Assembly: GCA_947632435.1 (NCBI GenBank)
Contig: CANRPC010000007.1
Location: forward strand, 15,327-79,326
Source of the DNA: an uncultured Bacilli bacterium
GTDB taxonomy: Bacteria; Bacillota_I; Bacilli_A; RFN20; CAG-449
DNA length: 64,000 bases
Direction of reading: 5' to 3'
Shown here: positions 1 to 64,000 of the stretch, piece after piece
Layout: the number at the start of each line of letters is the position of its first letter
Numbering within the stretch: the stretch's first letter is position 1
The notes under the pieces: model-generated
Databases searched by the model: none
The model's input: only the letters and a program-made list of their open reading frames with translations
What the model was told of the DNA's origin: nothing
Position numbers and translations under genes: made by a program

Positions 1-1991
1 ATATTCTTTCATTTTCCCAAACTAATCACCATAATCGTTTTATTGTTAATAATTTAATTAATATTTCTTTAGGTAATGAATATGAAATCCAAGATGATAA
101 ATGCATATTTGCTTATATTGATTGCAGTATCTTAGGTAAAAAAGAAAAAATAAAAAAATTATATTCAAGTGAAGATTTAGGGGCTATATATAATTTTAAA
201 CATACTATTTTTAGAGTTTTTGCTCCACTTGCTAGTGAAGTTTATTTACAATTATATTCTTCAAAAGGAAAAGAAGTTTATTTAATGAAAAGAAATGAAC
301 AAACAGGAATATATTTTTATGATGCCATTGGGGATTATGATGGTTTTGAATATTTATATTTATTAAAAATAAATGGTAAATATGTTGAAGCTATTGATCC
401 ATATGCTAGATCTTTAACTTTAAATGAAAAAAGAGGGGTTGTTGTTTCTTTAACAAAAGATAAAATTGATTTTAACGATGATAAATTACCTCCATTTAAA
501 GATGAAACTGAAGCGATTATTTATGAATTATCAGTTCGTGATTTTACTTCTTCTTTAAACACAAATATTGTAAATAAAGGAAAATTTTTAGGTTTAACAG
601 AAAAAAATAGAATTTCTATTAATAATAATCCTGTTGGTTTAGATTATTTAAAATATCTTGGTATCACGCATGTACAATTATTACCTGTGACAGATTTTGT
701 CACCACGAATGAATTATTTCCAGAAAAGACATATAACTGGGGATATGATCCTAATATTTTGTTTTCTTTAAAAGGATTTTATAGCAAAGATGTAAATAAT
801 CCTTATTCAAGAATTAATGAATTTAAAAAATTAGTTTCTTCATTTCATGAAAAAGGAATAAGAGTAATTATGGATATGGTTTTTAATCATCAATTTCTTA
901 AAGAAACATCTTGTTTTGATAAAATAGTTCCTAATTATTATTATCGATTTTATGAAGATGGAACTTTATCTAATGGCTCATTTTGTGGAAACGAATTAGA
1001 AACTCGTAACAAGATGGTTAGAAAATACATCATCGATTGTTGTGAACAATATGTTAGAGATTTTCATGTCGATGGTTTTCGTATCGATTTAATGGGATTA
1101 ATGGATATTGATACACTTAATGAAATTTATTATAAATGCAAAGATTTACGTTCTGATTTTATGATATATGGTGAAGGCTGGGATATGCCTAGCAGTTTAG
1201 AAATTAAGCACAAAGCAATTTTAAAAAATGCGATTAACTTAGATCATATTGGTTTTTTTAATGATAGATATCGTGATAATGTTAAAGGTAAAAGTTCTGA
1301 TCACGAACTTTCATTTAAAGGTTATCTATTAGGTGATACAAATTATTTTGATATCTTTATACATTGTTTTTTATCTTCGTCTTTACCAATTTCTTTACCT
1401 CCATTATTTATTAAACCACATCAAAGTATTAACTATATTGAATGTCATGATAATGCTACATTATACGATAAACTTCTCATATCAAATTCTTATGAAAGTG
1501 AATCTGATCGTTTAAAAAGAATTTCTTTAATGAATGCAGTATTAATTTTTTCTCATGGTGTATGTTTTTTACATCAAGGTCAAGAAATAGGTTTATCAAA
1601 AAATGGTGTTTATAATTCTTATAATGCTGGTGATGAAATTAATTCCTTTAAAATTGATGTTTTAGATCAAAGATTTAATATGGCAAAATTTGTTTCCGAA
1701 GCTATTTCTTTAAAAAAAGAATTAAAATTAAATTATGCGACAGTTGAAGAATTAAAAAACAATATTAATTATGAAAATTTTTATGGCAGAGCTATTTTTA
1801 CTTATAAAAATGTTGTTGATTATCAAGAAATTAAAATTATAATTAATCCTGTTAATGAACCAATACAATTATCACTTAATGAATATTATCGCATTATTTT
1901 TAATGAATATGGGAGAATTAATAAAGAATTTTACGCTCAAAATGTTATGATTAATGGAATATCAATGCTTATTTTAGTGAAAGAAAAATAG
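1..1991 (+). CDS. pulA: Type I pullulanase (GH13), 5'-partial. The reading frame is open from window position 3 up to the annotated Met at 285, so the gene starts upstream of the window.
   Basis: Motifs YNWGYDP, DGFRIDLMG, YGEGWD and ECHDN are typical of GH13 pullulanase regions I-IV. The in-frame upstream translation contains a CBM48-like 'FRVFAPLASEVYLQLY' segment with no stop codon back to the window edge. Confidence 0.85.
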   Translation, partial: ILSFSQTNHHNRFIVNNLINISLGNEYEIQDDKCIFAYIDCSILGKKEKIKKLYSSEDLGAIYNFKHTIFRVFAPLASEVYLQLYSSKGKEVYLMKRNEQTGIYFYDAIGDYDGFEYLYLLKINGKYVEAIDPYARSLTLNEKRGVVVSLTKDKIDFNDDKLPPFKDETEAIIYELSVRDFTSSLNTNIVNKGKFLGLTEKNRISINNNPVGLDYLKYLGITHVQLLPVTDFVTTNELFPEKTYNWGYDPNILFSLKGFYSKDVNNPYSRINEFKKLVSSFHEKGIRVIMDMVFNHQFLKETSCFDKIVPNYYYRFYEDGTLSNGSFCGNELETRNKMVRKYIIDCCEQYVRDFHVDGFRIDLMGLMDIDTLNEIYYKCKDLRSDFMIYGEGWDMPSSLEIKHKAILKNAINLDHIGFFNDRYRDNVKGKSSDHELSFKGYLLGDTNYFDIFIHCFLSSSLPISLPPLFIKPHQSINYIECHDNATLYDKLLISNSYESESDRLKRISLMNAVLIFSHGVCFLHQGQEIGLSKNGVYNSYNAGDEINSFKIDVLDQRFNMAKFVSEAISLKKELKLNYATVEELKNNINYENFYGRAIFTYKNVVDYQEIKIIINPVNEPIQLSLNEYYRIIFNEYGRINKEFYAQNVMINGISMLILVKEK

Positions 1992-2062
1992 ACGCGTTTT
2001 AAACCCGTTTGGGATTCAACCTTTTAAATTTATATTAAAATATATTTAAGGGGGAAAAAGAT

Positions 2063-2311
2063 ATGACAAACGTAGAGGTATTTGGAAAAATAAAACATAT
2101 TGAAGATAAAATTTATTTAGAAGTTGAACGTAGCTATAAAAATCAAAGTGGAGTTATTGAAAAAGATCTTTTACTATGTCGTCATTGGTCGAATATGAAA
2201 CGCAATGTATTTAACATAACAAAAGATGACACATTAGTAATTGTAAAAGGTCGTTTAGAAAGTGAAAATGGTGTTTCCATTATTATTGTCGAGGAATTTA
2301 GACCAATTTAA
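2063..2311 (+). CDS. Small SSB-like OB-fold protein, truncated relative to canonical SSB (82 aa).
   Basis: It aligns by eye with the bacterial SSB core (..YKNQSG..E.D...C..W......KD..L.V.GRL..). About 12 aa are missing from the first half and there is no acidic C-terminal tail. An RBS-like GGGGGAAAAAG precedes the ATG. Confidence 0.5.
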   Translation: MTNVEVFGKIKHIEDKIYLEVERSYKNQSGVIEKDLLLCRHWSNMKRNVFNITKDDTLVIVKGRLESENGVSIIIVEEFRPI

Positions 2312-2313
2312 AA

Positions 2314-2739
2314 TTATTTATTTGATAAATCTTCATATAAAACAAGATTTTTACAATTCTTTTTTAAAATAGGTATTAATTTATTTTCTTTATCAACAAC
2401 TAAAGTTAAATAATTATGTGATTTTAAATAAATTTTAAACACGCCTTTTTTGATATTTTTTTCATCAATATATATGATGTCATTAAAAGGAATTTCCGTT
2501 TTTGAAAAAACTTTTTTAATAATTAACGTTTTTTTCTTGACAAGATAATAATGTTGAAAAAATTCAAGTAAATAATATATTGCAAAGCAAATTAAAAGAA
2601 AAATGCTAGAAAAGATAAAAATTGGTGATAAAACATTTTTTTCAAAATCATAACTTGGAAAAAAAGTTAATAAAATAAAAAATAAATATAAGACAAGTAA
2701 TGTAAAAAATAATGTTTTGCTTTCAATTTTATACTTCAT
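2314..2739 (-). CDS. Hypothetical membrane protein with two N-terminal TM helices and a cytoplasmic Lys-rich domain.
   Basis: The ORF is 141 aa and convergent with the mini-SSB gene. Hydrophobic segments are LFFTLLVLYLFFILLTFF and IFIFSSIFLLICFAIYYLL. Confidence 0.45.
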   Translation of the reverse strand: MKYKIESKTLFFTLLVLYLFFILLTFFPSYDFEKNVLSPIFIFSSIFLLICFAIYYLLEFFQHYYLVKKKTLIIKKVFSKTEIPFNDIIYIDEKNIKKGVFKIYLKSHNYLTLVVDKENKLIPILKKNCKNLVLYEDLSNK

Positions 2740-2778
2740 AATTCATCAATCGTCTAAATAGTAAATTAAGTATAAAAA

Positions 2779-2808
2779 ATTGTAAATATATTTCTTAAAA
2801 AACTATAA
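2779..2808 (+). promoter_or_regulatory. Putative sigma-A promoter for the three-gene SMC-like operon.
   Basis: TTGTAA, an 18-nt spacer, then TATAAT, about 45 nt upstream of the first ORF. Confidence 0.3.
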
Positions 2809-2850
2809 TTTTTTTTGTACTTTTGTTACAATTAAATAAGGGTGAAAAAG

Positions 2851-4296
2851 ATGAATTTATTTGAAAAAATACCAGATAATTTCTTTTCAATTTTATCAAG
2901 TAAGAACAAAAATATTTACGGTATTGCTCTTGTAACTTTATATGAAGCTTTAATAATGTACCGCAACAGAATCCGTAAAAATGATTATATAGATTTATTA
3001 AAATCACGTGGTGAAAAAGAAGTATCTTTATTTTCTTTTGATGATGAAGATATCGGTGAAGATACATCATTAATTTATGAACCAACTTTAAATTCCAAAG
3101 CTAATTTTGTCTTACGTAGATTAATTGATACTGGTTGGGTTTTATTAGAACAAGATGTAAAAACTGGTGCTGAATATTTATTGTTACCTACTTATTCAAT
3201 ATCAATGTTAAAGATTATTTATGAATTTATGAATAATGAGGAGAATAAATATGTTTCTTATGTTCATTCAACTTATTCAGATTTGAAATATGAAGATGAA
3301 TTGCTCGATGAATATATGTATAAAACATTAGAGAGCTCATATAATAAAACTAAAATTCTTGAAGTTGAAGTTGCTAAACTTTTTCACTCGATTCGTGTCT
3401 TTAAAAGACAACTTACAAATATTTTTTCACCTAATGAGGTTTTATCTCAGCATTTTGATAATGCTCGTGAAGATGTTGTTAATCCAATTTATCACCCACT
3501 TAAAACAAGTGATTCGATTATTTTATATCAAGAACCAATATCTTCATTATTAAAAAAATGGTTAATTACTGATGAAGTTAGAGAAAAACTTGTTAAACAA
3601 GCATTAAATGATAATAAAAGTTTAAGAACATTAATAGAAGCAGAAGAAGATGTAATTAAAAAAATTAATTATATCCAAGATACTTATGCCCGTTTAGCAA
3701 ATGAAATTAATGAAATTGATAAAGCTCAAAGTGAATATGTTAAAGCATCAACAGAAAAAGTTATTTATTTAAATAATTCAGATAAATCAATTCGCGGAAA
3801 ACTAGAAACAATATTTTTAGCTTGTGCTAAAACAATAGCAGGAGATAAAAATGGAACATATCCAACAATATTAAAAGATTTAAATAATAGTGTATTATTT
3901 TACCAACAAGGTTATTTAGATAGTGATTCTGTTGCTAAACCTTATAAACGTAATTTCCGTGAAGATGGTGAGCCTTTAGCTCTTGATGATTTTGAACATG
4001 TTCTTGATGAAGGACTAATGCAATCACTTATTAATATTTCTGAAACTTATTCTGAAGAATCAGTCATGGAATTTATGAGAAAGAAATTTAAAAATAAAGA
4101 TGAATTAGAAATGGCTAATATAAAAATTAATGATATTGAAGAATTTATTATGTTGATTCTTGCTTCTTCTAAAGCAAATTCTAAATACTCATTTTATGGT
4201 ATAAATCATCCTAAAGAAAATGAAAATAATCAAATAGTTGTCGATAATTTTAGCGTACCAAATTATACATATTACAAAAAGGAAGAAGGTAAATAA
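2851..4296 (+). CDS. JetA/MksF-like kleisin-family protein, first gene of the SMC-like operon.
   Basis: The ATG at 2851 has an AGGGTG RBS 6 nt upstream. The track's 2842 start would be a GTG lying inside that RBS. The size of about 480 aa and the position directly upstream of a roughly 200-aa gene and a roughly 1100-aa SMC-like ATPase match the JetA (DUF3375) pattern. No catalytic motifs are visible. Confidence 0.5.
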   Translation: MNLFEKIPDNFFSILSSKNKNIYGIALVTLYEALIMYRNRIRKNDYIDLLKSRGEKEVSLFSFDDEDIGEDTSLIYEPTLNSKANFVLRRLIDTGWVLLEQDVKTGAEYLLLPTYSISMLKIIYEFMNNEENKYVSYVHSTYSDLKYEDELLDEYMYKTLESSYNKTKILEVEVAKLFHSIRVFKRQLTNIFSPNEVLSQHFDNAREDVVNPIYHPLKTSDSIILYQEPISSLLKKWLITDEVREKLVKQALNDNKSLRTLIEAEEDVIKKINYIQDTYARLANEINEIDKAQSEYVKASTEKVIYLNNSDKSIRGKLETIFLACAKTIAGDKNGTYPTILKDLNNSVLFYQQGYLDSDSVAKPYKRNFREDGEPLALDDFEHVLDEGLMQSLINISETYSEESVMEFMRKKFKNKDELEMANIKINDIEEFIMLILASSKANSKYSFYGINHPKENENNQIVVDNFSVPNYTYYKKEEGK

Positions 4297-4298
4297 TT

Positions 4299-4904
4299 AT
4301 GTTTGATGAATTATATGAACAATTGACTAATAAAGACAAAGAAATGTTTGCTAAATGCGTTAATGAATTAATGTTAAAATCTTTTATTCTTCGTGAAAAT
4401 TATGATCGAAGCAATAAAATAATGAAACCTAATTATACTTATTCTTTTATTGAAAAAAATATCGATTTAGTTCGTGATTATTTACATTATTCTGGTTGGG
4501 TAGTAGAAAAAGATTCACATCTTGGAGTTATTATGATCCAAAATGAATATCAAGAAAATCGTATTAGAATGGACACAATGACTTCTTTAATGATTTATGC
4601 TTTGCGTTATGCTTATGAATTACAACGGGAACAAAATTCTTTAACTCAAGAAGTTTATTTCTCTTCAGCTTCATTAATGCAATTAATGCTTGATAAATCA
4701 TTACTTCCTCAAGATAAAAGACCATCCGCGGCTAGCTTAGCTTCTTCATATCGTTTTTTAGATAATCATAATATTATTTCACGTATTTCAGGTGAATTTA
4801 GAGATCGTGATTTACAATTTTATATTTTACCATCAATTATTTACATTATTGATAATGATCGTATTAATGCAATATTTGATCAAGTTGAAAAAGCAAAAAA
4901 TTAA
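4299..4904 (+). CDS. JetB/MksE-like (KITE-like) small subunit.
   Basis: The 201-aa ORF starts 3 nt after the upstream stop, giving translational coupling. Size and position match JetB (DUF4194). Confidence 0.45.
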   Translation: MFDELYEQLTNKDKEMFAKCVNELMLKSFILRENYDRSNKIMKPNYTYSFIEKNIDLVRDYLHYSGWVVEKDSHLGVIMIQNEYQENRIRMDTMTSLMIYALRYAYELQREQNSLTQEVYFSSASLMQLMLDKSLLPQDKRPSAASLASSYRFLDNHNIISRISGEFRDRDLQFYILPSIIYIIDNDRINAIFDQVEKAKN

Positions 4905-4919
4905 AGGAGTTTATAATTT

Positions 4920-7900
4920 ATGAAATCATTGAAAAGATTAAGATTAATTAATTGGCATTATTTCTATAATGTCAATGTAGAATTTGATAGAATAAACTTC
5001 TTAACTGGAGAAAACGCAGCAGGAAAATCAACACTTATTGATGCTATGCAGTTATTATTATTAGGTGATACTTCAGGACGTATATTTAACAAAGCGGCAA
5101 ACGAAAAAGCTGGTCGTACTTTAAAAGGCTATTTAAAAGGTGAAATCGGTGATGATGGTGAAGGTGCATATCGTTATTTAAGAAATGGTCGTTTTACCAC
5201 CTACATTGCTATGGAATTTTATGATGATGTTGTTGATAAATCATTTACTTTAGGCATTGTTTTTGATGTTTATGAAGATGGAACTGAACAACATAAATTT
5301 TTCATGTTAGAGGACAAATTCCCACATAATGATTTTTGCAGTTTGAATGTCCCATTATCACAAAAAGAACTCGCTTTATATTTTTCTCAAAATTACAGTC
5401 CAAAAGATTATAATTTCTTTGATACTAATGCTCAATATCAATTGGCTTTAAAAGATCGCTTTGGTAATATCAAAGATAAATATTTTTCTTTATTTAAAAA
5501 AGCAGTTTCTTTTATCCCAATTACTAATATTGAACAATTTATCACGGAATATGTTTGTGATGTTACAGAAAATGTTGATGTATCTTCAATGCGTGATAAT
5601 ATTCAGCAATATAAGCGTTTGGAAATCGAAGCAACAGATATGGAACGAAAAATTTCGAAACTTGAAAAAATACATGAAGCATATCTTGATTTACAAAATA
5701 AACAAAATGATTTAAATTTAGCGGCTTATATTTCTAAGCGTGTTTCTTATCAAGTAAATTTAGATGTGGTTAAAAATTTACAACACGATTTACAATCAAA
5801 TGAAATTCGCTTACAAGAAATAGCTTCAGAAATTGAAAATATTGATAAAGAAATAAAATCATTACAAGAAAAGAAAGAAAATTATATTGCTACGAAAGTT
5901 TCTTCATCTTCTTATCAATTAAGTAAAGATTTAGAATTATCTAAGCAAGATACGATAGCAAAAATTAATCGTATTGAAAATAATATAACTTCTGATTATC
6001 AAAAACTTTTAAGTTATATTAATAATTTTATTAATCAAATTGCTCGTTTAAATGCGGGAATTAATTCTCTTGATGAAAATTTTAAAAAGGAACATTTAAC
6101 TCGTTTTATAGAATTAGAAGATAAAAGTAAAAAACTTTATGATATAGCTACTTCTTTTAAACAAAAATTAAATTCCAAAGAAGATTTATCAAAAGATATA
6201 CTCTTAAGTTTTCGTGATGCCATAAATGAATTTAAAAATGCTTGTAGTGAACATTATGGTTATTTTAAAACTTTAATTAGCTCTGAACTTGCAAAACTTC
6301 ATGCCGCAAAACAAAGTTTACAAGATACATCCGCGACAGGTGGTAAACTTTATGACTATCATTTAAAACAAGTTCATAGTCAACTTATGCATGCCTTAGA
6401 AGATCATTATGGTAAAAAAATAGAGGTATTTTTCTTCGCAGATTTAGTTGATATTAAAGATAAAAAATGGGTTAATGCAATTGAAGGATTTATTTTCTCA
6501 CAAAAAGTTAACATGTTTGTCGAGGAAAAATATTATGAAACCGCGAATAAATTATTAACTAACATTTTACGCCGTAACAATTATTTCCGTACTGGTTTAG
6601 TCGATACAGAACGCTTAAGATCAGCAGGTTTAATTTCTGAAGATAATTCTTTAGCCGAAGAAATTTTAACTGATCATGAAGGTGCAGCTTTATATGCTAA
6701 ATTCTTGTTAGGTAAAATGATAAAATGTGATAACTTCCAAGAAGCAAGAGCTTCAGGACGAGGGTTAACTCCAACTTGTGAAGGTTATCGTAATTATGCT
6801 TCTTTTGTAATTCCAAATGCAAATTATCAATATAAATTAATCGGTAGACAAGTTTCTGAAAGCGATAAGAAAGAACGCTTGAATGAAATACAAAATAAAA
6901 TTGATAAATTAAATGCTGTCAATGAATTTAATAAAGCATTAGAATCTTGTGCTCATGAAGAAACTTTATCTAATAATGAAGCTGAAATTTATTCTTCCCA
7001 TTTAGAAGATGCTTCAATGCTTGAAACATTAAAAAATAAATTGCAAGAATATGAAAGTGAACTTCTTTCTTCAGTTAGTCAAGAAATTTCTATTTTGGAT
7101 AAAAAGATTGCGCAAATTGATGAAGATATTGAATCATTACAAACTAAACGCGAAAGTTTAATTGAAGAAAGAGGCGATTTAAACGCTTCAAATAGACAAA
7201 TTCAAAATGAAAAAATTCCTGCACAAATTGAAAATAGCAATAAATTATTAGATGAAATGAAAAATGAATTTTCTGATGAATTTATTACTCAAGTTGCTTT
7301 ACCAACATTTAATGATGAATTAGAACAAGGTAAATCATTAGGGCAGATACGTAGTGAATACGATGAATTATTTGCTAAAGGTCAATATAAATTACGTAAC
7401 GCAAAAGCTATTTTAAATGAACTTCGTAAAGATTATATTGTTGAATATAAATTAAGTTATGATATAACTCGTGAAGACAATAATGATTTTGACAATGAAT
7501 TATACAATTTAAAAGAAGTTAAATTACCTACTTATAAAGATAAAATAACCGATGCTTATAATAAGGCAACAAAAGAATTTAAAGATGACTTTATCTTTAA
7601 ATTAAAAACTGCGATTGAATCAGTAAGAACTCAAATTGATGAATTAAATATCGCTTTAAATGATGCGACATTTGGTCAAGATTCTTACCAATTTACAGTA
7701 ACTCCTGCACCTCAATATAAAGAATATTATGATATGATAACTGATGAGCTTTTGTTAAGTTATGGTGAAGATGAAAACTTATATCTTGAAAAATATAAAG
7801 ATATAATGGCAAATTTATTTAAATTAATTGGTGATGTTTCTGGTTCTAATGATCAAAATTCCTTATTAGCGCAAAATGTTGCTAAATTTACTGATTATCG

Positions 7901-8309
7901 TACTTATTTACTCTTTGACTTAATGGTTTCTAAAGATGGGGGAAAACCTTATTCTTTAGGTAGAAATATTAAAAAAGCTTCTGGTGGAGAAACTCAAACC
8001 CCATTTTATATTTCTATACTCGCCTCATTTTCCCAATTATATCGGGTAAAGTCGGCATCAAATCTATCTAACACAGTACGTTTAGTAGTTTTTGATGAAG
8101 CATTTTCTAAAATGGATAGAAATCGTATAATAGAATCAATACGTATTTTAAAATCATTCGGATTACAAGTTATTCTATCTGCACCACCTGAAAAAGCAAG
8201 TGATATTTCGAAAATTGTCGATCGAACTTTACTTGTTACTCGTGGTAAAAATCGAAGCTTTGTGGATTCATTTAAAGAACTTGTTACAACTTCTAATGCA
8301 ACAAATTAA
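4920..8309 (+). CDS. JetC/MksB-like SMC-family ATPase.
   Basis: The N-terminus is RLINWHYF...FLTGENAAGKSTLIDAMQLLLLGD (Walker A). A long central coiled-coil-like region is rich in E, K, L and Q. The C-terminus has the ABC signature SGGETQ and Walker B/D-loop RLVVFDEAFSKMD. The protein is 1129 aa, and an AAAGGAG RBS precedes the start. Confidence 0.75.
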   Translation: MKSLKRLRLINWHYFYNVNVEFDRINFLTGENAAGKSTLIDAMQLLLLGDTSGRIFNKAANEKAGRTLKGYLKGEIGDDGEGAYRYLRNGRFTTYIAMEFYDDVVDKSFTLGIVFDVYEDGTEQHKFFMLEDKFPHNDFCSLNVPLSQKELALYFSQNYSPKDYNFFDTNAQYQLALKDRFGNIKDKYFSLFKKAVSFIPITNIEQFITEYVCDVTENVDVSSMRDNIQQYKRLEIEATDMERKISKLEKIHEAYLDLQNKQNDLNLAAYISKRVSYQVNLDVVKNLQHDLQSNEIRLQEIASEIENIDKEIKSLQEKKENYIATKVSSSSYQLSKDLELSKQDTIAKINRIENNITSDYQKLLSYINNFINQIARLNAGINSLDENFKKEHLTRFIELEDKSKKLYDIATSFKQKLNSKEDLSKDILLSFRDAINEFKNACSEHYGYFKTLISSELAKLHAAKQSLQDTSATGGKLYDYHLKQVHSQLMHALEDHYGKKIEVFFFADLVDIKDKKWVNAIEGFIFSQKVNMFVEEKYYETANKLLTNILRRNNYFRTGLVDTERLRSAGLISEDNSLAEEILTDHEGAALYAKFLLGKMIKCDNFQEARASGRGLTPTCEGYRNYASFVIPNANYQYKLIGRQVSESDKKERLNEIQNKIDKLNAVNEFNKALESCAHEETLSNNEAEIYSSHLEDASMLETLKNKLQEYESELLSSVSQEISILDKKIAQIDEDIESLQTKRESLIEERGDLNASNRQIQNEKIPAQIENSNKLLDEMKNEFSDEFITQVALPTFNDELEQGKSLGQIRSEYDELFAKGQYKLRNAKAILNELRKDYIVEYKLSYDITREDNNDFDNELYNLKEVKLPTYKDKITDAYNKATKEFKDDFIFKLKTAIESVRTQIDELNIALNDATFGQDSYQFTVTPAPQYKEYYDMITDELLLSYGEDENLYLEKYKDIMANLFKLIGDVSGSNDQNSLLAQNVAKFTDYRTYLLFDLMVSKDGGKPYSLGRNIKKASGGETQTPFYISILASFSQLYRVKSASNLSNTVRLVVFDEAFSKMDRNRIIESIRILKSFGLQVILSAPPEKASDISKIVDRTLLVTRGKNRSFVDSFKELVTTSNATN

Positions 8310-8324
8310 AAGGAGCTGATTTAT

Positions 8325-8789
8325 TTGCGTTCATATATTTTTGAAGGAAATCAATTTGTTATAGGTTTAGTGGAATTAATTCTTCCTTTTATCTTGCTTT
8401 TGTTAGCGTTAATTTTAATAAGCATATTTATTAAAAAGCGTTCAACTGCGACAGGAATTTGTTTTTTCCTTTTTCTTTCAAGCATTATGATCTTTTTAAA
8501 ATATTATGATTTAGGTTCAATATATTCAAATATATTTAAGATTTTACCTGATTTTGGAATTGGTGATGGAATTAATCACGCGATAGATATCTTAGCTTAT
8601 CCAGTTGAAGAATTGCATTCTTTATTTATAAATCTACTTCTTATTATGAATTTAAATTTAGATGCAGTGACATTTTTTAAAAGTGAAATTTATATTTTAG
8701 TAATTTATGGCTTTTTATTTTTCCTTTCCTTTTTTGTTTTCAAAAAGAAAAAGAAAGAAAAAAGAACATATAGCGATTATGATTTATAA
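8325..8789 (+). CDS. Small polytopic membrane protein (about 4 TM) sitting where a JetD/MksG-type fourth gene would be expected.
   Basis: A TTG start lies 9 nt after an AAGGAG RBS and only 16 nt after the JetC-like stop. There are four hydrophobic helices and a KKKKEKR tail. No Toprim motifs are present. Confidence 0.4.
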   Translation: MRSYIFEGNQFVIGLVELILPFILLLLALILISIFIKKRSTATGICFFLFLSSIMIFLKYYDLGSIYSNIFKILPDFGIGDGINHAIDILAYPVEELHSLFINLLLIMNLNLDAVTFFKSEIYILVIYGFLFFLSFFVFKKKKKEKRTYSDYDL

Positions 8790-8855
8790 AAATTAAAATT
8801 TATAATTAAATAAAAGAGAGTAAATTTTGATGAGTTTATCTTAATAATTAAGAAA

Positions 8856-8888
8856 TAAAGAATAGGGAAAAAACTTCTATCTATTCTT
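8856..8888 (+). terminator. Hairpin with a short T-tract downstream of the SMC-like operon.
   Basis: The stem is AAAGAATAG / CTATTCTTT (9 bp, perfect) with a 15-nt loop, followed by TTTT. Confidence 0.3.
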
Positions 8889-9383
8889 TTAACATATTTA
8901 AGACTTTTTAATACTATGATTCATGATATTTTATATTAATTATAATTAACTTAATGAAATTTTTTTCAAAAAATTTTTTTCATTATATTTGTTGCACTTA
9001 GATTAATAATTAACATTTTTTCGAAAAATTAATTATACTTATTGACTTTAACAAAAAACTTAATTATATTGTTTCTAGTTCATAACAACTTGAACCATAA
9101 CTTTTAATTAAGTTATTTGCTATAAAGATATTAATCTTTATGGTTAAGTGATATTAATTTATCGCTTTGAGTACTAACATTGTTAGGACTCTTTTTTTTG
9201 CTTATTTTTTTACGTTTAAACTAACATTTTTAAATTCATGATTGCTTATAGCAATATTTTTATTATCATATAAAAATTTTTTATTTTATTTACTTATATA
9301 AAATCAATTATGATAATTGATTAATGAAATTTGCCCACTTTTAAAAATTTTTATTTATGATATAATTATAAAGAGGCAATGAA

Positions 9384-10301
9384 ATGAACCAATCAAACTT
9401 GCGTAGCGGTCAATTAAGTTCTATAAGAACAAAACTTTTGATTAAAGATTTTCTTTTCTTGTTTTTAACGTACGGAGTTTTATTGATTTTAATCTTTTTA
9501 GATACCATGTATTATGTAAAATATTTAAATGGTGATGATAATTTAGCTTTCTATTATGATAAAAGTTATTTAAACATCACTGTTTTTATTTTATTGTTTC
9601 TTCTTATAATACCTTATTCAATTTTGACCAAAAAAAAATTAAAAAAAGAAAATCATGAATTTAGACAAAAATATTTAAATTATGTTTTTGCTGAATGTGA
9701 ATTAAATGATATTAAATATAAATTCCGTAAAAAAAATTATGATTTTTCATTGAATGATGAATTAGAATCCCAACTTGGGATAAAAAAGATTACTTATCTT
9801 TATTCTCTTTCGGATATTTCTGTAGAAAGAGTTTTAGATTATATGCAGATAACATATAAAAAAGATAGTGAATTAAAATATGGCGTTATTTTACAACTTA
9901 AAACCGATACTTATTTAGATGGCTTTTTACAAATAAGAACTCGAGGCGAACCATTAAAACTTGATTATGAAAATAAAAAAATTCAACGATTTGGATTCTC
10001 ATCATTTAAAAATAAAAGAAGGTTTGAAATTTATTCTTCTTTAGGAAGTAGAACATACGATTTAGATAAACCAGATATAGCTAATCTTTTATTAAAAATT
10101 AGTAATTATTTAAGATCAAATTATTGTATTACTTATAAAAATTCGTTTATTTCTTTATTTATAGAGGATTTTCAATTTAATCTTACTTTAAATTATCTTG
10201 CCTTTACACAAGATGATTTTGAAAAAAAAATAGATTCTTTAATTCATTTGCATGAACTCACAAATGAATTAATGACAACATTAATGAGTTTTAAAGTATA
10301 G
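9384..10301 (+). CDS. Hypothetical membrane-anchored protein with two N-terminal TM helices and a cytoplasmic domain of about 220 aa.
   Basis: The ORF is 305 aa and is preceded by an extended -10 (TGATATAAT) and an AAGAGG RBS. No recognisable motifs were found. Confidence 0.45.
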   Translation: MNQSNLRSGQLSSIRTKLLIKDFLFLFLTYGVLLILIFLDTMYYVKYLNGDDNLAFYYDKSYLNITVFILLFLLIIPYSILTKKKLKKENHEFRQKYLNYVFAECELNDIKYKFRKKNYDFSLNDELESQLGIKKITYLYSLSDISVERVLDYMQITYKKDSELKYGVILQLKTDTYLDGFLQIRTRGEPLKLDYENKKIQRFGFSSFKNKRRFEIYSSLGSRTYDLDKPDIANLLLKISNYLRSNYCITYKNSFISLFIEDFQFNLTLNYLAFTQDDFEKKIDSLIHLHELTNELMTTLMSFKV

Positions 10302-10312
10302 GGGGGTCATGT

Positions 10313-11431
10313 ATGTCACAATGTGAAATGGTGGCGATGCTTTTAGCAGGTGGCAAAGGCACAAGATTACTAGCATTAACAAAAAAAGTAGCAAAACCTG
10401 CAGTTTATTATGGGGGAAAATATCGAATAATTGATTTTCCACTTTCTAATGCCGCGCATTCTGGTATTACTAAAGTCGGTGTATTAACTCAATATGAATC
10501 AGTTGCCTTAAATAATTATATTGGTAATGGCGCTCATTGGGGTATTGATGGCTATTCATCGGTAGCAGGAATATTACCTCCTCGCCAAACAGAAGAAGGA
10601 GCATCATGGTATAAAGGTACAGCGGATGCCATTTGTCAGAATATTGATTTCTTAGATGGAATTAATCCTAAATATGTATTAATTCTTTCTGGTGATCATA
10701 TTTATAAGATGAATTATTCAAAAATGTTACAATACCATAAAGATAGAAATGCTGATTTAACAGTTGCAGTTATCGATGTTCCTTATGAAGAAGCATCACG
10801 TTTTGGTATAATGAATGTAAATGAAGATTTATCGATTTACGAATTTGAAGAAAAGCCAAAAAAACCAAAATCAACATTAGCATCTATGGGAATTTATATT
10901 TTTACGTATAAAACTTTGCGCGATGCTCTTTTAAAAGATGCTAAAGATGAAAATTCTGAACACGATTTTGGCAAAAATATAATTCCAAATTTATTAGCAA
11001 AAAAGAAGCGTTTATTTGCTTATTTATTTAAAGGCTATTGGAAAGATGTTGGTACTATCTCTTCTTTATGGCAAGCAAATATGGATTTACTTACTCCTCA
11101 AGATCCATTAAATCTTTATAATGATGATGGATTTAGAATTTTAACTGAAGATAATCGTGCTTTACCTCAATATGTAGGAAGTAATGCAAAAATTTCTAAT
11201 TCTATAGTAAATCAAGGAGCGGAAGTTTTAGGCAGTGTAAAAAATAGTGTTATCTTTACAGGTGCTTTAATTGAAGAAGGAGCGGAAGTATCTGATTCAG
11301 TTATTATGCCTGGAGCAATAATTAAATCTGGCGCGGTTATTCATAAAGCAATTGTCGCTGACAATGTTATTATAAATGGTTCACGTAAAGAAAACATCGA
11401 TGGTAAAGATGTTGTTCTTCTTGCAAAATAG
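10313..11431 (+). CDS. glgC: Glucose-1-phosphate adenylyltransferase.
   Basis: N-terminal LAGGKGTRL..L....KPAV.YGGKYRIIDFPLSN and a C-terminal left-handed beta-helix repeat. Confidence 0.9.
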   Translation: MSQCEMVAMLLAGGKGTRLLALTKKVAKPAVYYGGKYRIIDFPLSNAAHSGITKVGVLTQYESVALNNYIGNGAHWGIDGYSSVAGILPPRQTEEGASWYKGTADAICQNIDFLDGINPKYVLILSGDHIYKMNYSKMLQYHKDRNADLTVAVIDVPYEEASRFGIMNVNEDLSIYEFEEKPKKPKSTLASMGIYIFTYKTLRDALLKDAKDENSEHDFGKNIIPNLLAKKKRLFAYLFKGYWKDVGTISSLWQANMDLLTPQDPLNLYNDDGFRILTEDNRALPQYVGSNAKISNSIVNQGAEVLGSVKNSVIFTGALIEEGAEVSDSVIMPGAIIKSGAVIHKAIVADNVIINGSRKENIDGKDVVLLAK

Positions 11432-11440
11432 GAGGTAAAT

Positions 11441-12553
11441 ATGGCACGTATTTTAGGTTTATGCAATTTGCATAATGCACCAAAACTTGGTTCATTAACA
11501 GAAAATAGAAGTATTGCTTCAATGTCCTTTTTAGGTCGATATTCATTTATTGACTTTACATTATCAAATTTTGCAAATTCTGGAATCGACCAAATGGGAA
11601 TACTTGTTGAAAGTGAATTACGTTCAATATTAAAACATATTGGTTCTGGTCGTATTTATAATTCAAATACAAAAACAGGATTTTGTTCTGTCATGTTTAA
11701 TGAAAAATTCTCAGATAATAATGGTTATAATAATGATATAGCTAATTTAATTGAAAACCATTGGGTTTTAGATCAATCAAATGCTGATTATATTGTTTTT
11801 GCTCCTTCACATATTATATATCGTTTTAATTTCAAAGAGATGCTTGATTATCATATAAAGAATAAAGCTGCTGTTACAATGCTATATTACAAAGCTAAAA
11901 ATGCTAGAAATAGTGACATTTATCTTGATGAATTAGAACTAGATGAAAATGGACGAGTTTTAACAATAAAAGCTAATAAAGGGGCTAATGAGTCTAGCAA
12001 TATTTCTTTAGATACTTATATTATTTCTCGTAATAAGTTAGAAGAATTTTTAAAACTTGGTCAAAAAACTTCAATGTTTTTTACGCTTCGTGACGTTTTA
12101 AGCTATATAGCAAGTAAAATATATATTTATTCATATGAATATGTAGGTTATGTGCGTTGTATTGATTCGATTAAAAATTACAAAATGTTTTCTTTAGAAT
12201 TATTAAATCACGATGTGTTAAAAAAATTGTTTGATGTTAATTGGCCAATTTACACTTTAACAAATGATACTCCACCTGCAAAATATAAAGAAAACGCTTT
12301 GGTTAAAAATTGTTTTATAAGTAATGGTGCTGTTATTGATGGAACAGTAATTAATTCGATTATTGGTCGTTCTGTTGTTATTGAAAAAGGAGCAGTTGTC
12401 GAAGATTCTATTATTTTAACTGATGCGCACATTGCTGAAAACGTACATCTTAAACACTGTATTATTGATAAATATGCAGAAATTTCTTTGAAAAAAGAAT
12501 TAATTGGTAGTGAGAATATACCGCTTGTTGTTAAAGAAAGGAATAAAATCTAA
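11441..12553 (+). CDS. glgD: Glycogen biosynthesis protein GlgD, a GlgC-like regulatory subunit.
   Basis: GlgC-like fold with a degenerate N-terminal glycine loop (LGLCNLHNAP). It lies immediately downstream of glgC, as in Firmicutes. Confidence 0.8.
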   Translation: MARILGLCNLHNAPKLGSLTENRSIASMSFLGRYSFIDFTLSNFANSGIDQMGILVESELRSILKHIGSGRIYNSNTKTGFCSVMFNEKFSDNNGYNNDIANLIENHWVLDQSNADYIVFAPSHIIYRFNFKEMLDYHIKNKAAVTMLYYKAKNARNSDIYLDELELDENGRVLTIKANKGANESSNISLDTYIISRNKLEEFLKLGQKTSMFFTLRDVLSYIASKIYIYSYEYVGYVRCIDSIKNYKMFSLELLNHDVLKKLFDVNWPIYTLTNDTPPAKYKENALVKNCFISNGAVIDGTVINSIIGRSVVIEKGAVVEDSIILTDAHIAENVHLKHCIIDKYAEISLKKELIGSENIPLVVKERNKI

Positions 12554-13980
12554 TGAAAATTTTAATGGTCGCTGGGGAAGCAAATCCCTTTGTAAAAACA
12601 GGAGGTTTGGCAGATGTCTGTTACTCACTTGCTAAATCACTTGTTAAAAAGAAACATGATGTTTCAATTGTCATTCCCTTTTATAAAAAAATTAAAGATC
12701 AATTATTTAACGAAGCTAAATTAATTAAAACGTTTCCTATTTATATGTCGTGGCGTATTCAATACTGTGGAATATATAAATATATTTATGAAGGAATAAC
12801 ATATTATTTTGTCGATAATGAACAATATTTTTATCGTGATGGTATATATAGTTTTGATGATGATATTGAAAGATTTGCTTATTTTGATTTAGCGGTAAAT
12901 GAAATGCTTTTTAATTTAGATTTACAATACGATATTGTTCATCTTCACGATTGGCAATCTGGTATGTTACCTTTATTATTCAAAACTGATTTTCGTGTAA
13001 ATTTATCAACATATAATCCTAAATTTGTACTTACAATTCATAATCCTGCTTTTCAGGGAAAATTTGATCCATATTATTTAGGTGATTTCTTTAATTTATC
13101 ACGAGAATTTTATGATAATGGAACTGTTAGATTTGATGAATGTTGTTCCTTTTTAAAAGCAGCAATAGTTTTATCAGATAAAATAACAACAGTATCATTA
13201 ACTCACGCGAAAGAATTATTAAATGGCGACCATGCTTACGGACTTGATAATGTTATTAGATTTAGAGATCAAGATTTTATTGGAATTACTAATGGTATAG
13301 ATTACGATGAATTTAATCCTAGTAAAGATAAATTTATAAAAAATTATAATGTTAATAATGCCTATGAAATTAAAAAAATTAATAAAATTGAACTTTTAAA
13401 ACAATTTAATTTAAAAAATCCTAATTTACCTTTATTTGTGGTGGTGTCACGTTTAACATTCCAAAAAGGAATCAGTTTAATTCTTGATGCTATTCCTCAT
13501 ATATCAGGAAAAGCAAATATCTTTATTTTAGGTTCGGGCGAAAAAGATTTAGAAGATCGTGCAGAATTTTTAAGAAAATGTTATTCAGAAAATTTAGCTA
13601 TATATTTAGGCTATAATGATGAATTAGCGCATAAATTATATGCTGCTGGTGACTTTTTCTTAATGCCTTCACTTTATGAACCATGTGGAATAGGTCAAAT
13701 GATTGCCCATCGATATGGAACATTACCAATTGTAAGAAGAACAGGTGGTTTAATTGATACTGTTAATGGTTATGATGGCACGAATAAAGAATTTGCTGAT
13801 GGACTTGATTTTAACGATTATGCACTTCAAGGATTATTAGGCCCATGTATGTCCGCGCTTGATATTTTTAAAAAAGTTGATCTTCATAAAAAACTTATTG
13901 TTAATTCTATGAAAAGAGTTCATGATTGGGATACATCAACAGAAAAATATATTAAGATGTATAAAGATTTATTAAAATAA
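12553..13980 (+). CDS. glgA: Glycogen synthase (ADP-glucose type).
   Basis: N-terminal KTGGLADV, and start/stop overlap (TAATG) with glgD. Confidence 0.9.
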   Translation: MKILMVAGEANPFVKTGGLADVCYSLAKSLVKKKHDVSIVIPFYKKIKDQLFNEAKLIKTFPIYMSWRIQYCGIYKYIYEGITYYFVDNEQYFYRDGIYSFDDDIERFAYFDLAVNEMLFNLDLQYDIVHLHDWQSGMLPLLFKTDFRVNLSTYNPKFVLTIHNPAFQGKFDPYYLGDFFNLSREFYDNGTVRFDECCSFLKAAIVLSDKITTVSLTHAKELLNGDHAYGLDNVIRFRDQDFIGITNGIDYDEFNPSKDKFIKNYNVNNAYEIKKINKIELLKQFNLKNPNLPLFVVVSRLTFQKGISLILDAIPHISGKANIFILGSGEKDLEDRAEFLRKCYSENLAIYLGYNDELAHKLYAAGDFFLMPSLYEPCGIGQMIAHRYGTLPIVRRTGGLIDTVNGYDGTNKEFADGLDFNDYALQGLLGPCMSALDIFKKVDLHKKLIVNSMKRVHDWDTSTEKYIKMYKDLLK

Positions 13981-13990
13981 AATATTACAA

Positions 13991-14024
13991 ATAGCATTTA
14001 GGTTTCTGAATGCTATTTTTTTTA
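13991..14024 (+). terminator. Rho-independent terminator after glgA.
   Basis: ATAGCATT / AATGCTAT stem (8 bp) with a 10-nt loop and a T8 run. Confidence 0.5.
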
Positions 14025-14064
14025 ACTTATTTATTTTTTATTCATATATTAAATAGGTGAAATT

Positions 14065-14529
14065 ATGCGTATTCCTTTTATTGGTTTTGGTAATGAAGAT
14101 GTGATTTATAATCTCAATTATGAACCATTTTTCTTAAATGAAATTGAAACAATTATCTTTAAATATATTTTACTTTTTAAAAAAAATGAAGTAGAAAAAT
14201 TTATTGCTTTTTTTAAAAAATGTAATAGTTCTATTGAGGAAATAGAAAATAATAAAAAACTAGTTTTCAATAAGGATGTGGAATTATATTTAGATGATAA
14301 AGCAAAAGATAATCAATTTTTTGCCCATATTACTCATGATAAAAAAATTTCTAAAGCAGATTTAGATATTCTTGATTACTATTTAAAAACATTTTTTGAT
14401 GCCATATATGATGTACATATATCGCTAGATAAAACATGTCCATTTGCGATATCATTTTCTTTTAGTTTCTATCAAGATAAAATTAAAGAGATAAATATGA
14501 AACGTTATAAGCAACTTTCTTCTAATTAA
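14065..14529 (+). CDS. Hypothetical protein (154 aa).
   Basis: Its N-terminus MRIPFIGFGNED resembles an internal segment (IEIPFIGFPLHN) of the downstream 679-aa regulator, suggesting a paralogous fragment. Confidence 0.35.
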   Translation: MRIPFIGFGNEDVIYNLNYEPFFLNEIETIIFKYILLFKKNEVEKFIAFFKKCNSSIEEIENNKKLVFNKDVELYLDDKAKDNQFFAHITHDKKISKADLDILDYYLKTFFDAIYDVHISLDKTCPFAISFSFSFYQDKIKEINMKRYKQLSSN

Positions 14530-14652
14530 TTTTAATAACGTTTTTTTAATAAATACATCTTTAAATCAAACAAATTCTCATGTTGTTTACAAATAAAGGT
14601 TATGTTAAACTAAATTTATAAATAAATAATAAATTACAAGTAGGTGGATTAA

Positions 14653-16692
14653 GTGGTAACAATTAAAGATATAGCAAAAAAGGCAGGTGTATCTTCTGGT
14701 ACTGTATCAAATGTTTTAAACAAAAGAGGCAATACAAGTTTAAAGAAAATACAATTAGTTGAGCAAGCAGCAAAAGAACTTGGATATTTTTTTAATGAAA
14801 CCGCTAGTTCGTTGAGGACAAATAAAAAAAGAGATATAGCTTTGATTGTTCCTACACTTAATAATTCCTTTTATCAAAAAATATTTGATATTATTTATCA
14901 TGAATTTATTAATACAAATATTAGAATTAATATTTTAATTACTAATTTTAATCCTCAAACGGAACAAAATATTGTTAATCAGTCTATTGCAAATAATAAG
15001 TATTTAATAATTGCTTCTTGTTTAAAAGATAATTCGGAATTTTATGAAAAAATAACTAGTTCTGATACTAAATTTATTTTTATTAATTCCTATCAAAAGA
15101 GTATAAATAATACTTTTGTTTCAATTTCTAATAATTATGCACAACTATTTAATGATATTAATAATATTATTCAAGAAAATAAATATAAAAAGATTTTATT
15201 TTTTACTGATAAAAAAATCCCTCAATCACGACTTATTGATGGTGATGTGACTACTTTAGTATCATATAATGAAGTAAATGATTTATCTAATGCTATTGAA
15301 TTATTGTATTCTAATGAATTTGATTTAATTATTACTACTTCAATTAAAAAATATCAAGCTATAAATTCGGCGACAAAAATATTAGCCAAAAATAATTTTG
15401 CAAAAATAATTTCTATTGTAGATAGTGATAACTTTTCTAATAATGAAGTAATTCCTTATTATCAAAATGTAAATGAATTCATTATTAACATAATTAATAA
15501 TATTATTAATGAAACTAAAGTTAATAAAATTGAGATTCCTTTTATCGGTTTTCCTCTTCATAATAAGAAAACTCCTCATGGTGAAAGTATAAATATTTTA
15601 ATGATTGAAAGTCCAGCAACTTTAGCGTTAAAAAAGATAAAACCATATATTGAAAAAAAATTAAATTTCAAGATTAATATTGATGTTATAAAATATGATG
15701 AATATGACAAATTAAAAAATGATGATTATGTTAGTAATTATGATTTAATTCGTATTGATATGGCATATTTACCAGAAATTGCACCAAAGATATTTAAACC
15801 TTTAAATAAACAATTTTATAAATTAAGTGAAAAGCTAATTGATAATCTCAATGAATATATTTTTGTAAAAGATGTTGTATATGCTTTACCTTTTGATGTT
15901 TCTTGTTTAGTGATGATGTATCGTAATGATATTATTAACAATCAATTAATTGAAAGACAATTTTATGAACAAACAAAATGTGTAAATATAATTCCAAATG
16001 ATTATGAAACATATCATACTTTAGAAACTTTTTTTCAACAAAATTATCGCGATATATTTTTTACAGGAACAGTATGTTTAGGCTCATCAATTACTGCAAG
16101 TAATGAATTTCTAATGAGAATAGATAAAAATTATATTTTTAAAGATACAAAACTAGATGTTGATGATCCTGTAGTTAAAAAAGCCTTAGATAGTTATTTA
16201 CATTCTGCTTCTCATTCAAAAAAATTAACTAATAAATTCTGGGATGATGTTGCTTTAGAATATGCAGAAGGACATACAGTTTTATCGATAGTGTATTCAA
16301 ATTATATTAATTTGTTAAATAATGTGAAAAATGATATTTTGTTTAAAACAAGCTTTTGCCAACCACCAAACAATACTTCTTACATTGGCGGAGGTGTTTT
16401 AGGTCTTACAAAATCATCAACAAAAGAAGAACTTGTTTATAGTTTTCTTGAAACTTTATATAGTGATGAAATTAGTAAATTATTAACGCAACTTGGAGCA
16501 TTATTACCTACAAAAAATATTTACAATAACTTTGAATTAACTACGATGTATCCTTGGATAAAACTAATTCCTAAAGCACTTGCTTCAAATAAAAGAAGAA
16601 GAATAAACGCTAATGGTAAAGAATTTAATACTATTGAATTTGAAAGAGAAATTGGTAGACAAGTAAGAAAATATATTTTAGATAATTTGTAA
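14653..16692 (+). CDS. LacI-family HTH transcriptional regulator carrying a very long sensor region of about 620 aa, with periplasmic-binding-protein-like and solute-binding-like portions.
   Basis: The N-terminus VTIKDIAKKAGVSSGTVSNVLN...AAKELGY is a canonical LacI HTH. The protein is 679 aa, about twice LacI length, with no TM segments. It has a GTG start with a TAGGTGG RBS. Confidence 0.65.
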   Translation: MVTIKDIAKKAGVSSGTVSNVLNKRGNTSLKKIQLVEQAAKELGYFFNETASSLRTNKKRDIALIVPTLNNSFYQKIFDIIYHEFINTNIRINILITNFNPQTEQNIVNQSIANNKYLIIASCLKDNSEFYEKITSSDTKFIFINSYQKSINNTFVSISNNYAQLFNDINNIIQENKYKKILFFTDKKIPQSRLIDGDVTTLVSYNEVNDLSNAIELLYSNEFDLIITTSIKKYQAINSATKILAKNNFAKIISIVDSDNFSNNEVIPYYQNVNEFIINIINNIINETKVNKIEIPFIGFPLHNKKTPHGESINILMIESPATLALKKIKPYIEKKLNFKINIDVIKYDEYDKLKNDDYVSNYDLIRIDMAYLPEIAPKIFKPLNKQFYKLSEKLIDNLNEYIFVKDVVYALPFDVSCLVMMYRNDIINNQLIERQFYEQTKCVNIIPNDYETYHTLETFFQQNYRDIFFTGTVCLGSSITASNEFLMRIDKNYIFKDTKLDVDDPVVKKALDSYLHSASHSKKLTNKFWDDVALEYAEGHTVLSIVYSNYINLLNNVKNDILFKTSFCQPPNNTSYIGGGVLGLTKSSTKEELVYSFLETLYSDEISKLLTQLGALLPTKNIYNNFELTTMYPWIKLIPKALASNKRRRINANGKEFNTIEFEREIGRQVRKYILDNL

Positions 16693-16781
16693 AATTAAAA
16701 AGAGTTTTAGTAAATAAATATTATTTATTACTAATTCTCTTTTTTTTTACTTTAGGGAGAATTGTCGTAAAAAATAAAATA

Positions 16782-16810
16782 TTGACACGTTTCAAAATTG
16801 AATATATAAT
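16782..16810 (+). promoter_or_regulatory. Consensus sigma-A promoter upstream of the EEP lipoprotein gene.
   Basis: TTGACA, a 17-nt spacer, then TATAAT, about 30 nt upstream of the start codon. Confidence 0.6.
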
Positions 16811-16840
16811 GAAGTTAGAAATTAAGAAGGAGTTTATCTT

Positions 16841-17758
16841 ATGGATTTTCTTAAAAAATGTAAGCGCTTACATATATACGCTTTAACCTTACTTTGTCCT
16901 TTATGTGTTTTTGGTTGTTCGCAAAATAAGCAACCTAAAAGTGAATTTGTATTAAATGCTATGTCTTTTAATATGAAATTTGAAAATCAAACAGGTGGGG
17001 GAGATCCTATACACACATGGGCAAATCGAAAAGGTGGTATTGCAGAATGTTTGAACAATTATAATGTCAGTATTGTTGGCACTCAAGAATTAGAAGGATG
17101 GCAATATGATGAATTGATGAGTTTACTTGGTGAAAATTGGTCAGGAGTTGGTCTTCCACGTTTTACAATTGATTCGGAACGTTCTTCGATTTTATATCGT
17201 AATGATGTATTAGAATATCTTGAAGGCGAAACAATTTGGTTATCAGAAACACCATCTGTCGTGGGTTCAAAAAGTTGGGATTCTTCTTTGCCAAGAATTT
17301 TGACATATGGTAAATTTTTGCATAAAGCATCTAATCAAGAATTTTATTATTTTAATACTCACTTAGATCACAAATCAACTCTAGCAAGAGAAAAGCAATT
17401 AGAAGTTATTTTGTCATATATGGAAAAATATAGTGACTATCCTGAATTGTTAACAGGTGATTTTAACATGAATATTGATGCTGAACAATTTAAACCAATG
17501 ACTGATAAATCTGATATTTATGGAAATACTTTTGAACCATTTTTAGATGAATTTGGTGAAAACATGAAAACAACACATGGATTTAATGGAGGTATAAAAG
17601 GAAAACCAATTGATTTTATTTTTTATACCAAAGCTAATTTGACAGTTGAATCAACACAAATTATTCATGATTTATATGAAGATAGATTCTATTTGTCAGA
17701 TCATTATCCCGTTTTTTCTGTCTTAAAGTTAAACAAAATTGATCAACAAGAAAAATAA
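16841..17758 (+). CDS. Endonuclease/exonuclease/phosphatase (EEP) family lipoprotein.
   Basis: The signal peptide ends in the lipobox VFGC. EEP-like catalytic segments include ...GTQE..., ...NTHLDH... and ...SDHYPV... at the C-terminus. Confidence 0.7.
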   Translation: MDFLKKCKRLHIYALTLLCPLCVFGCSQNKQPKSEFVLNAMSFNMKFENQTGGGDPIHTWANRKGGIAECLNNYNVSIVGTQELEGWQYDELMSLLGENWSGVGLPRFTIDSERSSILYRNDVLEYLEGETIWLSETPSVVGSKSWDSSLPRILTYGKFLHKASNQEFYYFNTHLDHKSTLAREKQLEVILSYMEKYSDYPELLTGDFNMNIDAEQFKPMTDKSDIYGNTFEPFLDEFGENMKTTHGFNGGIKGKPIDFIFYTKANLTVESTQIIHDLYEDRFYLSDHYPVFSVLKLNKIDQQEK

Positions 17759-17891
17759 TTTAAACACAAAAATTTAGATTTAGATTTATAACTATTAATT
17801 ACAAATATATTTATAATTTAATCATTGTCGCGACGTTAAATATATAAAATCTAAGTACATAATAATAGTTAAATAAAATGAAAGGATTAAA

Positions 17892-18971
17892 ATGAAAAAG
17901 AAAATTATATTATTAGCTTCATTATTAACCGCTGCAAGTTTATGTTCTTGTAGTAATGGTGGTGAAGTAACAGGTGAAGATGGATTAGTTTACGCTAAAA
18001 GTATTATTGTTTATACAAATCAAACTTCTGGAGGTCGAGGGGCACAACTAGAAGCTATGATTGCAAAAGAGAATTTTCCATTTAGCGTAACACTAGTTGA
18101 ATTAGCTGGGCAAAATTTAAAGAACAGATTAATTAATGAAAAGAATAATCCATTTGCAGATGTTGTTTTAGGTGGATCAACAGCAGAATACATTGAATTA
18201 AAAAAAGAACAAGTTATTACACCTTACGCCCCATCTTGGAAAGTTAATATTGATGAAGAATATTATGAAAGTGAAAACTATTATACCGCTTGGGCAGTTG
18301 AACCATTGTATCTTTGTTACAATACAAAATATTTTACAAATGATCCTGCTAAAGTAACTTCATCAGTTAGCTTAGCACCAACTGGTTGGGAAGATTTAGC
18401 AAAAAATTTTAAGGGAAAATATAATGTTTTCAAACCAAGTTCAACTTCTGGTTCGATTATTTATTCATCAATTCTATGTAAATATAAAGATGATAATGGA
18501 ACTTTAGGTATTTCTCAAGAAGGTTGGAACTTCTTAGGCGAAGTAATAAATAATGGCATTCTCGATAATGGTTTATGGCAAGCAAACTTGGCAGGAAATA
18601 AAGCACCTATTGCAATGTCGTGGGCAGGAGCAGTTCTTGAAGTTGAAGATGCTTATGATGTTGATTTAGAAGTTGTTGTTCCTGATGAAGGCGTACCAGC
18701 AACTATTTCACAAGTTGCTTTATCTAATGTAAAAGACCAAAAACGACTTAATGCTGCGAAGAAATTTATTGATTGGTGGGGTGATGCTAAAACCCAAATT
18801 GAATGGGCAAAAATATCATGTCAAGCACCATTAAATAAATCTGCGATTGATCAAGTTGATCAAAAAGTTAGAGATATTGCCGATGTCAAAATAATGGATT
18901 TAGATTGGGAATTCATTGCTAATTATTCAAGTCAATGGCGAGAATATATCGAATTAAATATTTTAGATTAG
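17892..18971 (+). CDS. ABC transporter substrate-binding lipoprotein (family-1 solute-binding, Fbp/Pot/Thi-like).
   Basis: Signal peptide with lipobox (ASLCSC), size of about 360 aa, and position as first gene of an ABC operon. Confidence 0.65.
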   Translation: MKKKIILLASLLTAASLCSCSNGGEVTGEDGLVYAKSIIVYTNQTSGGRGAQLEAMIAKENFPFSVTLVELAGQNLKNRLINEKNNPFADVVLGGSTAEYIELKKEQVITPYAPSWKVNIDEEYYESENYYTAWAVEPLYLCYNTKYFTNDPAKVTSSVSLAPTGWEDLAKNFKGKYNVFKPSSTSGSIIYSSILCKYKDDNGTLGISQEGWNFLGEVINNGILDNGLWQANLAGNKAPIAMSWAGAVLEVEDAYDVDLEVVVPDEGVPATISQVALSNVKDQKRLNAAKKFIDWWGDAKTQIEWAKISCQAPLNKSAIDQVDQKVRDIADVKIMDLDWEFIANYSSQWREYIELNILD

Positions 18972-18980
18972 GAGAATTAT

Positions 18981-21497
18981 ATGAAAAAAAGATTATTAGT
19001 TGCAAGCTTATTAATTGGTAGCACTTGTTTATTAGGAGGATGTAATAATTCCACCAAACCTAGTACATCAAGTAAAGAACCAGTTTCAAGCATTAATTCA
19101 GAAGATGATAGAGTTCTTTCTGTTAAAGAAGTTTTACAACAACCAGATTTAACTAAAGTTACTTTTGAAGGAATTGTTATAGGTTATGATTTTGGTAAAC
19201 TTCATATTATTATTGAAGATGTAGATCAATCTTGTTCAATTCAATTATACAAAAATCCTGGATTTGCAAAAGCAAAAATTGGCGATTTAGTCAGAGTTGT
19301 TGGTTATCGTACATACGATAGAAGTGTTGATAGATTAACACCTGACTCATTAGAGGTTATTTCCTCAAATCATCCATGTAGTTTAGATAATCCAATTGTT
19401 ATTGAAGGCGAAGATTTATTTAAATGGACAAGTGAAAATAGAACAAATAAAGATATTCTTTTCAAAGCATATGAATTTAGAAATGTTGAAATTAAAGAAT
19501 TTGCCTCTAACTATACATATTTAGATAATAAATATGATGAAGAAGGTGGAAGAGGATTAAAAATTGGTATTAAAAATGGAAATTCTTATTTTCCAGTGGA
19601 TGAATTAAATTTAGTACAAGGGCAAAAATATAATATTAAAGCAGTCTTATATGGAATAAGTGATGATTTCTTTGATGAATCACTTGATGGAACTGTTTTA
19701 AGACTTACTATATTAAAACAAGAAGATGTAGAATTAGTTATTGAAAATAAAGAAGAAGCAACTGTTATTGTTTCAGGAACACGTTCTTTTTTAACAACAG
19801 AAACGACGCTTCCAGATTTCAAAACATATTTTAACGTTGTTGATCCAGTGGATGGTAATGTTACTGTAACTGATGAAATGATAACTCATAATGTTGACTT
19901 AAGTAAACCTGGTGTTTATAAAGTTAAGATGGAATATACAAATTCATTGAAAACAACCACGACAAAAGAAATTGAAATCTATGTTACAGATAAAGGTAAT
20001 AGCGTTTCAGAAGTATTAACTCATGTCGAAGAAGGAATTGATATGTATGTCAATGGAGTAGTTCTTGGCTGGAGTTATAATGGTGGTCAAAAGAAAGCTA
20101 TGATTATTCAAGATCCATCAACTGGTGAAGCAATTGAATTCTGGGTAAATAATAAATCAGCATTCCAAAAAATGAAAGTTGGAGATCAAGTATTATTATA
20201 TTCCACAAATTTAGCTTTAGAAAAAGGACTACCTCGTTTAGGTGGAACAGTGACATTACTTGAAACAATTTCTAAGGATAATGAATTATATCCAGCAGTA
20301 GAAATTGATGATATTAGTGCATGGTCAGCTTCTTTAATGGAATCACAAAAATCATTCTTTGGTCGTTATACATTCACTGCTGAATTTGTTGAACAATCTA
20401 GTAGTTATGGATATTTCTTAAAACAAACTGATAGTGAAAAACATATTCTTCAAATTGGTACCTATGAATCAAATTATTCATATAATTTTGTCGCAGGTGA
20501 AAAATATAAAGTTACAGCTGTAGCGCATGGTATATCTGATCCATATTCATCGTTAGAGACAAAATCTATCGTTATGAGATTAAGTATTATGAACGAAAGT
20601 GATGTTGAACATTTAATTGAAAAACCTGATGAAGGTGAAGATGCCACCGTTGTCTTTAATGGTGAAAAATATTATTTAGTTGGTGATGCAAAACCTGATT
20701 TTACAAGTGCCTTTACTGTTGTCGATGCTGTTGATGGAAATGTAACTGTTACTCAAGATATGATCGATAATCCAATGGATATGAATAATGAAGGAAATTA
20801 TGAAATCACTTTAACTTACACTAATACTGAAGGTCATAAAACCATTTATAAAACAACAGTAAATGTTTCATTATATGGATTAAGTGTAAGTGAAGCAATT
20901 GCCTTAAAAGGAACTAATACTCCATTATATTTCAATGGATATGTAAGTGGATTTGCGATTAATTCAAGCAATAATAAAACTGCAGTAACAATTGAAGATA
21001 CAGAAAATGGTGAAACAATTGAATTTTGGGCCAATGATCATTCTGATTATAGAAGTAAATTTAATGAATATAAAGTCGGTGATCATGTTGTAATTAAAAC
21101 TGATTGTACAAAAGATAATAAAGGTTTACCAAGAGCGGGTAATGTTAAAAATCAAACTAAACCTATTAAAATTATTTCTTCTAATAATCAATTAAAAGAA
21201 CCAAAAGTTATCGAAGATTTAGGAACATTTATTGAAGAAGCAAAAGCCAATAAAACTAATGTATTAGGTAGATATAAATACACTGGAAAAGCAAGTGGTG
21301 CTTCCAATTTATTGGTGGAAAATTCAACATATAAGTTCCAATTAAATAGTTCATATTATGCATATACATTCGAAGCTAATGCTACTTATGAAGTTACATT
21401 TGTTATTCATGGATATAGTGAAGCTCTTGATTCCAAACAAGATGCATCAGTTAGATTTACTATAATGAGTGAAAATGATGTAAGAAAAATTTCATAA
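18981..21497 (+). CDS. Large surface lipoprotein (838 aa) built from three tandem divergent modules.
   Basis: Lipobox LLGGC. An OB-fold-like segment recurs three times (VTFEGIVIGYDFG.., MYVNGVVLGWSYNGG...IEFWVNNKS, LYFNGYVSGFAINSS...IEFWANDHS). A YKVTAVAHGISD / YNIKAVLYGISD / YEVTFVIHGYSE segment also recurs three times, and an Ig-like segment (TVVDAVDGNVTVTQDMI / NVVDPVDGNVTVTDEMI) recurs twice. Confidence 0.6.
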   Translation: MKKRLLVASLLIGSTCLLGGCNNSTKPSTSSKEPVSSINSEDDRVLSVKEVLQQPDLTKVTFEGIVIGYDFGKLHIIIEDVDQSCSIQLYKNPGFAKAKIGDLVRVVGYRTYDRSVDRLTPDSLEVISSNHPCSLDNPIVIEGEDLFKWTSENRTNKDILFKAYEFRNVEIKEFASNYTYLDNKYDEEGGRGLKIGIKNGNSYFPVDELNLVQGQKYNIKAVLYGISDDFFDESLDGTVLRLTILKQEDVELVIENKEEATVIVSGTRSFLTTETTLPDFKTYFNVVDPVDGNVTVTDEMITHNVDLSKPGVYKVKMEYTNSLKTTTTKEIEIYVTDKGNSVSEVLTHVEEGIDMYVNGVVLGWSYNGGQKKAMIIQDPSTGEAIEFWVNNKSAFQKMKVGDQVLLYSTNLALEKGLPRLGGTVTLLETISKDNELYPAVEIDDISAWSASLMESQKSFFGRYTFTAEFVEQSSSYGYFLKQTDSEKHILQIGTYESNYSYNFVAGEKYKVTAVAHGISDPYSSLETKSIVMRLSIMNESDVEHLIEKPDEGEDATVVFNGEKYYLVGDAKPDFTSAFTVVDAVDGNVTVTQDMIDNPMDMNNEGNYEITLTYTNTEGHKTIYKTTVNVSLYGLSVSEAIALKGTNTPLYFNGYVSGFAINSSNNKTAVTIEDTENGETIEFWANDHSDYRSKFNEYKVGDHVVIKTDCTKDNKGLPRAGNVKNQTKPIKIISSNNQLKEPKVIEDLGTFIEEAKANKTNVLGRYKYTGKASGASNLLVENSTYKFQLNSSYYAYTFEANATYEVTFVIHGYSEALDSKQDASVRFTIMSENDVRKIS

Positions 21498-21553
21498 TTA
21501 ACTAATCTATACGGAGGTATTACATAAATTGTAATATCTCCTCTTATTTAAGG

Positions 21554-22564
21554 ATGGAAAAAATGATTGATTTAAAAGATATACAAATTAAATATGGAAA
21601 TTTTGTAGCAATGGATAATTTGAATCTTCATATTAATGAAGGTGAATTCTTTTCCTTTTTGGGACCATCTGGCTCAGGAAAAACAACGGTTTTAAATGCT
21701 TTAGTTGGTTTTTTAAATCCTTCCAAAGGATCAATTTATATTGATAATAAAGATGTGACAAAACTTTCTATTGAGCAAAGAAAAATCGGTATTGTTTTCC
21801 AATCTTATGCATTATTTCCAACAATGAATGTTTATGAAAATATTGCATATGGATTAAGAGTTAGGAAAACTCCAAAAAATGAAATCGATATAATGGTAAA
21901 AGATATTGCAAGAAAAGTAGATTTATCAGATGAACAACTTATGAAAAAAGTATCTGAGTTATCTGGTGGTCAACAACAACGTGTTGCAATTGCAAGAGCA
22001 TTAGTTATAAGACCAAAAATCTTATGTCTTGATGAACCATTATCTAATCTAGATGCAAAATTAAGAGTAAAATTACGTTTAGAATTAAAGAAACTTCAAA
22101 AAGAATTTAAAATTACTACAATTTATGTAACTCACGATCAAGAAGAAGCTTTGACACTTTCTGATCGGTTAGCAATTTTTGATAATGGTAACCTTCAGCA
22201 AGTTGGAACACCAAAAGAAATTTATCAAAATCCTCAAACGGAATTTGTTCAAAATTTTATTGGTGAAACAAATAAACTTGATGGAACATTATGTAAAGAA
22301 ATGTTGAAAGAGTATCAATTGACACTTAATGAAACAAAGCCAGTTTACATTTCAATAAATAATGTAAAAACAGAGAAATTTGAAGGTTGCATAAGTATAA
22401 AAGGTAAAGTAATAAATATTGAATATTTTGGATTTTATGTCAAATATACAATAGAAACAAAAGAAGGATTAAATATTAAATTTATACAATTTAATGATAC
22501 TTCATATGCTTTAGAAGATGAGGTGTGTGTCTATGTTGACCAAGCTAAAATCGTTCAATATTAA
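21554..22564 (+). CDS. ABC transporter ATP-binding protein (PotA/FbpC-like, with a C-terminal TOBE-like domain).
   Basis: Walker A GPSGSGKTT, signature LSGGQQQRVAIARAL and Walker B ILCLDEPLSNLD. Confidence 0.9.
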   Translation: MEKMIDLKDIQIKYGNFVAMDNLNLHINEGEFFSFLGPSGSGKTTVLNALVGFLNPSKGSIYIDNKDVTKLSIEQRKIGIVFQSYALFPTMNVYENIAYGLRVRKTPKNEIDIMVKDIARKVDLSDEQLMKKVSELSGGQQQRVAIARALVIRPKILCLDEPLSNLDAKLRVKLRLELKKLQKEFKITTIYVTHDQEEALTLSDRLAIFDNGNLQQVGTPKEIYQNPQTEFVQNFIGETNKLDGTLCKEMLKEYQLTLNETKPVYISINNVKTEKFEGCISIKGKVINIEYFGFYVKYTIETKEGLNIKFIQFNDTSYALEDEVCVYVDQAKIVQY

Positions 22565-24278
22565 AAATGCATTTAAAAATTTACCATATTTTTTTAAGAA
22601 AAACTGGTTTAATATTATTATCACAATTTTAATAATTTGGGGATTATTTACATTTCTAATTTATCCAAATATAAATATTGTTTTTGAGGCTTTTCAAGAA
22701 AATGGTCATTTCTCATTTAATTCTTTTAAAAAGATTGCTAATTCTAGTCGGGCTTTAAAAAGTTTAGGAAACAGCTTTTTATTAGCAGTTACTTTAGCAA
22801 TTACGGTAAATTTAGTTGGAATATTCATTGTACTAGTTACCGAATATTTTGAAATAAAAGGATCAAAGATTTTAAATGTTGGTTATATGACGACATTTAT
22901 TTATGGTGGAATTGTCTTAGTTTCTGGCTATGTGTTTGTCTATGGTGAAACAGGTATGTTAACACGTATGATTCAAAGCGTGTTTAAAGATTATAAGGCA
23001 TCTTGGTTTACAGGATATATCGGTGTATCATTTGTTATGACTTTTTCTTGTACCTCGAATCATATGTTGTTTTTAAAAAATGCTTTGAAGAAAGTTGATT
23101 CTCACACTATTGAAGCTTCAAAAGCCTTAGGCGCTTCAACATTTACAACCTTTGTTAAGGTAGTATTACCAATTCTCTTACCAACTATTTTCTCTTGCAC
23201 AATACTTGTATTTATTAGTGGTTTAGGAGCTTATGCTGCTCCTGTATTAGTGGGAGGTAAACAATTTCAGACTATCAATCCTTTAATTAGAGCCTTAGTT
23301 TATGACTCACCAAGTATTAGTATTGTTTTATCGGTTATTTTAGGCGCTTTAACAATTGGACTACTTTGTATTTTTACAAGAGTTGAAAAAAAAGGCACTT
23401 ATTATTCTTTGTCAAAGACTAAAGGAATATTTAAAAAGCAAAAAATTGAAAATAAAGTTGTAAATGTAATTGTACATATTCTTGCCTACATATTATTTGT
23501 AATTTATGTTATGCCAATTATTTTTATTGTTATATTCTCATTTACAAATGCCCAAACTATTGCAAGTGGCCAAATTAACTTTTCAAGTTTTACCTTAAAT
23601 AATTATATTGAAGTATTTAAAAATGGAGATACATTAAAACCATTATTAATTAGTACTTTTTATTCAATTATTGCTTCTTTTGTAGTAGTAATGTTAGTCC
23701 TTTTCTTAATAATTTTATCATTTAAATATAAAAATCGACTTACAAGAATTATGAAATATGTTCTTTTAATTCCTTGGTTACTTCCTTCAACTATTATCGC
23801 TCTTGGATTAGTGCAAACATTTAATAAACCTCAGCCTTTAGTTTTTAATCAAGTATTAGTTGGAACTACGTTCATCATTGTAATGGGTTATATTATCCAT
23901 AAAATTCCATTTACAAATCGAATGTTAAATGCCATTTATTATACTGTTGATGGAACATATGAAAAGGCATCAAAAAGTTTAGGTGCAAAAGGATTCTACA
24001 CCTTTAGAAGAGTCACTTTACCAATGATTTTGCCAACAGTTGTAGCTTTAATTGCTATTAATTTTAATAGCTTAATTACTGATTATAATATGACTATTTT
24101 CCTTTACCATCCACTTTATAAAACATTAGGTGTGGAAATTAAAAATCAAACGGACATAATGGCAGGAGGAAATGTCCAAGTGGTCTTACTTGTTTATACT
24201 GTTTTCTTAATGGTATTTTCTGGTTTAGTCCTTTATGTTGCTTATGGCAAATTGCTAAAAAAATTTAAATCTGAATAG
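22533..24278 (+). CDS. Fused double ABC permease (two tandem six-TM permease domains, FbpB/AfuB-like).
   Basis: The protein is about 580 aa with roughly 12 hydrophobic helices in two repeats. The ATG at 22533 is preferred because a GAGGTG RBS lies 7 nt upstream. Confidence 0.8.
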   Translation: MLTKLKSFNIKNAFKNLPYFFKKNWFNIIITILIIWGLFTFLIYPNINIVFEAFQENGHFSFNSFKKIANSSRALKSLGNSFLLAVTLAITVNLVGIFIVLVTEYFEIKGSKILNVGYMTTFIYGGIVLVSGYVFVYGETGMLTRMIQSVFKDYKASWFTGYIGVSFVMTFSCTSNHMLFLKNALKKVDSHTIEASKALGASTFTTFVKVVLPILLPTIFSCTILVFISGLGAYAAPVLVGGKQFQTINPLIRALVYDSPSISIVLSVILGALTIGLLCIFTRVEKKGTYYSLSKTKGIFKKQKIENKVVNVIVHILAYILFVIYVMPIIFIVIFSFTNAQTIASGQINFSSFTLNNYIEVFKNGDTLKPLLISTFYSIIASFVVVMLVLFLIILSFKYKNRLTRIMKYVLLIPWLLPSTIIALGLVQTFNKPQPLVFNQVLVGTTFIIVMGYIIHKIPFTNRMLNAIYYTVDGTYEKASKSLGAKGFYTFRRVTLPMILPTVVALIAINFNSLITDYNMTIFLYHPLYKTLGVEIKNQTDIMAGGNVQVVLLVYTVFLMVFSGLVLYVAYGKLLKKFKSE

Positions 24279-24286
24279 GAGAAATT

Positions 24287-24967
24287 ATGTACATAAAGAA
24301 AACATTAGAAAAATTTTATGAAAATAAAGAATATAAATATTTTCCTGGAAATACAATTATCCATTTTTTAGATAATAAAGATCAGATAAAAATTATTTGT
24401 GAACTAAAAAAAGAGATGGAAAAAAATAGTCTATTTGAAAAGTTTGTTTTTCTTCCAGAAAATAGTTACCATATGACAGTTTGTGATATTGTGACATATA
24501 AAAACTTAAAAGATGATAATAAATATAAATTTGATAGCTCCTCTAATCTATATAATATGGATAAACAAATTGCTTCCTTTTTAAAAGATACTATCTACGA
24601 TTTAAATATTAAGATGGTTCCTAAAAAAATCAAAGCTAAAAAAATTGTTCTTGAGCCAAAAACGGATTTAGATGCTAAAAAATTATCCGAATTTAGATCA
24701 TTTGTTGCTTCAAAAATAGGCATCCAGTTACCAAATAATTACACGTTTCATATTTCATTAGCCTATCAATTAAAAGAATTAAATGAAAAAGAAACGGAAG
24801 AAATGGATAAATTCTTAGAAATCTTAAATAATAAATATTTGCATTTACTTAATGAAATAAATGTAAATAAAGCATATTTTGTTCTATTTAATGATATGTA
24901 TGCTTATGGTTTAATTGAAAATGGAAGATTAAATTTAGGTGTAACAAATAAATATCAAGAAATTTAA
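24287..24967 (+). CDS. 2H phosphoesterase superfamily protein (LigT/2',3'-cyclic phosphodiesterase-like).
   Basis: Two H-x-T/S-x motifs (SYHMTV and TFHISL) are separated by about 90 aa. The gene starts 9 nt after the permease stop and has a TAGGAG RBS. Confidence 0.55.
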   Translation: MYIKKTLEKFYENKEYKYFPGNTIIHFLDNKDQIKIICELKKEMEKNSLFEKFVFLPENSYHMTVCDIVTYKNLKDDNKYKFDSSSNLYNMDKQIASFLKDTIYDLNIKMVPKKIKAKKIVLEPKTDLDAKKLSEFRSFVASKIGIQLPNNYTFHISLAYQLKELNEKETEEMDKFLEILNNKYLHLLNEINVNKAYFVLFNDMYAYGLIENGRLNLGVTNKYQEI

Positions 24968-24983
24968 TTGTTAAACTATTTAT

Positions 24984-25017
24984 CGGCTAATCGTAAATAA
25001 TGCGGTTAGCCTTTTTA
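24984..25017 (+). terminator. Rho-independent terminator ending the ABC/2H operon.
   Basis: GGCTAA / TTAGCC stem followed by TTTTT. Confidence 0.45.
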
Positions 25018-25205
25018 CATTAAAAACAAATTTTTAAACAAAATAAGTTGTTAAATATAATGATTTTTTTAATTAACTAGCATAAATAAAATTTATTACA
25101 TTTTGTTTTGTAAGTTGAAGCAAATAAAAATTTATGCAATAATTTTAAGAGTAAGCCTTTTTAATAAATTAATTATTAAAAATAAGACTTAGTAAGAGGT
25201 TATCT

Positions 25206-27590
25206 ATGAAATATAATCATCAAGAAATCGAAGCAAAATGGCAAAAATATTGGGATGAAAATAAAACATATTTTTGTGATACTCATGATTTTTCTAAACC
25301 AAAATTTTATTGTTTAGATATGTTCCCTTATCCTTCAGGCGCGGGATTACATGTTGGTCATCCAGAAGGGTATACTGCTTCAGATATAATTTGCCGTATG
25401 AAAAGAATGCAAGGCTATAATGTCTTACATCCTATGGGTTGGGATGCTTTTGGGTTACCAGCTGAACAATACGCTATAAAAACAGGAAATCATCCAGGTG
25501 ATTTTACTAATCAAAATATTAATAATTTTCGACGTCAAATTAAAATGCTTGGTTTTTCTTACGATTGGTCTAAAGAAATATCCACTGCAGATCCTAAATT
25601 TTATAAGTGGACACAATGGATTTTTAAGCAATTATATTTAAATAATCTTGCTGAAAATAAAGATATACCTGTCAACTGGTGTGAAGAACTTGGAACTGTT
25701 CTTGCAAATGATGAAGTAATAAATGGTAAATCGGAACGTGGTGGTTATCCTGTTGTTCGTATTAATCATAAACAATGGGTTATTAAAATTACCGAATATG
25801 CGGAAAAACTTTTATCAGGATTAAATAATATTGATTGGCCTAATTCAACTAAAGAAATTCAAAAAAATTGGATAGGTAAATCATATGGTGCTAATGTGCG
25901 TTTTTTTATTGATGACAAAATTTATTTTGATGTCTTTACAACTCGCCCTGATACTTTATTTGGAGTAACATATTGTGTTTTAGCGCCAGAACATCCACTT
26001 GTTTTAAAAATTTGTGATGCTAAACATGAAGATGAAGTTAGAAAATATATTGATTCTTGCCTTCATAAAAGTGAGCTTGAAAGAAAAGAATTAAATAAAG
26101 AAAAAACAGGTGTATTCTTAGGTGCATATTGTATTAACCCTGTTAATGGAAATAAAATACCTATTTATATCGCGGATTATGTCTTGTATTCATATGGTGA
26201 AGGTGCTGTTATGGCTTGCCCTGCTCATGATGAAAGAGATTATGCATTTGCTAAAAAATATCATCTTCCAATTATTGAAGTTTTAAAAGGTGGCGATATA
26301 TCGATTAATGCTTTTTGTGATGATGGTGAACATATAAATTCTTCTTTTTTAAATGGTTTAAAAATTGATGAAGCCAAAGAAAAAATAATTGCATATTTAG
26401 AAAGTATAAATCGTGGTGAAAGAAAAGTTCAATATAAATTAAGAGATTGGATTTTTGCAAGACAACGTTATTGGGGTGAACCAATTCCTATTGTGCATTA
26501 TGAAGATCATGATGAAGTTTTAGATGATAACGAACTACCATTAATTTTACCTAAATTAAATGATTATAAACGTAAAATTGCTTCAAAATCACCATTAGAA
26601 AATAATGAAGAATGGATAAATTATAAAGGTGGTAAAAGAGAATCTGATACTATGCCAGGAAGCGCTGGTTCTTCATGGTATTATTTACGATATATTGATC
26701 CAAATAATGATGAAAAATTTGCAGATTATGATTTATTAAAATTTTGGATGCCAGTAGATTTATATATTGGTGGAGCAGAACATGCGGTTGGACATCTTTT
26801 ATATTCAAGATTTATTAATCATTTTTTATACGATAAAGGTTTTGTGCCAACGGAAGAACCATTTTTAAAAATATTTCATCAAGGTATGATTTTAGGGGAA
26901 AATGGTTCAAAAATGTCTAAATCACTTGGTAATGTTGTTAATCCTGATGATGTTTGTAACAATTATGGCGCGGATACTTTAAGATTATATGAAATGTTCA
27001 TGGGACCACTTGAAGCCTCTTTACCATGGTCAACTGGTGGATTAGAAGGTGCTAGAAAATTTATCGAAAGAGTATTTCGTCTTTTTGTAGAAGAAGAATA
27101 TGTAAAAAAATTTAGTGATATTAATAATCATAAATTAGATTATATATATAATTTTACAGTCAAAAAAGTAACTGATGATTTTTCCTCATTGCAGTTTAAT
27201 ACTGCGATATCACAAATGATGATTTTTATAAATGAAGTTTATAAACAAGATGTTATTTATAAACCTTATCTTGAAGGCTTTTTGAAAATGTTTTTCTGTA
27301 TTTGCCCTCATCTTGGTGAAGAAATATATCATCTTTTAGGACATGAAGAAATTATTGATTATACTTCTTGGCCAAGTTATGATGAAACAAAAATTGTTTT
27401 AGAAGAAAAAGAAATTGGCGTACAAATTAATGGTAAACTTAGAGCCACTTTAAAAATAAAACTCGATTCTGATGAAGAAGAAATAAAAAATAATGCATTA
27501 TCATTAGATATTATAAAAAAATATGTTGATGGGAAAACTATTAAAAAAGTTATTGTAATTAAAAATCGTATTGTAAATATTGTTATTTAA
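25206..27590 (+). CDS. leuS: Leucyl-tRNA synthetase.
   Basis: HIGH-type motif ([13 protein letters not shown]) and the class I KMSKS motif; 794 aa. Confidence 0.95.
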
Positions 27591-27642
27591 TTCGACATTA
27601 TCTTTTAAGTCTTTATTTATAAGATTTAAAAGGGTGTTAAAA

Positions 27643-27813
27643 TGGTACAAACAGAAATTATTTATAATGTTGATGATAAACAATTTATTGAAGATTTAAA
27701 TTATTTCCTCGAAAAATTAGGAAATCATCGCTTGATTGATATTAAATTTTTTTGTTTAAAAAATGCTGAAGAAATTATTTATCAAGCACTTATTGTATAT
27801 CAAATGGAGTAAT
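27643..27813 (+). CDS. Small ORF (56 aa) not in the supplied track, translationally coupled to the downstream lipoprotein gene.
   Basis: An AAAGGGTG RBS lies 7 nt upstream of the ATG, and the stop overlaps the lipoprotein start. The translation is MVQTEIIYNVDDKQFIEDLNYFLEKLGNHRLIDIKFFCLKNAEEIIYQALIVYQME. Confidence 0.3.
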
Positions 27814-28332
27814 ATGAAAAAGAAAATTTGTCTTATTGGTTTATTAGCTTTAACATTATTATCTTGTAATAAAACAAAACCTAAATTTGATGATGATTTT
27901 ATCAAGATAGTTGAAAATTTAAAAAATGAAGATTATGCCTTTAATAAATTAATTGTTAGTAAAGATTCTGAATATGTTTTTTCTTCCCCTAATATACCTT
28001 TAAATATTAGAGCCTACTATAAAGCATATGAAGATCAATTTCGTTATATCTTTGTTTTAAATTTTGATTATTTAGATAGAGAGGTAAATGATATTCGACT
28101 TGCCTTAGTTAGTCTTAATTCCACAAATTCCATTGTTTCGCAAGTCGGATTTATGAATAATAAAAAAACAATATCAAGTTTTGAAAATAAACAAGAAAAT
28201 AAATATAAAGGCATTCAAATTTTTTTATCTCCTTTTGAAATTAATAAATCAAAAATTCGTTTTTATTTTGAATACAATAACCAAATAGGAAGCTATTATC
28301 AATTTGATGAAGTAAAGGAATATGTAGTATGA
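27814..28332 (+). CDS. Lipoprotein, hypothetical.
   Basis: Signal peptide MKKKICLIGLLALTLLSCNK with lipobox. The start is revised from the track's 27763 to the ATG preceded by GGAG. Confidence 0.5.
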   Translation: MKKKICLIGLLALTLLSCNKTKPKFDDDFIKIVENLKNEDYAFNKLIVSKDSEYVFSSPNIPLNIRAYYKAYEDQFRYIFVLNFDYLDREVNDIRLALVSLNSTNSIVSQVGFMNNKKTISSFENKQENKYKGIQIFLSPFEINKSKIRFYFEYNNQIGSYYQFDEVKEYVV

Positions 28333-30458
28333 ATATTGAAGAACAATTAGCAAAAGATTTAGATTTAAATTTAAATCGTGTTCAAGTAGTTATTAATTTA
28401 ATTAAAGAAGGTAATACAATTCCCTTTATTGCCCGTTACCGAAAAGAAATGACGGGTAATATGGATGATGTTACTTTAAGAGCATTTGAAGAAAGATATA
28501 ATTATTTACTTTCCTTTAAAGAAAGAGAGAAAACAATTTTAACATCTTTAGAAGAACAAGGTGTTTTAAATGATGAATTAAAAGCTAAAATTGAATCTTG
28601 TAAAACTCTTTCAGAACTTGAAGATTTATATCTTCCTTATAAACCAAAACGTAAAACAAGAGCTTCAGTTGCTAAAGCCAAAGGACTTTTACCTCTTGCT
28701 GAAGTTATATTAAAACAAAAAAGAATAGATGATTTTTCTAATTTTGTTTCTTCTTTTGTATCTGAAGAAGAAAATAAAGCTCATTCAAATGAAGAAGCTT
28801 TGCAAGGCGCCAAAGATATTATCGCAGAAATTATTTCTGATGATGCTGATATAAGAAAAGTATTACGAAAAAATATATTTTTTGATGGCATTATCAAAAC
28901 ACAAAAAAATAAAGATAATCATGTATATGAAATGTATTATGATTATCAAGAACAAGTTAAAAGAATTCCTTCACATCGAATTTTGGCAATTAATCGTGGT
29001 GAAAATGAAGGTGTTCTTAAAGTTAAAATAGAATGTGATAATGAAAGAAATATTTCTTTTATTAAGAAAAAATATGTGCGTTTTGAAACTTATCAAGATA
29101 TTCTTTTTGAAGCAATTGAAGATAGTTATTCACGCTTATTATTTCCATCATTAGAAAATGAGTTGCGGTCTGAACTTAGTAAAAAAGCGGAAGATAAAGC
29201 TTTAATAGTATTCAAAGCTAATCTTAAAGAATTACTTATGGAAGCACCAATTAAAGAGAAAACTGTTCTTGGATTTGATCCTGCATATCGAACTGGTTGT
29301 AAACTTGCTTGTGTAGATAAATTTTCTCGTGTTCTTGCAACAGGGGTTATTTATCCAACACCACCACAAAATAGAGTTGAAGATAGCAAGAAAGTTATTC
29401 TAGATTGGATAAAAAAATATCATATTGATTTAGTATCATTAGGAAATGGTACAGCTTCAAGAGAATCAGAAGCCTTTTTAAAAGACGTATTAAAAGATAC
29501 CTCTGTTGAGTATATTATTACTGATGAATCAGGAGCTTCGGTATATTCTGCTTCTAAACTGGGAAGTGAAGAATTTCCAGATTTTGATGTTGCTTTAAGA
29601 AGTGCGGTTTCTATGGCAAGAAGAGTACAAGATCCTTTATGTGAACTTGTCAAAATACCTCCTAAATCAATAGGTGTAGGACAATATCAACATGATATGA
29701 ATCAAAAGCGATTAGAGGAAACTCTAGATAATGTTGTTATCGATTGTGTTAATTATGTCGGGGTAAATTTAAATACGGCTTCAAAATCATTACTAAGTTA
29801 TATTTCAGGTATTTCTTCGTCTCTTGCTGATAATATTTTGCAATATAAAAAAGAAAATGGAGCCTTTAAATCAAAAGAGGAATTAAAAAAAGTTAAAAAA
29901 TTAGGCCCTAAAGCATATGAACAATGTGCTGGATTTTTACGCATAGAAAATGGGTTAAATCCTTTAGATAATACAGGAATTCACCCTGAAAATTATCTTA
30001 AAGCAGAAGAAATAATAAATTATCTAGGATATAAAATTTCCGATATTGGAAGTGATAAATTAAGTGAAGCTCTTGATAATTTAAATTTATCAGAAATTAG
30101 TCAAAAGTTTGATATTGGAGAATTAACTTTAAACGATATCATCGTCGAACTAAAAAAACCAGGTAGAGATGTTAGAGATTTATCAAAAAGAGTAATTTTA
30201 GCTCATGATGTAACAACAATTGAGGAATTAAAAATAGGTATGATTCTTCAAGGAACAGTTAAAAATATTATGGATTTTGGGGCATTTGTTGATATTGGAG
30301 TTCATCAAGATGGTTTAGTACATATTTCTGAAATATCTTCAAATCATATTAAACATCCTTTAGATGCTTTAACTTTGCATCAAGTTGTTAAAGTTAAAGT
30401 ATTAGCTGTTGATATTGCTAAAAAAAGAATTTCTTTATCAATAAAACAAGCAAATTAG
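28329..30458 (+). CDS. tex: Transcription accessory protein Tex (YqgF/HhH/S1 domains).
   Basis: N-terminal IPFIARYRKE motif and a C-terminal S1 domain; 709 aa; ATGA overlap with the upstream gene. Confidence 0.9.
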   Translation: MNIEEQLAKDLDLNLNRVQVVINLIKEGNTIPFIARYRKEMTGNMDDVTLRAFEERYNYLLSFKEREKTILTSLEEQGVLNDELKAKIESCKTLSELEDLYLPYKPKRKTRASVAKAKGLLPLAEVILKQKRIDDFSNFVSSFVSEEENKAHSNEEALQGAKDIIAEIISDDADIRKVLRKNIFFDGIIKTQKNKDNHVYEMYYDYQEQVKRIPSHRILAINRGENEGVLKVKIECDNERNISFIKKKYVRFETYQDILFEAIEDSYSRLLFPSLENELRSELSKKAEDKALIVFKANLKELLMEAPIKEKTVLGFDPAYRTGCKLACVDKFSRVLATGVIYPTPPQNRVEDSKKVILDWIKKYHIDLVSLGNGTASRESEAFLKDVLKDTSVEYIITDESGASVYSASKLGSEEFPDFDVALRSAVSMARRVQDPLCELVKIPPKSIGVGQYQHDMNQKRLEETLDNVVIDCVNYVGVNLNTASKSLLSYISGISSSLADNILQYKKENGAFKSKEELKKVKKLGPKAYEQCAGFLRIENGLNPLDNTGIHPENYLKAEEIINYLGYKISDIGSDKLSEALDNLNLSEISQKFDIGELTLNDIIVELKKPGRDVRDLSKRVILAHDVTTIEELKIGMILQGTVKNIMDFGAFVDIGVHQDGLVHISEISSNHIKHPLDALTLHQVVKVKVLAVDIAKKRISLSIKQAN

Positions 30459-30504
30459 TTTAGTTTATTTTTATTAAATGTTAAGATGTAAAAGGTGATT
30501 AGTT

Positions 30505-31716
30505 GTGAACTTATTTTTAGAAGAGCAAGATTCTTATCAAGTAAAAAAAACATCTTTAATTGCAGATTATGATTATAAGACTTTAATTATGCTTTATCAA
30601 CCAATTATTGGTGCGAAAGCTTTAAGTCTATATTTTACTTTGCTTTTTGATTCTTCTTTTCAAGAATGGTTTAATATAAATTCACATTTAGAATTATCTA
30701 AAAAAACGGAACTTAATCTTTTAGAAATATATAATGCCCGTAAGAAATTAGAGGCTATTGGTCTTTTAAAAACCTTACGAAAAGTTGAAGATAATTGTGT
30801 TTTGTATATTTATGAACTTAAAGCACCAAAAACCCCAGATTCATTCTTTAATGATCCTTTATTTTATGGTTTATTAGAAAGTGTTATATCAAAAAAACAT
30901 TTATCAAGATTGAAACATTTTTTTAAATTTCAAAATAATAAATACGATGATAATTTCTTAGATATTTCAGCTGATTTTAACTCTGTTTATAGCGATTTAT
31001 CTTTGAAACTTAATGTTAATAATGAAATGTTTTATGCTCGAAAAGAAAGCATTATAAAAAATGAATTTAATGAAAAAAAATTTGCAAAATTGTTAAGTGA
31101 TAAATACGCGATAAGTTCAAAAAATATTCATGAAGATTTTTTAAATCAAATTTCCCGTATTGCTCTTTTATTTAATTATGATGAAGAAGCAATGGCGTTA
31201 TTTTCTAGTAATTTTTATCATCCACATGAAGAAAATCCTTTTGATTTAGATGAAATTTATGATGCCTGTAAAAAAGCTTTAATTATACCTTTAAATAATG
31301 AAAAATCATCGGGCTATAAAGTTTATGAACAAGATGATTTATTGGCGAAAAAAATTAATTTATTAAATGATACTTCGCCGATTGAATATTTTCGTTTAAA
31401 AAGTCATAATACTTATCCTTCACCTTCTGATATAAATATAATTAATATTTTATCTAAAGACTATAACTTATCAAATGGGGTAATTAATGTTATAATTGAT
31501 CAAACTCTTGATGCCTGTAATCAAGATTTTCCTAAAGCATATTGTGAAAAAATTGCCGCGAAATTAAAAAGATTAGATGTAAAAAATGCTTTAGAGGCCA
31601 TAAATGCCTTAAAGAAACGTAAAACTAAGACAAAAAAAGAAGTTAAAGATGATTTATCTATTCAAGAAGATGATATTGATTTAGAAGCATTAAAGAAAGA
31701 AGGCGAAAATTTATAA
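30505..31716 (+). CDS. DnaD-domain replication initiation/helicase-loading protein (Bacillus DnaB-like).
   Basis: DnaB_2/DnaD-like N-terminus and pairing with dnaI immediately downstream, as in Firmicutes. Confidence 0.65.
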   Translation: MNLFLEEQDSYQVKKTSLIADYDYKTLIMLYQPIIGAKALSLYFTLLFDSSFQEWFNINSHLELSKKTELNLLEIYNARKKLEAIGLLKTLRKVEDNCVLYIYELKAPKTPDSFFNDPLFYGLLESVISKKHLSRLKHFFKFQNNKYDDNFLDISADFNSVYSDLSLKLNVNNEMFYARKESIIKNEFNEKKFAKLLSDKYAISSKNIHEDFLNQISRIALLFNYDEEAMALFSSNFYHPHEENPFDLDEIYDACKKALIIPLNNEKSSGYKVYEQDDLLAKKINLLNDTSPIEYFRLKSHNTYPSPSDINIINILSKDYNLSNGVINVIIDQTLDACNQDFPKAYCEKIAAKLKRLDVKNALEAINALKKRKTKTKKEVKDDLSIQEDDIDLEALKKEGENL

Positions 31717-32621
31717 TGGATAAATTAATTATTCCTGATATTAATCAAAGTATTTTTTCTCCTTTAAAAGAAGAAGCATTAATTAAAATTAAAAATGAAC
31801 CATTATTTAAAAGTTTTATTGAAGAAAATAATTTATCAGATGAAATTATTAAAAATAATGCATCTAATTTTCTTCGGGTTTTAGAAGATAAAAAAAAGTG
31901 TGAAAATTGCAAAGGTAAATGCCAAAAATCACCTCAAAAAATTCAAAAAGAATTAGTCTACTTTAAAGACAAATCTAAAGTAGATGTTGCTTTTAATACT
32001 TGTGATTATTACAAAAAAATAAACTCTATTAAAAGAAAATTTTTTAAGATGGATTTTCCTGAAAACTATTTAGAATTTGATTATAGTAAAGAATTATTGA
32101 ATAATGATTATTTTAAAGCACGGGCCAAAGTAATTAAATATTTAAATTCTCTTTTAAAACAAGAAAATCATAAAGGACTTTATTTATATGGTCAAAACAA
32201 AATTGGAAAAAGCTTTATATTAGCCTTATTTTGTAAAAAATATCTCGAAAAATTTGATAAAAGTGTTGCTTTTTGTGCTTCTGATGATTTGTTTTTAGAA
32301 ATGAAAGATTTATTCTTTAATGACAAAAACGCTTTTAGTGATTTTATGTTAAATTTAACTAATCTAGATTTATTAGTTATTGATGGCTTAGGAAGTGAAG
32401 CAAAATCTGATTTTAGTCGTGATAGTTTTCTTTGTCCTTTATTAGAAGCAAGATTCAAACATAATAAATTAACTTTATTTACTTCTAATTTTACCATTGA
32501 TGAAATTGTTAAGATGTATTCTTTTTCTAGTGCAAGTTTACCAAAGGTTAAACAGCTTTCTTCTTTAATTAAAAGCATGGCAGATGAAATTGAATTAATT
32601 AGTACAAGCTTTATTTTTTAA
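31716..32621 (+). CDS. dnaI: Primosomal helicase loader DnaI.
   Basis: N-terminal Cys cluster (CENCKGKC), AAA+ Walker A GQNKIGKS and Walker B LLVIDGLG. Confidence 0.7.
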   Translation: MDKLIIPDINQSIFSPLKEEALIKIKNEPLFKSFIEENNLSDEIIKNNASNFLRVLEDKKKCENCKGKCQKSPQKIQKELVYFKDKSKVDVAFNTCDYYKKINSIKRKFFKMDFPENYLEFDYSKELLNNDYFKARAKVIKYLNSLLKQENHKGLYLYGQNKIGKSFILALFCKKYLEKFDKSVAFCASDDLFLEMKDLFFNDKNAFSDFMLNLTNLDLLVIDGLGSEAKSDFSRDSFLCPLLEARFKHNKLTLFTSNFTIDEIVKMYSFSSASLPKVKQLSSLIKSMADEIELISTSFIF

Positions 32622-32656
32622 TTAACATAGCACGACTTTTAACATCATAAAATAAA

Positions 32657-32866
32657 ATGGTGATAGTCGTGTTTTTATTTACAGATCAGCTTATAAAAAT
32701 TACTCAATTTAAAAAAATTAATTATCTTTCAAAGCAAGAAATTATTCTTGAGCTTGTTAAATATAAACTTAAGATAACTGGTGAAGATCTTTTCATTACT
32801 TATTTTTATTCTGAAGAAATTTTTATTAAGGGAAAATTATTAAAGGTGGAAATATTATGGAAATAG
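32657..32866 (+). CDS. YqfC-like small sporulation protein.
   Basis: The ORF is 69 aa and sits immediately upstream of, and overlapping, the YqfD-like gene, matching the Bacillus yqfC-yqfD-...-ybeY order. Confidence 0.35.
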   Translation: MVIVVFLFTDQLIKITQFKKINYLSKQEIILELVKYKLKITGEDLFITYFYSEEIFIKGKLLKVEILWK

Positions 32867-33786
32867 TATCATCTTTATATTTAATCGAAGTGAATTATTA
32901 TTCCGAAAGTGCTTTATTAAACTTGCTTAAAGATGCAAATATTAGAGTTTATAATTTTACTTTAAAGAAGGAATATTTATTTAGTTTTAAAATTGAAGCT
33001 AAACAATATAAAATTTTAAAAAGGGTATTAAAGGAATTTAAAATTGTTAAAAAAGAAGGATTTTTGCCTTTTTTAAAAAAGCAGTTATTTCATCGGGTAA
33101 CCATTTTAGCTTCGATTCTTTCGCTGATCTTATTTTCTTTTTGTACAACTTTATTATTAAAAATAAATATAGAAGGTACAAATAAGCAAATTAATGAAAA
33201 TATTTCTTTATACCTTGAACAAAAAAATATTAAAAAATTTTCTTTTAAACCATCGTTAAAGCATTTAAAAGAATTGAAAGATGAATTTTTTCTTAATAAT
33301 CTTAACAGTTTAGAAACTATTGAATTTATTATGGAGGGAAATGTTTTATTTGTACATTATTCATTAAAGAAAAAGACAATAGAAATTGAAAAAAAACATG
33401 GTAAAATGTTTGCAAAAAAAGATGCGATAATTGATAAAATTGAAATTTCTTCAGGAAATGTTTTAGTAAAAGAATATCAATTTGTTAAACGTGGAGAATT
33501 AATCGTTGATGATTATTTATATTATAAAGATAATCCAATTTATGTAGGTACACGCGGAAAAATATATGGCTATACTTATGAATCTGTTTTAGTAAGTGTT
33601 TATTATGAAGGTAATAAAGATGATTGTTTTATTTATCTACTTGATGAAGCAAGAAGAGAAGTATCTTCTTCTTTTCAAGACAATGAACATATTGAAAAAG
33701 AAGTAATTAATGATTTTTATAATAAAAATAATTATATTTTTTTAAATATTTCATATAAACTTTATGAAAATATTGTGGAATTTTAA
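32857..33786 (+). CDS. YqfD-like (stage IV sporulation) membrane protein.
   Basis: An N-terminal domain of about 90 aa, then KEGFLPFLKK followed by a single TM, matches the YqfD signature layout. Synteny with ybeY-cdd-era-recO downstream supports the call. Confidence 0.5.
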   Translation: MEIVSSLYLIEVNYYSESALLNLLKDANIRVYNFTLKKEYLFSFKIEAKQYKILKRVLKEFKIVKKEGFLPFLKKQLFHRVTILASILSLILFSFCTTLLLKINIEGTNKQINENISLYLEQKNIKKFSFKPSLKHLKELKDEFFLNNLNSLETIEFIMEGNVLFVHYSLKKKTIEIEKKHGKMFAKKDAIIDKIEISSGNVLVKEYQFVKRGELIVDDYLYYKDNPIYVGTRGKIYGYTYESVLVSVYYEGNKDDCFIYLLDEARREVSSSFQDNEHIEKEVINDFYNKNNYIFLNISYKLYENIVEF

Positions 33787-33834
33787 TTAAAATCGATTTT
33801 TTCCTTAATTGTATTATTAAGGAGAAAATTTATA

Positions 33835-34950
33835 ATGAAAACTAAAGTTTTTTATCAATTAAATGACCATGATTGTGGTTTAGCGGCATTAAAAAGTATG
33901 CTCTATTATTATAGCAATGGAAACAATTTAATAAAGGAAGAAGATTTAAATCATGAAGAATATTCCTTTTACGATTTAAAAGAAATTGCCAAAAAAAATG
34001 ATATGGAAGTTAAGGGTGTAGAAGTTATGAATATTGCTGAACTTAAACCCTCGATTATTCAAGTTAAATATAATGAAATAACGCATTTTTTGTTTTTTCT
34101 GAAAATAAAAAATAATTATGTATATGTCATTGATCCAAGCTATGGTAAAAGAAAAATTAAACGTGATTATTTTGAAAATATATTTTTAAAAAAGGCTTTG
34201 ATATTTGAAGATATTAAAATAAATAAAAAACATCATTCTTTTTCTTTTGATAGCTTTTTTGCAATATGTTTTGAATTTATCTTTTATTTGCCATTTTTCT
34301 TTTTTCTCTTTGAAATATTAATTACTAAATATATTCATATGTTCACGATTGCTTTGATTTTATTATCTTTTATTATTAAGAAATTTTTATTATTAATAAG
34401 AATGAATTCCTATGATAAAAAAATTGAAAATATTTTAAAACAAGATGAATTACAAGAAGAATATATTAAAAAACTATATTTATATAAAAAGGCTAAATTT
34501 TCTTTTCCAAGTTCCTTTTATAGTTTTATTCTTTTTAATTTTTCCTTTTTTCTTTTTACCTTACTTTTAAAAGGTGGATATTTAATCGCATTATTTTATT
34601 TAATTTATTTACTTTATAAAATATATGAACTTAAAAACACTTTGAATCATATATATTTAATGGGGGATTATTTCCAAATTACGACAAATCAATATCAAAA
34701 ATATAAAAATGCCAATAATTTAGCTAATAAATTTATTTTAAAAAGAGAAACTCTTAAAACAATATTCAGTGTTTTCCTTATTATCTTAACTTTTCTTTTA
34801 AATCACTTCTTATGGCAATCAAATGAACTTGTTTTAAGTTTATGTTTATTTGAAATCTATCTTTTACAAAAAGACGATTTATATGAATTTCAAAGGATGT
34901 ATAAACAAATAGAAATAGGGAAAACTATATATCGTAATCTAAGGAAATGA
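33835..34950 (+). CDS. Peptidase C39 (double-glycine/bacteriocin-processing) domain fused to about six TM helices, with no ABC ATPase domain.
   Basis: N-terminal NDHDCGLAALKSMLYY (catalytic Cys), downstream THFLFF (His) and VIDPSYG (Asp). Six hydrophobic helices follow. The ORF ends at 371 aa with no Walker motifs. Confidence 0.55.
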   Translation: MKTKVFYQLNDHDCGLAALKSMLYYYSNGNNLIKEEDLNHEEYSFYDLKEIAKKNDMEVKGVEVMNIAELKPSIIQVKYNEITHFLFFLKIKNNYVYVIDPSYGKRKIKRDYFENIFLKKALIFEDIKINKKHHSFSFDSFFAICFEFIFYLPFFFFLFEILITKYIHMFTIALILLSFIIKKFLLLIRMNSYDKKIENILKQDELQEEYIKKLYLYKKAKFSFPSSFYSFILFNFSFFLFTLLLKGGYLIALFYLIYLLYKIYELKNTLNHIYLMGDYFQITTNQYQKYKNANNLANKFILKRETLKTIFSVFLIILTFLLNHFLWQSNELVLSLCLFEIYLLQKDDLYEFQRMYKQIEIGKTIYRNLRK

Positions 34951-35165
34951 TGTTAAGATGATCTATTTTATTATTAGTTTATATTGTATATTGGTTATTT
35001 CTTTTTGTCTTTTTACACATGGATTTGCAAATCATATCCATAAGATAGAAAAACACATAAAAAAATAAGCTTAAATAACAATTTATCACATCTTGAAAAA
35101 TGAAAAGCGTTTATTCTTTATCAAAATAATTATTTATGATAAAATTAATCAAAGGACATTAATTA

Positions 35166-35614
35166 TGGAGATAGAATTTACCTTTTCAAACGATGTTGAG
35201 CAAGAATATGATTTTTTAGAAAATCATTTTTTGTCATTAAGTAAAAGAGTTTTTAATCATTTAAAATTAGATTCATATTTTATTTTTGAAGTAAATTTAG
35301 TTTCTTTAGCGAAAATTCAAAATATTAATAATACTTATCGGAACATTGATAAAGTTACTGATGTAATTTCTTTTGCCTTTGAAGATGATGTAGATAATAT
35401 TTTTTCTACACCGAGAATCTTAGGTGAAATTTTTATTTGTATTGATAAAGCTAAAGAACAAGCTAAAGAATATAATCATTCTTTTTTAAGAGAGGTTTCC
35501 TTTCTTTTTGTTCATGGATTACTTCATTTATTAGGTTATGATCATATGAAAAAAGAAGATGAAGTAATTATGTTTAAATTGCAAGATGAAATTCTTGATC
35601 CTTTAAATTTATGA
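35166..35614 (+). CDS. ybeY: Endoribonuclease YbeY (rRNA maturation).
   Basis: HGLLHLLGYDH metal-binding motif. The start is revised to MEIEFTF, giving a typical length of about 150 aa. Confidence 0.85.
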
Positions 35615-35622
35615 GGTGTTTT

Positions 35623-36024
35623 ATGAAAGTATTAGATTTGATAAAAAAAGCTAAAGAAGCCCAAAATTTTTCTTTTAGTCCATATTCAAAATTCCCTGTA
35701 GGGGCAATATTGGAAATGAAAGATGGTAATTTAATTAAAGGAGCAAATATTGAAAATGCTTCTTATCCTCTTTCTTGTTGTGCAGAAAGAGTAGCTTTAT
35801 TTTCTGCGAGAATGAAAGGATATAAAAAAGAAGATATTGTTTCTTTAACAATCGTGGCAAATTGTGATAATTATTGTTTCCCATGTGGAGCCTGTCGTCA
35901 AGTAATTTCCGAATTAATGCCTAAAGAAGCAAAAATTTATTGTGTGAATAAAAACGGTGAATATTTAAAACTTTCAATTGATGATTTATTACCACATGCT
36001 TTTAGTGATGGTGATTTAAAATGA
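35623..36024 (+). CDS. cdd: Cytidine deaminase.
   Basis: CAER...PCGACRQ zinc-binding motifs, about 133 aa, with a GAGGTG RBS before the ATG at 35623. Confidence 0.85.
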   Translation: MKVLDLIKKAKEAQNFSFSPYSKFPVGAILEMKDGNLIKGANIENASYPLSCCAERVALFSARMKGYKKEDIVSLTIVANCDNYCFPCGACRQVISELMPKEAKIYCVNKNGEYLKLSIDDLLPHAFSDGDLK

Positions 36025-36902
36025 AAAGTGGCTTTATAACAATCATTGGAAAAACTAATGCTGGTAAATCGACTCTTGTAAATCAAATTCTTAAAAAAAA
36101 AGTTAGTATTGTAACATATAAAGCTCAAACGACTAGAAACGCAATTCAGGGTATTTATAATGATGAAGATTCGCAAATTATATTCATCGATACTCCAGGT
36201 ATTTTAAAACCACGTTGTGAATTAGATACTTTTATGAGTAAAGAAGCATTTACTTCATTAAGCGATGTCGAAGGAGTAATTTATTTAATTGATGCGAGTA
36301 AAGAATTTGATGAAAAAACTAATTTAGAAATGAAGAGTCGTTTAGCAACATTAAAAGTTCCCTTATTTATTGTTTTGAATAAAATAGATTTATCTAATAT
36401 ATTATTGATGAATGAATTAAAAAAACAATATAGTGAATATTTTAAGGATGCAAAAATTATTGAAATTTCTGCTTTAGATGGTTTTAATGTTGATTATTTA
36501 ATACAAGAAGTAAAAAATATTTTGCATGAAGGATATCTTTATTATAGTAAAAATTCCTTATCAAATTTTCCATTAAAATTTTTATTTGGGGAATTAATAA
36601 GAGAACAACTATTTTTGCTTTTAAAAGAAGAAATACCATATTCATGCGCGGTTAAAGTAGAAAATTTTGAAAAAAAGAATAATACAATTCATGTACGGGC
36701 AAAAATAATCGTAGAGAAAGAATCACAAAAAGGTATTGTTATAGGTAAAAAAGGCTTGATGTTAAAACAAATTGCTAAAAATTCTAGACTTGAAATGGAA
36801 AAAATAACAAATACTAAGATTAATCTCACTATATTTGTTGGTGTCGAAAATGATTGGAGGAATTCATCACGTATTCTAAAAGAATATGGTTATGAAAAGT
36901 AA
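36021..36902 (+). CDS. era: GTPase Era.
   Basis: G1 motif GKTNAGKST, DTPG, NKID and a C-terminal KH domain. Confidence 0.9.
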   Translation: MKSGFITIIGKTNAGKSTLVNQILKKKVSIVTYKAQTTRNAIQGIYNDEDSQIIFIDTPGILKPRCELDTFMSKEAFTSLSDVEGVIYLIDASKEFDEKTNLEMKSRLATLKVPLFIVLNKIDLSNILLMNELKKQYSEYFKDAKIIEISALDGFNVDYLIQEVKNILHEGYLYYSKNSLSNFPLKFLFGELIREQLFLLLKEEIPYSCAVKVENFEKKNNTIHVRAKIIVEKESQKGIVIGKKGLMLKQIAKNSRLEMEKITNTKINLTIFVGVENDWRNSSRILKEYGYEK

Positions 36903-37624
36903 TGGAATTAGATATTGAAGGTATTGTTATAAGACAAACTCCGTATAAGGAAAAAGATGCAATTGTCAATGTTTTTACTTCTCAAGGAATTGCAACTTTT
37001 TATGCACGCTCTATATTAGCTTTAACTTCAAAAAATGCCTCTTCTTGTTTAATGTATGCCTATTCTCGTTTTTTATTATCTTCTCATGGAGACAAATTAT
37101 TACTTAGAAAAGGGGAATTAATTGATTCATTTTATAATAATTATGAATCGATTGAAAAGATGACATGTTTAGGCGTAATGAGTGAAGTTGTATTTAAAAT
37201 AGCAGGCGAAGATGATGGAAGATTATATGCTTTTTTTTTGAAAATACTTAATTTACTAAAAAATAATTTTGATATTTTAACATTATTATGTATTTTTTTA
37301 GCAAAAGCCATTAATTATTCGGGTTATGCTTTACAATATGAAGAATGTATTCAATGTTCAAGCAAAAAAAATATTGTGGCAGTTGATTATAATTTAGGTG
37401 GTTTTGTTTGTAAAAAATGTTTAAAAACAAAAGAAGTTGAAAATAATTTGTATTTAAAAATATTCCGTTACGTATTTAAAGTAGATATTCAAGATATAGA
37501 TAAAAATATTTTGAATAAAAGTATTTGCATGCGTTTGATTAAAGAATTTTTAGCTTATTTAAAAGCAAAATTCGGTTTTTATAATTTTGCAAGTGAAACA
37601 ATGTTTTTTGAAATTTTCAAATAA
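36902..37624 (+). CDS. recO: DNA repair protein RecO.
   Basis: Size, position after era, and a C-terminal C..C...C..C zinc motif. Confidence 0.75.
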   Translation: MELDIEGIVIRQTPYKEKDAIVNVFTSQGIATFYARSILALTSKNASSCLMYAYSRFLLSSHGDKLLLRKGELIDSFYNNYESIEKMTCLGVMSEVVFKIAGEDDGRLYAFFLKILNLLKNNFDILTLLCIFLAKAINYSGYALQYEECIQCSSKKNIVAVDYNLGGFVCKKCLKTKEVENNLYLKIFRYVFKVDIQDIDKNILNKSICMRLIKEFLAYLKAKFGFYNFASETMFFEIFK

Positions 37625-37706
37625 TTTAAAATTTTCCAATAAAAAGACAATTTTATTTGTTTATATAATGTAAATAGTTTTTTTATGCAATAAAAGGGGA
37701 AAAAAA

Positions 37707-39074
37707 GTGGAAAAGAATTTAGATACAATTGTTAATCATTGTGCTATATATGGATTTGTTTATCAAGGTTCACAAATTTATGGGGGACTTGCTAATTCAT
37801 GGGATTATGGCCCATTAGGAGTTTTATTAAAAAATAATATTAAAGCGGCATGGTGGAAAAAATTTGTTCAAGAACAAAAGATGAATGTAGGTCTTGATCC
37901 TGCAATAATCATGAATTCTAAAGTTTGGCAAGCTACAGGTCATGTTACATCTTTTTCTGATCCTTTGATGGATTGTCGCTTTTGTAAAACTAGACATCGT
38001 GCGGATGAATTAATTGAAAAACAATGTGGTTTTGAATGTTCAAATATGTCAAATGAAGAGATGATGTCATTTATTAAAGAACATAATGTCAAATGTCCAA
38101 ATTGCGGCCATAGTGATTTTACGGATATTCGTCAATTTAATTGTATGTTTAAATCACATATTGGTGTTAATGAAAATGATCCAAAATCAGAAGTTTATTT
38201 AAGACCAGAAACGGCACAAGGTTTATTTGTTAATTTTAATAATGTCATGCGTTCACAAAGAAAAAAATTACCTTTTGGAATTTGTGATATTGGTAAATCA
38301 TTTCGTAATGAAATTACTCCAGGTAATTTTATTTTCCGTACTCGTGAATTTGAGCAAATGGAAATGGAATTTTTTACTAAACCAGGTGAAGATTTAAAGT
38401 GGTTTGAATATTGGAAAGATTATTGTTTTAATTTTCTTATTTCTTTAGGAATAAAAAAAGATAATCTTCGCTTCAGAGATCATGATAAAAGTGTTTTAGC
38501 TTTTTATTCCAAAGCAACAACCGATATTGAATATTTATTTCCTTTTGGATGGGGAGAATTATGGGGCATTGCCGATCGAACAGATTATGATTTAAAACGT
38601 CATAGTGAATTTTCTAATGAAAAATTAACTTATTTAGATCCATTTACTAACGAAAGATATGTTCCATATTGTGTTGAACCAGCTTTAGGATGTGATCGTT
38701 TATTTCTTGTTTCTTTATTAGATGCTTATGAAGAAGAACAATTAGAAAATGATTCTAGAGTTGTTTTACACCTTCATCCATTTTTAGCCCCATATAAGGC
38801 GGCTATATTACCACTTAGTAAACAATTGATAAATAAGGCTGAAGAAGTGTTTTCTTCATTAAGCAAATATTTTTCTATAACTTATGATGAAACTGGATCC
38901 ATTGGTAAAAGATACCGTAGACAAGATGCGATTGGAACTCCATTTTGTATAACAGTTGATTTTGATAGTGAAAATGATCAAAAAGTAACTATTAGAAATC
39001 GTGATACAATGGAACAAGTTCGTGTTTCAATAGCAGATTTAAAAAATTATCTTGATAAAAAAATTAACTTTTAG
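37707..39074 (+). CDS. glyS: Glycyl-tRNA synthetase, dimeric alpha2 type.
   Basis: [23 protein letters not shown]-terminus, 455 aa, GTG start with an AAAGGGGA RBS. Confidence 0.9.
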
Positions 39075-39082
39075 AGGTTAAC

Positions 39083-40837
39083 ATGATTCCAAAAGAAATT
39101 GTTGATGAAATTCTATCGCGCGCGGATATTGTTGATGTAATTTCTTCCTATATCCCAGTTGAAAAAAAAGGCAATTCCTATAAGGCTGTTTGCCCTTTTC
39201 ATGCTGATACTAATCCATCATTAAATATTTCAAAACAAAAACAAATATTTAAATGTTTTGTTTGTGATAAAGGGGGAAATGCTTTTAGTTTTGTATCGGA
39301 TTATGAACATATATCTTATTCTGAAGCAGTTAAACATGTCGCATCATTAATTTCTTTTGATGATCCATCATTACATGAAAAAACTATCGTTAATAAAAAT
39401 CAAAAATTACTTCAAGCTTTGAATGACACTAAAGATTTTTATCACTATATTTTAAAAACAAATTTAGGAATTGATGGACAAGTTTATCTTAAAAAAAGAG
39501 AAATTGATGAAAATATGCAAGATTATTTTTCTTTAGGTTTTGCTCCATTTGATTCAAATAAGTTAATTAAATCAATGGAAAGCAAAAAACACGATGTAAA
39601 AATTCTTGATGATGTTGGAGTTACCATCAGAGAAAATGGCAATATTGCTGATAGATTTAAAGGCCGAGTTATATTTCCAATTTTTGATGAATTTTCTAAT
39701 GTTATAGGTTTTTCAGGAAGAATAATTAATGGTGAAGGTCCAAAATATGTGAATACTTCATCTACAATTTTATTCAATAAATCCGAAGTACTTTACAATT
39801 ATCAAAATGCCAAAAAAGAGGCACGAATTGTTAAATATGTTTATATTGTCGAGGGATTTATGGATGTATTTGCTTTATATAAAGTTGGTATAAATTCCTG
39901 TATTGCTTTAATGGGTACTGCATTTACTAATGCTCATTTAAGGATGCTACGTAAATTAAATGCTGAAATAAGAATAATGCTTGATGGTGATGAACCAGGT
40001 CAGCATGCAATTCAAAAAATGGTCCTGATGTTAGAAAAGGAAAAACTTTCTTTCCGTGTTGTTGATTATCAAGGTATTGATTTGGATCCTGATGAAATTT
40101 ATAAGAATTTAGGAAAAGATAAATTGTTACAAATTACGAATTCTTTAATATCTGGTAATGAATTTTTAATTAAACGTGGCAAAAAGGCCTTTGATTTAAA
40201 ATCAATTGATGGGAAAAAGAAATTTGTGCAAAGTCTAGTTGGAATGGTAAATTATTATCAAACACGATTAGAGAAAGAAGAATATTTAAAATTACTTGCT
40301 AAAGAAGCTGATATTTCTTATAATGCAGTGCTTGATTTAGCTAAAACTATTATTAAAGAAAAAGAAGAAATTCCAGTTGATAAAAATATCAATGTAAATA
40401 AGAAATCTAAAAATAAGTCAAGGCTTACTAATATAGAACAAGAACTATTGTTTCATATATTAAATGAAAAAAATGCTTTAAATCTTTTTTTAGAAAATCC
40501 TAATGATCATTTCTTTGATGATTTATATGGGGCCTTATTTAATTATATTCTTGATGATTTTATAGTTAACAAATCAATAAATCCAGCTTCTTTAATTAAT
40601 AAACTAGAAGAAGATCCAATAAAAAATAAGGTTTTAATTGATGAATTAGTTCGACTTTCTTCTTTACAAGAAGATTGTTTTCCTCCTTATAGTGATGACA
40701 TGTTTAAAGAAGTAATTATCGCCTTAAGAGATGAAATTAAAAGTTTAGAAAAAAAAGAAGATTTACAAATAACTTACCAAAAATATAGTTCTCCTTTAGA
40801 GGTAGCAAAAGAAATTCAAAAGAAAAGAGGTTCATAA
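39083..40837 (+). CDS. dnaG: DNA primase.
   Basis: Zinc ribbon CPFH...C..C and a Toprim EG.MD segment. Confidence 0.9.
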
Positions 40838-40838
40838 A

Positions 40839-42149
40839 ATGAAAAAGAAAAAAGCAGAAGAAAAAGTAACAAAAAAAGTAAAGGAAGTCGAAGAAGATAT
40901 TTCTTTAGATGAAGATTTAGATCTTGATGAAGATTTGGATGTCAATATAGACGCAGATATCATTCATGATGAAGATGAAATTGAAAGTCTAGACTCTATT
41001 AAAAAACGCTTTGAAAAAGAAGGAAAAAAAGAAGGTTATATTAATCAAGGAGATATTTTAGATGCCACATCTCATCTTGATTTAACAGATGATGAATTTG
41101 AATCTTTAATTCAATATTTTAAAAGCAAGAATATTGATGTTGTTTCTGATGAAGAAGAAAGTAATCTTGATGATCTTGATGTATCAGAAGAAGATCTTGA
41201 GAAAATGAATGATGAAGATTTTCTTGATGATGAAGATTTTATCGATGAAAATAAACAAGAAAATATCGATATTAATTTCGAAAAAAATATCGATTTATTG
41301 CAAGATAATTCCGTTAAAATTAATGATCCAGTAAAAATGTATTTGAAAAATATTGGATGTTTTAAATTAATTTCTTCTGAAGAAGAAATTGAAATTGCTA
41401 AACGTATTGAAAAAGGTGATAAGCATGCGAAAGATGAATTGACACAAGCTAATTTAAGACTTGTTGTTTCGATTGCAAAACACTATATGGGAAGAGGAAT
41501 GCTTTTACTTGATTTAATACAAGAAGGTAATCTTGGTTTAATAAAAGCTGTTGAAAAATTTGATTATACAAAAGGTTATAAATTTTCAACATATGCGACA
41601 TGGTGGATAAAACAAGCAATAACTAGAGCTATTGCTGATCAAGCTCGTACGATAAGAATTCCTGTGCATATGGTGGAAACTATTAATAAAATTACTCGTG
41701 TTCAAAGAACATTAGTGCAAGAATTAGGTAGAGAACCAACTGCCGCGGAAATTTCAAAAAAAATGGATGGAGCATTAAGTCCTGAACGCATTCGAGAAAT
41801 TCAAAAAATCGCTATGGACCCTGTTTCTTTAGAAACTCCAATTGGTGAAGAAGATGATTCTCATCTTGGTGATTTTATCGAAGATAAAGATGCAGTTTCA
41901 CCTTCTGATTACACGACAAAATCATTATTAAAAGAAGAATTATATGCCGTAATGAAAGATTTAACCGATAGAGAAGAAAGAGTTTTGCGCTTAAGATATG
42001 GTTTAGATGATGGTAGACCAAGAACTCTTGAAGAAGTCGGAAAAGAATTTGGTGTTACGCGTGAAAGAATTCGTCAAATTGAAGCTAAAGCAATTAGAAA
42101 ATTAAGACATCCAACAAGATCAAAGCGTTTTGGAGATTATCGCGATTAA
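40839..42149 (+). CDS. sigA: RNA polymerase primary sigma factor with an acidic N-terminal extension.
   Basis: Regions 2-4 including [24 protein letters not shown] and the region 4 HTH. Confidence 0.95.
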
Positions 42150-42796
42150 TGAATCTTTCTTCAAGACTAAAAGAAATTGTTGATTTTGTTCCACATGATT
42201 CAAAATTTGTCGCTGATATAGGTGCCGATCATGGACTTGTATGTTTAGCATTAAATAAACGCGAAAACATCAAAATTTTTGCTTGTGAAAATAAATTAGG
42301 ACCTTATAAAAAATTAAATGAAGCTTTAAAAAATTATGATAATATCTTGATTTCTTTTTCTGATGGTTTAGATGATTTACCATTTGAAGTTGATACCTTA
42401 ATTATTTCTGGTATGGGTGGAAAGACTATTATTTCTATTTTAGAAAGACATTTAGAGCATTTAAAACATTTAAAATATCTTGTTTTATCGCCACATAATG
42501 ACTTTTTTGAAGTTCGTAAAATATTAAATTCTTTTGAATATAAAATTAAAAAAGAAAAAATGATTATATCGCAAAATAAATTTTACACGATAATTCTTTA
42601 TGAACAAGGTAAAGAAAATTTATCATTTTTAGAGTTAAAATATGGCCCTATAATTTTAAAAACCAAGGATCAAGTTTTTAAAGAATTTATTAATAAACAA
42701 ATAGCAAAATTAAATGATATTTATTTAAGTTATAATCTTAATTTAAAACGAAAAAAACAAATCGAAGATGAAATTAAAGAATTGGAGAATTTATGA
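42149..42796 (+). CDS. trmK: tRNA (adenine22-N1)-methyltransferase.
   Basis: DIGADHG SAM motif and position after sigA, as for Bacillus yqfN. Confidence 0.7.
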   Translation: MNLSSRLKEIVDFVPHDSKFVADIGADHGLVCLALNKRENIKIFACENKLGPYKKLNEALKNYDNILISFSDGLDDLPFEVDTLIISGMGGKTIISILERHLEHLKHLKYLVLSPHNDFFEVRKILNSFEYKIKKEKMIISQNKFYTIILYEQGKENLSFLELKYGPIILKTKDQVFKEFINKQIAKLNDIYLSYNLNLKRKKQIEDEIKELENL

Positions 42797-43563
42797 TTTT
42801 AAGAAAAAAATTAATGAGAAAATTATATCAACTTTATCCTTATTATTTAGCTAAAAAAAATCATGATTTTGTTGGAGTTATGCTTTCAACAAAAAAAGAA
42901 GAAATTAATAACATTGTTTTATGTTTAGATTTAGATGAAGAAGTCTATAATTTGTTAGATAAAGATGTCGATTTAATAATTACCCATCATCCATTTTTAT
43001 ATGGAAAAAGTAAAGTTCAAATTTTAAAAAATGACCCTTTAAAAAAATCTTTGTATGATAAGTTATCAAATAGAGGAATAGGTGTTATATCTATGCACAC
43101 AAATTTTGATGAAGCAAAAGATGGAATGAATGATGTTTTATCTTTATTATTAAATTTAAATGATGTTTATGCACCTAATAAATTTCCTATGATGCGAATA
43201 GGATATTTACCTAATAAAATGGATATTGAAACATTTATTAAATATGTAAAAGAAAAATTAAATGTCAATTATGCTTTATTAGAAAATTATGGTAAAACCA
43301 ATATTGAAAAAGTTGCTATCATCGGAGGTGGAGGTTCTTCTTATTATCAAGTGGCTCTTGAAGAAAATGCCGATATATTTGTTTCTTCAGATGCTAGCCA
43401 TCATATAAGAAGAGATATTTGCAATCATCATTTTAATTATTTAGAAATTCCTCATGAAGTAGAGAGAGTTTTTATGAAAAAAATGAAGGAAGTTTTATTA
43501 AAAATTGATGATACATTAAATATTCAAATTATTGATCATGAAAAAGAAGTTAAAGTTTATTAA
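42793..43563 (+). CDS. Nif3-family dinuclear metal centre protein (YqfO-like).
   Basis: HH motif ITHHPF, size, and synteny after trmK. Confidence 0.7.
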   Translation: MILRKKLMRKLYQLYPYYLAKKNHDFVGVMLSTKKEEINNIVLCLDLDEEVYNLLDKDVDLIITHHPFLYGKSKVQILKNDPLKKSLYDKLSNRGIGVISMHTNFDEAKDGMNDVLSLLLNLNDVYAPNKFPMMRIGYLPNKMDIETFIKYVKEKLNVNYALLENYGKTNIEKVAIIGGGGSSYYQVALEENADIFVSSDASHHIRRDICNHHFNYLEIPHEVERVFMKKMKEVLLKIDDTLNIQIIDHEKEVKVY

Positions 43564-44438
43564 TTTAAATTTTTTAAATATTCTGCGATTGGATTAATAA
43601 TGGAATCTGGAGTGGAAGCTCCTGCGGTCAAGAAAATTTTTTTTGAACAATCAAATTTATATTTTTTAACTTCATCTAGAGTTGAAAAAAGCAAAACTAT
43701 TTTATCTTTATATTTAGTTTCTGCGATTTCTTTTAAACGTTTTGTATTAGAAGAAGTTTCATCACCAAGAACAATTACATAAAAAATATCTTCTTTTATT
43801 TCATCTAATGCTTTTTGTCTTAAATATGTTGCATGACAAATATCATTATGTAAAATAGCTTGCGGATATTTTTTTTGTATTTTTTGATATATATCTTCTA
43901 ATGCTAAATGTGATAAAGTTGTTTGATTAAAAACATGAACTTTATTTTTATTAACATCCTCAATAATAGGATTTTGATAATCAATAAAATGAATATTTTT
44001 ATTTAAAGATAACGCGGCATTTGATTCTTCATGATTTTTTATACCAATATAAAAAACTTCTTCTTTATTTTTAATTGCCTTATTAATTTCTTGCATATTT
44101 TTAATAACTCTAGGGCAAGTTGCATCTTTAAAATTTAATCCTTTTTTTTCACATAATTTTTCAAGTTTTGGATCATGTCCATGCGCGGAAAATATAACAG
44201 TTCCCTTTTCAATGGAATTAATTCTATCTTCTAAAGTTGATTTAGTTAAAACTTTTATGCCATTTTTTTGTAATTCATCCATGATATTTTTATTGTGCAA
44301 AAGATTGCCAAGTAGAAAAATATCGCCATCTATTTCATTTTTAACTTTAGCGACATAATTTAAGGCATATTTAACGCCTTCACAAAAACCATAGATACTT
44401 GCTTTTTTAACTTCCATGTTTTGATTATACCACATCAA
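43560..44438 (-). CDS. ispH: 4-hydroxy-3-methylbut-2-enyl diphosphate reductase.
   Basis: GFCEGVKYA and other conserved Cys-containing segments; 292 aa. Confidence 0.85.
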   Translation of the reverse strand: MMWYNQNMEVKKASIYGFCEGVKYALNYVAKVKNEIDGDIFLLGNLLHNKNIMDELQKNGIKVLTKSTLEDRINSIEKGTVIFSAHGHDPKLEKLCEKKGLNFKDATCPRVIKNMQEINKAIKNKEEVFYIGIKNHEESNAALSLNKNIHFIDYQNPIIEDVNKNKVHVFNQTTLSHLALEDIYQKIQKKYPQAILHNDICHATYLRQKALDEIKEDIFYVIVLGDETSSNTKRLKEIAETKYKDKIVLLFSTLDEVKKYKFDCSKKIFLTAGASTPDSIINPIAEYLKNLN

Positions 44439-44853
44439 AAAATGGTTTGTTAGGTTTTGTTTCCTCTTTTTTATTTAAGTTTTCTTCAGAATTTAAATTT
44501 TTATTTTGTTTTTCTTTAGCTTCTTCATCGACTATTTCTACATCAACTTTTTCTTTTGGTTTTTCTTTTTTCTTGTTAAATTTTTGTTTAACAACATTCA
44601 CAATATCTTTACCATTTTCTATTACAGGTTTAACTTTTTGATATATAGGTATAATAGAAGAAATGGTATCGATTCCTTTTTCGGCGTTGGCAAGTGCGCT
44701 TGATAAAGTAAAACCTTTTTTTGGTATACCATTCATTTCTCTTTGCCCCATTCTTGGCATAGTAAAGGGCGAATCATTACGATATGAATTTGGATTCATA
44801 TAATTGTTTTGATAAAAATTTGGATTTTGATAATAATTAGGATAAGGTCGCAT
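44425..44853 (-). CDS. Hypothetical protein with a Y/N/Q/P-rich low-complexity N-terminus and a K/E-rich C-terminus.
   Basis: 142 aa, MRPYPNYYQNPNFYQNNYMNPNSYRN.... Placement next to ispH matches Bacillus yqfQ. Confidence 0.4.
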   Translation of the reverse strand: MRPYPNYYQNPNFYQNNYMNPNSYRNDSPFTMPRMGQREMNGIPKKGFTLSSALANAEKGIDTISSIIPIYQKVKPVIENGKDIVNVVKQKFNKKKEKPKEKVDVEIVDEEAKEKQNKNLNSEENLNKKEETKPNKPFFDVV

Positions 44854-44953
44854 TTTATCACCAATTATTAATATGATTAAATGTTAAAAATGTGTCATGT
44901 ATTGACTTTTTTAAGGTTTAATTTTATTATTTAATTGTAATTAAGGAGGACAT

Positions 44954-45556
44954 ATGAAAAATTACAAAAAATTAGTTGGCGGATTAGCTCTTGCTTCTGT
45001 TTTCTTATTAGTTTCGTGTGAAAACTATAGTAAAGTTGATGCAAGTAAAGCTAAAGAAATTGCAGAAAAAAATTTAAAGAAAGAAGTTAGCTATACAAAA
45101 GGTTCAACAACAATGCATCTTAAAAAATTCGATTTTAAATTAGATGCTGCTATTAAGGATACTCTTGGCGCAGGTGCTTTAGGCGAAGAGGTTATGAAAC
45201 AAACAATTATTGATGGTATATTTGGTGAAGAAGGTCATAAAGTTGGTGATAAAGTTTCTAAAGATATGACTGCAGAAGCTATTCTTTCCTTTAGATTACC
45301 AGCGGAAATGTTTGTTGAACAAGAAGGCACAACTTATTATGCTGCTGGAAGCAAATTAAAAATTGTTAAATCAGGTGATGTTAAAGATTTAGCAGATCCT
45401 TCAGCAGGATTATCTATTTCTGGTGATGTAAAAGTTGAAATATTAATCAATGAATATAATTTTATGGCCGCAGAAAATATTACAGCGAATTGTGAAATCA
45501 CTGGTATGGCGACAATGACAATTGTCTATTCTATGACCAATTCTTATTCTAAATAA
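44954..45556 (+). CDS. Lipoprotein, hypothetical.
   Basis: Signal peptide with lipobox LLVSC. Confidence 0.5.
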   Translation: MKNYKKLVGGLALASVFLLVSCENYSKVDASKAKEIAEKNLKKEVSYTKGSTTMHLKKFDFKLDAAIKDTLGAGALGEEVMKQTIIDGIFGEEGHKVGDKVSKDMTAEAILSFRLPAEMFVEQEGTTYYAAGSKLKIVKSGDVKDLADPSAGLSISGDVKVEILINEYNFMAAENITANCEITGMATMTIVYSMTNSYSK

Positions 45557-45569
45557 ATTTTAATAATTT

Positions 45570-45609
45570 AAGGGAAAGTAAAGTAATATTTCTTTGCTTT
45601 CCTTTTTTT
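45570..45609 (+). terminator. Rho-independent terminator.
   Basis: GGGAAAG / CTTTCCT stem followed by T7. Confidence 0.4.
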
Positions 45610-45816
45610 AATTTTCTGTCTTTTTATTGTTATAAAAATAGTTTATACTTTAGTAAGTATAAAAATGTTGGTTATTAAAGGTAAATTTAATTTTTAAATT
45701 AGTATTAGAAAATTATTAATAAATTACAAAATTTAAATAACTTAAAACTAGTTGCTTTTAATTTAAGGAAATATTTTTATACGATGAAATTGATCTATTG
45801 ATAAAGGAGAATTAAA

Positions 45817-46353
45817 ATGAATCCCTGGCATGATATTGATGAAAAAAGAGTTAAGGCAAATGATTTTGTCGCGGTTATAGAAATTTCTGCAGGTTCAAAA
45901 AATAAATATGAACTTGATAAAGAAACAGGACTTTTAAAACTCGATCGCATCTTATATACATCAACTCATTATCCTTCAAATTATGGATTTATTCCGAAAA
46001 CTTTAGGTGATGATAATGATCCTTTAGATGTTTTAGTGCTTTGTTCACAAGCTATTCAACCTTTAACTTTAGTGAAATGTTATCCTATTGGTGTTATTAA
46101 AATGATTGATCAAGATCGTTCTGATGATAAAATTATCGCAATTTGTCAAGACGATCCAATGTATAATTGTTATAAGTCACTTGATGAACTTCCTAAGCAT
46201 ATGGAATTTGAAATAAAACATTTTTTTGAAGTATATAAATCACTTGAAAAAAATAAAGTCACTCATGTTCAAGATGCTGAAGGAAAAGAAAAAGCTATTA
46301 AAGTAATTCAAGATGCGATAGATAATTATAAAAAAACATTTAATACTAATTAA
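45817..46353 (+). CDS. ppa: Inorganic pyrophosphatase (family I).
   Basis: 178 aa with DGDPLDVLV-type motif (DDNDPLDVLVL). Confidence 0.9.
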   Translation: MNPWHDIDEKRVKANDFVAVIEISAGSKNKYELDKETGLLKLDRILYTSTHYPSNYGFIPKTLGDDNDPLDVLVLCSQAIQPLTLVKCYPIGVIKMIDQDRSDDKIIAICQDDPMYNCYKSLDELPKHMEFEIKHFFEVYKSLEKNKVTHVQDAEGKEKAIKVIQDAIDNYKKTFNTN

Positions 46354-46370
46354 AATGGAGAATATTTTAA

Positions 46371-46889
46371 ATGAGTAAATTACCTGATTATTATGCGACA
46401 AATATATTTGAAGTTCCAATATCTTTTTTTAAGAAAAATGGATTTAATTATATTTTATGTGATTTAGATAATACTTTAGATACTTATGATACATTAAAAC
46501 CTTCATCTAAAGTTTATGAATTATTAAATAAATTAAAAAAAGAAAATTTAGAACTAATTATTATTTCAAATAACAAGGGTAAAAGAGTTTCAAATTATGC
46601 TTTAACTTTAGGGGTAAAATATCTATCATCTACTTGTAAACCTTTTGGAGGAAAATTAAAAAAATTTTTATTAGCAAATGATTTACCATTTGAGCAATGC
46701 ATTTTATGTGGTGACCAATTGATTACCGATATTCCATGTGGTAAAAACGCTGGAATTAAAACAATGTTATTTGATCCAATATCAAAAAAAGATCAATTTA
46801 CCACACGGTTTAATCGTTTAATTGATAAACCTAAAAGAAAAAGGTTAATTAAAAAACACAAAATTTGGCATATGAATTTTGAAGAATAA
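46371..46889 (+). CDS. yqeG: HAD-family phosphatase YqeG.
   Basis: ILCDLDNTL HAD motif I. Confidence 0.75.
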   Translation: MSKLPDYYATNIFEVPISFFKKNGFNYILCDLDNTLDTYDTLKPSSKVYELLNKLKKENLELIIISNNKGKRVSNYALTLGVKYLSSTCKPFGGKLKKFLLANDLPFEQCILCGDQLITDIPCGKNAGIKTMLFDPISKKDQFTTRFNRLIDKPKRKRLIKKHKIWHMNFEE

Positions 46890-46905
46890 ATTAGGAGATT
46901 AAAAT

Positions 46906-48030
46906 ATGGAAAGAAGAACAAATACCGAAATTAAGTTACGTTGTTTTGGATGTGGGGCGATCATTCAAAATGAAAATCCTCGCATGACGGGATTTTTACC
47001 TCGAAGTGTTTTAGAAAACGAAACGCCACTTTGTCAACGTTGTTATCGTTTGCAACATTATGGAGAAGATGTTCCTAATGAAAATTTTTCGCGTGAATAT
47101 TTAAAAGTTATGGATGAAGCTAGAAAAAATAAATGTCTGATTGTTTATGTCGTGGATTTATTTGCTTTTGAATCATCATTAGTTTTTTCAATTTTTGATT
47201 ATTTAAAAGAAAATCCTTTACTTGTTATAGGTAATAAAAAAGATGTATTGCCAAAATCTGTAGATGAAAAGAAATTAATTTCCTTTATTGAAAATCGTCT
47301 TAACGAATATAATCTTAAACCATTAAAGACAATTATTTCTTCAGCATATAAAAATGTACATATTGATGAAATAATTAATGCGATTAACTTATATCGAAAA
47401 GGAAAATCAGTCTATTTTGTTGGAGCTTCTTCAGTTGGTAAATCTTCACTTATTAATTCATTTTTAAAAGCCTATAAGAATGAAACGAAAACTTTTATTT
47501 CTACATCACCATATCCTGGAACAACTTTAGATGTTATTAAAGTTCCTCTTGATGATAAATCATTTTTTTATGACACACCTGGTATTCTTGTAGAAAATGC
47601 AATATTTTCTCATATCGATAGAAATTCTTTAAAATATATTTATCCAAGAAATGAGATTAAGCCAAGAACTTATCAGATAAATGATAAACAATCAATATTA
47701 ATCGGAGGAATTGCACGTTTTGATTATGTTGAAGGGAAAAAGATTGGATTTACTTTTTTCATTTCTAATGAATGTGATTTACTTCGTTGTAAATTAGAAA
47801 AAGCTGATGAAACTTTTTCATCTTTAATTTTGCATAAAGATATTTTACCAGTGACAACAGGTGTTAAATCTATTTCAGATTTAGAAAAACATGAATTTAA
47901 ATTGCCAAATGGCGAATTTGATATTTTAATTTCGGGATTATGTTGGATTAAATGTTCTTCTGAAGGTGGAATAGTAAATGTATATGCTCCTAAAAATGTG
48001 CATGTATCTATTAGGGAATGTAAAATATGA
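46906..48030 (+). CDS. yqeH: Ribosome biogenesis GTPase YqeH.
   Basis: N-terminal zinc ribbon C..C...C..C and a circularly permuted GTPase (GNKKD...GASSVGKSS). Confidence 0.85.
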   Translation: MERRTNTEIKLRCFGCGAIIQNENPRMTGFLPRSVLENETPLCQRCYRLQHYGEDVPNENFSREYLKVMDEARKNKCLIVYVVDLFAFESSLVFSIFDYLKENPLLVIGNKKDVLPKSVDEKKLISFIENRLNEYNLKPLKTIISSAYKNVHIDEIINAINLYRKGKSVYFVGASSVGKSSLINSFLKAYKNETKTFISTSPYPGTTLDVIKVPLDDKSFFYDTPGILVENAIFSHIDRNSLKYIYPRNEIKPRTYQINDKQSILIGGIARFDYVEGKKIGFTFFISNECDLLRCKLEKADETFSSLILHKDILPVTTGVKSISDLEKHEFKLPNGEFDILISGLCWIKCSSEGGIVNVYAPKNVHVSIRECKI

Positions 48031-48323
48031 TGTTAAAAAAATCACAAATTAAACAATTAAAAGCGCTTGCTAATACTTGTAAAGCTCGTTACCAAATTGG
48101 TAAAAATGAGATAACTTCTGAAGTTATAGATCTTCTTGATAAAGCAATTACTAAACATGAATTAATTAAAGTTGATTTACGACAACCTATTATGAAAGAA
48201 AAAGAAATAATTGCTAATCAACTTGTCGAAGAATTACATGCCGAACTTATTTCTATTATCGGAGGAGTTATAACTTTATATCGTAAAAATTTAAAAAATC
48301 CACATATTAAATTGGTAGATTGA
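48027..48323 (+). CDS. yhbY: YhbY/CRS1-family RNA-binding protein.
   Basis: 98 aa with a KGxxxKxQ-like motif (LKKSQIKQLKAL). Confidence 0.8.
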   Translation: MMLKKSQIKQLKALANTCKARYQIGKNEITSEVIDLLDKAITKHELIKVDLRQPIMKEKEIIANQLVEELHAELISIIGGVITLYRKNLKNPHIKLVD

Positions 48324-49402
48324 TGAAAAAAATCATTGTTTATGGTGGATCATTTTCACCTGTTCATTTTGGACATTTAGAAATTGCAAAAAAAGCTTTG
48401 AATTTTTTGCATGCAGACAAATGTTTATTTGTACCAACATTAAATCCGAGATTTAAATCAGCACCAATAGATGCGAAATTTCGGGTGGAAATGTTAGAGT
48501 TAATGTTAGAAAATGAAAAGCGTCTAGAAATAAATTTAGAAGAAATTTTAGCTAAAGAAAAAGTAAATTATACTTATGAAACGTTATTAAAAATACAAAA
48601 AAAAGAAGTTGGAGAATATTATTTATTAATTGGTTTAGATCAAGTTAATCGCTTGGATGAGTGGTATAAAATTGATGAATTAAGCAAAATTTGTCAAATT
48701 GTTGCTTACAAAAGGAAGAATTATCCTTTAAATATGGATATTATAAAAAAATATAATATCAAACTTCTAGAAGGAGAATTATTTGATATCTCCTCAACAG
48801 ATATAAGGAATTTAAAAAAGCTTTATACGAAAAAAAGTATTTTGGATTATATTATTAATAATAATTTATATTACGTAGAAAAGATAAAACTTTATCTAGA
48901 TGATAAACGCTTTAAGCATTCTGAATCTGTGGCAAATTTAAGCTTTAATATTGCTAAAAATAATAATCTTGATCCTTATTTAGCTTATCAAGCAGGTTTA
49001 TTACATGATATTGCTAAGAATTTAAATAAAGCTGAAGCTAGAATGTTGATGGAAAAATATTATCAAGAATATTTAGATTTAGAAGAATTTACATATCATC
49101 AGTTTTTAGCAATTCATATTTTAAAAAATGATTTTCATTTAGATAATGAAATGTTATTTGAGGCGATTAAATTTCACTGTACGGGAAATAATAATTTATC
49201 ACCATATGCCAAAATTATTTATGCTGCGGACAAAATAGAACCATTAAGGAATTATGATTCAAGTGACTTAATAGATTTATGCTTAAAAGATATAAATCTT
49301 GGCTTTAAAGAGGTTTTAAAGGCGAATAGAAAGTATTTAAATGAAAAATATAACGTTGAGGAAGATAGATTAATGTTAAATTGCTATAATTATTATTTAT
49401 AA
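48320..49402 (+). CDS. nadD: Nicotinate-nucleotide adenylyltransferase fused to a YqeK HD-domain hydrolase.
   Basis: N-terminal GGSFSPVHFGHL (HxGH) and C-terminal HS..V...........LHDIAK HD motif in one continuous 360-aa ORF. Confidence 0.8.
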   Translation: MMKKIIVYGGSFSPVHFGHLEIAKKALNFLHADKCLFVPTLNPRFKSAPIDAKFRVEMLELMLENEKRLEINLEEILAKEKVNYTYETLLKIQKKEVGEYYLLIGLDQVNRLDEWYKIDELSKICQIVAYKRKNYPLNMDIIKKYNIKLLEGELFDISSTDIRNLKKLYTKKSILDYIINNNLYYVEKIKLYLDDKRFKHSESVANLSFNIAKNNNLDPYLAYQAGLLHDIAKNLNKAEARMLMEKYYQEYLDLEEFTYHQFLAIHILKNDFHLDNEMLFEAIKFHCTGNNNLSPYAKIIYAADKIEPLRNYDSSDLIDLCLKDINLGFKEVLKANRKYLNEKYNVEEDRLMLNCYNYYL

Positions 49403-49415
49403 AGGAGAAAAAAGA

Positions 49416-49736
49416 ATGGTTGAAATTAAACTAAATATTATAAAAAAAGCTTTAGAGGACAAATTAGCAACGGATATAAAAGTTCTTGATGTAAGGGAAA
49501 AAACACCATTTTTCCTTTATTATGTTTTATGTTCAGTAAAAAATATTCGTCAAGCAAATGCATGTATTGATGAAATTAAATTAAATCTTGATAAAGCAAA
49601 TATTACCTATAAAGATTATAAAAGAAATAGAACTACTTCATGGTCAATATTTGATTTAGGCGATATTTTGGTGCATATTTTTTTAGAGGACGAAAGAAAG
49701 AATATTTCCTTAGAAGAATTACTTTCAGAAAGGTAA
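49416..49736 (+). CDS. rsfS: Ribosomal silencing factor RsfS.
   Basis: 106 aa, position after nadD/yqeK. Confidence 0.85.
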   Translation: MVEIKLNIIKKALEDKLATDIKVLDVREKTPFFLYYVLCSVKNIRQANACIDEIKLNLDKANITYKDYKRNRTTSWSIFDLGDILVHIFLEDERKNISLEELLSER

Positions 49737-49742
49737 TTTTTG

Positions 49743-50429
49743 ATGGATATTAATTTAATTATCGTGGCAATGCAAGAAGAATTAGATGGAATATTGTCAC
49801 AAATAAAAGAGTATGAAATTGAAAAAAATAAATATACAACTTTATATAAATTTAAAATAAAAGAAGAAACGTATTATTTAACTCTAGGCAAAATTGGAAA
49901 AGTTGCCTCAGCATTTTTTATTGGTTATTTAGCTTCAATTTATAATATTAAACGTATTTTTAATGTAGGAACATCAGGTTCTTTAAAAGATAATGTGAAA
50001 ATTGGTGATGTTATCATCGCGGATAAAATTAGTTATTATGATGTCGATGTTACAAGTTTTAATTATGAACTAAATCAAGTACCATCTTGTCCAAAGTTTT
50101 TTGTACCTGATAAAAATTATTTATTAAATAAAATAGAGAATAAATATGATTTTAAAATTCATCAAGGATTAATAGTTTCAGGCGATACATTCATTAATAA
50201 AAAGAATGTAAATAACATTGAAAAATCATTATTAAAAGAAGCTCTATGTAGTGAGATGGAAAGTGCCTCAGTTGCTCAATGCGCTTATATATTAGATATT
50301 CCTTTTATCATAATTAGATCAATTTCAGATGTTGTAACAGAGGATGAAAATGCTTTAAAACATGATATAAATCTTCAAGAAGTATCTTTACATGCTGGAA
50401 GAGTGCTTTTAGATATATTAACTAAATAA
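49743..50429 (+). CDS. mtnN: 5'-methylthioadenosine/S-adenosylhomocysteine nucleosidase.
   Basis: IIVAMQEE N-terminus and the SEMES motif (CSEMESASVAQ). Confidence 0.85.
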   Translation: MDINLIIVAMQEELDGILSQIKEYEIEKNKYTTLYKFKIKEETYYLTLGKIGKVASAFFIGYLASIYNIKRIFNVGTSGSLKDNVKIGDVIIADKISYYDVDVTSFNYELNQVPSCPKFFVPDKNYLLNKIENKYDFKIHQGLIVSGDTFINKKNVNNIEKSLLKEALCSEMESASVAQCAYILDIPFIIIRSISDVVTEDENALKHDINLQEVSLHAGRVLLDILTK

Positions 50430-50489
50430 GTATTAAATTAGTAAATAATTAGTATTTATTTAGTAAATTAAATTAATGATATTTAAAAA

Positions 50490-50518
50490 GTGAGAAAGAA
50501 TATTTTTCACTTTTTTTT
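50490..50518 (+). terminator. Rho-independent terminator after mtnN.
   Basis: GTGAGAAA / TTTTTCAC stem (8 bp with one G-U pair), a 5-nt loop, then T8. Confidence 0.5.
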
Positions 50519-50904
50519 GTGCATCAAGATATAGATTTATCTTAATCAAAGCATTTCGCTGCAAATATGATTTTGACTAGAGAAAATAAGAATATTATTA
50601 ATATTTAATCGATTTGACATAATTCTTTTTTATTCAACATGATAAATACATAACTTCGCATAATATACATTATGTAAACTAAATAATAAAAAAACCGATG
50701 TTTCCACAAATTATCAACACTATAAAATTGCTTTAAATATTGATAAATTAAAATTTTTATCAACTTTTCAACATTTCAAAAAATGTCGGTTATTACTTAT
50801 TAATTACTAAATTACTACTAAATAACTACTTTTTTGTAAAATTAAAAAAAACATCTTTTATAATTTTTAAATTTTAAATTTAATTATAAAAGACGTTATT
50901 GTTT

Positions 50905-52098
50905 TTAAAATAATTCTTTGATTACTTCACCGATTTGATTTTCTTTTTCTAAATTAAAGTTATAAATTATACTTCTTCCTAAATCCGCAAAGGAGTTACG
51001 CTCATCAATTTTTCTCCCCTGCTTAATTAATTTTGAATAAAATAATGCTGGAACTTTTTCACGGGTATGATCTGTTCCTTTATGGGTTGGATCATTTCCA
51101 TGATCCGCGGTGATAATTAATAAATCTTCTTCTTTCATTAATGAGATGAATCTTGCTAAGATTTTATCAAATTCTTCAATAGCTTTTCCATAGCCTATAG
51201 GATCTCTTCGATGACCATATTCGGAATCAAATTCTACAAGATTTACGAAAATTAATCCTTCATAATTTTCATTCAATTCATTAATTGTTTTTTCCATTCC
51301 ATCGATATTTGAAATAGTTTTTTGTGTTTTAACTACGCCTTGTGAATTGAAAATATCATTTATTTTTCCTATGCAAGATACCATATAATTATTATCTTTT
51401 AAAATATCCATATATGTTCTGCCACTTGGTGATAATGCATAATCATGACGATCAGAAGTGCGTTTAAAATTTTCTTTGCTTGTTCCTATATAAGGTCTTG
51501 CAATTACTCTTCCTACTTTCCATTCTTCTTTTAAGGTTAATTCTCGTGCTATTTCACAGCAATGATATAACTCTTTCAACTCCATTTTATCAACGTTCGC
51601 GGCAATTTGTAACACTGAATCAGCAGAGGTATACACAATAAGTGAATGAGTTGAAGATTGTTCTTCACCTAATTCTTTAATAATTTCTGTTCCTGAAGCT
51701 GCATAATTACCAAGAACTTTATACCCTGTTAATCTTTCTAATTCCTTAATCAACTCATCAGGAAAACCAGTTTCAGTAAATGTTTTAAATGGTTTAGTGG
51801 TGTAAATACCCATCATTTCAAAATGCCCTGTCATTGTATCTTTACCATTTGACATTTCTTTAAGCTTACAAACTAAACTATTTTTATGTTCTACTTTATT
51901 TGTTCCTAAAATTTTATTGTCAAGATCATAAAGACCTAAGGCGTTTAATGTCGGAATGTTTAAACCATTCATCTTTTGTGATATATGAACAAAAGTGTTC
52001 GTGTTTTTATCACCATAAATTTCTGCATCATCCATTTCTCCAATCCCTAGAGAATCCATTACTATTAAAAATATTCTTTTATATTTTTTATAAGACAT
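50905..52098 (-). CDS. deoB: Phosphopentomutase.
   Basis: IVMDSLGIGE N-terminus and ...TADHGNDPT... metal-site motif. Confidence 0.9.
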   Translation of the reverse strand: MSYKKYKRIFLIVMDSLGIGEMDDAEIYGDKNTNTFVHISQKMNGLNIPTLNALGLYDLDNKILGTNKVEHKNSLVCKLKEMSNGKDTMTGHFEMMGIYTTKPFKTFTETGFPDELIKELERLTGYKVLGNYAASGTEIIKELGEEQSSTHSLIVYTSADSVLQIAANVDKMELKELYHCCEIARELTLKEEWKVGRVIARPYIGTSKENFKRTSDRHDYALSPSGRTYMDILKDNNYMVSCIGKINDIFNSQGVVKTQKTISNIDGMEKTINELNENYEGLIFVNLVEFDSEYGHRRDPIGYGKAIEEFDKILARFISLMKEEDLLIITADHGNDPTHKGTDHTREKVPALFYSKLIKQGRKIDERNSFADLGRSIIYNFNLEKENQIGEVIKELF

Positions 52099-52154
52099 TT
52101 AATTTTCTCCTTTCTAAGTTTTAACTAATAAAATACTAAATATCTACTAAGTAA

Positions 52155-53033
52155 TTACTTTTTATTTAATTTATCATAAATTGAGGCAATACGCGTAGTT
52201 GATACATGAGTGTAAATTTCTGTTGTATTAATATTACTATGTCCAAGTAATTCTTGTACTAAACGTAAATCCGCGCCATTTTCAACTAGATGTGTAGCAA
52301 ATGAATGCCTTAATGTATGTGGTGTTATATTATCATAAATTTCAGCTTTTAAGGCATATTTTTTTACTTGTTTCCAAAAAAATTGTCTTGATAAAGGTTT
52401 TCCTTGTTTAGAAATAAAAAGATAAGGTGATTTTTTATATTCTATCTTGGAACGAAATTGTTCAATATATAATTTTAAATAGTCTAATGCATAATCACCA
52501 AAGGGGACAATGCGATCTTTACTTCCTTTTCCTTTTATTCTAATGATTTTTTCTTGAATATTTACATTTTTAATTTTTAAAGAGATTAATTCACTTACTC
52601 TTAATCCTGTCGCATACATTAATTCTAACATTGCTTTATCTCTTAATCCTTCTAATTTAGCAATATTTGGCGCATCTAGAAGCGCTTGAACTTCTTCGAT
52701 TGATAAAACTGTAGGCAGATGTTTTGAAAGCTTAGGAAGCTCGATTTTACTTGTCGCATCATGTATTAAGTTTTCACTTTGTAAAAAATGATAAAACGAT
52801 TTAACAGATGATATTTTCCGCGCTATAGTTGTATCTTTTTTTAATTCCTCTTTTAAAATAATAATAAAATGTTCAATATCTTCATTTGTTAAATGCTGTG
52901 CTAATTTAACACCATTAATTGATTTAAAAAAGGCATTAAGATCTTCAGAATAATCTTCAATAGTTTTTAACGATAATCCTTTTTCTACGGTTAAATACTG
53001 CAAAAATAGTTCTTTAGCATCATCTAATTCCAT
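52155..53033 (-). CDS. xerD: Tyrosine recombinase XerD/XerC family.
   Basis: C-terminal R..HSFATHL...GADLR..Q.LLGH......IYTH catalytic motifs. Synteny with deoB matches Bacillus ripX. Confidence 0.8.
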   Translation of the reverse strand: MELDDAKELFLQYLTVEKGLSLKTIEDYSEDLNAFFKSINGVKLAQHLTNEDIEHFIIILKEELKKDTTIARKISSVKSFYHFLQSENLIHDATSKIELPKLSKHLPTVLSIEEVQALLDAPNIAKLEGLRDKAMLELMYATGLRVSELISLKIKNVNIQEKIIRIKGKGSKDRIVPFGDYALDYLKLYIEQFRSKIEYKKSPYLFISKQGKPLSRQFFWKQVKKYALKAEIYDNITPHTLRHSFATHLVENGADLRLVQELLGHSNINTTEIYTHVSTTRIASIYDKLNKK

Positions 53034-53034
53034 T

Positions 53035-54213
53035 TTAATTAGTATTCCTTTCCAAATCTTTTAATGTCATAAATATTTTTTTATCGGCTTTACGATTTAA
53101 TTCATTAATTAAAAGTTTAGTTTTACATTTATTATTTACATTTTCAATATTAAAAAAATTAAGTTGTTCATAATAATTATTTTTACTTACAAAATTAGAT
53201 AGACCAACTCCAATAAGTCGTACTTCTTTTCCATTCCAATTTTGTTCAAATAATGTAATTAATTGCTCTAAAATTTCATTTTCACTTTCTAATGGTTTTA
53301 AAACAGTTTTACTTCTATTTATCGTTTTAAAATTAAAATATCTTATGGTTAAATGCATAGTTAAGGTAAGTAAATTTTTCTTATTAAGTTGATTTACAAT
53401 ATCTTTAACTTGATATTTAATAGAATTTAAAATTTCTTCATATGTTGCAGTATCATAAGCAAAAGTAGATGAAGAAGAAATCGATTTGGCTTCTGGTTTT
53501 ATATATTCTATTTCGCTGCTACTTTTGCCTTCTAAACATAAGATTAATTCATCATAATATTTACCTAAAATAGATCTTAATATATTTTCATCATAATTAT
53601 AAAAATCACCAATGGTTTTAACATCAAGTTTTAATAATTTAATTTGAGTTTTCTTTCCTACGCCATATAAATCTTTAATGGGCAAAGGAAATAATATTTT
53701 TTTAATATCGTGATTATGAATTATTGTTATTCCCATAGGTTTATGCATATCAGAAGCCATTTTGGCAATGAATTTTGTCGTTCCTATACCAATTGAGCAA
53801 CCAAGTCCAGTTTCATTCTTTAATTTCAATTGTAAATTTTTTAAATATAAATATGGATTTTCTTCTTTGATTAAAATTGATGTTACATCTAAATATGCTT
53901 CATCAATTGATGCCATTTCAATATAAGGAGATATAGTATTAGTTAAGATTGAAAAAAAATTATCAGACATTTTTTTGTAATACGAATAATCACCATTTAA
54001 TATTATAAGCGAAGGACATAATTTCATTGCTTGATAAATTGGCATCGCGGAATGAATTCCTTTTTTTCTTGCTTCATAAGATGCAGTAGAAATTACTCCT
54101 CTTTTAAAATCTCCACCTACTGCGATTGGTTTATTTTTTAATTCAGGGTGTCTTAATAATTCACAAGAAACAAAAAAAGCATTTAAATCTATATGCATAA
54201 TTATTCTTGCCAT
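53035..54213 (-). CDS. dinB: DNA polymerase IV.
   Basis: N-terminal IMHIDLNAFFVS. The start is revised to MARII, which has a GGGTGA RBS. Confidence 0.85.
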   Translation of the reverse strand: MARIIMHIDLNAFFVSCELLRHPELKNKPIAVGGDFKRGVISTASYEARKKGIHSAMPIYQAMKLCPSLIILNGDYSYYKKMSDNFFSILTNTISPYIEMASIDEAYLDVTSILIKEENPYLYLKNLQLKLKNETGLGCSIGIGTTKFIAKMASDMHKPMGITIIHNHDIKKILFPLPIKDLYGVGKKTQIKLLKLDVKTIGDFYNYDENILRSILGKYYDELILCLEGKSSSEIEYIKPEAKSISSSSTFAYDTATYEEILNSIKYQVKDIVNQLNKKNLLTLTMHLTIRYFNFKTINRSKTVLKPLESENEILEQLITLFEQNWNGKEVRLIGVGLSNFVSKNNYYEQLNFFNIENVNNKCKTKLLINELNRKADKKIFMTLKDLERNTN

Positions 54214-54294
54214 TTTCATCACCCAAAATTATTTTATCAAACTTATAAAAAAATAGCAAAAAAACTAAGAAGATACTTCCTCTTAGTTTTTTTA

Positions 54295-55272
54295 TTAAAG
54301 ATTATTTAAGGCGTAATTATACATTGCTTCCATATATATTCCATATCCTGCTGTTTTATCATTTGAAAGAACATGAGTTACCGCGCCTACAAGTTTATTA
54401 TTCTGAATAATTGGTGAACCTGACATACCATAATATATTCCTCCACCTAATGAGAGTAATCTTTCATCAGTTATCTTAAAAGAAATTCCTTTTTCATCAA
54501 TTGTATCTTGCTTTTTTAAATTTGTAATTTTTATAGAATATTCTTCAACTTTATTTCCTTTAGTGACGGTATATATTTTAGCATTACCGATTTTTACATC
54601 TTTACTTTTGGCCATTTCTATAGGAACATATGTCGAAGGTATTTCATCAATTGAACCAAAGATACCAAATTCAGAATTTATTTTTATATCGCCTAATTTA
54701 TTCTCTAATTCAGTATCAGAGATTTTCTCTCCAACATCGTCACCATTATTTTTAATTCCTATAACATTAGATTCATAAATTGAACCTGATTTTATATCGA
54801 CAATTGAATCGCTATCAGTGTCATATATTTCGTGTCCTAATGCTCCATAAATATGCTTTTCTGGATCGTAGAAACTAACAGTTCCAATTCCTAAAATTCT
54901 TTCTTTAACATATAAACCTGTTTTAATTTTATCATCAACTTTAATAAGTCTTAAGCTTTTATGATAATAACGATTTTTACGTTTAATAGTTAAATCAACT
55001 TTACCTTTATCAATATATTTATTAAATACATTGATAAATGAAGTTAAGGAATCAACTTTGTAATTTTCAATGGCTTTGATGATATCGCCTTTATTAATAT
55101 CAGAATGCTTGCTAGGATTATAAATATCATTACCTATTTTGACGTCGTAAGTTGATGTGACAATTAAACCATCAGGGCGTACTTCAAAAGCAATATTTTC
55201 CCCACCAGGAACTAAAAATACATTGCTGGCAAATAAAGATATTCCAATACCTAAACCTGTTAAGAGATTCAT
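54295..55272 (-). CDS. SpoIVB-like S55 peptidase with a PDZ domain.
   Basis: N-terminal TM then VPGGENI..., PDZ-like INKGDIIKAIEN, and a Ser-protease-like C-terminus. It lies adjacent to recN, as spoIVB does in Bacillus. Confidence 0.6.
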   Translation of the reverse strand: MNLLTGLGIGISLFASNVFLVPGGENIAFEVRPDGLIVTSTYDVKIGNDIYNPSKHSDINKGDIIKAIENYKVDSLTSFINVFNKYIDKGKVDLTIKRKNRYYHKSLRLIKVDDKIKTGLYVKERILGIGTVSFYDPEKHIYGALGHEIYDTDSDSIVDIKSGSIYESNVIGIKNNGDDVGEKISDTELENKLGDIKINSEFGIFGSIDEIPSTYVPIEMAKSKDVKIGNAKIYTVTKGNKVEEYSIKITNLKKQDTIDEKGISFKITDERLLSLGGGIYYGMSGSPIIQNNKLVGAVTHVLSNDKTAGYGIYMEAMYNYALNNL

Positions 55273-55320
55273 ATAAAACTCCTTTCCAAGCTTAGTATGA
55301 CATTCTTCGACAATTTTATA

Positions 55321-56973
55321 CTAAGATTTTAACCAAGAATTAACTAAGGATAATGAAGCTTCATCAATCTTCCCATTATTAATCATCTTAGCAATTTCTT
55401 CATATCCTTTTTCTTTTGTTAAATTTATAACATGAGAAATGGTTGTTTCATTTTTAACTTCTTTTTTAACTAAATAAAAATGGTCTCCTTTTGAAGCGAC
55501 TTGCCCTAAATGTGAAATAACAAGAACTTGTGTGAGTGAAGCAATTTCTTTGATTTTATTTGCTAAAGCTAAGGCGGCTTTACCTGATAAACCGATATCT
55601 ATTTCATCAAATATCATTGTTTCAACTTCTAATTGTTTAAAAAATACTTTTTTAAAGGCCAGAAGTAATCTTGATGATTCACCAAGAGAAATTGAATCTT
55701 TTAAAGCTAAAGCTTCCATTCCTTTATTTGCACTTAGTAAAAATCTTATATCACTTGTTCCATTTTTATTGAAATTTGTTTTATAAAAAGAAATTTTAAA
55801 ATGAGCATTTGAAAAAAGTAAATCACTTAATTCTTTATCGATGATTTTTGCTAATTCCAAAGCGTATTTTTTTCTTATTGAAGTTAAAATTTCTCCATCA
55901 TTTTCTAAAGGAATCAATAATTTTTCTCTTTCTTTTTTTAATTTCTCCAAAGTAAAACTTGCATTTTCAAATATATCAAGTGTATTTTTAATTTCATTTT
56001 TATACTCGAGCATTTCTTTAGTTGAAGAACCATATTTTCTTTTTAAGGAACGAAGATAAAATAGTCTATCTTTAATGGCATCAAGATTTTGACTATCTTG
56101 TAATAATTTTTCAAACTTATTTTTTATTTCACTTTGTGCTTCATCTAAAAGATAATATGCATCAACATATTTTTCTTTAAGTGAACTTATAGAATCATCG
56201 TTAATTGAATCTAATTCTCTTTTTGCTTGAAAAATAGAATTTATACCTTCATCAGAATTAGTTAAAAACCTTTCAACTTTATTCATTAATAAAGATAAAG
56301 AACTTAAGGAAGCATATTGACTTTCTAATTCTTCAAGCTCATTTTCTTTAAGATCTGCTTTTTCAAGTTCATCGAGTTGAAATAATAAATAATCTTTATC
56401 AATATTTTCTTTTAAAATTGTTTCATATTTATTTATTTCTTTTTCAAGTGTGATGATGTTTTGATATGATTTATTATAATTTAAATAATATTTTTCATCA
56501 TTTTTGTAATTTTTATGTTGTCTTATAAAAGAATCTAATATTTCAATTTGTTTTTTTTCATCATAAAAAAATAGTTCTTCTTTTGGATAATGGCGATCAA
56601 TTAAATAATAGGCAATATTTTTAATGACACTTAAAGGAACAATATGAGAATTAATTCGCTGCGTTGATTTTCCTTTAATATCTAAACTTCTTGATATTAT
56701 AAGAACATTATCTTCTAAATAATCTCCATATATATCTTCAAGTTTTTTAATAGTATTTTCATTTAAAATAAATTCGCCTTCAATAAATGCTTTATTTTGT
56801 CCATTTCTAATTTTTTCAAAATCAGATTTTCCACCAAGCAATAAATTAATCGCGTCCATTAAAATTGATTTTCCAGCGCCAGTTTCTCCAATAATTACAT
56901 TCATATTATCTTGAAATGCGCAATCGAGATCATCAATTAAAGCAAAATGTTCAACATGTAAATGTCTAAGCAT
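55321..56973 (-). CDS. recN: DNA repair protein RecN.
   Basis: N-terminal Walker A GETGAGKS, coiled coil, and a C-terminal signature/Walker B region. Confidence 0.9.
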   Translation of the reverse strand: MLRHLHVEHFALIDDLDCAFQDNMNVIIGETGAGKSILMDAINLLLGGKSDFEKIRNGQNKAFIEGEFILNENTIKKLEDIYGDYLEDNVLIISRSLDIKGKSTQRINSHIVPLSVIKNIAYYLIDRHYPKEELFFYDEKKQIEILDSFIRQHKNYKNDEKYYLNYNKSYQNIITLEKEINKYETILKENIDKDYLLFQLDELEKADLKENELEELESQYASLSSLSLLMNKVERFLTNSDEGINSIFQAKRELDSINDDSISSLKEKYVDAYYLLDEAQSEIKNKFEKLLQDSQNLDAIKDRLFYLRSLKRKYGSSTKEMLEYKNEIKNTLDIFENASFTLEKLKKEREKLLIPLENDGEILTSIRKKYALELAKIIDKELSDLLFSNAHFKISFYKTNFNKNGTSDIRFLLSANKGMEALALKDSISLGESSRLLLAFKKVFFKQLEVETMIFDEIDIGLSGKAALALANKIKEIASLTQVLVISHLGQVASKGDHFYLVKKEVKNETTISHVINLTKEKGYEEIAKMINNGKIDEASLSLVNSWLKS

Positions 56974-56975
56974 AT

Positions 56976-57203
56976 TTATTCGTTTTTATCCTTTTCAGGT
57001 TCATAAACCTTTTTTTCATTTTCTTCAACAATAAAAGCAACTTTGTTCGCGGCTTCTTCAAGTTCTTTATTTAATGAAGCAGCTAAAACTTTTGCTTTTT
57101 CATATAGTTCAATACTTTCTTTTAAACCTTTTTTTTCATTTTCTAAAGTATTAGTAATTTCCTCTAATTGTTTTAATTTTTCTTCAAATGTCATTTCTTT
57201 CAT
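56976..57203 (-). CDS. xseB: Exodeoxyribonuclease VII small subunit.
   Basis: 75 aa with FEEKLKQLEEI...LE N-terminus. Confidence 0.8.
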   Translation of the reverse strand: MKEMTFEEKLKQLEEITNTLENEKKGLKESIELYEKAKVLAASLNKELEEAANKVAFIVEENEKKVYEPEKDKNE

Positions 57204-58467
57204 TTTTTTTCTCCTTCAATATAATTTTGGCACTTATTAATCCATCTTTTAAATGTAAATTAATTATTTCTCCAACATTAACTTCATCAATAGAACTGAT
57301 AATTTTATCTTCTTTATTAGATAAAAAACTATATCCTTTATCAAGTAATTTTAAGGGTGATAAAACATTAATTTTATTAATTAATTTTTGATAATGGAAT
57401 AATTTATCTTTATAACATTGGCTTAATGAAACTTTTAAATTTTTTTCTAAAATAGCAAGATATTGTTTTCTATCTTTAATAATACTATTCAAAGAAAATG
57501 TACATTTTTGAAAATTTGTTTCTATTAATTGTAATAAATATTCTTTTCTTTTTAAGACATTATTATTTTCAATTATTCTTGTCATGGAAATAAGTTTTAT
57601 TGAATAATTATCAATTTTATGGAGCAATATATTTTTAATTTTTTCCATATTTTGTTTTATTGCTTGCTGATATTCTTCTTTTGTTAATATTACTTCATTT
57701 CCTGCATCAGTAGGTGTTATACAACTTTTGGAAGAAACTTTATCAATTAATGATGAATCAATTGAATGACCAACAGCACTAATTGTAAAGACATTACATG
57801 TTGCAAAAGCTTTTACTAATTCTTCATCATTAAAAACATATAAATCATCTTTAGATCCTCCTCCACGAGTTAAAATAATAACATCAGGATTATAAGTTAA
57901 TGATTTTTGCAAAGCATTGATAATCGTTTCATTAGCTTTTTCTCCTTGTACAGAGCAAGGAAATATATAAATTTCAGTACGACATTTTTTTTGGATCGTC
58001 GATACAACATCACAAATAGCCGCGCCTTTTAAAGATGTTAATATGGCAATGCGCTTAGGAAAATATGGCTTTGGCTTTTTTTCAAGTGAAAAATAACCTT
58101 CATTATTTAATTTTACCTCAAGTAATTTAAGTTCATAAAGATATTTACCAATTCCACTTTGTTCAATCTTTTTAACATTTAATGAATATGTTCCACCTTT
58201 TTCATAAACATTAATGGAACCATGACAAATAACTTCATCACCATCTTTTAATTCTTGATAAGCAAATTTTGTATAACTTGAAAACATAATACATGATAAT
58301 ATTGCTCCGTTTTTATCACGCAGCTTAAAATAATAATGTCCTGTATAATGTTTATTTAACGAGGTAATTTCTCCTTGAACTAAGATTGAAGAAAAAATAA
58401 AATCTCCTTCAATAATTGTTTTTATTTCTTCATTTAATCTTGATACAGTAAATATTTCTGTTTCCAT
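57184..58467 (-). CDS. xseA: Exodeoxyribonuclease VII large subunit.
   Basis: N-terminal OB-fold (VQGEI....H.....YF.L.D) and a catalytic domain; 427 aa. Confidence 0.85.
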   Translation of the reverse strand: METEIFTVSRLNEEIKTIIEGDFIFSSILVQGEITSLNKHYTGHYYFKLRDKNGAILSCIMFSSYTKFAYQELKDGDEVICHGSINVYEKGGTYSLNVKKIEQSGIGKYLYELKLLEVKLNNEGYFSLEKKPKPYFPKRIAILTSLKGAAICDVVSTIQKKCRTEIYIFPCSVQGEKANETIINALQKSLTYNPDVIILTRGGGSKDDLYVFNDEELVKAFATCNVFTISAVGHSIDSSLIDKVSSKSCITPTDAGNEVILTKEEYQQAIKQNMEKIKNILLHKIDNYSIKLISMTRIIENNNVLKRKEYLLQLIETNFQKCTFSLNSIIKDRKQYLAILEKNLKVSLSQCYKDKLFHYQKLINKINVLSPLKLLDKGYSFLSNKEDKIISSIDEVNVGEIINLHLKDGLISAKIILKEKKNERNDI

Positions 58468-58469
58468 AT

Positions 58470-58877
58470 TTAAATAACTTTATCAAGCAAAGCATTTACA
58501 AAACGATAATCTTTATCAGAGCCATATTTTTTTGCTAAATCAACACAAACATCAATAATAGCAGCTTTAAATAGACCATCTGCTTCAACATATTTTGCTT
58601 CAGTTATACCTAATAAAAGAATAGCAATTATTACCATATTCATTCTATTAAGTTTCCATGTTGTTAAATTAACTTCGATTAATTTTAAAGAAGATTCAAG
58701 ATTTATAAATGTTTTAATAACCGTTTCTTTAATAAATAAAGATACATCATCATAATTATTTTCTGAAATTTCTTCAATAAGTGATTTAATATCTTTTTCT
58801 ATATGATAGACAAGATTAAAATAATGATTATAAATAATTTTCATTATTAATTCTTGTTCTTGATTTCTACTTAACAT
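58470..58877 (-). CDS. nusB: Transcription antitermination factor NusB.
   Basis: 135 aa, position upstream of xseA. Confidence 0.8.
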   Translation of the reverse strand: MLSRNQEQELIMKIIYNHYFNLVYHIEKDIKSLIEEISENNYDDVSLFIKETVIKTFINLESSLKLIEVNLTTWKLNRMNMVIIAILLLGITEAKYVEADGLFKAAIIDVCVDLAKKYGSDKDYRFVNALLDKVI

Positions 58878-58934
58878 TTTTTTACCTCATGCCAAATTAT
58901 TGTAGCATAATTAAATTTTCATTCCTATAAATTT

Positions 58935-59456
58935 TTATTTCTTGTTGTTATTTTTATTAAAAGCAGATGCTTTAACAATGTTATTATAAAATATTAATAA
59001 ATAAATTAAATATCCTATTACCACAAAATGGACCGCATAAGGAGTTAAAATATTGTATATCGATGATTTTTCATTTAATAAATATAGATTTCTTGGAATA
59101 AAAAACATAATTAAAGTGTCGATGCAATATATAATAAAGGTAATAACTAATGGCTTAAGTTTTCCTTTTCTAACATTAAAAGCCAAAATTAAAAAAACAA
59201 TATCAAATATTAAAGAAAAAATAAATGATAGCAAATACTTTGTAAAAATATTTAAATTTGTTTTAAAAATAAGACCATGAATTAATATATTAGAGGCAAA
59301 ACCTAATGTATAAGTTAAATCATTTTTAAATAAAATAATAATAAAAGAAATAAGATTTAAAATACTTATCCAAAAGATAACACTTGTTTTTTGAGTGTAT
59401 TTTTTAACCTTATCTCTTATTTCACTTCTTGACATTTTATTTGAGATTTTCATCAA
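58935..59456 (-). CDS. Polytopic membrane protein partnered with Asp23.
   Basis: About 5 TM helices and a 20-nt overlap with the asp23-like gene. Confidence 0.45.
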   Translation of the reverse strand: MMKISNKMSRSEIRDKVKKYTQKTSVIFWISILNLISFIIILFKNDLTYTLGFASNILIHGLIFKTNLNIFTKYLLSFIFSLIFDIVFLILAFNVRKGKLKPLVITFIIYCIDTLIMFFIPRNLYLLNEKSSIYNILTPYAVHFVVIGYLIYLLIFYNNIVKASAFNKNNNKK

Positions 59457-59784
59457 TACCCGCTATTTTTATTACAGGTGTAAAAGGAACAAGTTCTGTC
59501 ATATCGGATATTGCTGTGACAACTTCTTCTTGTATTGTTTTAATTATTTTATCGACATCAATACCTTTTTTTACTTTAATTTCAATATATGATGTAACTT
59601 TACCATTTTTAATTTCACAATGTACAGGTTTGTGAAAAGAAAAAAGTGATTTTTTGGTGGCCTTAGTTAAACTCACACCTTGAATTTTATTTGTAACAAT
59701 GGTTATTATTTCATCAAATACATCATGTGAAATAGCTAATTTTCCACGATTTGCATAATTATTAATGTAAAAATATTCCGCCAT
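59437..59784 (-). CDS. Asp23/Gls24-family alkaline shock protein (YqhY-like).
   Basis: GKLAISHDVFDEIITIV...GV Asp23 signature. Its position upstream of nusB matches B. subtilis yqhY. Confidence 0.75.
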   Translation of the reverse strand: MAEYFYINNYANRGKLAISHDVFDEIITIVTNKIQGVSLTKATKKSLFSFHKPVHCEIKNGKVTSYIEIKVKKGIDVDKIIKTIQEEVVTAISDMTELVPFTPVIKIAGIDENLK

Positions 59785-59803
59785 AATAAATACCTCTTTT
59801 AAC

Positions 59804-60832
59804 TTAAATAGCTGCTTTTAAATCTTGTTGGTTATTTTCTTTAATATAAAGAGTGGATTGATTATCAAAAACTAATTCAACATCATCTTTATGATTTAAA
59901 GTATCTAAATTATATTTGTTTTTCTTAACTTCTTTAAAGCATCTTATATAATGACCTGAGTGAATAGATACATGTTTATGTAAATATTGCACATAGATAA
60001 TATTATCATTTTTAGCAAAATTAATTAAAAATTTAAGCATTTGTTTTGGTAAAAGATTATCATAAAATTTACCATTTATATAAGTTTCATTATCTTTATA
60101 AAGTATTTTGAAATTATCATGTAAATTCAAAATTATTCCACCTTCACCAAAGGTTAATTTACCATTTAAATATTCATTTTCATTATAATTTTTATATGTT
60201 TTCATTAAGTTAAAATATGTAGAAATGCGATTAGCAATTTCTTGATATTGTTTTTTATTTATTGATCCATCTTTTTTTAAATAATTTTTAACTAATTTCC
60301 AAGAAATTTTATATACTTTCTTCTCTTTAATATGATCAAGTATTTTAATTGAATCCTCAAAATAAGATTTATCGTTTAAATCATCATACATAAAAGGATT
60401 GAATTCTTTAAGAGCTAAATTAACTAATTTATATTTCATTTCATAAGAAATATGACGCTTTTTTAAACGCTTACTTTTAACAATAAATGGTTCACAAGAC
60501 ATTACAACTTGCTTATCCTCTAAATTATGTTTAGCATAAATAGATGTTTTATTAATTTTAAAAGTGGTGTCATTGATAATATTTTGATAATTTTCTTCAA
60601 AATTTCCAAAACATAAATAAGAACAATTAGAATAATTTATTGATTTATTTTGTTCATCATAAAATGTTTCGACATCAAGCATTTTTTTATGGTTAATTCC
60701 TTGCTCTTTAAGAAAATTAAAAACATCTAAATATAATTTAGGCATTTTTTTCTGAATTAACTTACATTCGTCGCATTTACAATTAATTAAATTCTTATAA
60801 TATTTCTTATTTAATTCAGAATCTATTTCCAT
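59804..60832 (-). CDS. Hypothetical protein with an N-terminal C-x-C-x2-C cluster.
   Basis: 342 aa starting ...NCKCDECK.... No recognisable family. It lies 20 nt upstream of asp23 on the same strand. Confidence 0.4.
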   Translation of the reverse strand: MEIDSELNKKYYKNLINCKCDECKLIQKKMPKLYLDVFNFLKEQGINHKKMLDVETFYDEQNKSINYSNCSYLCFGNFEENYQNIINDTTFKINKTSIYAKHNLEDKQVVMSCEPFIVKSKRLKKRHISYEMKYKLVNLALKEFNPFMYDDLNDKSYFEDSIKILDHIKEKKVYKISWKLVKNYLKKDGSINKKQYQEIANRISTYFNLMKTYKNYNENEYLNGKLTFGEGGIILNLHDNFKILYKDNETYINGKFYDNLLPKQMLKFLINFAKNDNIIYVQYLHKHVSIHSGHYIRCFKEVKKNKYNLDTLNHKDDVELVFDNQSTLYIKENNQQDLKAAI

Positions 60833-61120
60833 AATTAAAACCTTGCCCTTTTCATTTATTATTTTATCTTAATTTTTACAAATAAAAAAGTATTTTTAAT
60901 TAATGAATATGCATTTATGATGATTTTTTTATAGAAATTTAAAAGAAACCATCAAAATGACAGTTTCTTTTAAAGAAAGGAGGTGATAAACAAGTAAAAC
61001 AATTTTAAAAAAAACTGCTTTTTTTCTAATTAAGTTCTCAGATTAATCTCTAATTACATTTATATTTTAATAAATTTTACTTTAAGAAAAAAGAGTTTTT
61101 TTATAAATAATTAAAAAAAT

Positions 61121-61789
61121 TTATAAGGTAAAAGAATAACTTTGATCAATTAAATTTAAAATTTCTTCATCACTTATTGTGTCATTTAAAATTATACTAA
61201 TCCAATTTTTTTTATTCATATGATAAGCTAAATAATAGCCATCTTTTTTTAATAATTCCTCTATTGTTTTAAAAGGTAATTTGATATTTATTATTTCAAT
61301 TTCTCCTTTTGAATTTTTAGCGATTTTACTTTTATCAATGTTCATTATTAACCCATACCATTTATTAGTATTTTTATTTTTAAATGCAGCATAGTTTACA
61401 TATTTATCCCAAGGAAAATTTGGTTCATCATTATATTTTTCTTTTATCTTTTTAACAATTCTATTTGTTTGTTCAAAAATGAATAATTGAGTTATAAAAC
61501 ATTTATTTTTTATATCATTTAATAATTTTATAAATTCATTTTTAACTTTTAAAGCATATTCTCCATTAAAATTTTCAATTCGATAATTTATATATTCTTC
61601 ATTTAATGCTAAATCATAAATGTTTCCTTTTACGTTACTTTTATTATCAATATAAATATCAATTCTTAAAGTGTTATGTAAAATATTTTTAGAATATTTA
61701 AATGTTTCATTTTCTTTTTTAAATCCATATTTAATTAATTTAGTTAAATCAACTTTTGCTTTTTTAAATATTTCTTCTTCAATTGACAT
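61121..61789 (-). CDS. MmcQ/YjbR-family (DUF419) DNA-binding-like domain with an N-terminal extension of about 110 aa.
   Basis: The C-terminal half matches E. coli YjbR by eye (..W..YG...MN..K...NKKNWISIILNDTISDEEILNLIDQSY versus LNKAHWSTVYLDGSLPDSQIYYLVDASYQ). The start lies 10 nt after the upstream DUF262 gene stop. Confidence 0.5.
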   Translation of the reverse strand: MSIEEEIFKKAKVDLTKLIKYGFKKENETFKYSKNILHNTLRIDIYIDNKSNVKGNIYDLALNEEYINYRIENFNGEYALKVKNEFIKLLNDIKNKCFITQLFIFEQTNRIVKKIKEKYNDEPNFPWDKYVNYAAFKNKNTNKWYGLIMNIDKSKIAKNSKGEIEIINIKLPFKTIEELLKKDGYYLAYHMNKKNWISIILNDTISDEEILNLIDQSYSFTL

Positions 61790-61798
61790 ATTAACAAT

Positions 61799-63613
61799 TT
61801 ATTCTTCTAATCCACCATTTTTATCCCAATTATAAATTAAAATCTTTTTATAAAGTTCAGCTCGTTCGATTATAGAACTTTTTTTAAATTCACTATAGGC
61901 TTTAAATGGCAATTTACTTTTTTGAACAAAGCGAAGGAAATCTGGATTATTTACATATTTTTTTTCATTTAATGTTTGAGCTAAAATATTCTGTTCAAAG
62001 TATTGTTCAACTTTAATTGAATATGGTTTATCATTATATGAAGCATTAAACGATTTTGGCAAAACAAGTAAACATCCAATATTATTTCTCATCGATGCAA
62101 AAGCATAAGAATCATCAAATTCATCTAAATGTTCTTCAAAATGATTGCTCCATATATGCTCTACTTCAATATTTGGTTTATTTAATATATAGTCAGGGGC
62201 AGAAGAATTTTTAGCAACAATTTCCGTAATTAATGATAATAATACTTTTAATTTTGGTTTATTTTGTTGATTTAAGGTTGGTGAATTATTTAAAGAAGGC
62301 AATTCAATTGGATCATGATATAAAACTTCTTTTAATGCTTTAATATCTAAATCTCGAATTTTTTTGCAAAGGGTATAAATAGGTGTTTCTAAAGAACTTT
62401 GTGAAATCATATAATGATTCCAAACTCTCCATGTTAAAACTTTAGTTATATATTTTGATACAATTTTTATTTTTTCATCGACAATTATTTCACTATCATT
62501 GTATTTAATCGCAGATAAAATGAGTGAAGGTTGCAATGTAAAATTATAATCATTATTAACAATTAGATATAAATAATCTTTTGCATTTCTTTTTAAAATA
62601 ATATCGTTAATTTTTTTGTACTGTTTAGAAAAATAAGCAATTTTGTTAATAAATTCAAAATAATCAGAAGATGATTTAAGATTTAATAAAGTTTTATCAT
62701 TATCTCTAAACCAACGATGAAATTCTTTACCAATACGTACAAAATCGGATGTAGCATTTTTTGAAGTTGAAAAATCTTCAGCATAATGTCCCCTAAAATA
62801 TATTTTGAAAAATTCAAATTCAGCCTTTGATTTAGAACTCAATTTTATATTAACAAGACAATTTATAACTTCATCAAAAAGTGTCATTGCTTTAGTTCTA
62901 TTATTTTCATCAATATTTGCAAGCAAATATGAACGTAGCATTTCAACTTGTGTTAATGATAAACCACGATCATTCATTGTTTCAAATATTACATAAGCAA
63001 ATTCATCGCTATTTGTCCATACTTTAGAAAATACAACTTTTTCTTTTATCCAATATACAAAATTAACAATATTTTTTTCTGTTATTTTTTGATTCCAACA
63101 ATCAGCTATATCATTATATCTATCGACAATATTCTGTACATATTGCTGATCTTTATCAGTTGGAGTATAACTTCCAAATTTATATAAAGAAAGCATGCAG
63201 TCTTTTCTTTCTTCAATATCAAGATTAAATCTCAAAGTACCAAAATCATCACTATATATTGCCTTTTCGATATCGGCACGTGGAAATGAAGGTAAATTAC
63301 CATATGTTTTAAGCATGTAAATAAGCAATAATGTAAATGTTGTAATTCTTTGTTGACCATCAATAATGGCGCTACGTTCTCCTTCTTTAACTGATAAAAC
63401 AATTTCTCCCATAAAATATGGATCATAATTTCTTACTTTTTCAATTGTGTCACCATCATTCCAATTCTTAAGAAATTCTATTGAGAGATCATTTATTAAA
63501 TCTTCTAATTGTTTTCTTTGCCAAACATATTCTCTTTGATAAAAATCGACATTAAATTTATCTAAAAATAATTCTTTTAACGGATATGCTTTACTATCAA
63601 CAATTTTTGCCAT
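61799..63613 (-). CDS. DUF262/DUF1524 (GmrSD-family) nuclease, a candidate type IV modification-dependent restriction enzyme.
   Basis: N-terminal FYQREYVW...IIDGQQRITT (DGQQR motif of the DUF262 ParB-like NTPase) and C-terminal ...EVEHIWSNHFEEH... (His-Me/HNH-like DUF1524); 604 aa. Confidence 0.75.
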   Translation of the reverse strand: MAKIVDSKAYPLKELFLDKFNVDFYQREYVWQRKQLEDLINDLSIEFLKNWNDGDTIEKVRNYDPYFMGEIVLSVKEGERSAIIDGQQRITTFTLLLIYMLKTYGNLPSFPRADIEKAIYSDDFGTLRFNLDIEERKDCMLSLYKFGSYTPTDKDQQYVQNIVDRYNDIADCWNQKITEKNIVNFVYWIKEKVVFSKVWTNSDEFAYVIFETMNDRGLSLTQVEMLRSYLLANIDENNRTKAMTLFDEVINCLVNIKLSSKSKAEFEFFKIYFRGHYAEDFSTSKNATSDFVRIGKEFHRWFRDNDKTLLNLKSSSDYFEFINKIAYFSKQYKKINDIILKRNAKDYLYLIVNNDYNFTLQPSLILSAIKYNDSEIIVDEKIKIVSKYITKVLTWRVWNHYMISQSSLETPIYTLCKKIRDLDIKALKEVLYHDPIELPSLNNSPTLNQQNKPKLKVLLSLITEIVAKNSSAPDYILNKPNIEVEHIWSNHFEEHLDEFDDSYAFASMRNNIGCLLVLPKSFNASYNDKPYSIKVEQYFEQNILAQTLNEKKYVNNPDFLRFVQKSKLPFKAYSEFKKSSIIERAELYKKILIYNWDKNGGLEE

Positions 63614-63813
63614 GATAACTTCCTCTTTTTATTCATTATATCAATTTATTTATAACTTTCCAAAAATTTCTTCTAATAAATATATTTTAAAATTATGTAG
63701 GTTTTAAAATAAAAAAGGGAGCAGTTACTCAAATTAATAATTCTATATAGATTATTGTAACTTGAAAAGTACTAGTCTAATCGAATATAGAAAAATAAAT
63801 AGCGGTTAATAAC

Positions 63814-64000
63814 TAGTAAGAACTTAATATTAAAGATGAAGAAATTTCATTAATTGAAAAAACAATTGAAGTTGATTCTATTTGATCAAATATAAATAAA
63901 TCATAGAAAGTAATATAATTTAAATATTTATCATCATCATAATCAGTTTTAATTCTTTCAATATTTAATGCATTTTTATTGTAATCTATGTGTAAATAAT
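63814..64000 (-). CDS. C-terminal fragment (61 codons) of an ORF that starts beyond the window end.
   Basis: Open minus-strand frame from the window edge to TAG at 63816-63814. There is no homology basis. Confidence 0.2.

What the first reader, a model, noticed from the sequence alone, without database searches (positions are those of the whole stretch)
2851..8789. JetABC-like (MksFEB-like) SMC operon with no JetD/MksG Toprim partner
Three translationally coupled genes of 483, 201 and 1129 aa end in an SMC/MukB-type ATPase. That protein has an N-terminal Walker A (GENAAGKST), a long coiled-coil middle and a C-terminal signature plus Walker B (SGGETQ, VVFDEAF). This size and order are the hallmark of Wadjet JetA-JetB-JetC, equivalently MksF-MksE-MksB. 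All described Wadjet types also carry a fourth Toprim/topo-VI-like gene, JetD, which is the plasmid-cleaving effector. No such gene follows here. Instead a 154-aa membrane protein sits 16 nt downstream, and no Toprim ORF other than dnaG exists in 64 kb. Either this is a nuclease-less MksBEF-type condensin acquired by a small AT-rich Firmicute, or it is a Wadjet-like surveillance complex with a different, unrecognised effector or a trans-encoded JetD.
Basis: partly seen in the sequence, partly recalled or inferred. Interest (0 to 1): 0.8.

Follow-up and report, generated by a model that had tools for sequence, protein, structure and literature searches.

The report
Nuclease-less Wadjet (JetABC) kept as core genes
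This is a real three-gene SMC motor of the plasmid-defence "Wadjet" type that has lost its DNA-cutting subunit and is inherited like a housekeeping gene across a whole lineage of uncultured gut Bacilli, so it most likely folds the chromosome and gives a natural example of a defence system turned into a condensin.

Summary
Window 2851-8309 encodes full-length type I Wadjet JetA (481 aa), JetB (201 aa) and JetC (1129 aa), tightly packed and with intact ATPase motifs. No JetD was found in the 64-kb window or in 29 fetched related loci.

The operon is not a recent insert. In all 25 related genomes examined, four of them found through GlgC without reference to JetC, jetABC sits at the same chromosomal site, directly upstream of glgCDA. 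In the deeper branch that site lies next to rpmB and other core genes.

JetABC is at least as conserved as the neighbouring Glg genes in most comparisons. Its dN/dS is 0.01-0.13. Its divergence tracks that of its neighbours.

JetD-linked Firmicute systems fall in the same PADLOC JetC subfamily. The nearest sampled outgroup (35% identity) is a canonical JetABCD. JetD was therefore lost in the ancestor of this clade.

The two downstream membrane genes are fast-evolving, dispensable and non-enzymatic, so they are not replacement effectors.

Best reading: a domesticated, MksBEF-like loop-extruding condensin. Nuclease-less MksBEF is already known from Pseudomonas, so this is a new member of a known kind.

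Two points remain untested: whether the clade still has Smc-ScpAB, and whether a jetD lies elsewhere in these genomes.

The parts
2780..2809 (+). candidate sigma-70-type promoter of the operon (TTGTAA-18-TATAAT)
   Evidence: Consensus scan, 10 of 12 matches, 42 nt upstream of the jetA start. This is a pattern match only: such sites are not enriched over shuffled sequence in this AT-rich region.
2851..4296 (+). jetA (mksF-like kleisin), 481 aa
   Evidence: Pfam PF18982 JetA E=7.2e-78, covering 11-428 of 434 profile positions. PADLOC JetA1 PDLC00449 E=1.7e-106, covering 1-462 of 464. Identity to clade orthologues is 59-71% in the window's subclade and about 40% in the deeper subclade. dN/dS is 0.02-0.09.
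4299..4904 (+). jetB (mksE-like KITE subunit), 201 aa
   Evidence: Pfam PF13835 DUF4194 E=3.5e-17. PADLOC JetB1 PDLC00502 E=1.9e-67. A clade profile gives weak matches to solved JetB chains 8dk1_E and 8as8_C (E=0.04-0.17). dN/dS is 0.01-0.07.
4920..8309 (+). jetC (mksB-like SMC ATPase), 1129 aa
   Evidence: PADLOC JetC1 PDLC00519 E=0, 1040 bits, covering 1-1089 of 1097. Pfam AAA_29, SbcC_Walker_B and a weak MukB N-terminal match. A C-terminal profile hits solved E. coli JetC (2.8e-12), P. aeruginosa JetC and MukB (3.2e-7), with no Rad50 or SbcC at E<=0.001. Walker A GENAAGKST is in the window JetC. The SGGETQT signature and Walker B (LVVFDEAF in the window; LV[VI]FDEAF or LI[VI]FDEAF in the rest) are kept in all 14 clade members checked. 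dN/dS is 0.03-0.13.
8325..8789 (+). small three-helix membrane protein, 154 aa, probably co-transcribed; lineage-restricted accessory or passenger gene
   Evidence: TTG start 15 nt after the jetC stop, behind AAGGAG. There are no Pfam matches above cut-off and no PADLOC hits. A homologue sits in the same position in every locus of the window's subclade that has sequence downstream of jetC (15 loci, L015 being cut), at only 19-37% identity; it is absent from the deeper subclade. dN/dS is 0.11-0.13 in the two closest pairs.
9384..10301 (+). divergent DUF3137-like membrane protein, 305 aa, between the jet operon and glgC; frequent but dispensable neighbour

Best explanation
This is a domesticated type I Wadjet system. 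An ancestor of this clade of uncultured, AT-rich gut Bacilli carried a JetABCD system, lost the JetD nuclease, and fixed jetABC at one chromosomal site upstream of glgCDA. By analogy with studied relatives, the complex would assemble like other JetABC/MukBEF-type complexes: two JetC dimers, each closed by a JetA kleisin carrying a JetB KITE dimer, joined through the JetA N-termini. It would use ATP hydrolysis to extrude DNA loops. With no nuclease to recruit, loop extrusion would end in compaction and individualisation of the chromosome rather than in cleavage, as with MksBEF of Pseudomonas aeruginosa and, more distantly, MukBEF. Shown here: subunit identity, intact ATPase motifs, absence of JetD from every stretch examined, vertical inheritance, strong purifying selection, and a JetD-bearing sister lineage. 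Inferred: loop extrusion, action on the chromosome, and the absence of any nuclease partner encoded elsewhere in the genome.
For: (1) All three subunits give full-length type I profile matches. (2) JetD is absent from the 64-kb window and from 29 fetched related loci; three plasmid JetABCD loci served as positive controls. (3) The site is conserved in 25 related genomes: 16 from the genome scan, five from protein look-ups at 42-46% JetC identity, and four chosen through GlgC without reference to JetC. The deeper subclade shows priA..rlmN-prpC-prkC-rsgA-rpe-rpmB(-)-jetABC-glgCDA-leuS, which is core-genome context and not a defence island. (4) Conservation is like that of core genes. Against the window's subclade, JetA/B/C are 55-80% identical, GlgC/D/A 42-83% and LeuS 63-70%. 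Against the deeper subclade, JetABC is about 38-45% identical, below GlgC (57-65%) and LeuS (60-62%). dN/dS is 0.01-0.13 for JetABC and 0.05-0.23 for GlgCDA. (5) JetA, JetB and JetC pairwise distances correlate with each other at r=0.97. They correlate with GlgD, GlgA and GlgC at 0.53-0.83, the same range as the Glg genes show among themselves. (6) The operon's G+C content equals that of its surroundings. (7) JetD-linked Firmicute JetC proteins best match the same PADLOC model, PDLC00519. The sampled outgroup at 35% identity (L113) has a 424-aa JetD_C gene starting at the jetC stop. [quoted passage not shown]
Against: No whole genome of the clade could be read. A jetD elsewhere in these genomes is therefore not excluded, and it is unknown whether Smc-ScpAB is present. 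Features that dock JetD in E. coli were not shown to have decayed. An aromatic residue persists in the JetC loop that aligns near E. coli F919, and the JetB N-terminus MF[DEF]E is conserved in the clade. Both tests were inconclusive. No chromosome-organising activity has been shown experimentally for any type I JetABC. The frequent downstream membrane genes have no explanation under this model. The organisms are uncultured, so nothing here is experimental.
Confidence: 0.62

Rival explanations
1. It is still a plasmid-restricting Wadjet whose nuclease is encoded in trans: a jetD, or another nuclease recruited to JetC or JetB, lies elsewhere on the chromosome.
For: Only the 64-kb window and about 10 kb either side of the operon in relatives were searched. 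The JetC loop corresponding to the E. coli JetD-docking residue F919 keeps a conserved aromatic residue, and the JetB N-terminus is conserved. Canonical JetABCD systems exist in Erysipelotrichales, for example Bulleidia extructa (PMC12786226).
Against: In all four canonical systems seen here, jetD directly abuts jetC. None of the clade loci with sequence downstream of jetC has one. Defence systems are usually patchy and fast-evolving, whereas this operon is fixed at one site and is under stronger constraint than the adjacent metabolic genes. Reconstitution experiments show that JetABC and JetD need matched protein contacts (10.1101/2025.03.10.642339), which argues for co-inheritance and makes long-term separation less likely.
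Confidence: 0.15
2. It is a nuclease-independent surveillance or silencing system. JetABC loop-extrudes small circular DNA and sequesters or silences it without cutting, possibly tethered to the membrane by the downstream membrane proteins.
For: A small membrane protein follows jetC by 15 nt, with its own ribosome-binding site, throughout the window's subclade. A DUF3137/TtfA-like membrane protein lies between jetC and glgC in 16 of the related genomes. In L020 the glg genes are gone but the DUF3137 gene remains next to jetC. [quoted passage not shown]
Against: Both membrane genes are missing from many otherwise intact operons (L018, L021, L026, L027, L030). Their dN/dS is higher than that of JetABC in every pair compared, by roughly 1 to 10 times. 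The DUF3137 gene abuts glgC (a 2-nt gap in L028 and L029), which links it to glgC at least as closely as to jetC. No DNA-binding or enzymatic domain was detected.
Confidence: 0.13
3. It is a decaying, functionless remnant of a Wadjet system that lost JetD.
For: The effector is missing, and defence-annotation tools that require all four genes would call the system incomplete.
Against: Intact ORFs of more than 1100 aa are kept in over 120 protein clusters at 42-100% identity. ATPase motifs are kept in all clade members checked. dN/dS is 0.01-0.13. Only one locus (L016) shows jetC split into two ORFs.
Confidence: 0.02

Closest known systems
Type I Wadjet / JetABCD (E. coli GF4-3, P. aeruginosa PA14; Firmicute examples on Cohnella, Rossellomorea and Butyrivibrio plasmids)
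   Same: The JetA (PF18982/DUF5716), JetB (DUF4194) and JetC families and the gene order are the same. The JetC falls in the same PADLOC subfamily, PDLC00519, as the JetD-linked Firmicute systems. The nearest sampled JetD-linked relative has 35% JetC identity.
   Different: There is no JetD. The location is fixed in a core-genome context, not on plasmids or in variable regions. Inheritance is vertical and purifying selection is strong.
MksBEF of Pseudomonas aeruginosa (nuclease-less Muk-like SMC complex)
   Same: It is a three-subunit kleisin-KITE-SMC complex without MksG/JetD. [quoted passage not shown]
   Different: The bacterial phylum differs, so JetD loss here was presumably independent. 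The literature describes MksBEF as scattered and probably spread horizontally (10.1101/2022.10.04.510915), whereas this operon is clade-wide and syntenic. Sequence relatedness to the Pseudomonas proteins was not measured here.
MukBEF of enterobacteria
   Same: It has the same SMC/kleisin/KITE architecture. There is weak sequence similarity: Pfam MukB N-terminal E=5e-4, and the MukB head 3euj at 3.2e-7 with the clade profile. It is a lineage-wide chromosomal condensin thought to descend from a Wadjet-like ancestor.
   Different: MukBEF replaced Smc-ScpAB in its lineage and works with MatP and topoisomerase IV. Whether this clade lacks Smc-ScpAB is unknown. The sequences here are still plainly JetABC.
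MksBEFG of Corynebacterium glutamicum / EptABCD of Mycobacterium smegmatis
   Same: Homologous SMC-kleisin-KITE core.
   Different: Those systems carry the MksG/EptD nuclease and restrict plasmids (PMC10123090). No such subunit is present here.

Membership tests
Wadjet type I (JetABCD) | JetA kleisin of the DUF5716/PF18982 family | tested here: met
   PF18982 E=7.2e-78, 262 bits against a cut-off of 26.2. PADLOC JetA1 E=1.7e-106 over the full length.
Wadjet type I (JetABCD) | JetB KITE subunit (DUF4194) | tested here: met
   PF13835 E=3.5e-17, 63 bits against a cut-off of 32.7. PADLOC JetB1 E=1.9e-67.
Wadjet type I (JetABCD) | JetC SMC-type ATPase with Walker A, signature motif, Walker B and a long coiled-coil middle without a zinc hook | tested here: met
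   PADLOC JetC1 E=0, covering 1-1089 of 1097. The motifs are present. A clade profile hits the solved JetC structures 9qxt, 8as8 and 8dk2. The part of the middle region read, residues 481-700, has no CxxC.
Wadjet type I (JetABCD) | JetD Toprim/CAP nuclease encoded in the operon | tested here: not met
   No JetD-size ORF follows jetC in the window or in any related locus with downstream sequence. The JetD HMM gave no hit in 634 kb apart from the positive controls. The rest of the genome is not testable with these tools.
Wadjet type I (JetABCD) | Restriction of circular plasmids by DNA cleavage | not testable with these tools
   Needs transformation assays or reconstitution.
Nuclease-less MksBEF-type condensin | Kleisin-KITE-SMC operon of the Muk/Mks/Jet superfamily without a MksG/JetD gene | tested here: met
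Nuclease-less MksBEF-type condensin | Acts on the host chromosome (long-range contacts, segregation) | not testable with these tools
   This is inferred only, from core-genome synteny, vertical inheritance and purifying selection.
SbcCD / Rad50-Mre11 | Zinc-hook CxxC at the coiled-coil apex and an adjacent SbcD/Mre11 nuclease gene | tested here: not met
   There is no CxxC in the part of the middle region read, residues 481-700. The neighbouring genes are JetA and JetB, not SbcD. The Rad50 NCBIfam score is 30 bits against a cut-off of 700. There are no Rad50 or SbcC hits in the PDB at E<=0.001.
Smc-ScpAB | Canonical SMC (TIGR02168) with ScpA and ScpB partners | tested here: not met
   TIGR02168 scores 26 bits against a cut-off of 567. 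The partner genes are JetA and JetB.

The most novel reading that the evidence does not exclude
In this family- or order-level clade of small-genome gut Bacilli, the domesticated type I JetABC has taken over as the main, or only, chromosome condensin. That would be a second, independent replacement of Smc-ScpAB, comparable with MukBEF in enterobacteria. It would be caught at an early stage, while the proteins are still recognisably Wadjet and a JetD-bearing sister lineage still exists.
Probability: 0.2. Interest if true: 0.85.

Novelty: new member of a known kind. Interest (0 to 1): 0.55.

Why it matters
SMC researchers currently hypothesise that MukBEF and MksBEF arose when a Wadjet defence system lost its nuclease and was taken over for chromosome maintenance (PMC10586767; 10.1101/2025.03.10.642339). 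The known examples are either very diverged (MukBEF) or scattered and probably spread horizontally (MksBEF), so the transition itself has been hard to study.

This clade offers a cleaner case:
- The proteins are still unambiguous type I JetABC.
- A nuclease-bearing relative exists at 35% JetC identity.
- The operon behaves like a core gene: fixed site, vertical inheritance, and dN/dS as low as or lower than adjacent metabolic genes.

Comparing the nuclease-less clade with its JetD-linked relatives could show which changes accompany the switch from plasmid killer to chromosome organiser.

There is also a practical point. Annotation tools that require all four Wadjet genes would either miss these operons or flag them as incomplete defence systems, when they are probably housekeeping genes.

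Tried and rejected
(1) Does the clade keep Smc-ScpAB? I could not settle this.
- No smc, scpA or scpB is visible in the window (by eye).
- A B. subtilis SMC sequence recalled from memory, run with phmmer against all loci fetched by then, gave only an unrelated ATPase hit.
- I used xerD as bait, because scpAB lies near xerD-deoB in Listeria and Staphylococcus (my own knowledge). That metagenome scan returned 80 loci. The syntenic ones (L033-L040, L107) carry ABC-transporter genes after deoB, not ScpA or ScpB. It is also not shown that those loci belong to the jetABC clade.

(2) Have the JetD-docking features decayed? Inconclusive.
- The JetB profile aligns to the solved JetB chains only from about residue 70, so the N-terminal 'IFDR' helix of E. 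coli JetB cannot be mapped.
- The loop around E. coli JetC F919 aligns with low confidence. A nearby aromatic residue is conserved in both JetD-less and JetD-linked Firmicute proteins.

(3) Is either downstream membrane gene a replacement effector? Rejected.

(4) Single-sequence searches of JetB and JetC against solved structures were almost uninformative. Profiles were needed.

(5) Rfam on the whole window gave no hits at gathering thresholds.

(6) The afdb50 fold library was unavailable.

(7) Petrushenko 2011 and Deep 2022 are not in the paper library.

(8) PADLOC hits to MzaA and RT_UG29 among the other window ORFs were not traced to a gene. They are not in the ten ORFs re-scanned and are probably housekeeping look-alikes.


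Full report
**1. What is in the sequence**

Window 2851-8309 (+) holds three tightly packed ORFs.
- jetA runs 2851-4296 and encodes 481 aa from the ATG that follows an AAGGGTG ribosome-binding site.
- jetB runs 4299-4904 (201 aa), starting 2 nt after the jetA stop.
- jetC runs 4920-8309 (1129 aa), starting 15 nt after the jetB stop.
- A 154-aa ORF with three predicted membrane helices starts at TTG 8325, 15 nt after the jetC stop and behind an AAGGAG site.
- A 600-nt non-coding gap follows, then a 305-aa ORF (9384-10301), then glgC, glgD and glgA. A pullulanase-type gene lies upstream at 285-1991.
- G+C content is 0.24-0.27 across the operon, the same as the rest of the window.

**2. Identity of the proteins**

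- JetA matches Pfam PF18982 at E=7e-78 and PADLOC JetA1 at 1.7e-106.
- JetB matches DUF4194 at 3.5e-17 and PADLOC JetB1 at 1.9e-67.
- JetC matches PADLOC JetC1 model PDLC00519 at E=0 (1040 bits, full length). It also matches Pfam AAA_29, SbcC_Walker_B and, weakly, the MukB N-terminal domain.
- NCBIfam models for canonical SMC and Rad50 score far below their cut-offs.
- A profile of the C-terminal third of clade JetC proteins finds solved E. coli JetC (2.8e-12), P. aeruginosa JetC and the MukB head (3.2e-7). It finds no Rad50 or SbcC.
- Walker A (GENAAGKST) is present in the window JetC. The signature (SGGETQT) and Walker B (LVVFDEAF in the window; LV[VI]FDEAF or LI[VI]FDEAF in the rest) are kept in all 14 clade members checked.

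This is a genuine type I Wadjet ABC module.

**3. JetD is absent**

Canonical Firmicute systems on Cohnella, Rossellomorea and Butyrivibrio plasmids carry a 411-433-aa JetD immediately after JetC. I built an HMM from these three JetD proteins. I searched it, with filters off, against stop-to-stop six-frame translations of the window and 32 loci (634 kb). It recovered only the three controls; the best other E-value was 0.55. A PADLOC scan of the 39 other window ORFs listed no JetD. Only the strongest 25 of 57 matched families are displayed, so that scan is weaker evidence.

**4. It is not an insert**

The genome-collection scan with JetC returned 16 loci from species-level representatives of uncultured gut Bacilli, at 53-69% JetC identity. 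They share the order pulA, a ~245-aa ORF, jetA, jetB, jetC, a ~150-aa membrane ORF, a ~312-aa ORF, then glgC, glgD and glgA.

More distant homologues (42-46% identity) lie in plainly core context: priA .. rlmN, prpC, prkC, rsgA, rpe, rpmB(-), jetABC, glgCDA, leuS.

To remove ascertainment through JetC, I searched with GlgC.
- At least 13 GlgC hits share contig-length fingerprints with JetC hits.
- Four GlgC hits without such a match, including one labelled Coprobacillus sp., were looked up. All four have jetABC directly upstream of glgC and no jetD.
- The outgroup Thomasclavelia has glgCDA elsewhere and no jetABC nearby.

**5. It evolves like a core gene**

| Comparison | JetA | JetB | JetC | GlgC | GlgD | GlgA | PulA | LeuS |
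|---|---|---|---|---|---|---|---|---|
| Identity to the window, its own subclade | 59-71% | 61-80% | 55-69% | 54-83% | 43-64% | 42-65% | 48-64% | 63-70% |

- Against the deeper subclade, JetA/B/C drop to about 38-45%, below GlgC (57-65%) and LeuS (60-62%) and close to GlgD (46%) and GlgA (49-51%).
- Within closer genome pairs JetABC is usually more conserved than the Glg genes. In L002 versus L004, JetC is 82% identical, against 72%, 64% and 60% for GlgC, GlgD and GlgA.
- Nei-Gojobori dN/dS is 0.01-0.13 for jetA, jetB and jetC, against 0.05-0.23 for glgCDA.
- Pairwise distances of JetA, JetB and JetC correlate with each other at r=0.97. They correlate with the Glg proteins at 0.53-0.83, the same range as the Glg proteins show among themselves.

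This pattern fits long vertical co-inheritance under purifying selection. It does not fit the patchy, fast-evolving behaviour that the literature describes for Wadjet (10.1101/2025.03.10.642339).

**6. Origin by loss of JetD**

JetD-linked Firmicute JetC proteins best match the same PADLOC model, PDLC00519 (1183, 899 and 558 bits), as the window protein (1040 bits) and L018 (1108 bits). An exhaustive search of cluster representatives shows a continuum of identities from 45% down to 28%. The one outgroup I could look up, at 35% identity (L113), is a canonical JetABCD with a 424-aa JetD_C gene starting at the jetC stop. The nuclease-less clade therefore sits within type I Wadjet, and JetD was lost at or before its base.

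**7. The downstream genes**

- The small membrane ORF occurs in every locus of the window's subclade that has sequence downstream of jetC, at 19-37% identity, and nowhere else.
- The 305-aa ORF is a divergent DUF3137: 4 of 13 orthologues hit PF11335. An orthologue lies between jetC and glgC in 16 of the related genomes examined and is absent from 7.
- Both genes evolve faster than JetABC in every pair compared.

They are not credible substitutes for JetD. A membrane-tethering role cannot be excluded.

**8. Mechanism**

By homology, the complex should be a kleisin-bridged dimer of SMC motors that extrudes DNA loops using ATP. Without a nuclease, the expected outcome is DNA compaction. The core-gene behaviour points to the chromosome as the substrate, as shown for MksBEF in P. 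aeruginosa (PMC10586767). These steps are inferred, not shown.

**9. What remains open**

I could not read any whole genome of the clade. A trans-encoded jetD and the presence or absence of Smc-ScpAB are therefore both untested. Attempts through xerD synteny gave no answer. Tests of the JetD-docking surfaces were inconclusive.

**10. Verdict**

The interpretation as a nuclease-less MksBEF-like condensin is favoured, with confidence about 0.6. The suggestions of a recent insert and of an unrecognised effector are not supported.

Nuclease-less MksBEF is already a recognised kind, so this is a new member of it. It is notable for being a clade-wide, vertically inherited derivative of type I Wadjet in Firmicutes. 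It would become considerably more interesting if the clade turns out to lack Smc-ScpAB.

Noticed in passing
window 50653-50680 (gap 50430-50904): A dif-like site, ACTTCGCATAATATACATTATGTAAACT, matches 24 of 28 bases of the B. subtilis dif sequence as I recall it. It lies between the convergent genes mtnN and deoB, next to xerD, exactly where GC skew and gene orientation flip. The window therefore appears to contain the replication terminus, and jetABC lies about 42-48 kb from it.
   Followed up: partly
window 8790-9383: A 600-nt non-coding gap between the membrane ORF and the DUF3137-like ORF is much longer than in the closest relative (about 130 nt in L011). It contains a promoter-like site at 9042-9070 and, at about 9171-9201, a hairpin followed by a T-run. 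This could be a small RNA or a leader sequence. There is no Rfam match.
   Followed up: partly
window 61799-63613 (-): A 604-aa ORF matches the PADLOC HEC-06, Orf5 and SspE-type models (E down to 2e-30). It looks like a DUF262-type (GmrSD-like) defence nuclease, so a defence gene does exist in the window, about 53 kb from jetABC.
   Followed up: partly
window 8325-8789 and orthologues in L002-L017: The small membrane proteins after jetC all end in a lysine-rich stretch followed by an acidic, aromatic tail (DDDF, EDYF, SDYDL). This resembles the C-terminal tail of SSB and could be a short docking motif.
   Followed up: no
L020 13434-14336; L028 and L029 about 9093-9998: The DUF3137 gene abuts glgC (2-nt gap) where glgC is present, yet it stays next to jetC in L020, where glgCDA has been lost. 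It is unclear which operon it belongs to.
   Followed up: partly
window 54295-55272 (-): By eye this is a SpoIVB-type (S55) peptidase gene, in the Bacillus-like order recN-spoIVB, in a 25% G+C genome. A Cse60 spore-protein domain is also seen in relative L028. Together they hint that the lineage keeps sporulation genes.
   Followed up: no
L016 8223-11607: In one relative, jetC is split into two ORFs of 561 and 523 aa. This is either a frameshift, an assembly error, or a rare inactivation.
   Followed up: no
window, unlocated ORFs: Among the 39 other window ORFs, one matches PADLOC MzaA (2e-62) and one matches RT_UG29 (3e-51). They are not among the ten ORFs re-scanned and were not traced. They are probably housekeeping proteins that resemble domains in those models.
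   Followed up: partly

Follow-up and report, generated by a model that had tools for sequence, protein, structure and literature searches.

A predicted nucleic-acid utilization operon with an OB-fold array in wall-less bacteria

The DNA-utilization locus of Bacteroides, ddbABCDEF or BT3560–3563, has been validated experimentally (PMC12478041, PMC8851478). It encodes three proven nucleases, the TonB-dependent DdbC, and DdbD, a protein with a single OB module. DdbD belongs to the DUF5689 family, has been likened to p202 (4JBM) and was proposed as the DNA-binding partner of the transporter, binding itself having been inferred in that study (PMC12478041). A DUF5689 protein is needed for natural transformation of Riemerella (PMC8459023). 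In Mycoplasma it is an established hypothesis that a surface nuclease is transcribed together with an ABC importer of nucleotide precursors, as represented by the operons of MAG_5040 in M. agalactiae and mhp379 in M. hyopneumoniae (PMC3585158). These operons encode SNase-fold nucleases and sugar-type ABC importers with two separate permeases. In the Xanthomonas xanthosan module the 2H enzyme XanP splits a galactose phosphodiester, a cyclic galactose-phosphate dimer taken up via a TonB transporter, and leaves the tested nucleotides uncut (PMC12807533). AfuABC (PMC4546632), the pyridoxal-phosphate binder P5PA (PMC8427247) and the G6P binder VcA0625 (8x1a) have been misannotated as iron transporters, and their cargo bears a phosphate ester. 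In Bacillus subtilis YhcR, OB folds on the cell surface accompany a nucleic-acid hydrolase and are fused to its catalytic domain. The same type of fusion is found in the streptococcal proteins SpnA and SsnA, which are Gram-positive surface nucleases.

The cassette described here lies in a window of 64 kb, the whole stretch of DNA analysed. Its hosts are anaerobic wall-less bacteria of the Mycoplasmatota, near Anaeroplasmataceae. It comprises seven genes: a LacI-type regulator, an EEP-fold lipoprotein, a solute-binding lipoprotein (SBP), an OB-fold lipoprotein, an ABC ATPase, a fused permease and a 2H phosphoesterase. The coordinates and domains that the initial annotation assigned to six of these genes are borne out by the profile searches and by an exact match to the ORFs observed in the window. 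The intact cassette, including the upstream LacI-type regulator, was seen in six Mycoplasmatota lineages whose flanks differ: all seven genes are grouped in L004/L011, L006/L007, L009, L012 and L013 amid unrelated flanking genes. The regulator gene always adjoins the cassette, its side and strand differing among lineages. As this synteny persists in six lineages with unrelated flanks and with SBP identity down to 48% across the loci, the grouping of the genes is not due to chance. The cassette was found in only a few wall-less gut-type bacteria. In L004 it adjoins genes for thymidine kinase and cytidine/dCMP deaminase.

The ddb locus and the cassette have in common a tandem-OB surface lipoprotein of the DUF5689, HIN/p202-like type, encoded beside a transporter and one or more EEP-family lipoprotein hydrolase genes, and a polymer-utilization logic that leads from capture through cutting to import. 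The wall-less hosts, however, have no outer membrane, and an SBP-dependent ABC importer takes the place of DdbC; the single OB module is replaced by 2–5 tandem-OB units on Ig-like stalks, and the three nucleases by one EEP gene, the known member of whose subfamily is a phosphatase. Unlike the ddb locus, the cassette also encodes a DUF1868 2H enzyme predicted to act in the cytoplasm, as well as its own LacI-type repressor, to which a sensor domain is fused. The MAG_5040 and mhp379 operons resemble it in belonging to Mollicutes, in combining a lipoprotein hydrolase and a binding lipoprotein with an ABC importer, and in their proposed supply of nucleotide precursors; yet they are devoid of an OB-array lipoprotein, a 2H enzyme and a LacI operator, and share only generic ABC parts with the cassette. 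No SNase domain was detected by profile search in any cassette protein. XanT–XanP and a set of plasmid-borne DUF1868 operons likewise place an HxT...HxS 2H gene alongside genes for an uptake system and for a repressor; by analogy we propose that cleavage of an imported phosphodiester by the 2H enzyme is common to all three. Unlike the cassette, these systems contain neither EEP nor OB lipoproteins, and the cassette SBP has no close relative among the binding proteins encoded in the plasmid operons (hhalign E 0.43 and 0.0012). AfuABC, P5PA and VcA0625 share the structural class of this SBP at a considerable distance (E 2.7e-7 to 7e-3), and AfuABC also has a PotA-like ATPase. Its permease is fused, as in the cassette. 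The OB folds of YhcR are broadly of the same family as those of the cassette, in which, unlike in YhcR, array and hydrolase are separate lipoproteins within an importer operon.

The regulator (14653–16692, + strand, 679 aa; PF00356, 49.2 bits against a gathering score of 27; SBP_bac_1, 26 bits) departs from the usual architecture, in which a single type-1 periplasmic-binding-fold effector domain spans ∼270 aa. Residues 1–185 correspond to the LacI-type HTH and the N-terminal part of the LacI effector domain: matches to CcpA, Cra and LacI in the PDB span only residues 2–185, and PDB and NCBIfam alignments end near residue 185. The C-terminus is a type-2 solute-binding-like domain, SBP_bac_1/8, at residues ∼339–606. 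The protein contains no signal peptide, transmembrane or hydrophobic segment and is predicted to be cytoplasmic. LacI/ROK regulators and SBP_bac_1-type sensor domains are typical of sugar catabolism, an observation that speaks against a nucleic-acid substrate.

A single promoter appears to serve the genes downstream. The sequence TTGACA-17 nt-TATAAT (16782–16810, + strand) is the sole 12/12 match between 14400 and 25300, and its −35 hexamer is overlapped by a 14-bp palindrome with a central CG, TTGACACGTTTCAA (16782–16795, no strand assigned). Each of the six lineages has the motif TTGAYACGTWTCAA before its EEP gene, overlapping the −35 box; L012 and L013 have two copies each. The 64 kb window contains a single exact match, where 0.13 matches would be expected by chance with one mismatch allowed. 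As in LacI family repressors, the regulator has a LacI HTH and a palindrome with a central CG lies at the promoter; this palindrome is probably the operator of a LacI-type repressor. Its position over the −35 box before the EEP gene in every lineage indicates that EEP is the first gene of a single repressor-controlled operon, and conserved operator and synteny together argue that the seven genes work as a single unit controlled by the LacI-type regulator. The suggestion that this regulator may control the locus is hereby strengthened. The EEP gene does have a consensus promoter, as had been noted, but this is the promoter of the whole operon and not of a separate unit; nor does the ABC operon begin with the SBP gene, because EEP precedes it, with an intervening gap of just 4–41 nt in relatives. 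The operon ends at an intrinsic terminator (24985–25011, + strand; 11-bp stem with 5 GC pairs, then a T-run). Directly 3′ of the OB gene lies a 12-bp intra-operon stem-loop (21513–21541, + strand; −16.7 kcal/mol, z −4.8). Every one of the six lineages has a stem of 12–21 bp at this point, although the stem sequences are unrelated. The element probably stabilises the mRNA from its 3′ side or terminates part of the transcription, and so lifts expression of the three lipoprotein genes above that of the genes for membrane and cytoplasmic proteins.

The most distinctive product of the operon is a surface lipoprotein of 838 aa with an LLGGC lipobox (18981..21497, + strand). Internal repeats (pairwise BLASTP 6e-36, 2e-27 and 3e-5) divide it into three units of ∼210 aa with two Ig-like spacers between them: unit 1 (aa 43–254; 19107–19742), unit 2 (aa 337–546; 19989–20618) and unit 3 (aa 631–838; 20871–21494), all on the + strand. 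The AF2 model of unit 2 is a tandem OB pair (pLDDT 96.7, pTM 0.92), and its top matches in a Foldseek search of the PDB are all nucleic-acid binders: Teb1-AB, HIN-200 proteins (IFI16, AIM2 and p202, including 4jbm), POT1, SSB, RPA and LEF-3. The three repeats earlier described as OB-fold-like are thus genuine OB folds, six altogether, and their family is linked to the handling of DNA outside the cell. DUF5689 is matched by 10 of the 37 OB units; the homologues P0038 (57.4 bits) and P0040 (50.6 bits) exceed the gathering score of 28.6, whereas unit 2 itself stays under it (24.2 bits, E 3.6e-5), which counts against a nucleic-acid role. Remote relatives of the OB units include a YhcR-like protein combining SNase and 5′-nucleotidase, LTD-bearing proteins and tRNA_anti OB-domain proteins, and two relatives carry a ComEC N-terminal domain. 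The units are acidic (median pI 4.7, range 4.05–6.4), which is unusual for domains that bind a nucleic-acid backbone and is a further point against that role. We propose that the 838-aa lipoprotein is a putative polymer-capture protein.

The EEP-fold surface lipoprotein (16841–17758, + strand, 305 aa; PF03372, 36.5 bits against a gathering score of 24.5) has an N-terminal signal that ends in VFGC and a complete catalytic set, N44, E83, H174, D176, D207, N209, D258, D287 and H288, invariant in six orthologues; its substrate may be a phosphodiester or a phosphomonoester. Against PDB sequences, the family profile matched 3g6s (2e-40), the mannosyl-6-phosphatase 4c1r (1e-37) and 3mpr (2e-37), with 3l1w also in this BT3783-type group (E ≤ 1). 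More distant matches were CNOT6L (1e-5), Nocturnin (2e-5) and ANGEL2 (0.016), and no structure of DNase I, ExoIII or MnuA type was matched at E ≤ 1. Among characterised proteins the mannose-6-phosphatase BT3783 is nearest, ahead of CCR4, Nocturnin and ANGEL2, and the sole characterised member of the subfamily is a sugar phosphomonoesterase, which again weighs against nucleic acids; homology lends no support to the earlier designation of this protein as a nuclease. EEP nucleases generate 5′-phosphate and 3′-OH ends, so 2′,3′-cyclic nucleotides, one cargo envisaged in the initial annotation, would not arise from such cutting.

The SBP (17892–18971, + strand, 359 aa, with lipobox; SBP_bac_8/6) belongs to the Fbp/AfuA/PhnS/PotD structural class. 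Foldseek with its AF2 model (pLDDT 92.4) returned 8x1a as the best match, FbpA, P5PA and AfuA each at ∼1e-17, and the folds of FbpA and PotD between about 1e-14 and 1e-17; the fold search does not separate cargo classes, to the detriment of the nucleic-acid interpretation. The family profile matched P5PA (2.7e-7), 8x1a (1.2e-5) and AfuA (0.0066) among PDB sequences and no Fe3+, thiamine or polyamine binder at E ≤ 0.01, which places the protein, by sequence comparison, closest to the organophosphate binders P5PA and G6P binder and not to Fe3+ binders. The 28-member family alignment contains neither an invariant His nor an invariant adjacent Tyr pair; with the ferric binders FbpA, SfuA and FutA the SBP shares the fold, and not the metal-ligand pattern or sequence clustering. 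The proposal that this is not an iron importer therefore stands. In AfuA, specificity resides in His205, Asp206 and Glu229 and the phosphate is contacted by Ser37 and Thr150 (PMC4546632). A HMMER alignment to 4r72 replaces the former three by G246, A247 and T271, of which G246 and A247 are invariant across the 28-member family, and aligns the contacts to the differing residues G73 and G187, within the conserved loops E70-x-x-G-Q74-N-L-K and K181-P-S-S-x-x-G187. The remaining importer genes encode a PotA/PhnT2/UgpC-like ATPase with a C-terminal TOBE_2 domain by profile matches (21554–22564, + strand, 336 aa) and a two-domain permease with many hydrophobic segments and two BPD_transp_1 stretches (22518–24278, + strand; 586 aa as the longest ORF). 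The permease may start a few codons downstream, the gene called in L001 encoding 581 aa, and is PhnU2-like along its full length, far under the cutoff. All three components fall below the cutoffs of PhnS2T2U2 (TIGR03261, TIGR03265 and TIGR03262): 63.5 against 392.75, 327.8 against 457.7 and 100.9 against 593.25 bits, respectively.

The last gene of the operon (24287–24967, + strand, 226 aa; PF08975, 45.9 bits against a gathering score of 21) belongs to the DUF1868 branch of the 2H phosphoesterases. Both HxT/S motifs ascribed to it are intact, H62-M-T64 and H155-I-S157 being invariant in 16 family members and six cassette orthologues, and the family profile matches the solved structure of the family, 2fsq (Atu0111), over its full length (9.2e-41). 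With no signal peptide or transmembrane segment, the product is a predicted cytoplasmic phosphoesterase. The literature consulted names no characterised DUF1868 member. In other phyla a DUF1868 gene is repeatedly the last of a repressor-controlled ABC importer operon, as on plasmids of Deinococcus, Rhizobium and Kosakonia, a placement that argues for action on imported cargo; the Rhizobium and Kosakonia plasmids combine a ROK regulator, an ABC importer and DUF1868, with a GDPD-family gene in Kosakonia, and in Ruminococcaceae a DUF1868 gene lies within a sugar ABC/AraC/acetyl-xylan-esterase locus. The sole characterised enzyme resembling DUF1868 is XanP, whose membership we infer only from its gene context and from HxT...HxS motifs 105 residues apart, as in proteobacterial DUF1868 members. 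As XanP cuts a sugar phosphodiester and spared nucleotides, it speaks against a nucleic-acid substrate and keeps phosphoglycan use in play as a reading of the cassette.

With roughly even credence, we predict that the cassette is a substrate-inducible nucleic-acid utilization operon of wall-less bacteria, a monoderm version of a known kind. The scavenging pathway outlined in the initial annotation is supported in its unity, its OB folds and its 2H motifs, and lacks support in the nuclease identity of EEP and in the cyclic-nucleotide cargo. When no inducer is present, the LacI-type repressor would sit on the conserved palindrome over the −35 box and shut the sole promoter. Upon induction one transcript would encode three surface lipoproteins, the ABC importer and the cytoplasmic enzyme, the stem-loop after the third gene probably keeping the lipoprotein-coding portion of the message at a higher level. 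By virtue of their fold and family link, the six OB folds, borne on Ig-like stalks, may capture DNA and/or RNA from outside the cell at the membrane, where the EEP lipoprotein would then trim the captured polymer, as exo- or endonuclease or by removal of terminal phosphates, and the SBP would gather a small phosphate-containing product, most likely a short oligonucleotide, dinucleotide or nucleotide, and pass it to the fused permease and PotA-like ATPase. In the cytoplasm the DUF1868 enzyme would cut the leftover phosphodiester or cyclic phosphate, yielding mononucleotides for salvage. It is probably the imported compound that the repressor detects through its added solute-binding-like domain.

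This interpretation is favoured because the regulator travels with the cassette through six lineages, with an operator over the −35 box that is unique in the window; because the modelled OB pair resembles nucleic-acid binders and its family reaches DUF5689, including DdbD and the Riemerella transformation protein, with remote relatives in DNA-handling proteins; and because the Bacteroides DNA locus also has EEP-family lipoprotein nuclease genes (PMC8851478). It is also favoured by the affinity of the SBP to organophosphate rather than Fe3+ binders, by the intact 2H motifs together with the recurrence of DUF1868 at the end of importer operons, by the thymidine kinase and deaminase genes adjoining the L004 cassette, and by the established Mycoplasma hypothesis of nuclease–importer co-transcription (PMC3585158).

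A serious rival, though one we judge rather unlikely, is an operon for phosphoglycans or sugar phosphodiesters, for instance teichoic-acid fragments, phosphomannan or capsular phosphodiester glycans. The OB array would bind the polymer, EEP would act as phosphodiesterase or phosphatase, the importer would take up a phospho-sugar diester and the 2H enzyme would release sugar phosphates, as XanP does with xanthosan. The kinship of EEP with BT3783 fits this scheme, as do the G6P binders VcA0625 and AfuA among the best fold and sequence neighbours of the SBP, the acidic OB units and the LacI-type regulator; XanP itself adjoins a ROK regulator and a transporter (PMC12807533), and the Kosakonia, Rhizobium and Ruminococcaceae loci point the same way. 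The OB array, however, is the sole polymer-specific part, and its relatives (DdbD/DUF5689, YhcR-like, LTD, ComEC N-terminal and tRNA_anti OB proteins) are tied to DNA, and its structural neighbours are all nucleic-acid binders. Furthermore, no glycoside hydrolase, kinase or sugar-phosphate isomerase is encoded within the cassette, the sugar-specifying residues of AfuA are replaced in the SBP, and XanP is only a putative DUF1868 member.

It is very improbable that the OB lipoprotein acts as a receptor for DNA in natural transformation, or as an adhesin, next to an importer and a 2H enzyme devoted to some unrelated small organophosphate: the Riemerella requirement and the two ComEC N-terminal relatives would suit such a role, but the OB gene lies between the SBP and ATPase genes in all six lineages, under the same repressor-controlled promoter, and no ComEC, ComEA, DprA or pilus genes adjoin the cassette. 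Binding-protein-dependent ABC importers, moreover, carry small solutes and not DNA strands. An ordinary Fe3+, polyamine or 2-aminoethylphosphonate importer with unrelated neighbours, the reading given by automatic annotation, was already disfavoured and is exceedingly unlikely, for although the JGI name of one orthologue is iron(III) transport system substrate-binding protein, FbpA and PotD folds are found and the best NCBIfam models are PhnS2/T2/U2 and PotA, the scores lie far under the cutoffs, the SBP has neither the sequence neighbours nor the invariant residues of such binders, phosphonate catabolic genes are absent from the cassette and the strict co-inheritance with EEP, OB and 2H genes under one operator would go unexplained.

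Tentatively, and with some doubt, the nucleic-acid interpretation can be extended to the proposal that this is the first dedicated nucleic-acid utilization system in a bacterium without an outer membrane, a DdbD-like OB array feeding a nucleotide or oligonucleotide ABC importer. Nucleotide uptake in Mollicutes was demonstrated physiologically decades ago and, to our knowledge, has never been assigned to a transporter; if the proposal is true, it would assign a gene to this process. The DUF1868 2H enzymes would then act inside the cell as phosphodiesterases on oligonucleotides or cyclic phosphates, and a LacI repressor fused to a solute-binding sensor domain would answer to the breakdown products of nucleic acids.

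The DNA of the window has a G+C content of ~25% and employs the standard bacterial code. A cassette of seven co-oriented genes is flanked by a glycogen operon (glgC, glgD, glgA; 10313-13980) and leuS (25206-27590). These genes encode a LacI-type regulator of 679 aa (14653-16692), an EEP-fold lipoprotein of 305 aa (16841-17758), a solute-binding lipoprotein (SBP) of 359 aa (17892-18971), a large lipoprotein of 838 aa (18981-21497), a PotA-like ABC ATPase (21554-22564), a fused double permease (22518-24278) and a 2H phosphoesterase of 226 aa belonging to the DUF1868 family (24287-24967). The domain calls of the initial annotation, which had proposed a nucleic-acid scavenging locus here, are all confirmed. 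Each of the three lipoproteins carries a signal peptide with a terminal lipobox cysteine, and no hydrophobic segments were found in the regulator, the ATPase or the 2H protein.

The cassette is one unit. The same seven genes are present on every sufficiently long contig harbouring a cassette-type homologue, defined by at least 44% identity for the 2H protein and at least 48% for the SBP, and this set is absent around more distant DUF1868 homologues. Together with the window, these contigs represent six lineages, including an uncultured Anaeroplasmataceae MAG (L004/L011) and the complete genome of Mycoplasmatota bacterium WC30 (L012). The flanks differ on each contig (L004/L011, L006/L007, L009, L012, L013), and the lowest identity among cassettes is 48% for the SBP and 37% for the 2H protein. 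The regulator gene always lies next to the cassette, in one of three arrangements: upstream in the same orientation, divergent on the upstream side, or convergent on the downstream side. Homologues are rare: a collection of 5.8 billion proteins contains 30 clusters for the 2H protein, 17 for the large lipoprotein and 28 for the SBP. A profile-alignment scan of genome contigs with the SBP returned one species representative, an uncultured Anaeroplasmataceae, a count that is a lower bound because the scan is pattern-based. On L004 the cassette directly follows genes for thymidine kinase and cytidine/dCMP deaminase (530-1554). On L006 genes for an RNA ligase, an AAA_33 kinase-like protein and a methyltransferase, which might constitute an RNA-repair set, are located just downstream on the opposite strand (12335-14965).

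Elsewhere in the window, the Wadjet anti-plasmid genes JetA (PF18982), JetB (DUF4194) and SMC-like JetC occupy 2842-8309, in a region extending to about 10301. No recognisable JetD follows JetC: the next open reading frames (8325-8789 and 9384-10301) have no Pfam match, and no ORF occupies the approximately 600 nt that separate them. Degradation of the system is one possibility, a divergent JetD another. On the + strand, GC skew turns from positive to negative at about 50 kb, where gene orientation also flips (~50429-50905); as converging replication forks leave such a pattern, the site is probably the replication terminus.

A perfect promoter, TTGACA-17-TATAAT, is located at 16782-16810 and is the sole 12/12 match in 11 kb. 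The initial annotation had assigned it to the EEP gene as a separate unit. The promoter stands, whereas the EEP gene is better regarded as the first gene of the operon, because the gap between the EEP and SBP genes is only 4-41 nt in relatives and the 133-nt spacer of the window (17759-17891) harbours no detectable terminator. Neither an operator copy nor a strong promoter was detected in this spacer, which contains an 8-bp palindrome, GTCGCGAC, amid AT-rich sequence. The -35 hexamer doubles as the left half of a palindrome of 14 bp with a central CG, TTGACACGTTTCAA. The motif TTGAYACGTWTCAA occupies the same place in all six lineages, in two copies in two of them, and has no copy elsewhere in any fetched locus. 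Across the 64-kb window it matches exactly once, where 0.13 matches would be expected by chance with one mismatch allowed. A palindrome overlying the -35 box is the classic layout of LacI-family operators, and this element is a probable operator. The presumed cognate repressor (~680 aa) displays an unusual architecture common to all six lineages: behind a LacI helix-turn-helix and an incomplete type-1 effector domain comes a full type-2 solute-binding-like domain. This last domain was considered as a paralogue of the transporter SBP, an idea rejected on a BLASTP E-value of 0.92; in the PDB it finds only weak matches, to SmoF and one Fbp protein.

Directly 3' of the large lipoprotein gene, a stem-loop of 12-21 bp is found in six of six lineages (z-scores -3.1 to -8.5): at 21513-21541 in the window, ~7168-7211 in L004, ~7224-7253 in L006, ~7217-7249 in L009, ~15351-15402 in L012 and ~14485-14519 in L013. 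The long perfect stems are unrelated in sequence between lineages, position and stability being conserved, which would fit the usual pattern of hairpins stabilising the upstream part of ABC operon mRNA. A strong terminator (24985-25011) is situated 3' of the 2H gene. Rfam revealed no riboswitch, leader or other family in the 64-kb window, the EEP-SBP spacer included, and no T-box or other family at gathering score in the 238-nt leuS leader (24968-25205).

The large lipoprotein consists of three units of ~210 aa, with Ig-like spacers following units 1 and 2, and its homologues contain two to five such units. An AlphaFold2 model from a 37-unit alignment (pLDDT 96.7, pTM 0.92) predicts that each unit comprises two OB barrels and a joining helix. 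The structures that Foldseek retrieved from the PDB were all nucleic-acid binders composed of tandem OB folds (E 5e-6 to 1e-3), namely Teb1-AB and the HIN-200 domains of IFI16, AIM2, p202 and p204, then POT1, SSB, RPA and LEF-3, with TM-scores of 0.3-0.4 that are held down by the inter-barrel angle. Two homologues, P0038 and P0040, match Pfam DUF5689 above the gathering score, and unit 2 of the window protein does so below it (E 3.6e-5). A HMMER search of 1.84 billion representatives yielded 257 relatives of the unit at E <= 1e-3, only 12 of them at E <= 1e-30; the next-best relatives include tRNA_anti OB domains (12/39), DUF5689 (11/39), lamin-tail domains (3/39), the ComEC N-terminal domain (2/39) and a YhcR-like SNase and 5'-nucleotidase protein (1/39). 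In a DNA-utilization locus of Bacteroides thetaiotaomicron, the DUF5689 protein DdbD is proposed to bind DNA as the partner of the TonB transporter, and was likened by its authors to p202 (4JBM) (PMC12478041). Another member of DUF5689 is indispensable for natural transformation in Riemerella (PMC8459023). The predicted fold and family links of the OB array are the main evidence on the polymer and point to nucleic acid, with the caveat that the units are acidic (median pI 4.7).

In the EEP protein the catalytic residues are invariant. The best matches of the family profile form one close-knit set of structures (3g6s, 4c1r, 3mpr, 3l1w), whose sole characterised member, 4c1r (BT3783 of B. thetaiotaomicron), was deposited as a mannosyl-6-phosphatase. 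CCR4/CNOT6L deadenylases, Nocturnin and ANGEL2 come next, and the search of the PDB matched no DNase I or ExoIII type. The earlier designation of a surface EEP nuclease holds for fold and lipoprotein nature, whereas homology does not demonstrate nuclease activity, the nearest characterised relative being a phosphatase. Nuclease activity is plausible from gene context, as this is the only surface hydrolase of the cassette and DUF5689 is paired with EEP lipoprotein genes in the Bacteroides DNA-utilization locus (PMC8851478). Among 142 representatives, none joins a cassette-type EEP domain to a remote OB relative.

In fold, the SBP model (pLDDT 92.4) resembles all members of the Fbp/AfuA/P5PA/PhnS/PotD class to the same degree. 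Among PDB sequences, the family profile reaches only three members of this class at E <= 0.01: P5PA (2.7e-7), the glucose-6-phosphate binder VcA0625 (1.2e-5) and AfuA (0.0066). The remaining six matches are weak (about 0.004) and all are variants of one sugar-binding protein. The specificity residues of AfuA (PMC4546632) are not kept, and a literature search on 8X1A, the VcA0625 structure, returned nothing informative. The cargo is probably a phosphate ester.

Both HxT/S motifs reported for the 2H protein are invariant. A structure of the family, 2fsq, has no assigned function and a literature search on DUF1868 was uninformative. On plasmids of Deinococcus, Rhizobium and Kosakonia, ABC importer operons that come with LacI or ROK regulators either finish with a DUF1868 gene or have one alongside, which ties the enzyme in general to cargo that is imported. 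Such plasmid loci, in Deinococcus gobiensis (P2), Rhizobium sp. BT04, Kosakonia cowanii, where a glycerophosphodiesterase-family gene is also present, and Vibrio nigripulchritudo, suggest a widespread, undescribed import-then-cleave module for phosphodiesters. Their binding proteins were compared with the cassette SBP and are not close kin; the importers that accompany the 2H enzyme thus come from different families. On several Escherichia coli IncF plasmids, among them the IncFIA plasmid NZ_CP070073.1 (57186-57986), a lone DUF1868 gene has the microcin B17 operon, pemIK and partition genes as its neighbours, with no transporter nearby. The Xanthomonas 2H enzyme XanP has HxT and HxS motifs 105 residues apart, as do proteobacterial DUF1868 members; it hydrolyses an imported galactose phosphodiester and its gene adjoins a ROK regulator and a transporter (PMC12807533). 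If XanP, a candidate by motifs and context, belongs to DUF1868, the nearest biochemistry would be sugar-diester cleavage.

Nucleic acid is itself a pentose-phosphodiester polymer, and for this reason the sugar-phosphate affinities of the EEP protein, SBP and 2H protein fit both a nucleic-acid utilization operon and one for a phosphoglycan or sugar diester. Against the latter, the OB array alone informs on the polymer and points to DNA or RNA; we place the chances of nucleic-acid utilization at about even and consider the phosphoglycan or sugar-diester alternative about half as probable, a serious rival. A role in competence or adhesion has low probability. The annotated iron, polyamine or phosphonate importer is similarly improbable: the best NCBIfam model of the SBP, PhnS2, scores far below cutoff, its family has no invariant His or invariant adjacent Tyr pair, and 2-aminoethylphosphonate was dropped because catabolic genes are absent and all equivalog scores fall far below cutoffs. 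Within nucleic-acid utilization, the earlier proposal that the EEP enzyme generates 2',3'-cyclic nucleotides as cargo is unlikely on chemical grounds, since the ends left by EEP nucleases are 5'-phosphate and 3'-OH. The 2H step would be better matched by a short oligonucleotide retaining a phosphodiester, or by cyclic nucleotides from other RNases.

In guts and sediments, extracellular DNA and RNA make up large pools of nutrients, and wall-less Mycoplasmatota rely on scavenged nucleotides. DNA polymer-utilization loci and, in Mycoplasma, nuclease-plus-ABC operons are already known; it was not until 2025 that a dedicated genetic system for feeding on DNA was defined, in Bacteroidales alone and with outer-membrane TonB machinery. 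The searchable literature describes neither these families in combination nor the multiplied OB array, the LacI repressor with its fused sensor or the terminal 2H gene. The cassette suggests that wall-less Mycoplasmatota have coupled a DUF5689-type tandem-OB capture module to an ABC importer. Were the phosphoglycan alternative true, the cassette would be a new, likewise undescribed utilization system. If the nucleic-acid reading is true, it would provide candidate genes for the import of nucleotides or oligonucleotides, the first physiological context for the orphan DUF1868 and BT3783-like EEP families, and a compact regulon of repressor, operator and promoter with a directly testable inducer.

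Follow-up and report, generated by a model that had tools for sequence, protein, structure and literature searches.

An intact single-polypeptide GmrSD-family gene in an uncultured gut Firmicute, a candidate stand-alone defence nuclease against modified phage DNA

Results

A GmrSD-family gene beside a conserved chromosomal block

The window, the whole 64,000-nucleotide stretch of DNA that was analysed, has a G+C content of about 24% and comes from an uncultured low-GC gut Firmicute. Close to its right-hand edge lies an open reading frame of 604 amino acids plus stop codon, starting with ATG, on the minus strand (Table 1). The boundaries, 61799-63613, and the length that the first-pass annotation had assigned to it agree exactly with the ORF listing of the window, and the gene is intact. 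An AGAGGA ribosome-binding site can be read from the sequence 7-8 nt 5′ of the ATG. A consensus scan places a promoter-like TTGGAA-17-TATAAT with an extended -10 TG at 63663-63635, upstream of the ATG; this is a consensus match only, sites of the kind being just as numerous when this AT-rich DNA is shuffled. At least 390 bp 5′ of the gene appear to be non-coding, and a 61-codon open frame at the window edge, for which no homolog and not even a self-match was found, is therefore probably non-coding. The base composition of the gene showed no difference that would distinguish it from its neighbours.

In the direction of the GmrSD gene, the genes that follow are a YjbR-domain gene, orf342, an Asp23-family gene, an ORF for a 173-aa membrane protein, nusB, xseA, xseB, recN, spoIVB, dinB and a xerD-like gene, an order that confirms the earlier placement of the GmrSD gene outside the nusB-xseAB-recN block. 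The YjbR-domain gene, which the first-pass annotation does not mention, begins 9 nt after the GmrSD stop codon on the same strand. A single terminator-like site was found between 60700 and 64000, against a shuffle mean of 0.4, and it follows the YjbR gene. Given the 9-nt gap and the position of this sole terminator-like site, the GmrSD and YjbR genes are probably co-transcribed, and the hairpin at 60974-60938 is likely to be the end of the transcription unit. Six independent assemblies of the same population show the two genes arranged in the same way; same-population contigs found by way of the Asp23 and YjbR proteins all stop within the GmrSD gene.

This close and reproducible linkage could mean that the two genes form a module, in which the YjbR/MmcQ-type DNA-binding protein would act as a regulator, specificity factor or antidote. 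We regard this as quite improbable, as homologs of YjbR, and likewise of orf342, were found near none of 16 related GmrSD loci, the homologs of the 222-aa YjbR protein itself (55-62% identity) occur in unrelated contexts without GmrSD, and the protein matches nothing in PADLOC or PHROG. On the first two of these grounds, the YjbR gene was rejected as a conserved partner.

No dnd, ssp, BREX or restriction-modification genes were seen among the genes surveyed in the window, which ends at 64000, and the sole other defence-like locus in it is a jetABC cluster about 53 kb from the GmrSD gene. A search for insertion signatures between 58800 and 64000 returned only AT-rich chance repeats, and neither a tRNA gene nor an Rfam match was found there. 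An exact 40-mer scan of JGI metagenomes for the locus gave no match.

Table 1. Coordinates of the GmrSD-family gene, its predicted domains and key residues, and the adjoining features, counted from the first nucleotide of the window
Feature	Position	Strand	Basis
Promoter-like site and AGAGGA ribosome-binding site	63619..63663	-	Consensus scan and sequence
GmrSD-family gene (DUF262 NTPase, helical middle domain, DUF1524 His-Me nuclease)	61799..63613	-	ORF, Pfam, PADLOC, AF2 model
DUF262 / GmrSD_N (ParB/Srx-like NTPase), residues 15-231	62921..63571	-	Pfam envelope
DGQQR NTP-hydrolysis motif, residues 85-89	63347..63361	-	Read from sequence
All-helical middle (linker) domain, ~residues 236-470	62204..62908	-	DSSP of AF2 model: only helices 236-469
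DUF1524 / GmrSD_C His-Me finger nuclease, residues 450-587	61853..62266	-	Pfam envelope and model's beta-beta-alpha core
E485-H486 catalytic dyad (VEHIW)	62156..62161	-	Alignments and HEC-06 mutants
Cys514 (TGT), canonical central-Asn position of the HNH motif	62072..62074	-	Alignments
Asn523, predicted metal-binding Asn of the His-Me finger	62045..62047	-	Alignments, DndI N541 match
222-aa gene with C-terminal YjbR/MmcQ domain	61121..61789	-	Pfam YjbR, 60 bits
Terminator-like hairpin and T-run after the YjbR gene	60938..60974	-	Terminator scan

Domain architecture and family assignment

The first-pass annotation had read the gene as a GmrSD-family candidate, and profile searches with both Pfam models bear this out above their curated cut-offs. 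GmrSD_N (PF03235) matches residues 15-231 with 100.6 bits (gathering score 33.2; E 1.7e-28), and GmrSD_C (PF07510) matches residues 450-587 of the same polypeptide with 31.8 bits against a gathering score of 23 (E 1.6e-07). An all-helical middle domain, such as lies between them, is typical of GmrSD-like proteins (bioRxiv 10.1101/2024.01.29.577857). When 1.84 billion cluster representatives were searched exhaustively, 5421 matched at E<=1e-3, of which 330 reached E<=1e-30, and most of the best 150 align over their full length at 30-40% identity. The Pfam E-values, with scores above the gathering scores, and the 5421 matching clusters together rule out chance as the source of the family assignment.

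Among the PADLOC models, which were used without a curated cut-off, those of HEC-06 rank highest (2.4e-30, 1.9e-27 and 1e-26, the last spanning residues 6-543), followed by models labelled 'Orf5', which score almost as high, by SspE and, weakly, by mREase_IV. No described system could be traced behind the name 'Orf5'. No NCBIfam model matches the protein, PHROGs gives only one family, of unknown function, and NCBI names its close relatives simply 'DUF262 domain-containing protein'. The protein is clearly a member of the GmrSD superfamily, within a clade that has no characterised representative.

Homologous loci and selection on the gene

Homologs with 60-83% identity come from MAGs and isolates labelled Clostridia, Clostridiales, Bacilli, Anaeroplasma, Oscillospiraceae, Christensenella, Butyrivibrio and Selenomonas; some homolog contigs are labelled Thermoguttaceae or Deferribacteraceae. 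The surroundings of these genes vary widely. One homolog is solitary and sits beside smpB, a hotspot, another lies between PDDEXK_4 and unknown genes and a yqfD-phoH-ybeY-era-recO block, and a third neighbours an AAA_13 ATPase gene as well as phage-like replication genes. The 83% homolog is found in a defence island with HNH_2, RE_AlwI, SIR2_2 and TnpV, and predicted proviral contigs carry one 60% homolog as well as several full-length relatives of 27-28% identity. No conserved neighbour and no annotated dnd, ssp or BREX gene was seen beside the 60-83% homologs examined, and this fits a single-protein system, which is what the first-pass annotation had proposed in calling the enzyme stand-alone.

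Against the 83% homolog dN/dS is about 0.06, with dS near saturation. The GmrSD gene is under strong purifying selection and is kept by it. The varied contexts, the lack of a conserved partner and the dN/dS value together make up the pattern of a self-contained, horizontally mobile and selected defence gene.

Motifs of the NTPase and nuclease domains

Motifs were defined after Machnicka et al. 2015 (PMC4619093) and followed through two alignments, one of 119 close homologs with 65-83% identity and one of 125 distant representatives. All three motifs of the N-terminal domain are invariant or near-invariant in both alignments. The QR motif is intact as Y25-Q26-R27, and FxxxN is present as F210-E-T-M-N214, followed by D-R-G. 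The DGQQR motif, which had been recognised from the first inspection of the sequence, reads I83-I-D85-G-Q-Q-R89-I-T-T92 and matches (I/V)(I/V)DGQQRxTT; it is intact in the window protein and shared by all 119 close homologs and by at least 122 of the 125 distant ones.

In the C-terminal domain, the first-pass annotation had pointed to an HNH-like H...N...H segment. The nuclease segment is indeed there, but a literal H-N-H is not its signature, which is of the form E-H...N with Cys514 at the central position, the GmrSD nuclease signature being of the E/D-H-N-N type (Machnicka 2015, PMC4619093). In the window protein it runs E485-H486 ... R509 ... G513 ... N523-x-S525 and is kept in both alignments. 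E485 and H486 are each found in 119/119 close homologs and in 118 and 121, respectively, of the 125 distant representatives, and Asn523, which aligns with DndI N541, is an Asn in 118/119 and 119/125. The catalytic part of GmrD motif 1, (I/L/V)(E/D)H(I/L/V)xPQ, is present as V484-E485-H486-I487, and its trailing P-Q is replaced by S-N here and by A/P/S then N/D across the clade. His491 and His495 are conserved among close relatives only.

Mutational data from relatives bear on the same residues. In HEC-06, defence is abolished by Q79A/R80A and by E471A/H472A, the equivalents of the DGQQR and E-H positions (bioRxiv 10.1101/2024.01.29.577857). In DndI, defence is abolished by R87A and by N541A, the latter also losing nuclease activity (PMC11662687).

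A cysteine at the central position of the nuclease motif

GmrD motif 2, L(G/A)NLxLL, is the one element from which the window protein departs at its core: the segment reads I512-G513-C514-L-L-V-L, in which the surrounding G and LLxL are retained and the central Asn is Cys514. The close homologs have Asp at this position in 114/119 cases and Gly in the other five. These five Gly homologs are separate from one another, and some are recorded on up to 30 contigs. Across the distant representatives (n=125) the column is more varied still, at G56, A34, N17, D9, S6 and C2. Six independent assemblies, built from other samples, carry the same TGT codon; Cys514 is thus real, and an assembly error was ruled out.

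It could be argued that the gene is an inactive or decaying copy, its nuclease disabled by D514C in the HNH core, perhaps with a contribution from Q283T. At every other position where the close homologs are at least 95% conserved, the protein has the conserved residue, D514C requires two nucleotide changes, and N522A at a comparable position inactivates Eco94GmrSD (PMC4619093). We nevertheless find an inactive copy highly improbable, since the ORF is intact with all other motif residues kept, dN/dS is low, and Gly in the five close homologs and G/A/N/D/S/C in the wider clade, including two other Cys, occupy the same column. Cys514 as an inactivating lesion was rejected on the variation of this column across the clade. 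With the column variable, the codon shared and the Gly variants persisting, the change to Cys is probably harmless, and judging from the alignments we conclude that the clade makes no use of a central Asn and that inactivation of the enzyme by Cys514 is unlikely. A mutated HNH motif had been named at first pass as something that would speak against the family assignment; Cys514 has the superficial appearance of such a mutation, but as the column is variable clade-wide the assignment stands.

Predicted structure and solved relatives

The AlphaFold2 model, a confident one (mean pLDDT 89.9, pTM 0.74, 103 sequences in the alignment), has an alpha/beta N-terminal domain, an all-helical middle and a beta-beta-alpha core made up of strand 482-486, strand 515-519 and helix 520-526. 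A Foldseek search of the PDB returned 12 chains at E<=1e-3, all of them DndI, SspE or BrxU, with the next match at E 0.69, so that the fold points to the same family of enzymes as do the profiles. DndI (9JFL) is matched with E 1e-11, a full-length TM-score of 0.51 and 18% identity, SspE with E 9e-11 and 12% identity, and BrxU with a TM-score of 0.26. Profile comparison puts DndI first (1.7e-10), followed by an unnamed 818-aa DUF262 protein, SspE and BrxU (0.2). DndI is also the best sequence match among solved structures (5.8e-08), and the DUF262 domain of the window protein aligns with the DndI N-terminal domain, residues 20-261. The full-length E. coli HEC-06 type gene, which has been experimentally tested, served as a further comparison sequence; BLASTP aligns only the N-terminal 227 residues with it, at 26% identity, and hhalign extends this to 459 columns at 99% probability (E 9e-18), a distant homology that spans the whole protein. 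Identity to any characterised member lies between 18 and 26%.

The rank of DndI by both sequence and fold raises the question of a phosphorothioate (PT)-sensing effector of the DndI/SspE kind, which would take PT marks on the host DNA as the signal to nick PT-free phage DNA under the control of its NTPase, the dnd or ssp modification genes being located elsewhere in the genome. SspE models match in PADLOC, and of the DndI PT-sensing patch P23/Y25/Q26 the tyrosine and glutamine are present as Tyr25 and Gln26. Both residues, however, belong to the family-wide (Y/F)QR motif, and the residue that discriminates, Pro23, is Asp23 in the window protein and Asp in 117/119 close and 98/125 distant homologs, only 5 of the 125 distant representatives having Pro. 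Considering also that the identity to DndI is just 18%, and that dnd and ssp genes are lacking both among the window genes surveyed and in the annotation near homologs, we judge a PT-sensing effector to be improbable.

Discussion

We propose that the gene encodes a stand-alone, single-polypeptide defence nuclease of the GmrSD family whose most likely substrate is phage DNA carrying modified bases, a reading to which we give a probability of roughly 0.7. According to this model the ParB/Srx-like DUF262 domain would bind and hydrolyse NTP through its DGQQR motif, and this hydrolysis would control the DUF1524 nuclease. The protein is probably a homodimer joined through its helical middle domain, to judge from BrxU, SspE and DndI. 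The His-Me finger of DUF1524, with E485-H486 and N523 as its predicted active residues, would then nick or cleave DNA, most likely that of an invading phage with modified bases, as in Type IV restriction. As the target would be modified phage DNA, neither a cognate methyltransferase nor any other partner should be needed. The locus itself may have arisen when a horizontally mobile GmrSD gene landed beside the Asp23-nusB-xseAB-recN block, where it is probably co-transcribed with an unrelated YjbR-domain gene.

We infer the NTPase and nuclease activities, the dimerisation, the anti-phage role and the nature of the recognised modification, and modification dependence would follow by analogy with characterised relatives. 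The modified-DNA reading agrees with Eco94GmrSD, with BrxU and with the behaviour of HEC-06 homologs, including HEC-06_Bact from gut Bacteroides, which block T4 but not the cytosine-containing T4-GT7 (bioRxiv 10.1101/2025.02.28.640651). Against it stand the nearest relatives of solved structure, DndI and SspE, which respond to phosphorothioate on host DNA and not to phage base modifications. A partner system may also lie to the right of position 64000, and the protein shares no more than 26% identity with characterised members while bearing a Cys in place of the central Asn, at a position where 114/119 close homologs have Asp.

A GmrSD-like nuclease need not be modification-dependent. It might respond to another cue, or cut unmodified foreign DNA while the host is protected by some other route, and the distance to characterised enzymes leaves room for this: identity to HEC-06 is just 26% over the N-terminal domain, and the nuclease motif is EHIW-S-N, not the EHxxPQ of GmrD, with the central Asn missing. 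Yet the characterised stand-alone enzymes Eco94GmrSD, BrxU and, in vivo, HEC-06_Bact are all reported to be modification-dependent, and a solitary nuclease acting on unmodified DNA would be toxic to its host, which sits poorly with strong purifying selection. We therefore consider independence from modification unlikely and retain the modified-phage-DNA reading.

A more specific thought, speculative and decidedly unlikely in our estimation, is that the clade recognises a modification of gut-phage DNA that is targeted by no characterised GmrSD-like enzyme, with the YjbR/MmcQ protein perhaps recruited as an accessory subunit. The features named as its basis are a clade of ~600-aa proteins abundant in gut and rumen Firmicutes, without a central Asn and with Asp in place of the PT-patch Pro.

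The protein is an ordinary member of a well-known defence family, whose domains and role are already well established, and the current understanding of that family is unchanged. With this locus an uncultured gut Firmicute gains a further predicted defence gene of Type IV-like character, and a well-populated but uncharacterised GmrSD-like clade (330 representative clusters at E<=1e-30) is documented. Only two features are mildly notable: the clade as a whole has lost the central Asn of the HNH motif, which is Cys in the window protein, and in this lineage alone the gene shares a probable operon with a gene for a YjbR-domain protein. A nuclease motif without the textbook central Asn is useful to annotation pipelines, and its absence is also relevant to the choice of gut-derived GmrSD variants for use against modified phages.

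Comparison with known systems

Four characterised systems offer points of comparison. SspE (PDB 6JIV/7DRS) shares the DUF262 NTPase and carries a His-Me nickase at its C-terminus, but it is larger, at ~770 aa, and is coupled to SspABCD and PT-stimulated, whereas no ssp genes are seen in the window. GmrSD proper (EcoCT / Eco94GmrSD) and BrxU (PDB 7P9K) have the same two Pfam domains and the QR, DGQQR, FxxxN and E/D-H...N motifs, and they are stand-alone, NTP-dependent Type IV nucleases acting on modified phage DNA. Both are, however, far more remote than DndI: the PADLOC mREase_IV model (3.3e-09) matches just the N-terminal part, and BrxU gives the weak profile and fold values quoted above. The window protein also lacks two elements of the GmrSD consensus, the PQ after EHx and, within L(G/A)NLxLL, the central Asn. 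BrxU is BREX-associated, and no BREX genes adjoin the GmrSD gene in the visible DNA.

DndI (PDB 9JFL; IscS-DndBCDE-DndI of Salmonella Cerro 87; PMC11662687) agrees in size and domain order, and the DGQQR motif lies at much the same place in both proteins, D83-R87 in DndI and D85-R89 in the window protein. It differs in being encoded beside dndBCDE and in sensing host phosphorothioate, no dnd genes being seen in the window.

HEC-06 (Payne et al., bioRxiv 10.1101/2024.01.29.577857) differs in the details of its nuclease motif and in its setting. It retains EHICP and the central Asn (RLGNMVLM), where the window clade reads EHIW(S/A) and varies at the Asn position, which is Cys in the present case, and it has been found embedded in Hma systems, with the copy of E. 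coli S3 in a Rac-like prophage (bioRxiv 10.1101/2024.01.29.577857), whereas no Hma system adjoins the GmrSD gene in the visible part of the locus. In its build, HEC-06 is like the window protein, both being single polypeptides, ~560-600 aa long, in which a helical middle domain separates DUF262 from DUF1524, and both being without a fixed partner gene. Finally, the DGQQR motif and the E-H dyad, which are essential in HEC-06, are common to the two proteins.

Neighbourhood of the GmrSD gene

Two genes follow the GmrSD gene in its own direction. In the first of these, the 222-aa YjbR protein, the YjbR/MmcQ domain occupies residues 118-219, and the N-terminal 117 residues matched no family in a Pfam search. 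Its own protein family falls into two size classes, of 222-235 aa and of approximately 347 aa, with relatives at 55-62% identity present in many gut MAGs. The next gene, orf342, was found only on contigs from the same population as the window, and its product returned no match in Pfam, PADLOC, NCBIfam or PHROGs.

Eight such same-population contigs (L024-L031), equivalent to window 52718-63579, were recovered from ENA and Logan assemblies, and one of these, L024, matches the window at 100% identity over all of its 10,862 nt. None of the eight reaches beyond the 5′ end of the GmrSD gene, as two (L028 and L029) terminate earlier, within the YjbR gene, and the remaining six break at differing points within the GmrSD gene. 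As coverage of these contigs is just 4-5x, the breaks inside the GmrSD gene may be random; alternatively, the right flank could be repetitive or strain-variable.

Homologs of the GmrSD protein from other contigs lie in surroundings of several kinds. The contig L022 carries a compact defence island harbouring an 83%-identical homolog, the start of which is overlapped by a 146-aa ORF with no assigned function that is also present in a second contig, L023. In a further locus, L020, a 265-aa uncharacterised ORF precedes a 67% homolog and its end abuts the start of the homolog, while downstream, in convergent orientation, lies a 763-aa AAA_13 ATPase that adjoins a phage-like replication module (DUF2800/PDDEXK_1, an Enc34 ssDNA-binding protein and a family A DNA polymerase). 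Homologs of 65-69% identity, from rumen or gut samples (L009 and L011), lie on contigs binned to Thermoguttaceae (Planctomycetota) and Deferribacteraceae, reflecting either recent inter-phylum transfer or mis-binning.

At the opposite end of the window, a Wadjet type I-like jetABC cluster is supported by very strong PADLOC and Pfam matches (1040 bits for JetC1). No jetD comes after jetABC, and none of the neighbouring ORFs has the length of a JetD protein; the cluster could represent either an MksBEF-like condensin without JetD or a degraded Wadjet system.

Coordinates of the genes and loci discussed
Feature	Location	Strand	Remarks
jetA (484 aa), jetB (201 aa), jetC (1129 aa)	window 2842-8309	+	Wadjet type I-like; PADLOC, Pfam matches
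154-aa hydrophobic protein	window 8325-8789		next ORF after jetC; no family match
orf342 (342 aa)	window 59804-60832	-	own intergenic region upstream
YjbR/MmcQ-domain gene (222 aa)	window 61121-61789	-	domain in C-terminal half only
Island with 83% homolog	L022:1-10941		neighbours: HNH_2 protein, RE_AlwI-type restriction endonuclease, SIR2_2 protein, TnpV, 23S_rRNA_IVP protein
Locus of 67% homolog	L020:1012-5969		
HEC-06 gene, E. coli S3 (NZ_CP010228.1)	L067:6001-7683		

Comparison with structurally solved or tested proteins

The second-best profile match of the GmrSD protein (1.1e-08) is an 818-aa 'DUF262 domain-containing protein' of solved structure (PDB 20yv / 20yw), and this match is limited to the N-terminal motif region. 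For HEC-06, the tested E. coli defence protein that is a distant full-length homolog, a gene matching the first 399 nt printed for it at at least 99% identity occurs in 30 complete E. coli genomes, the match being 100% in the five genomes listed. In the locus from E. coli S3 the HEC-06 gene is not in an Hma system, and it sits within a Rac-like prophage (recET, racC, kilR, sieB).
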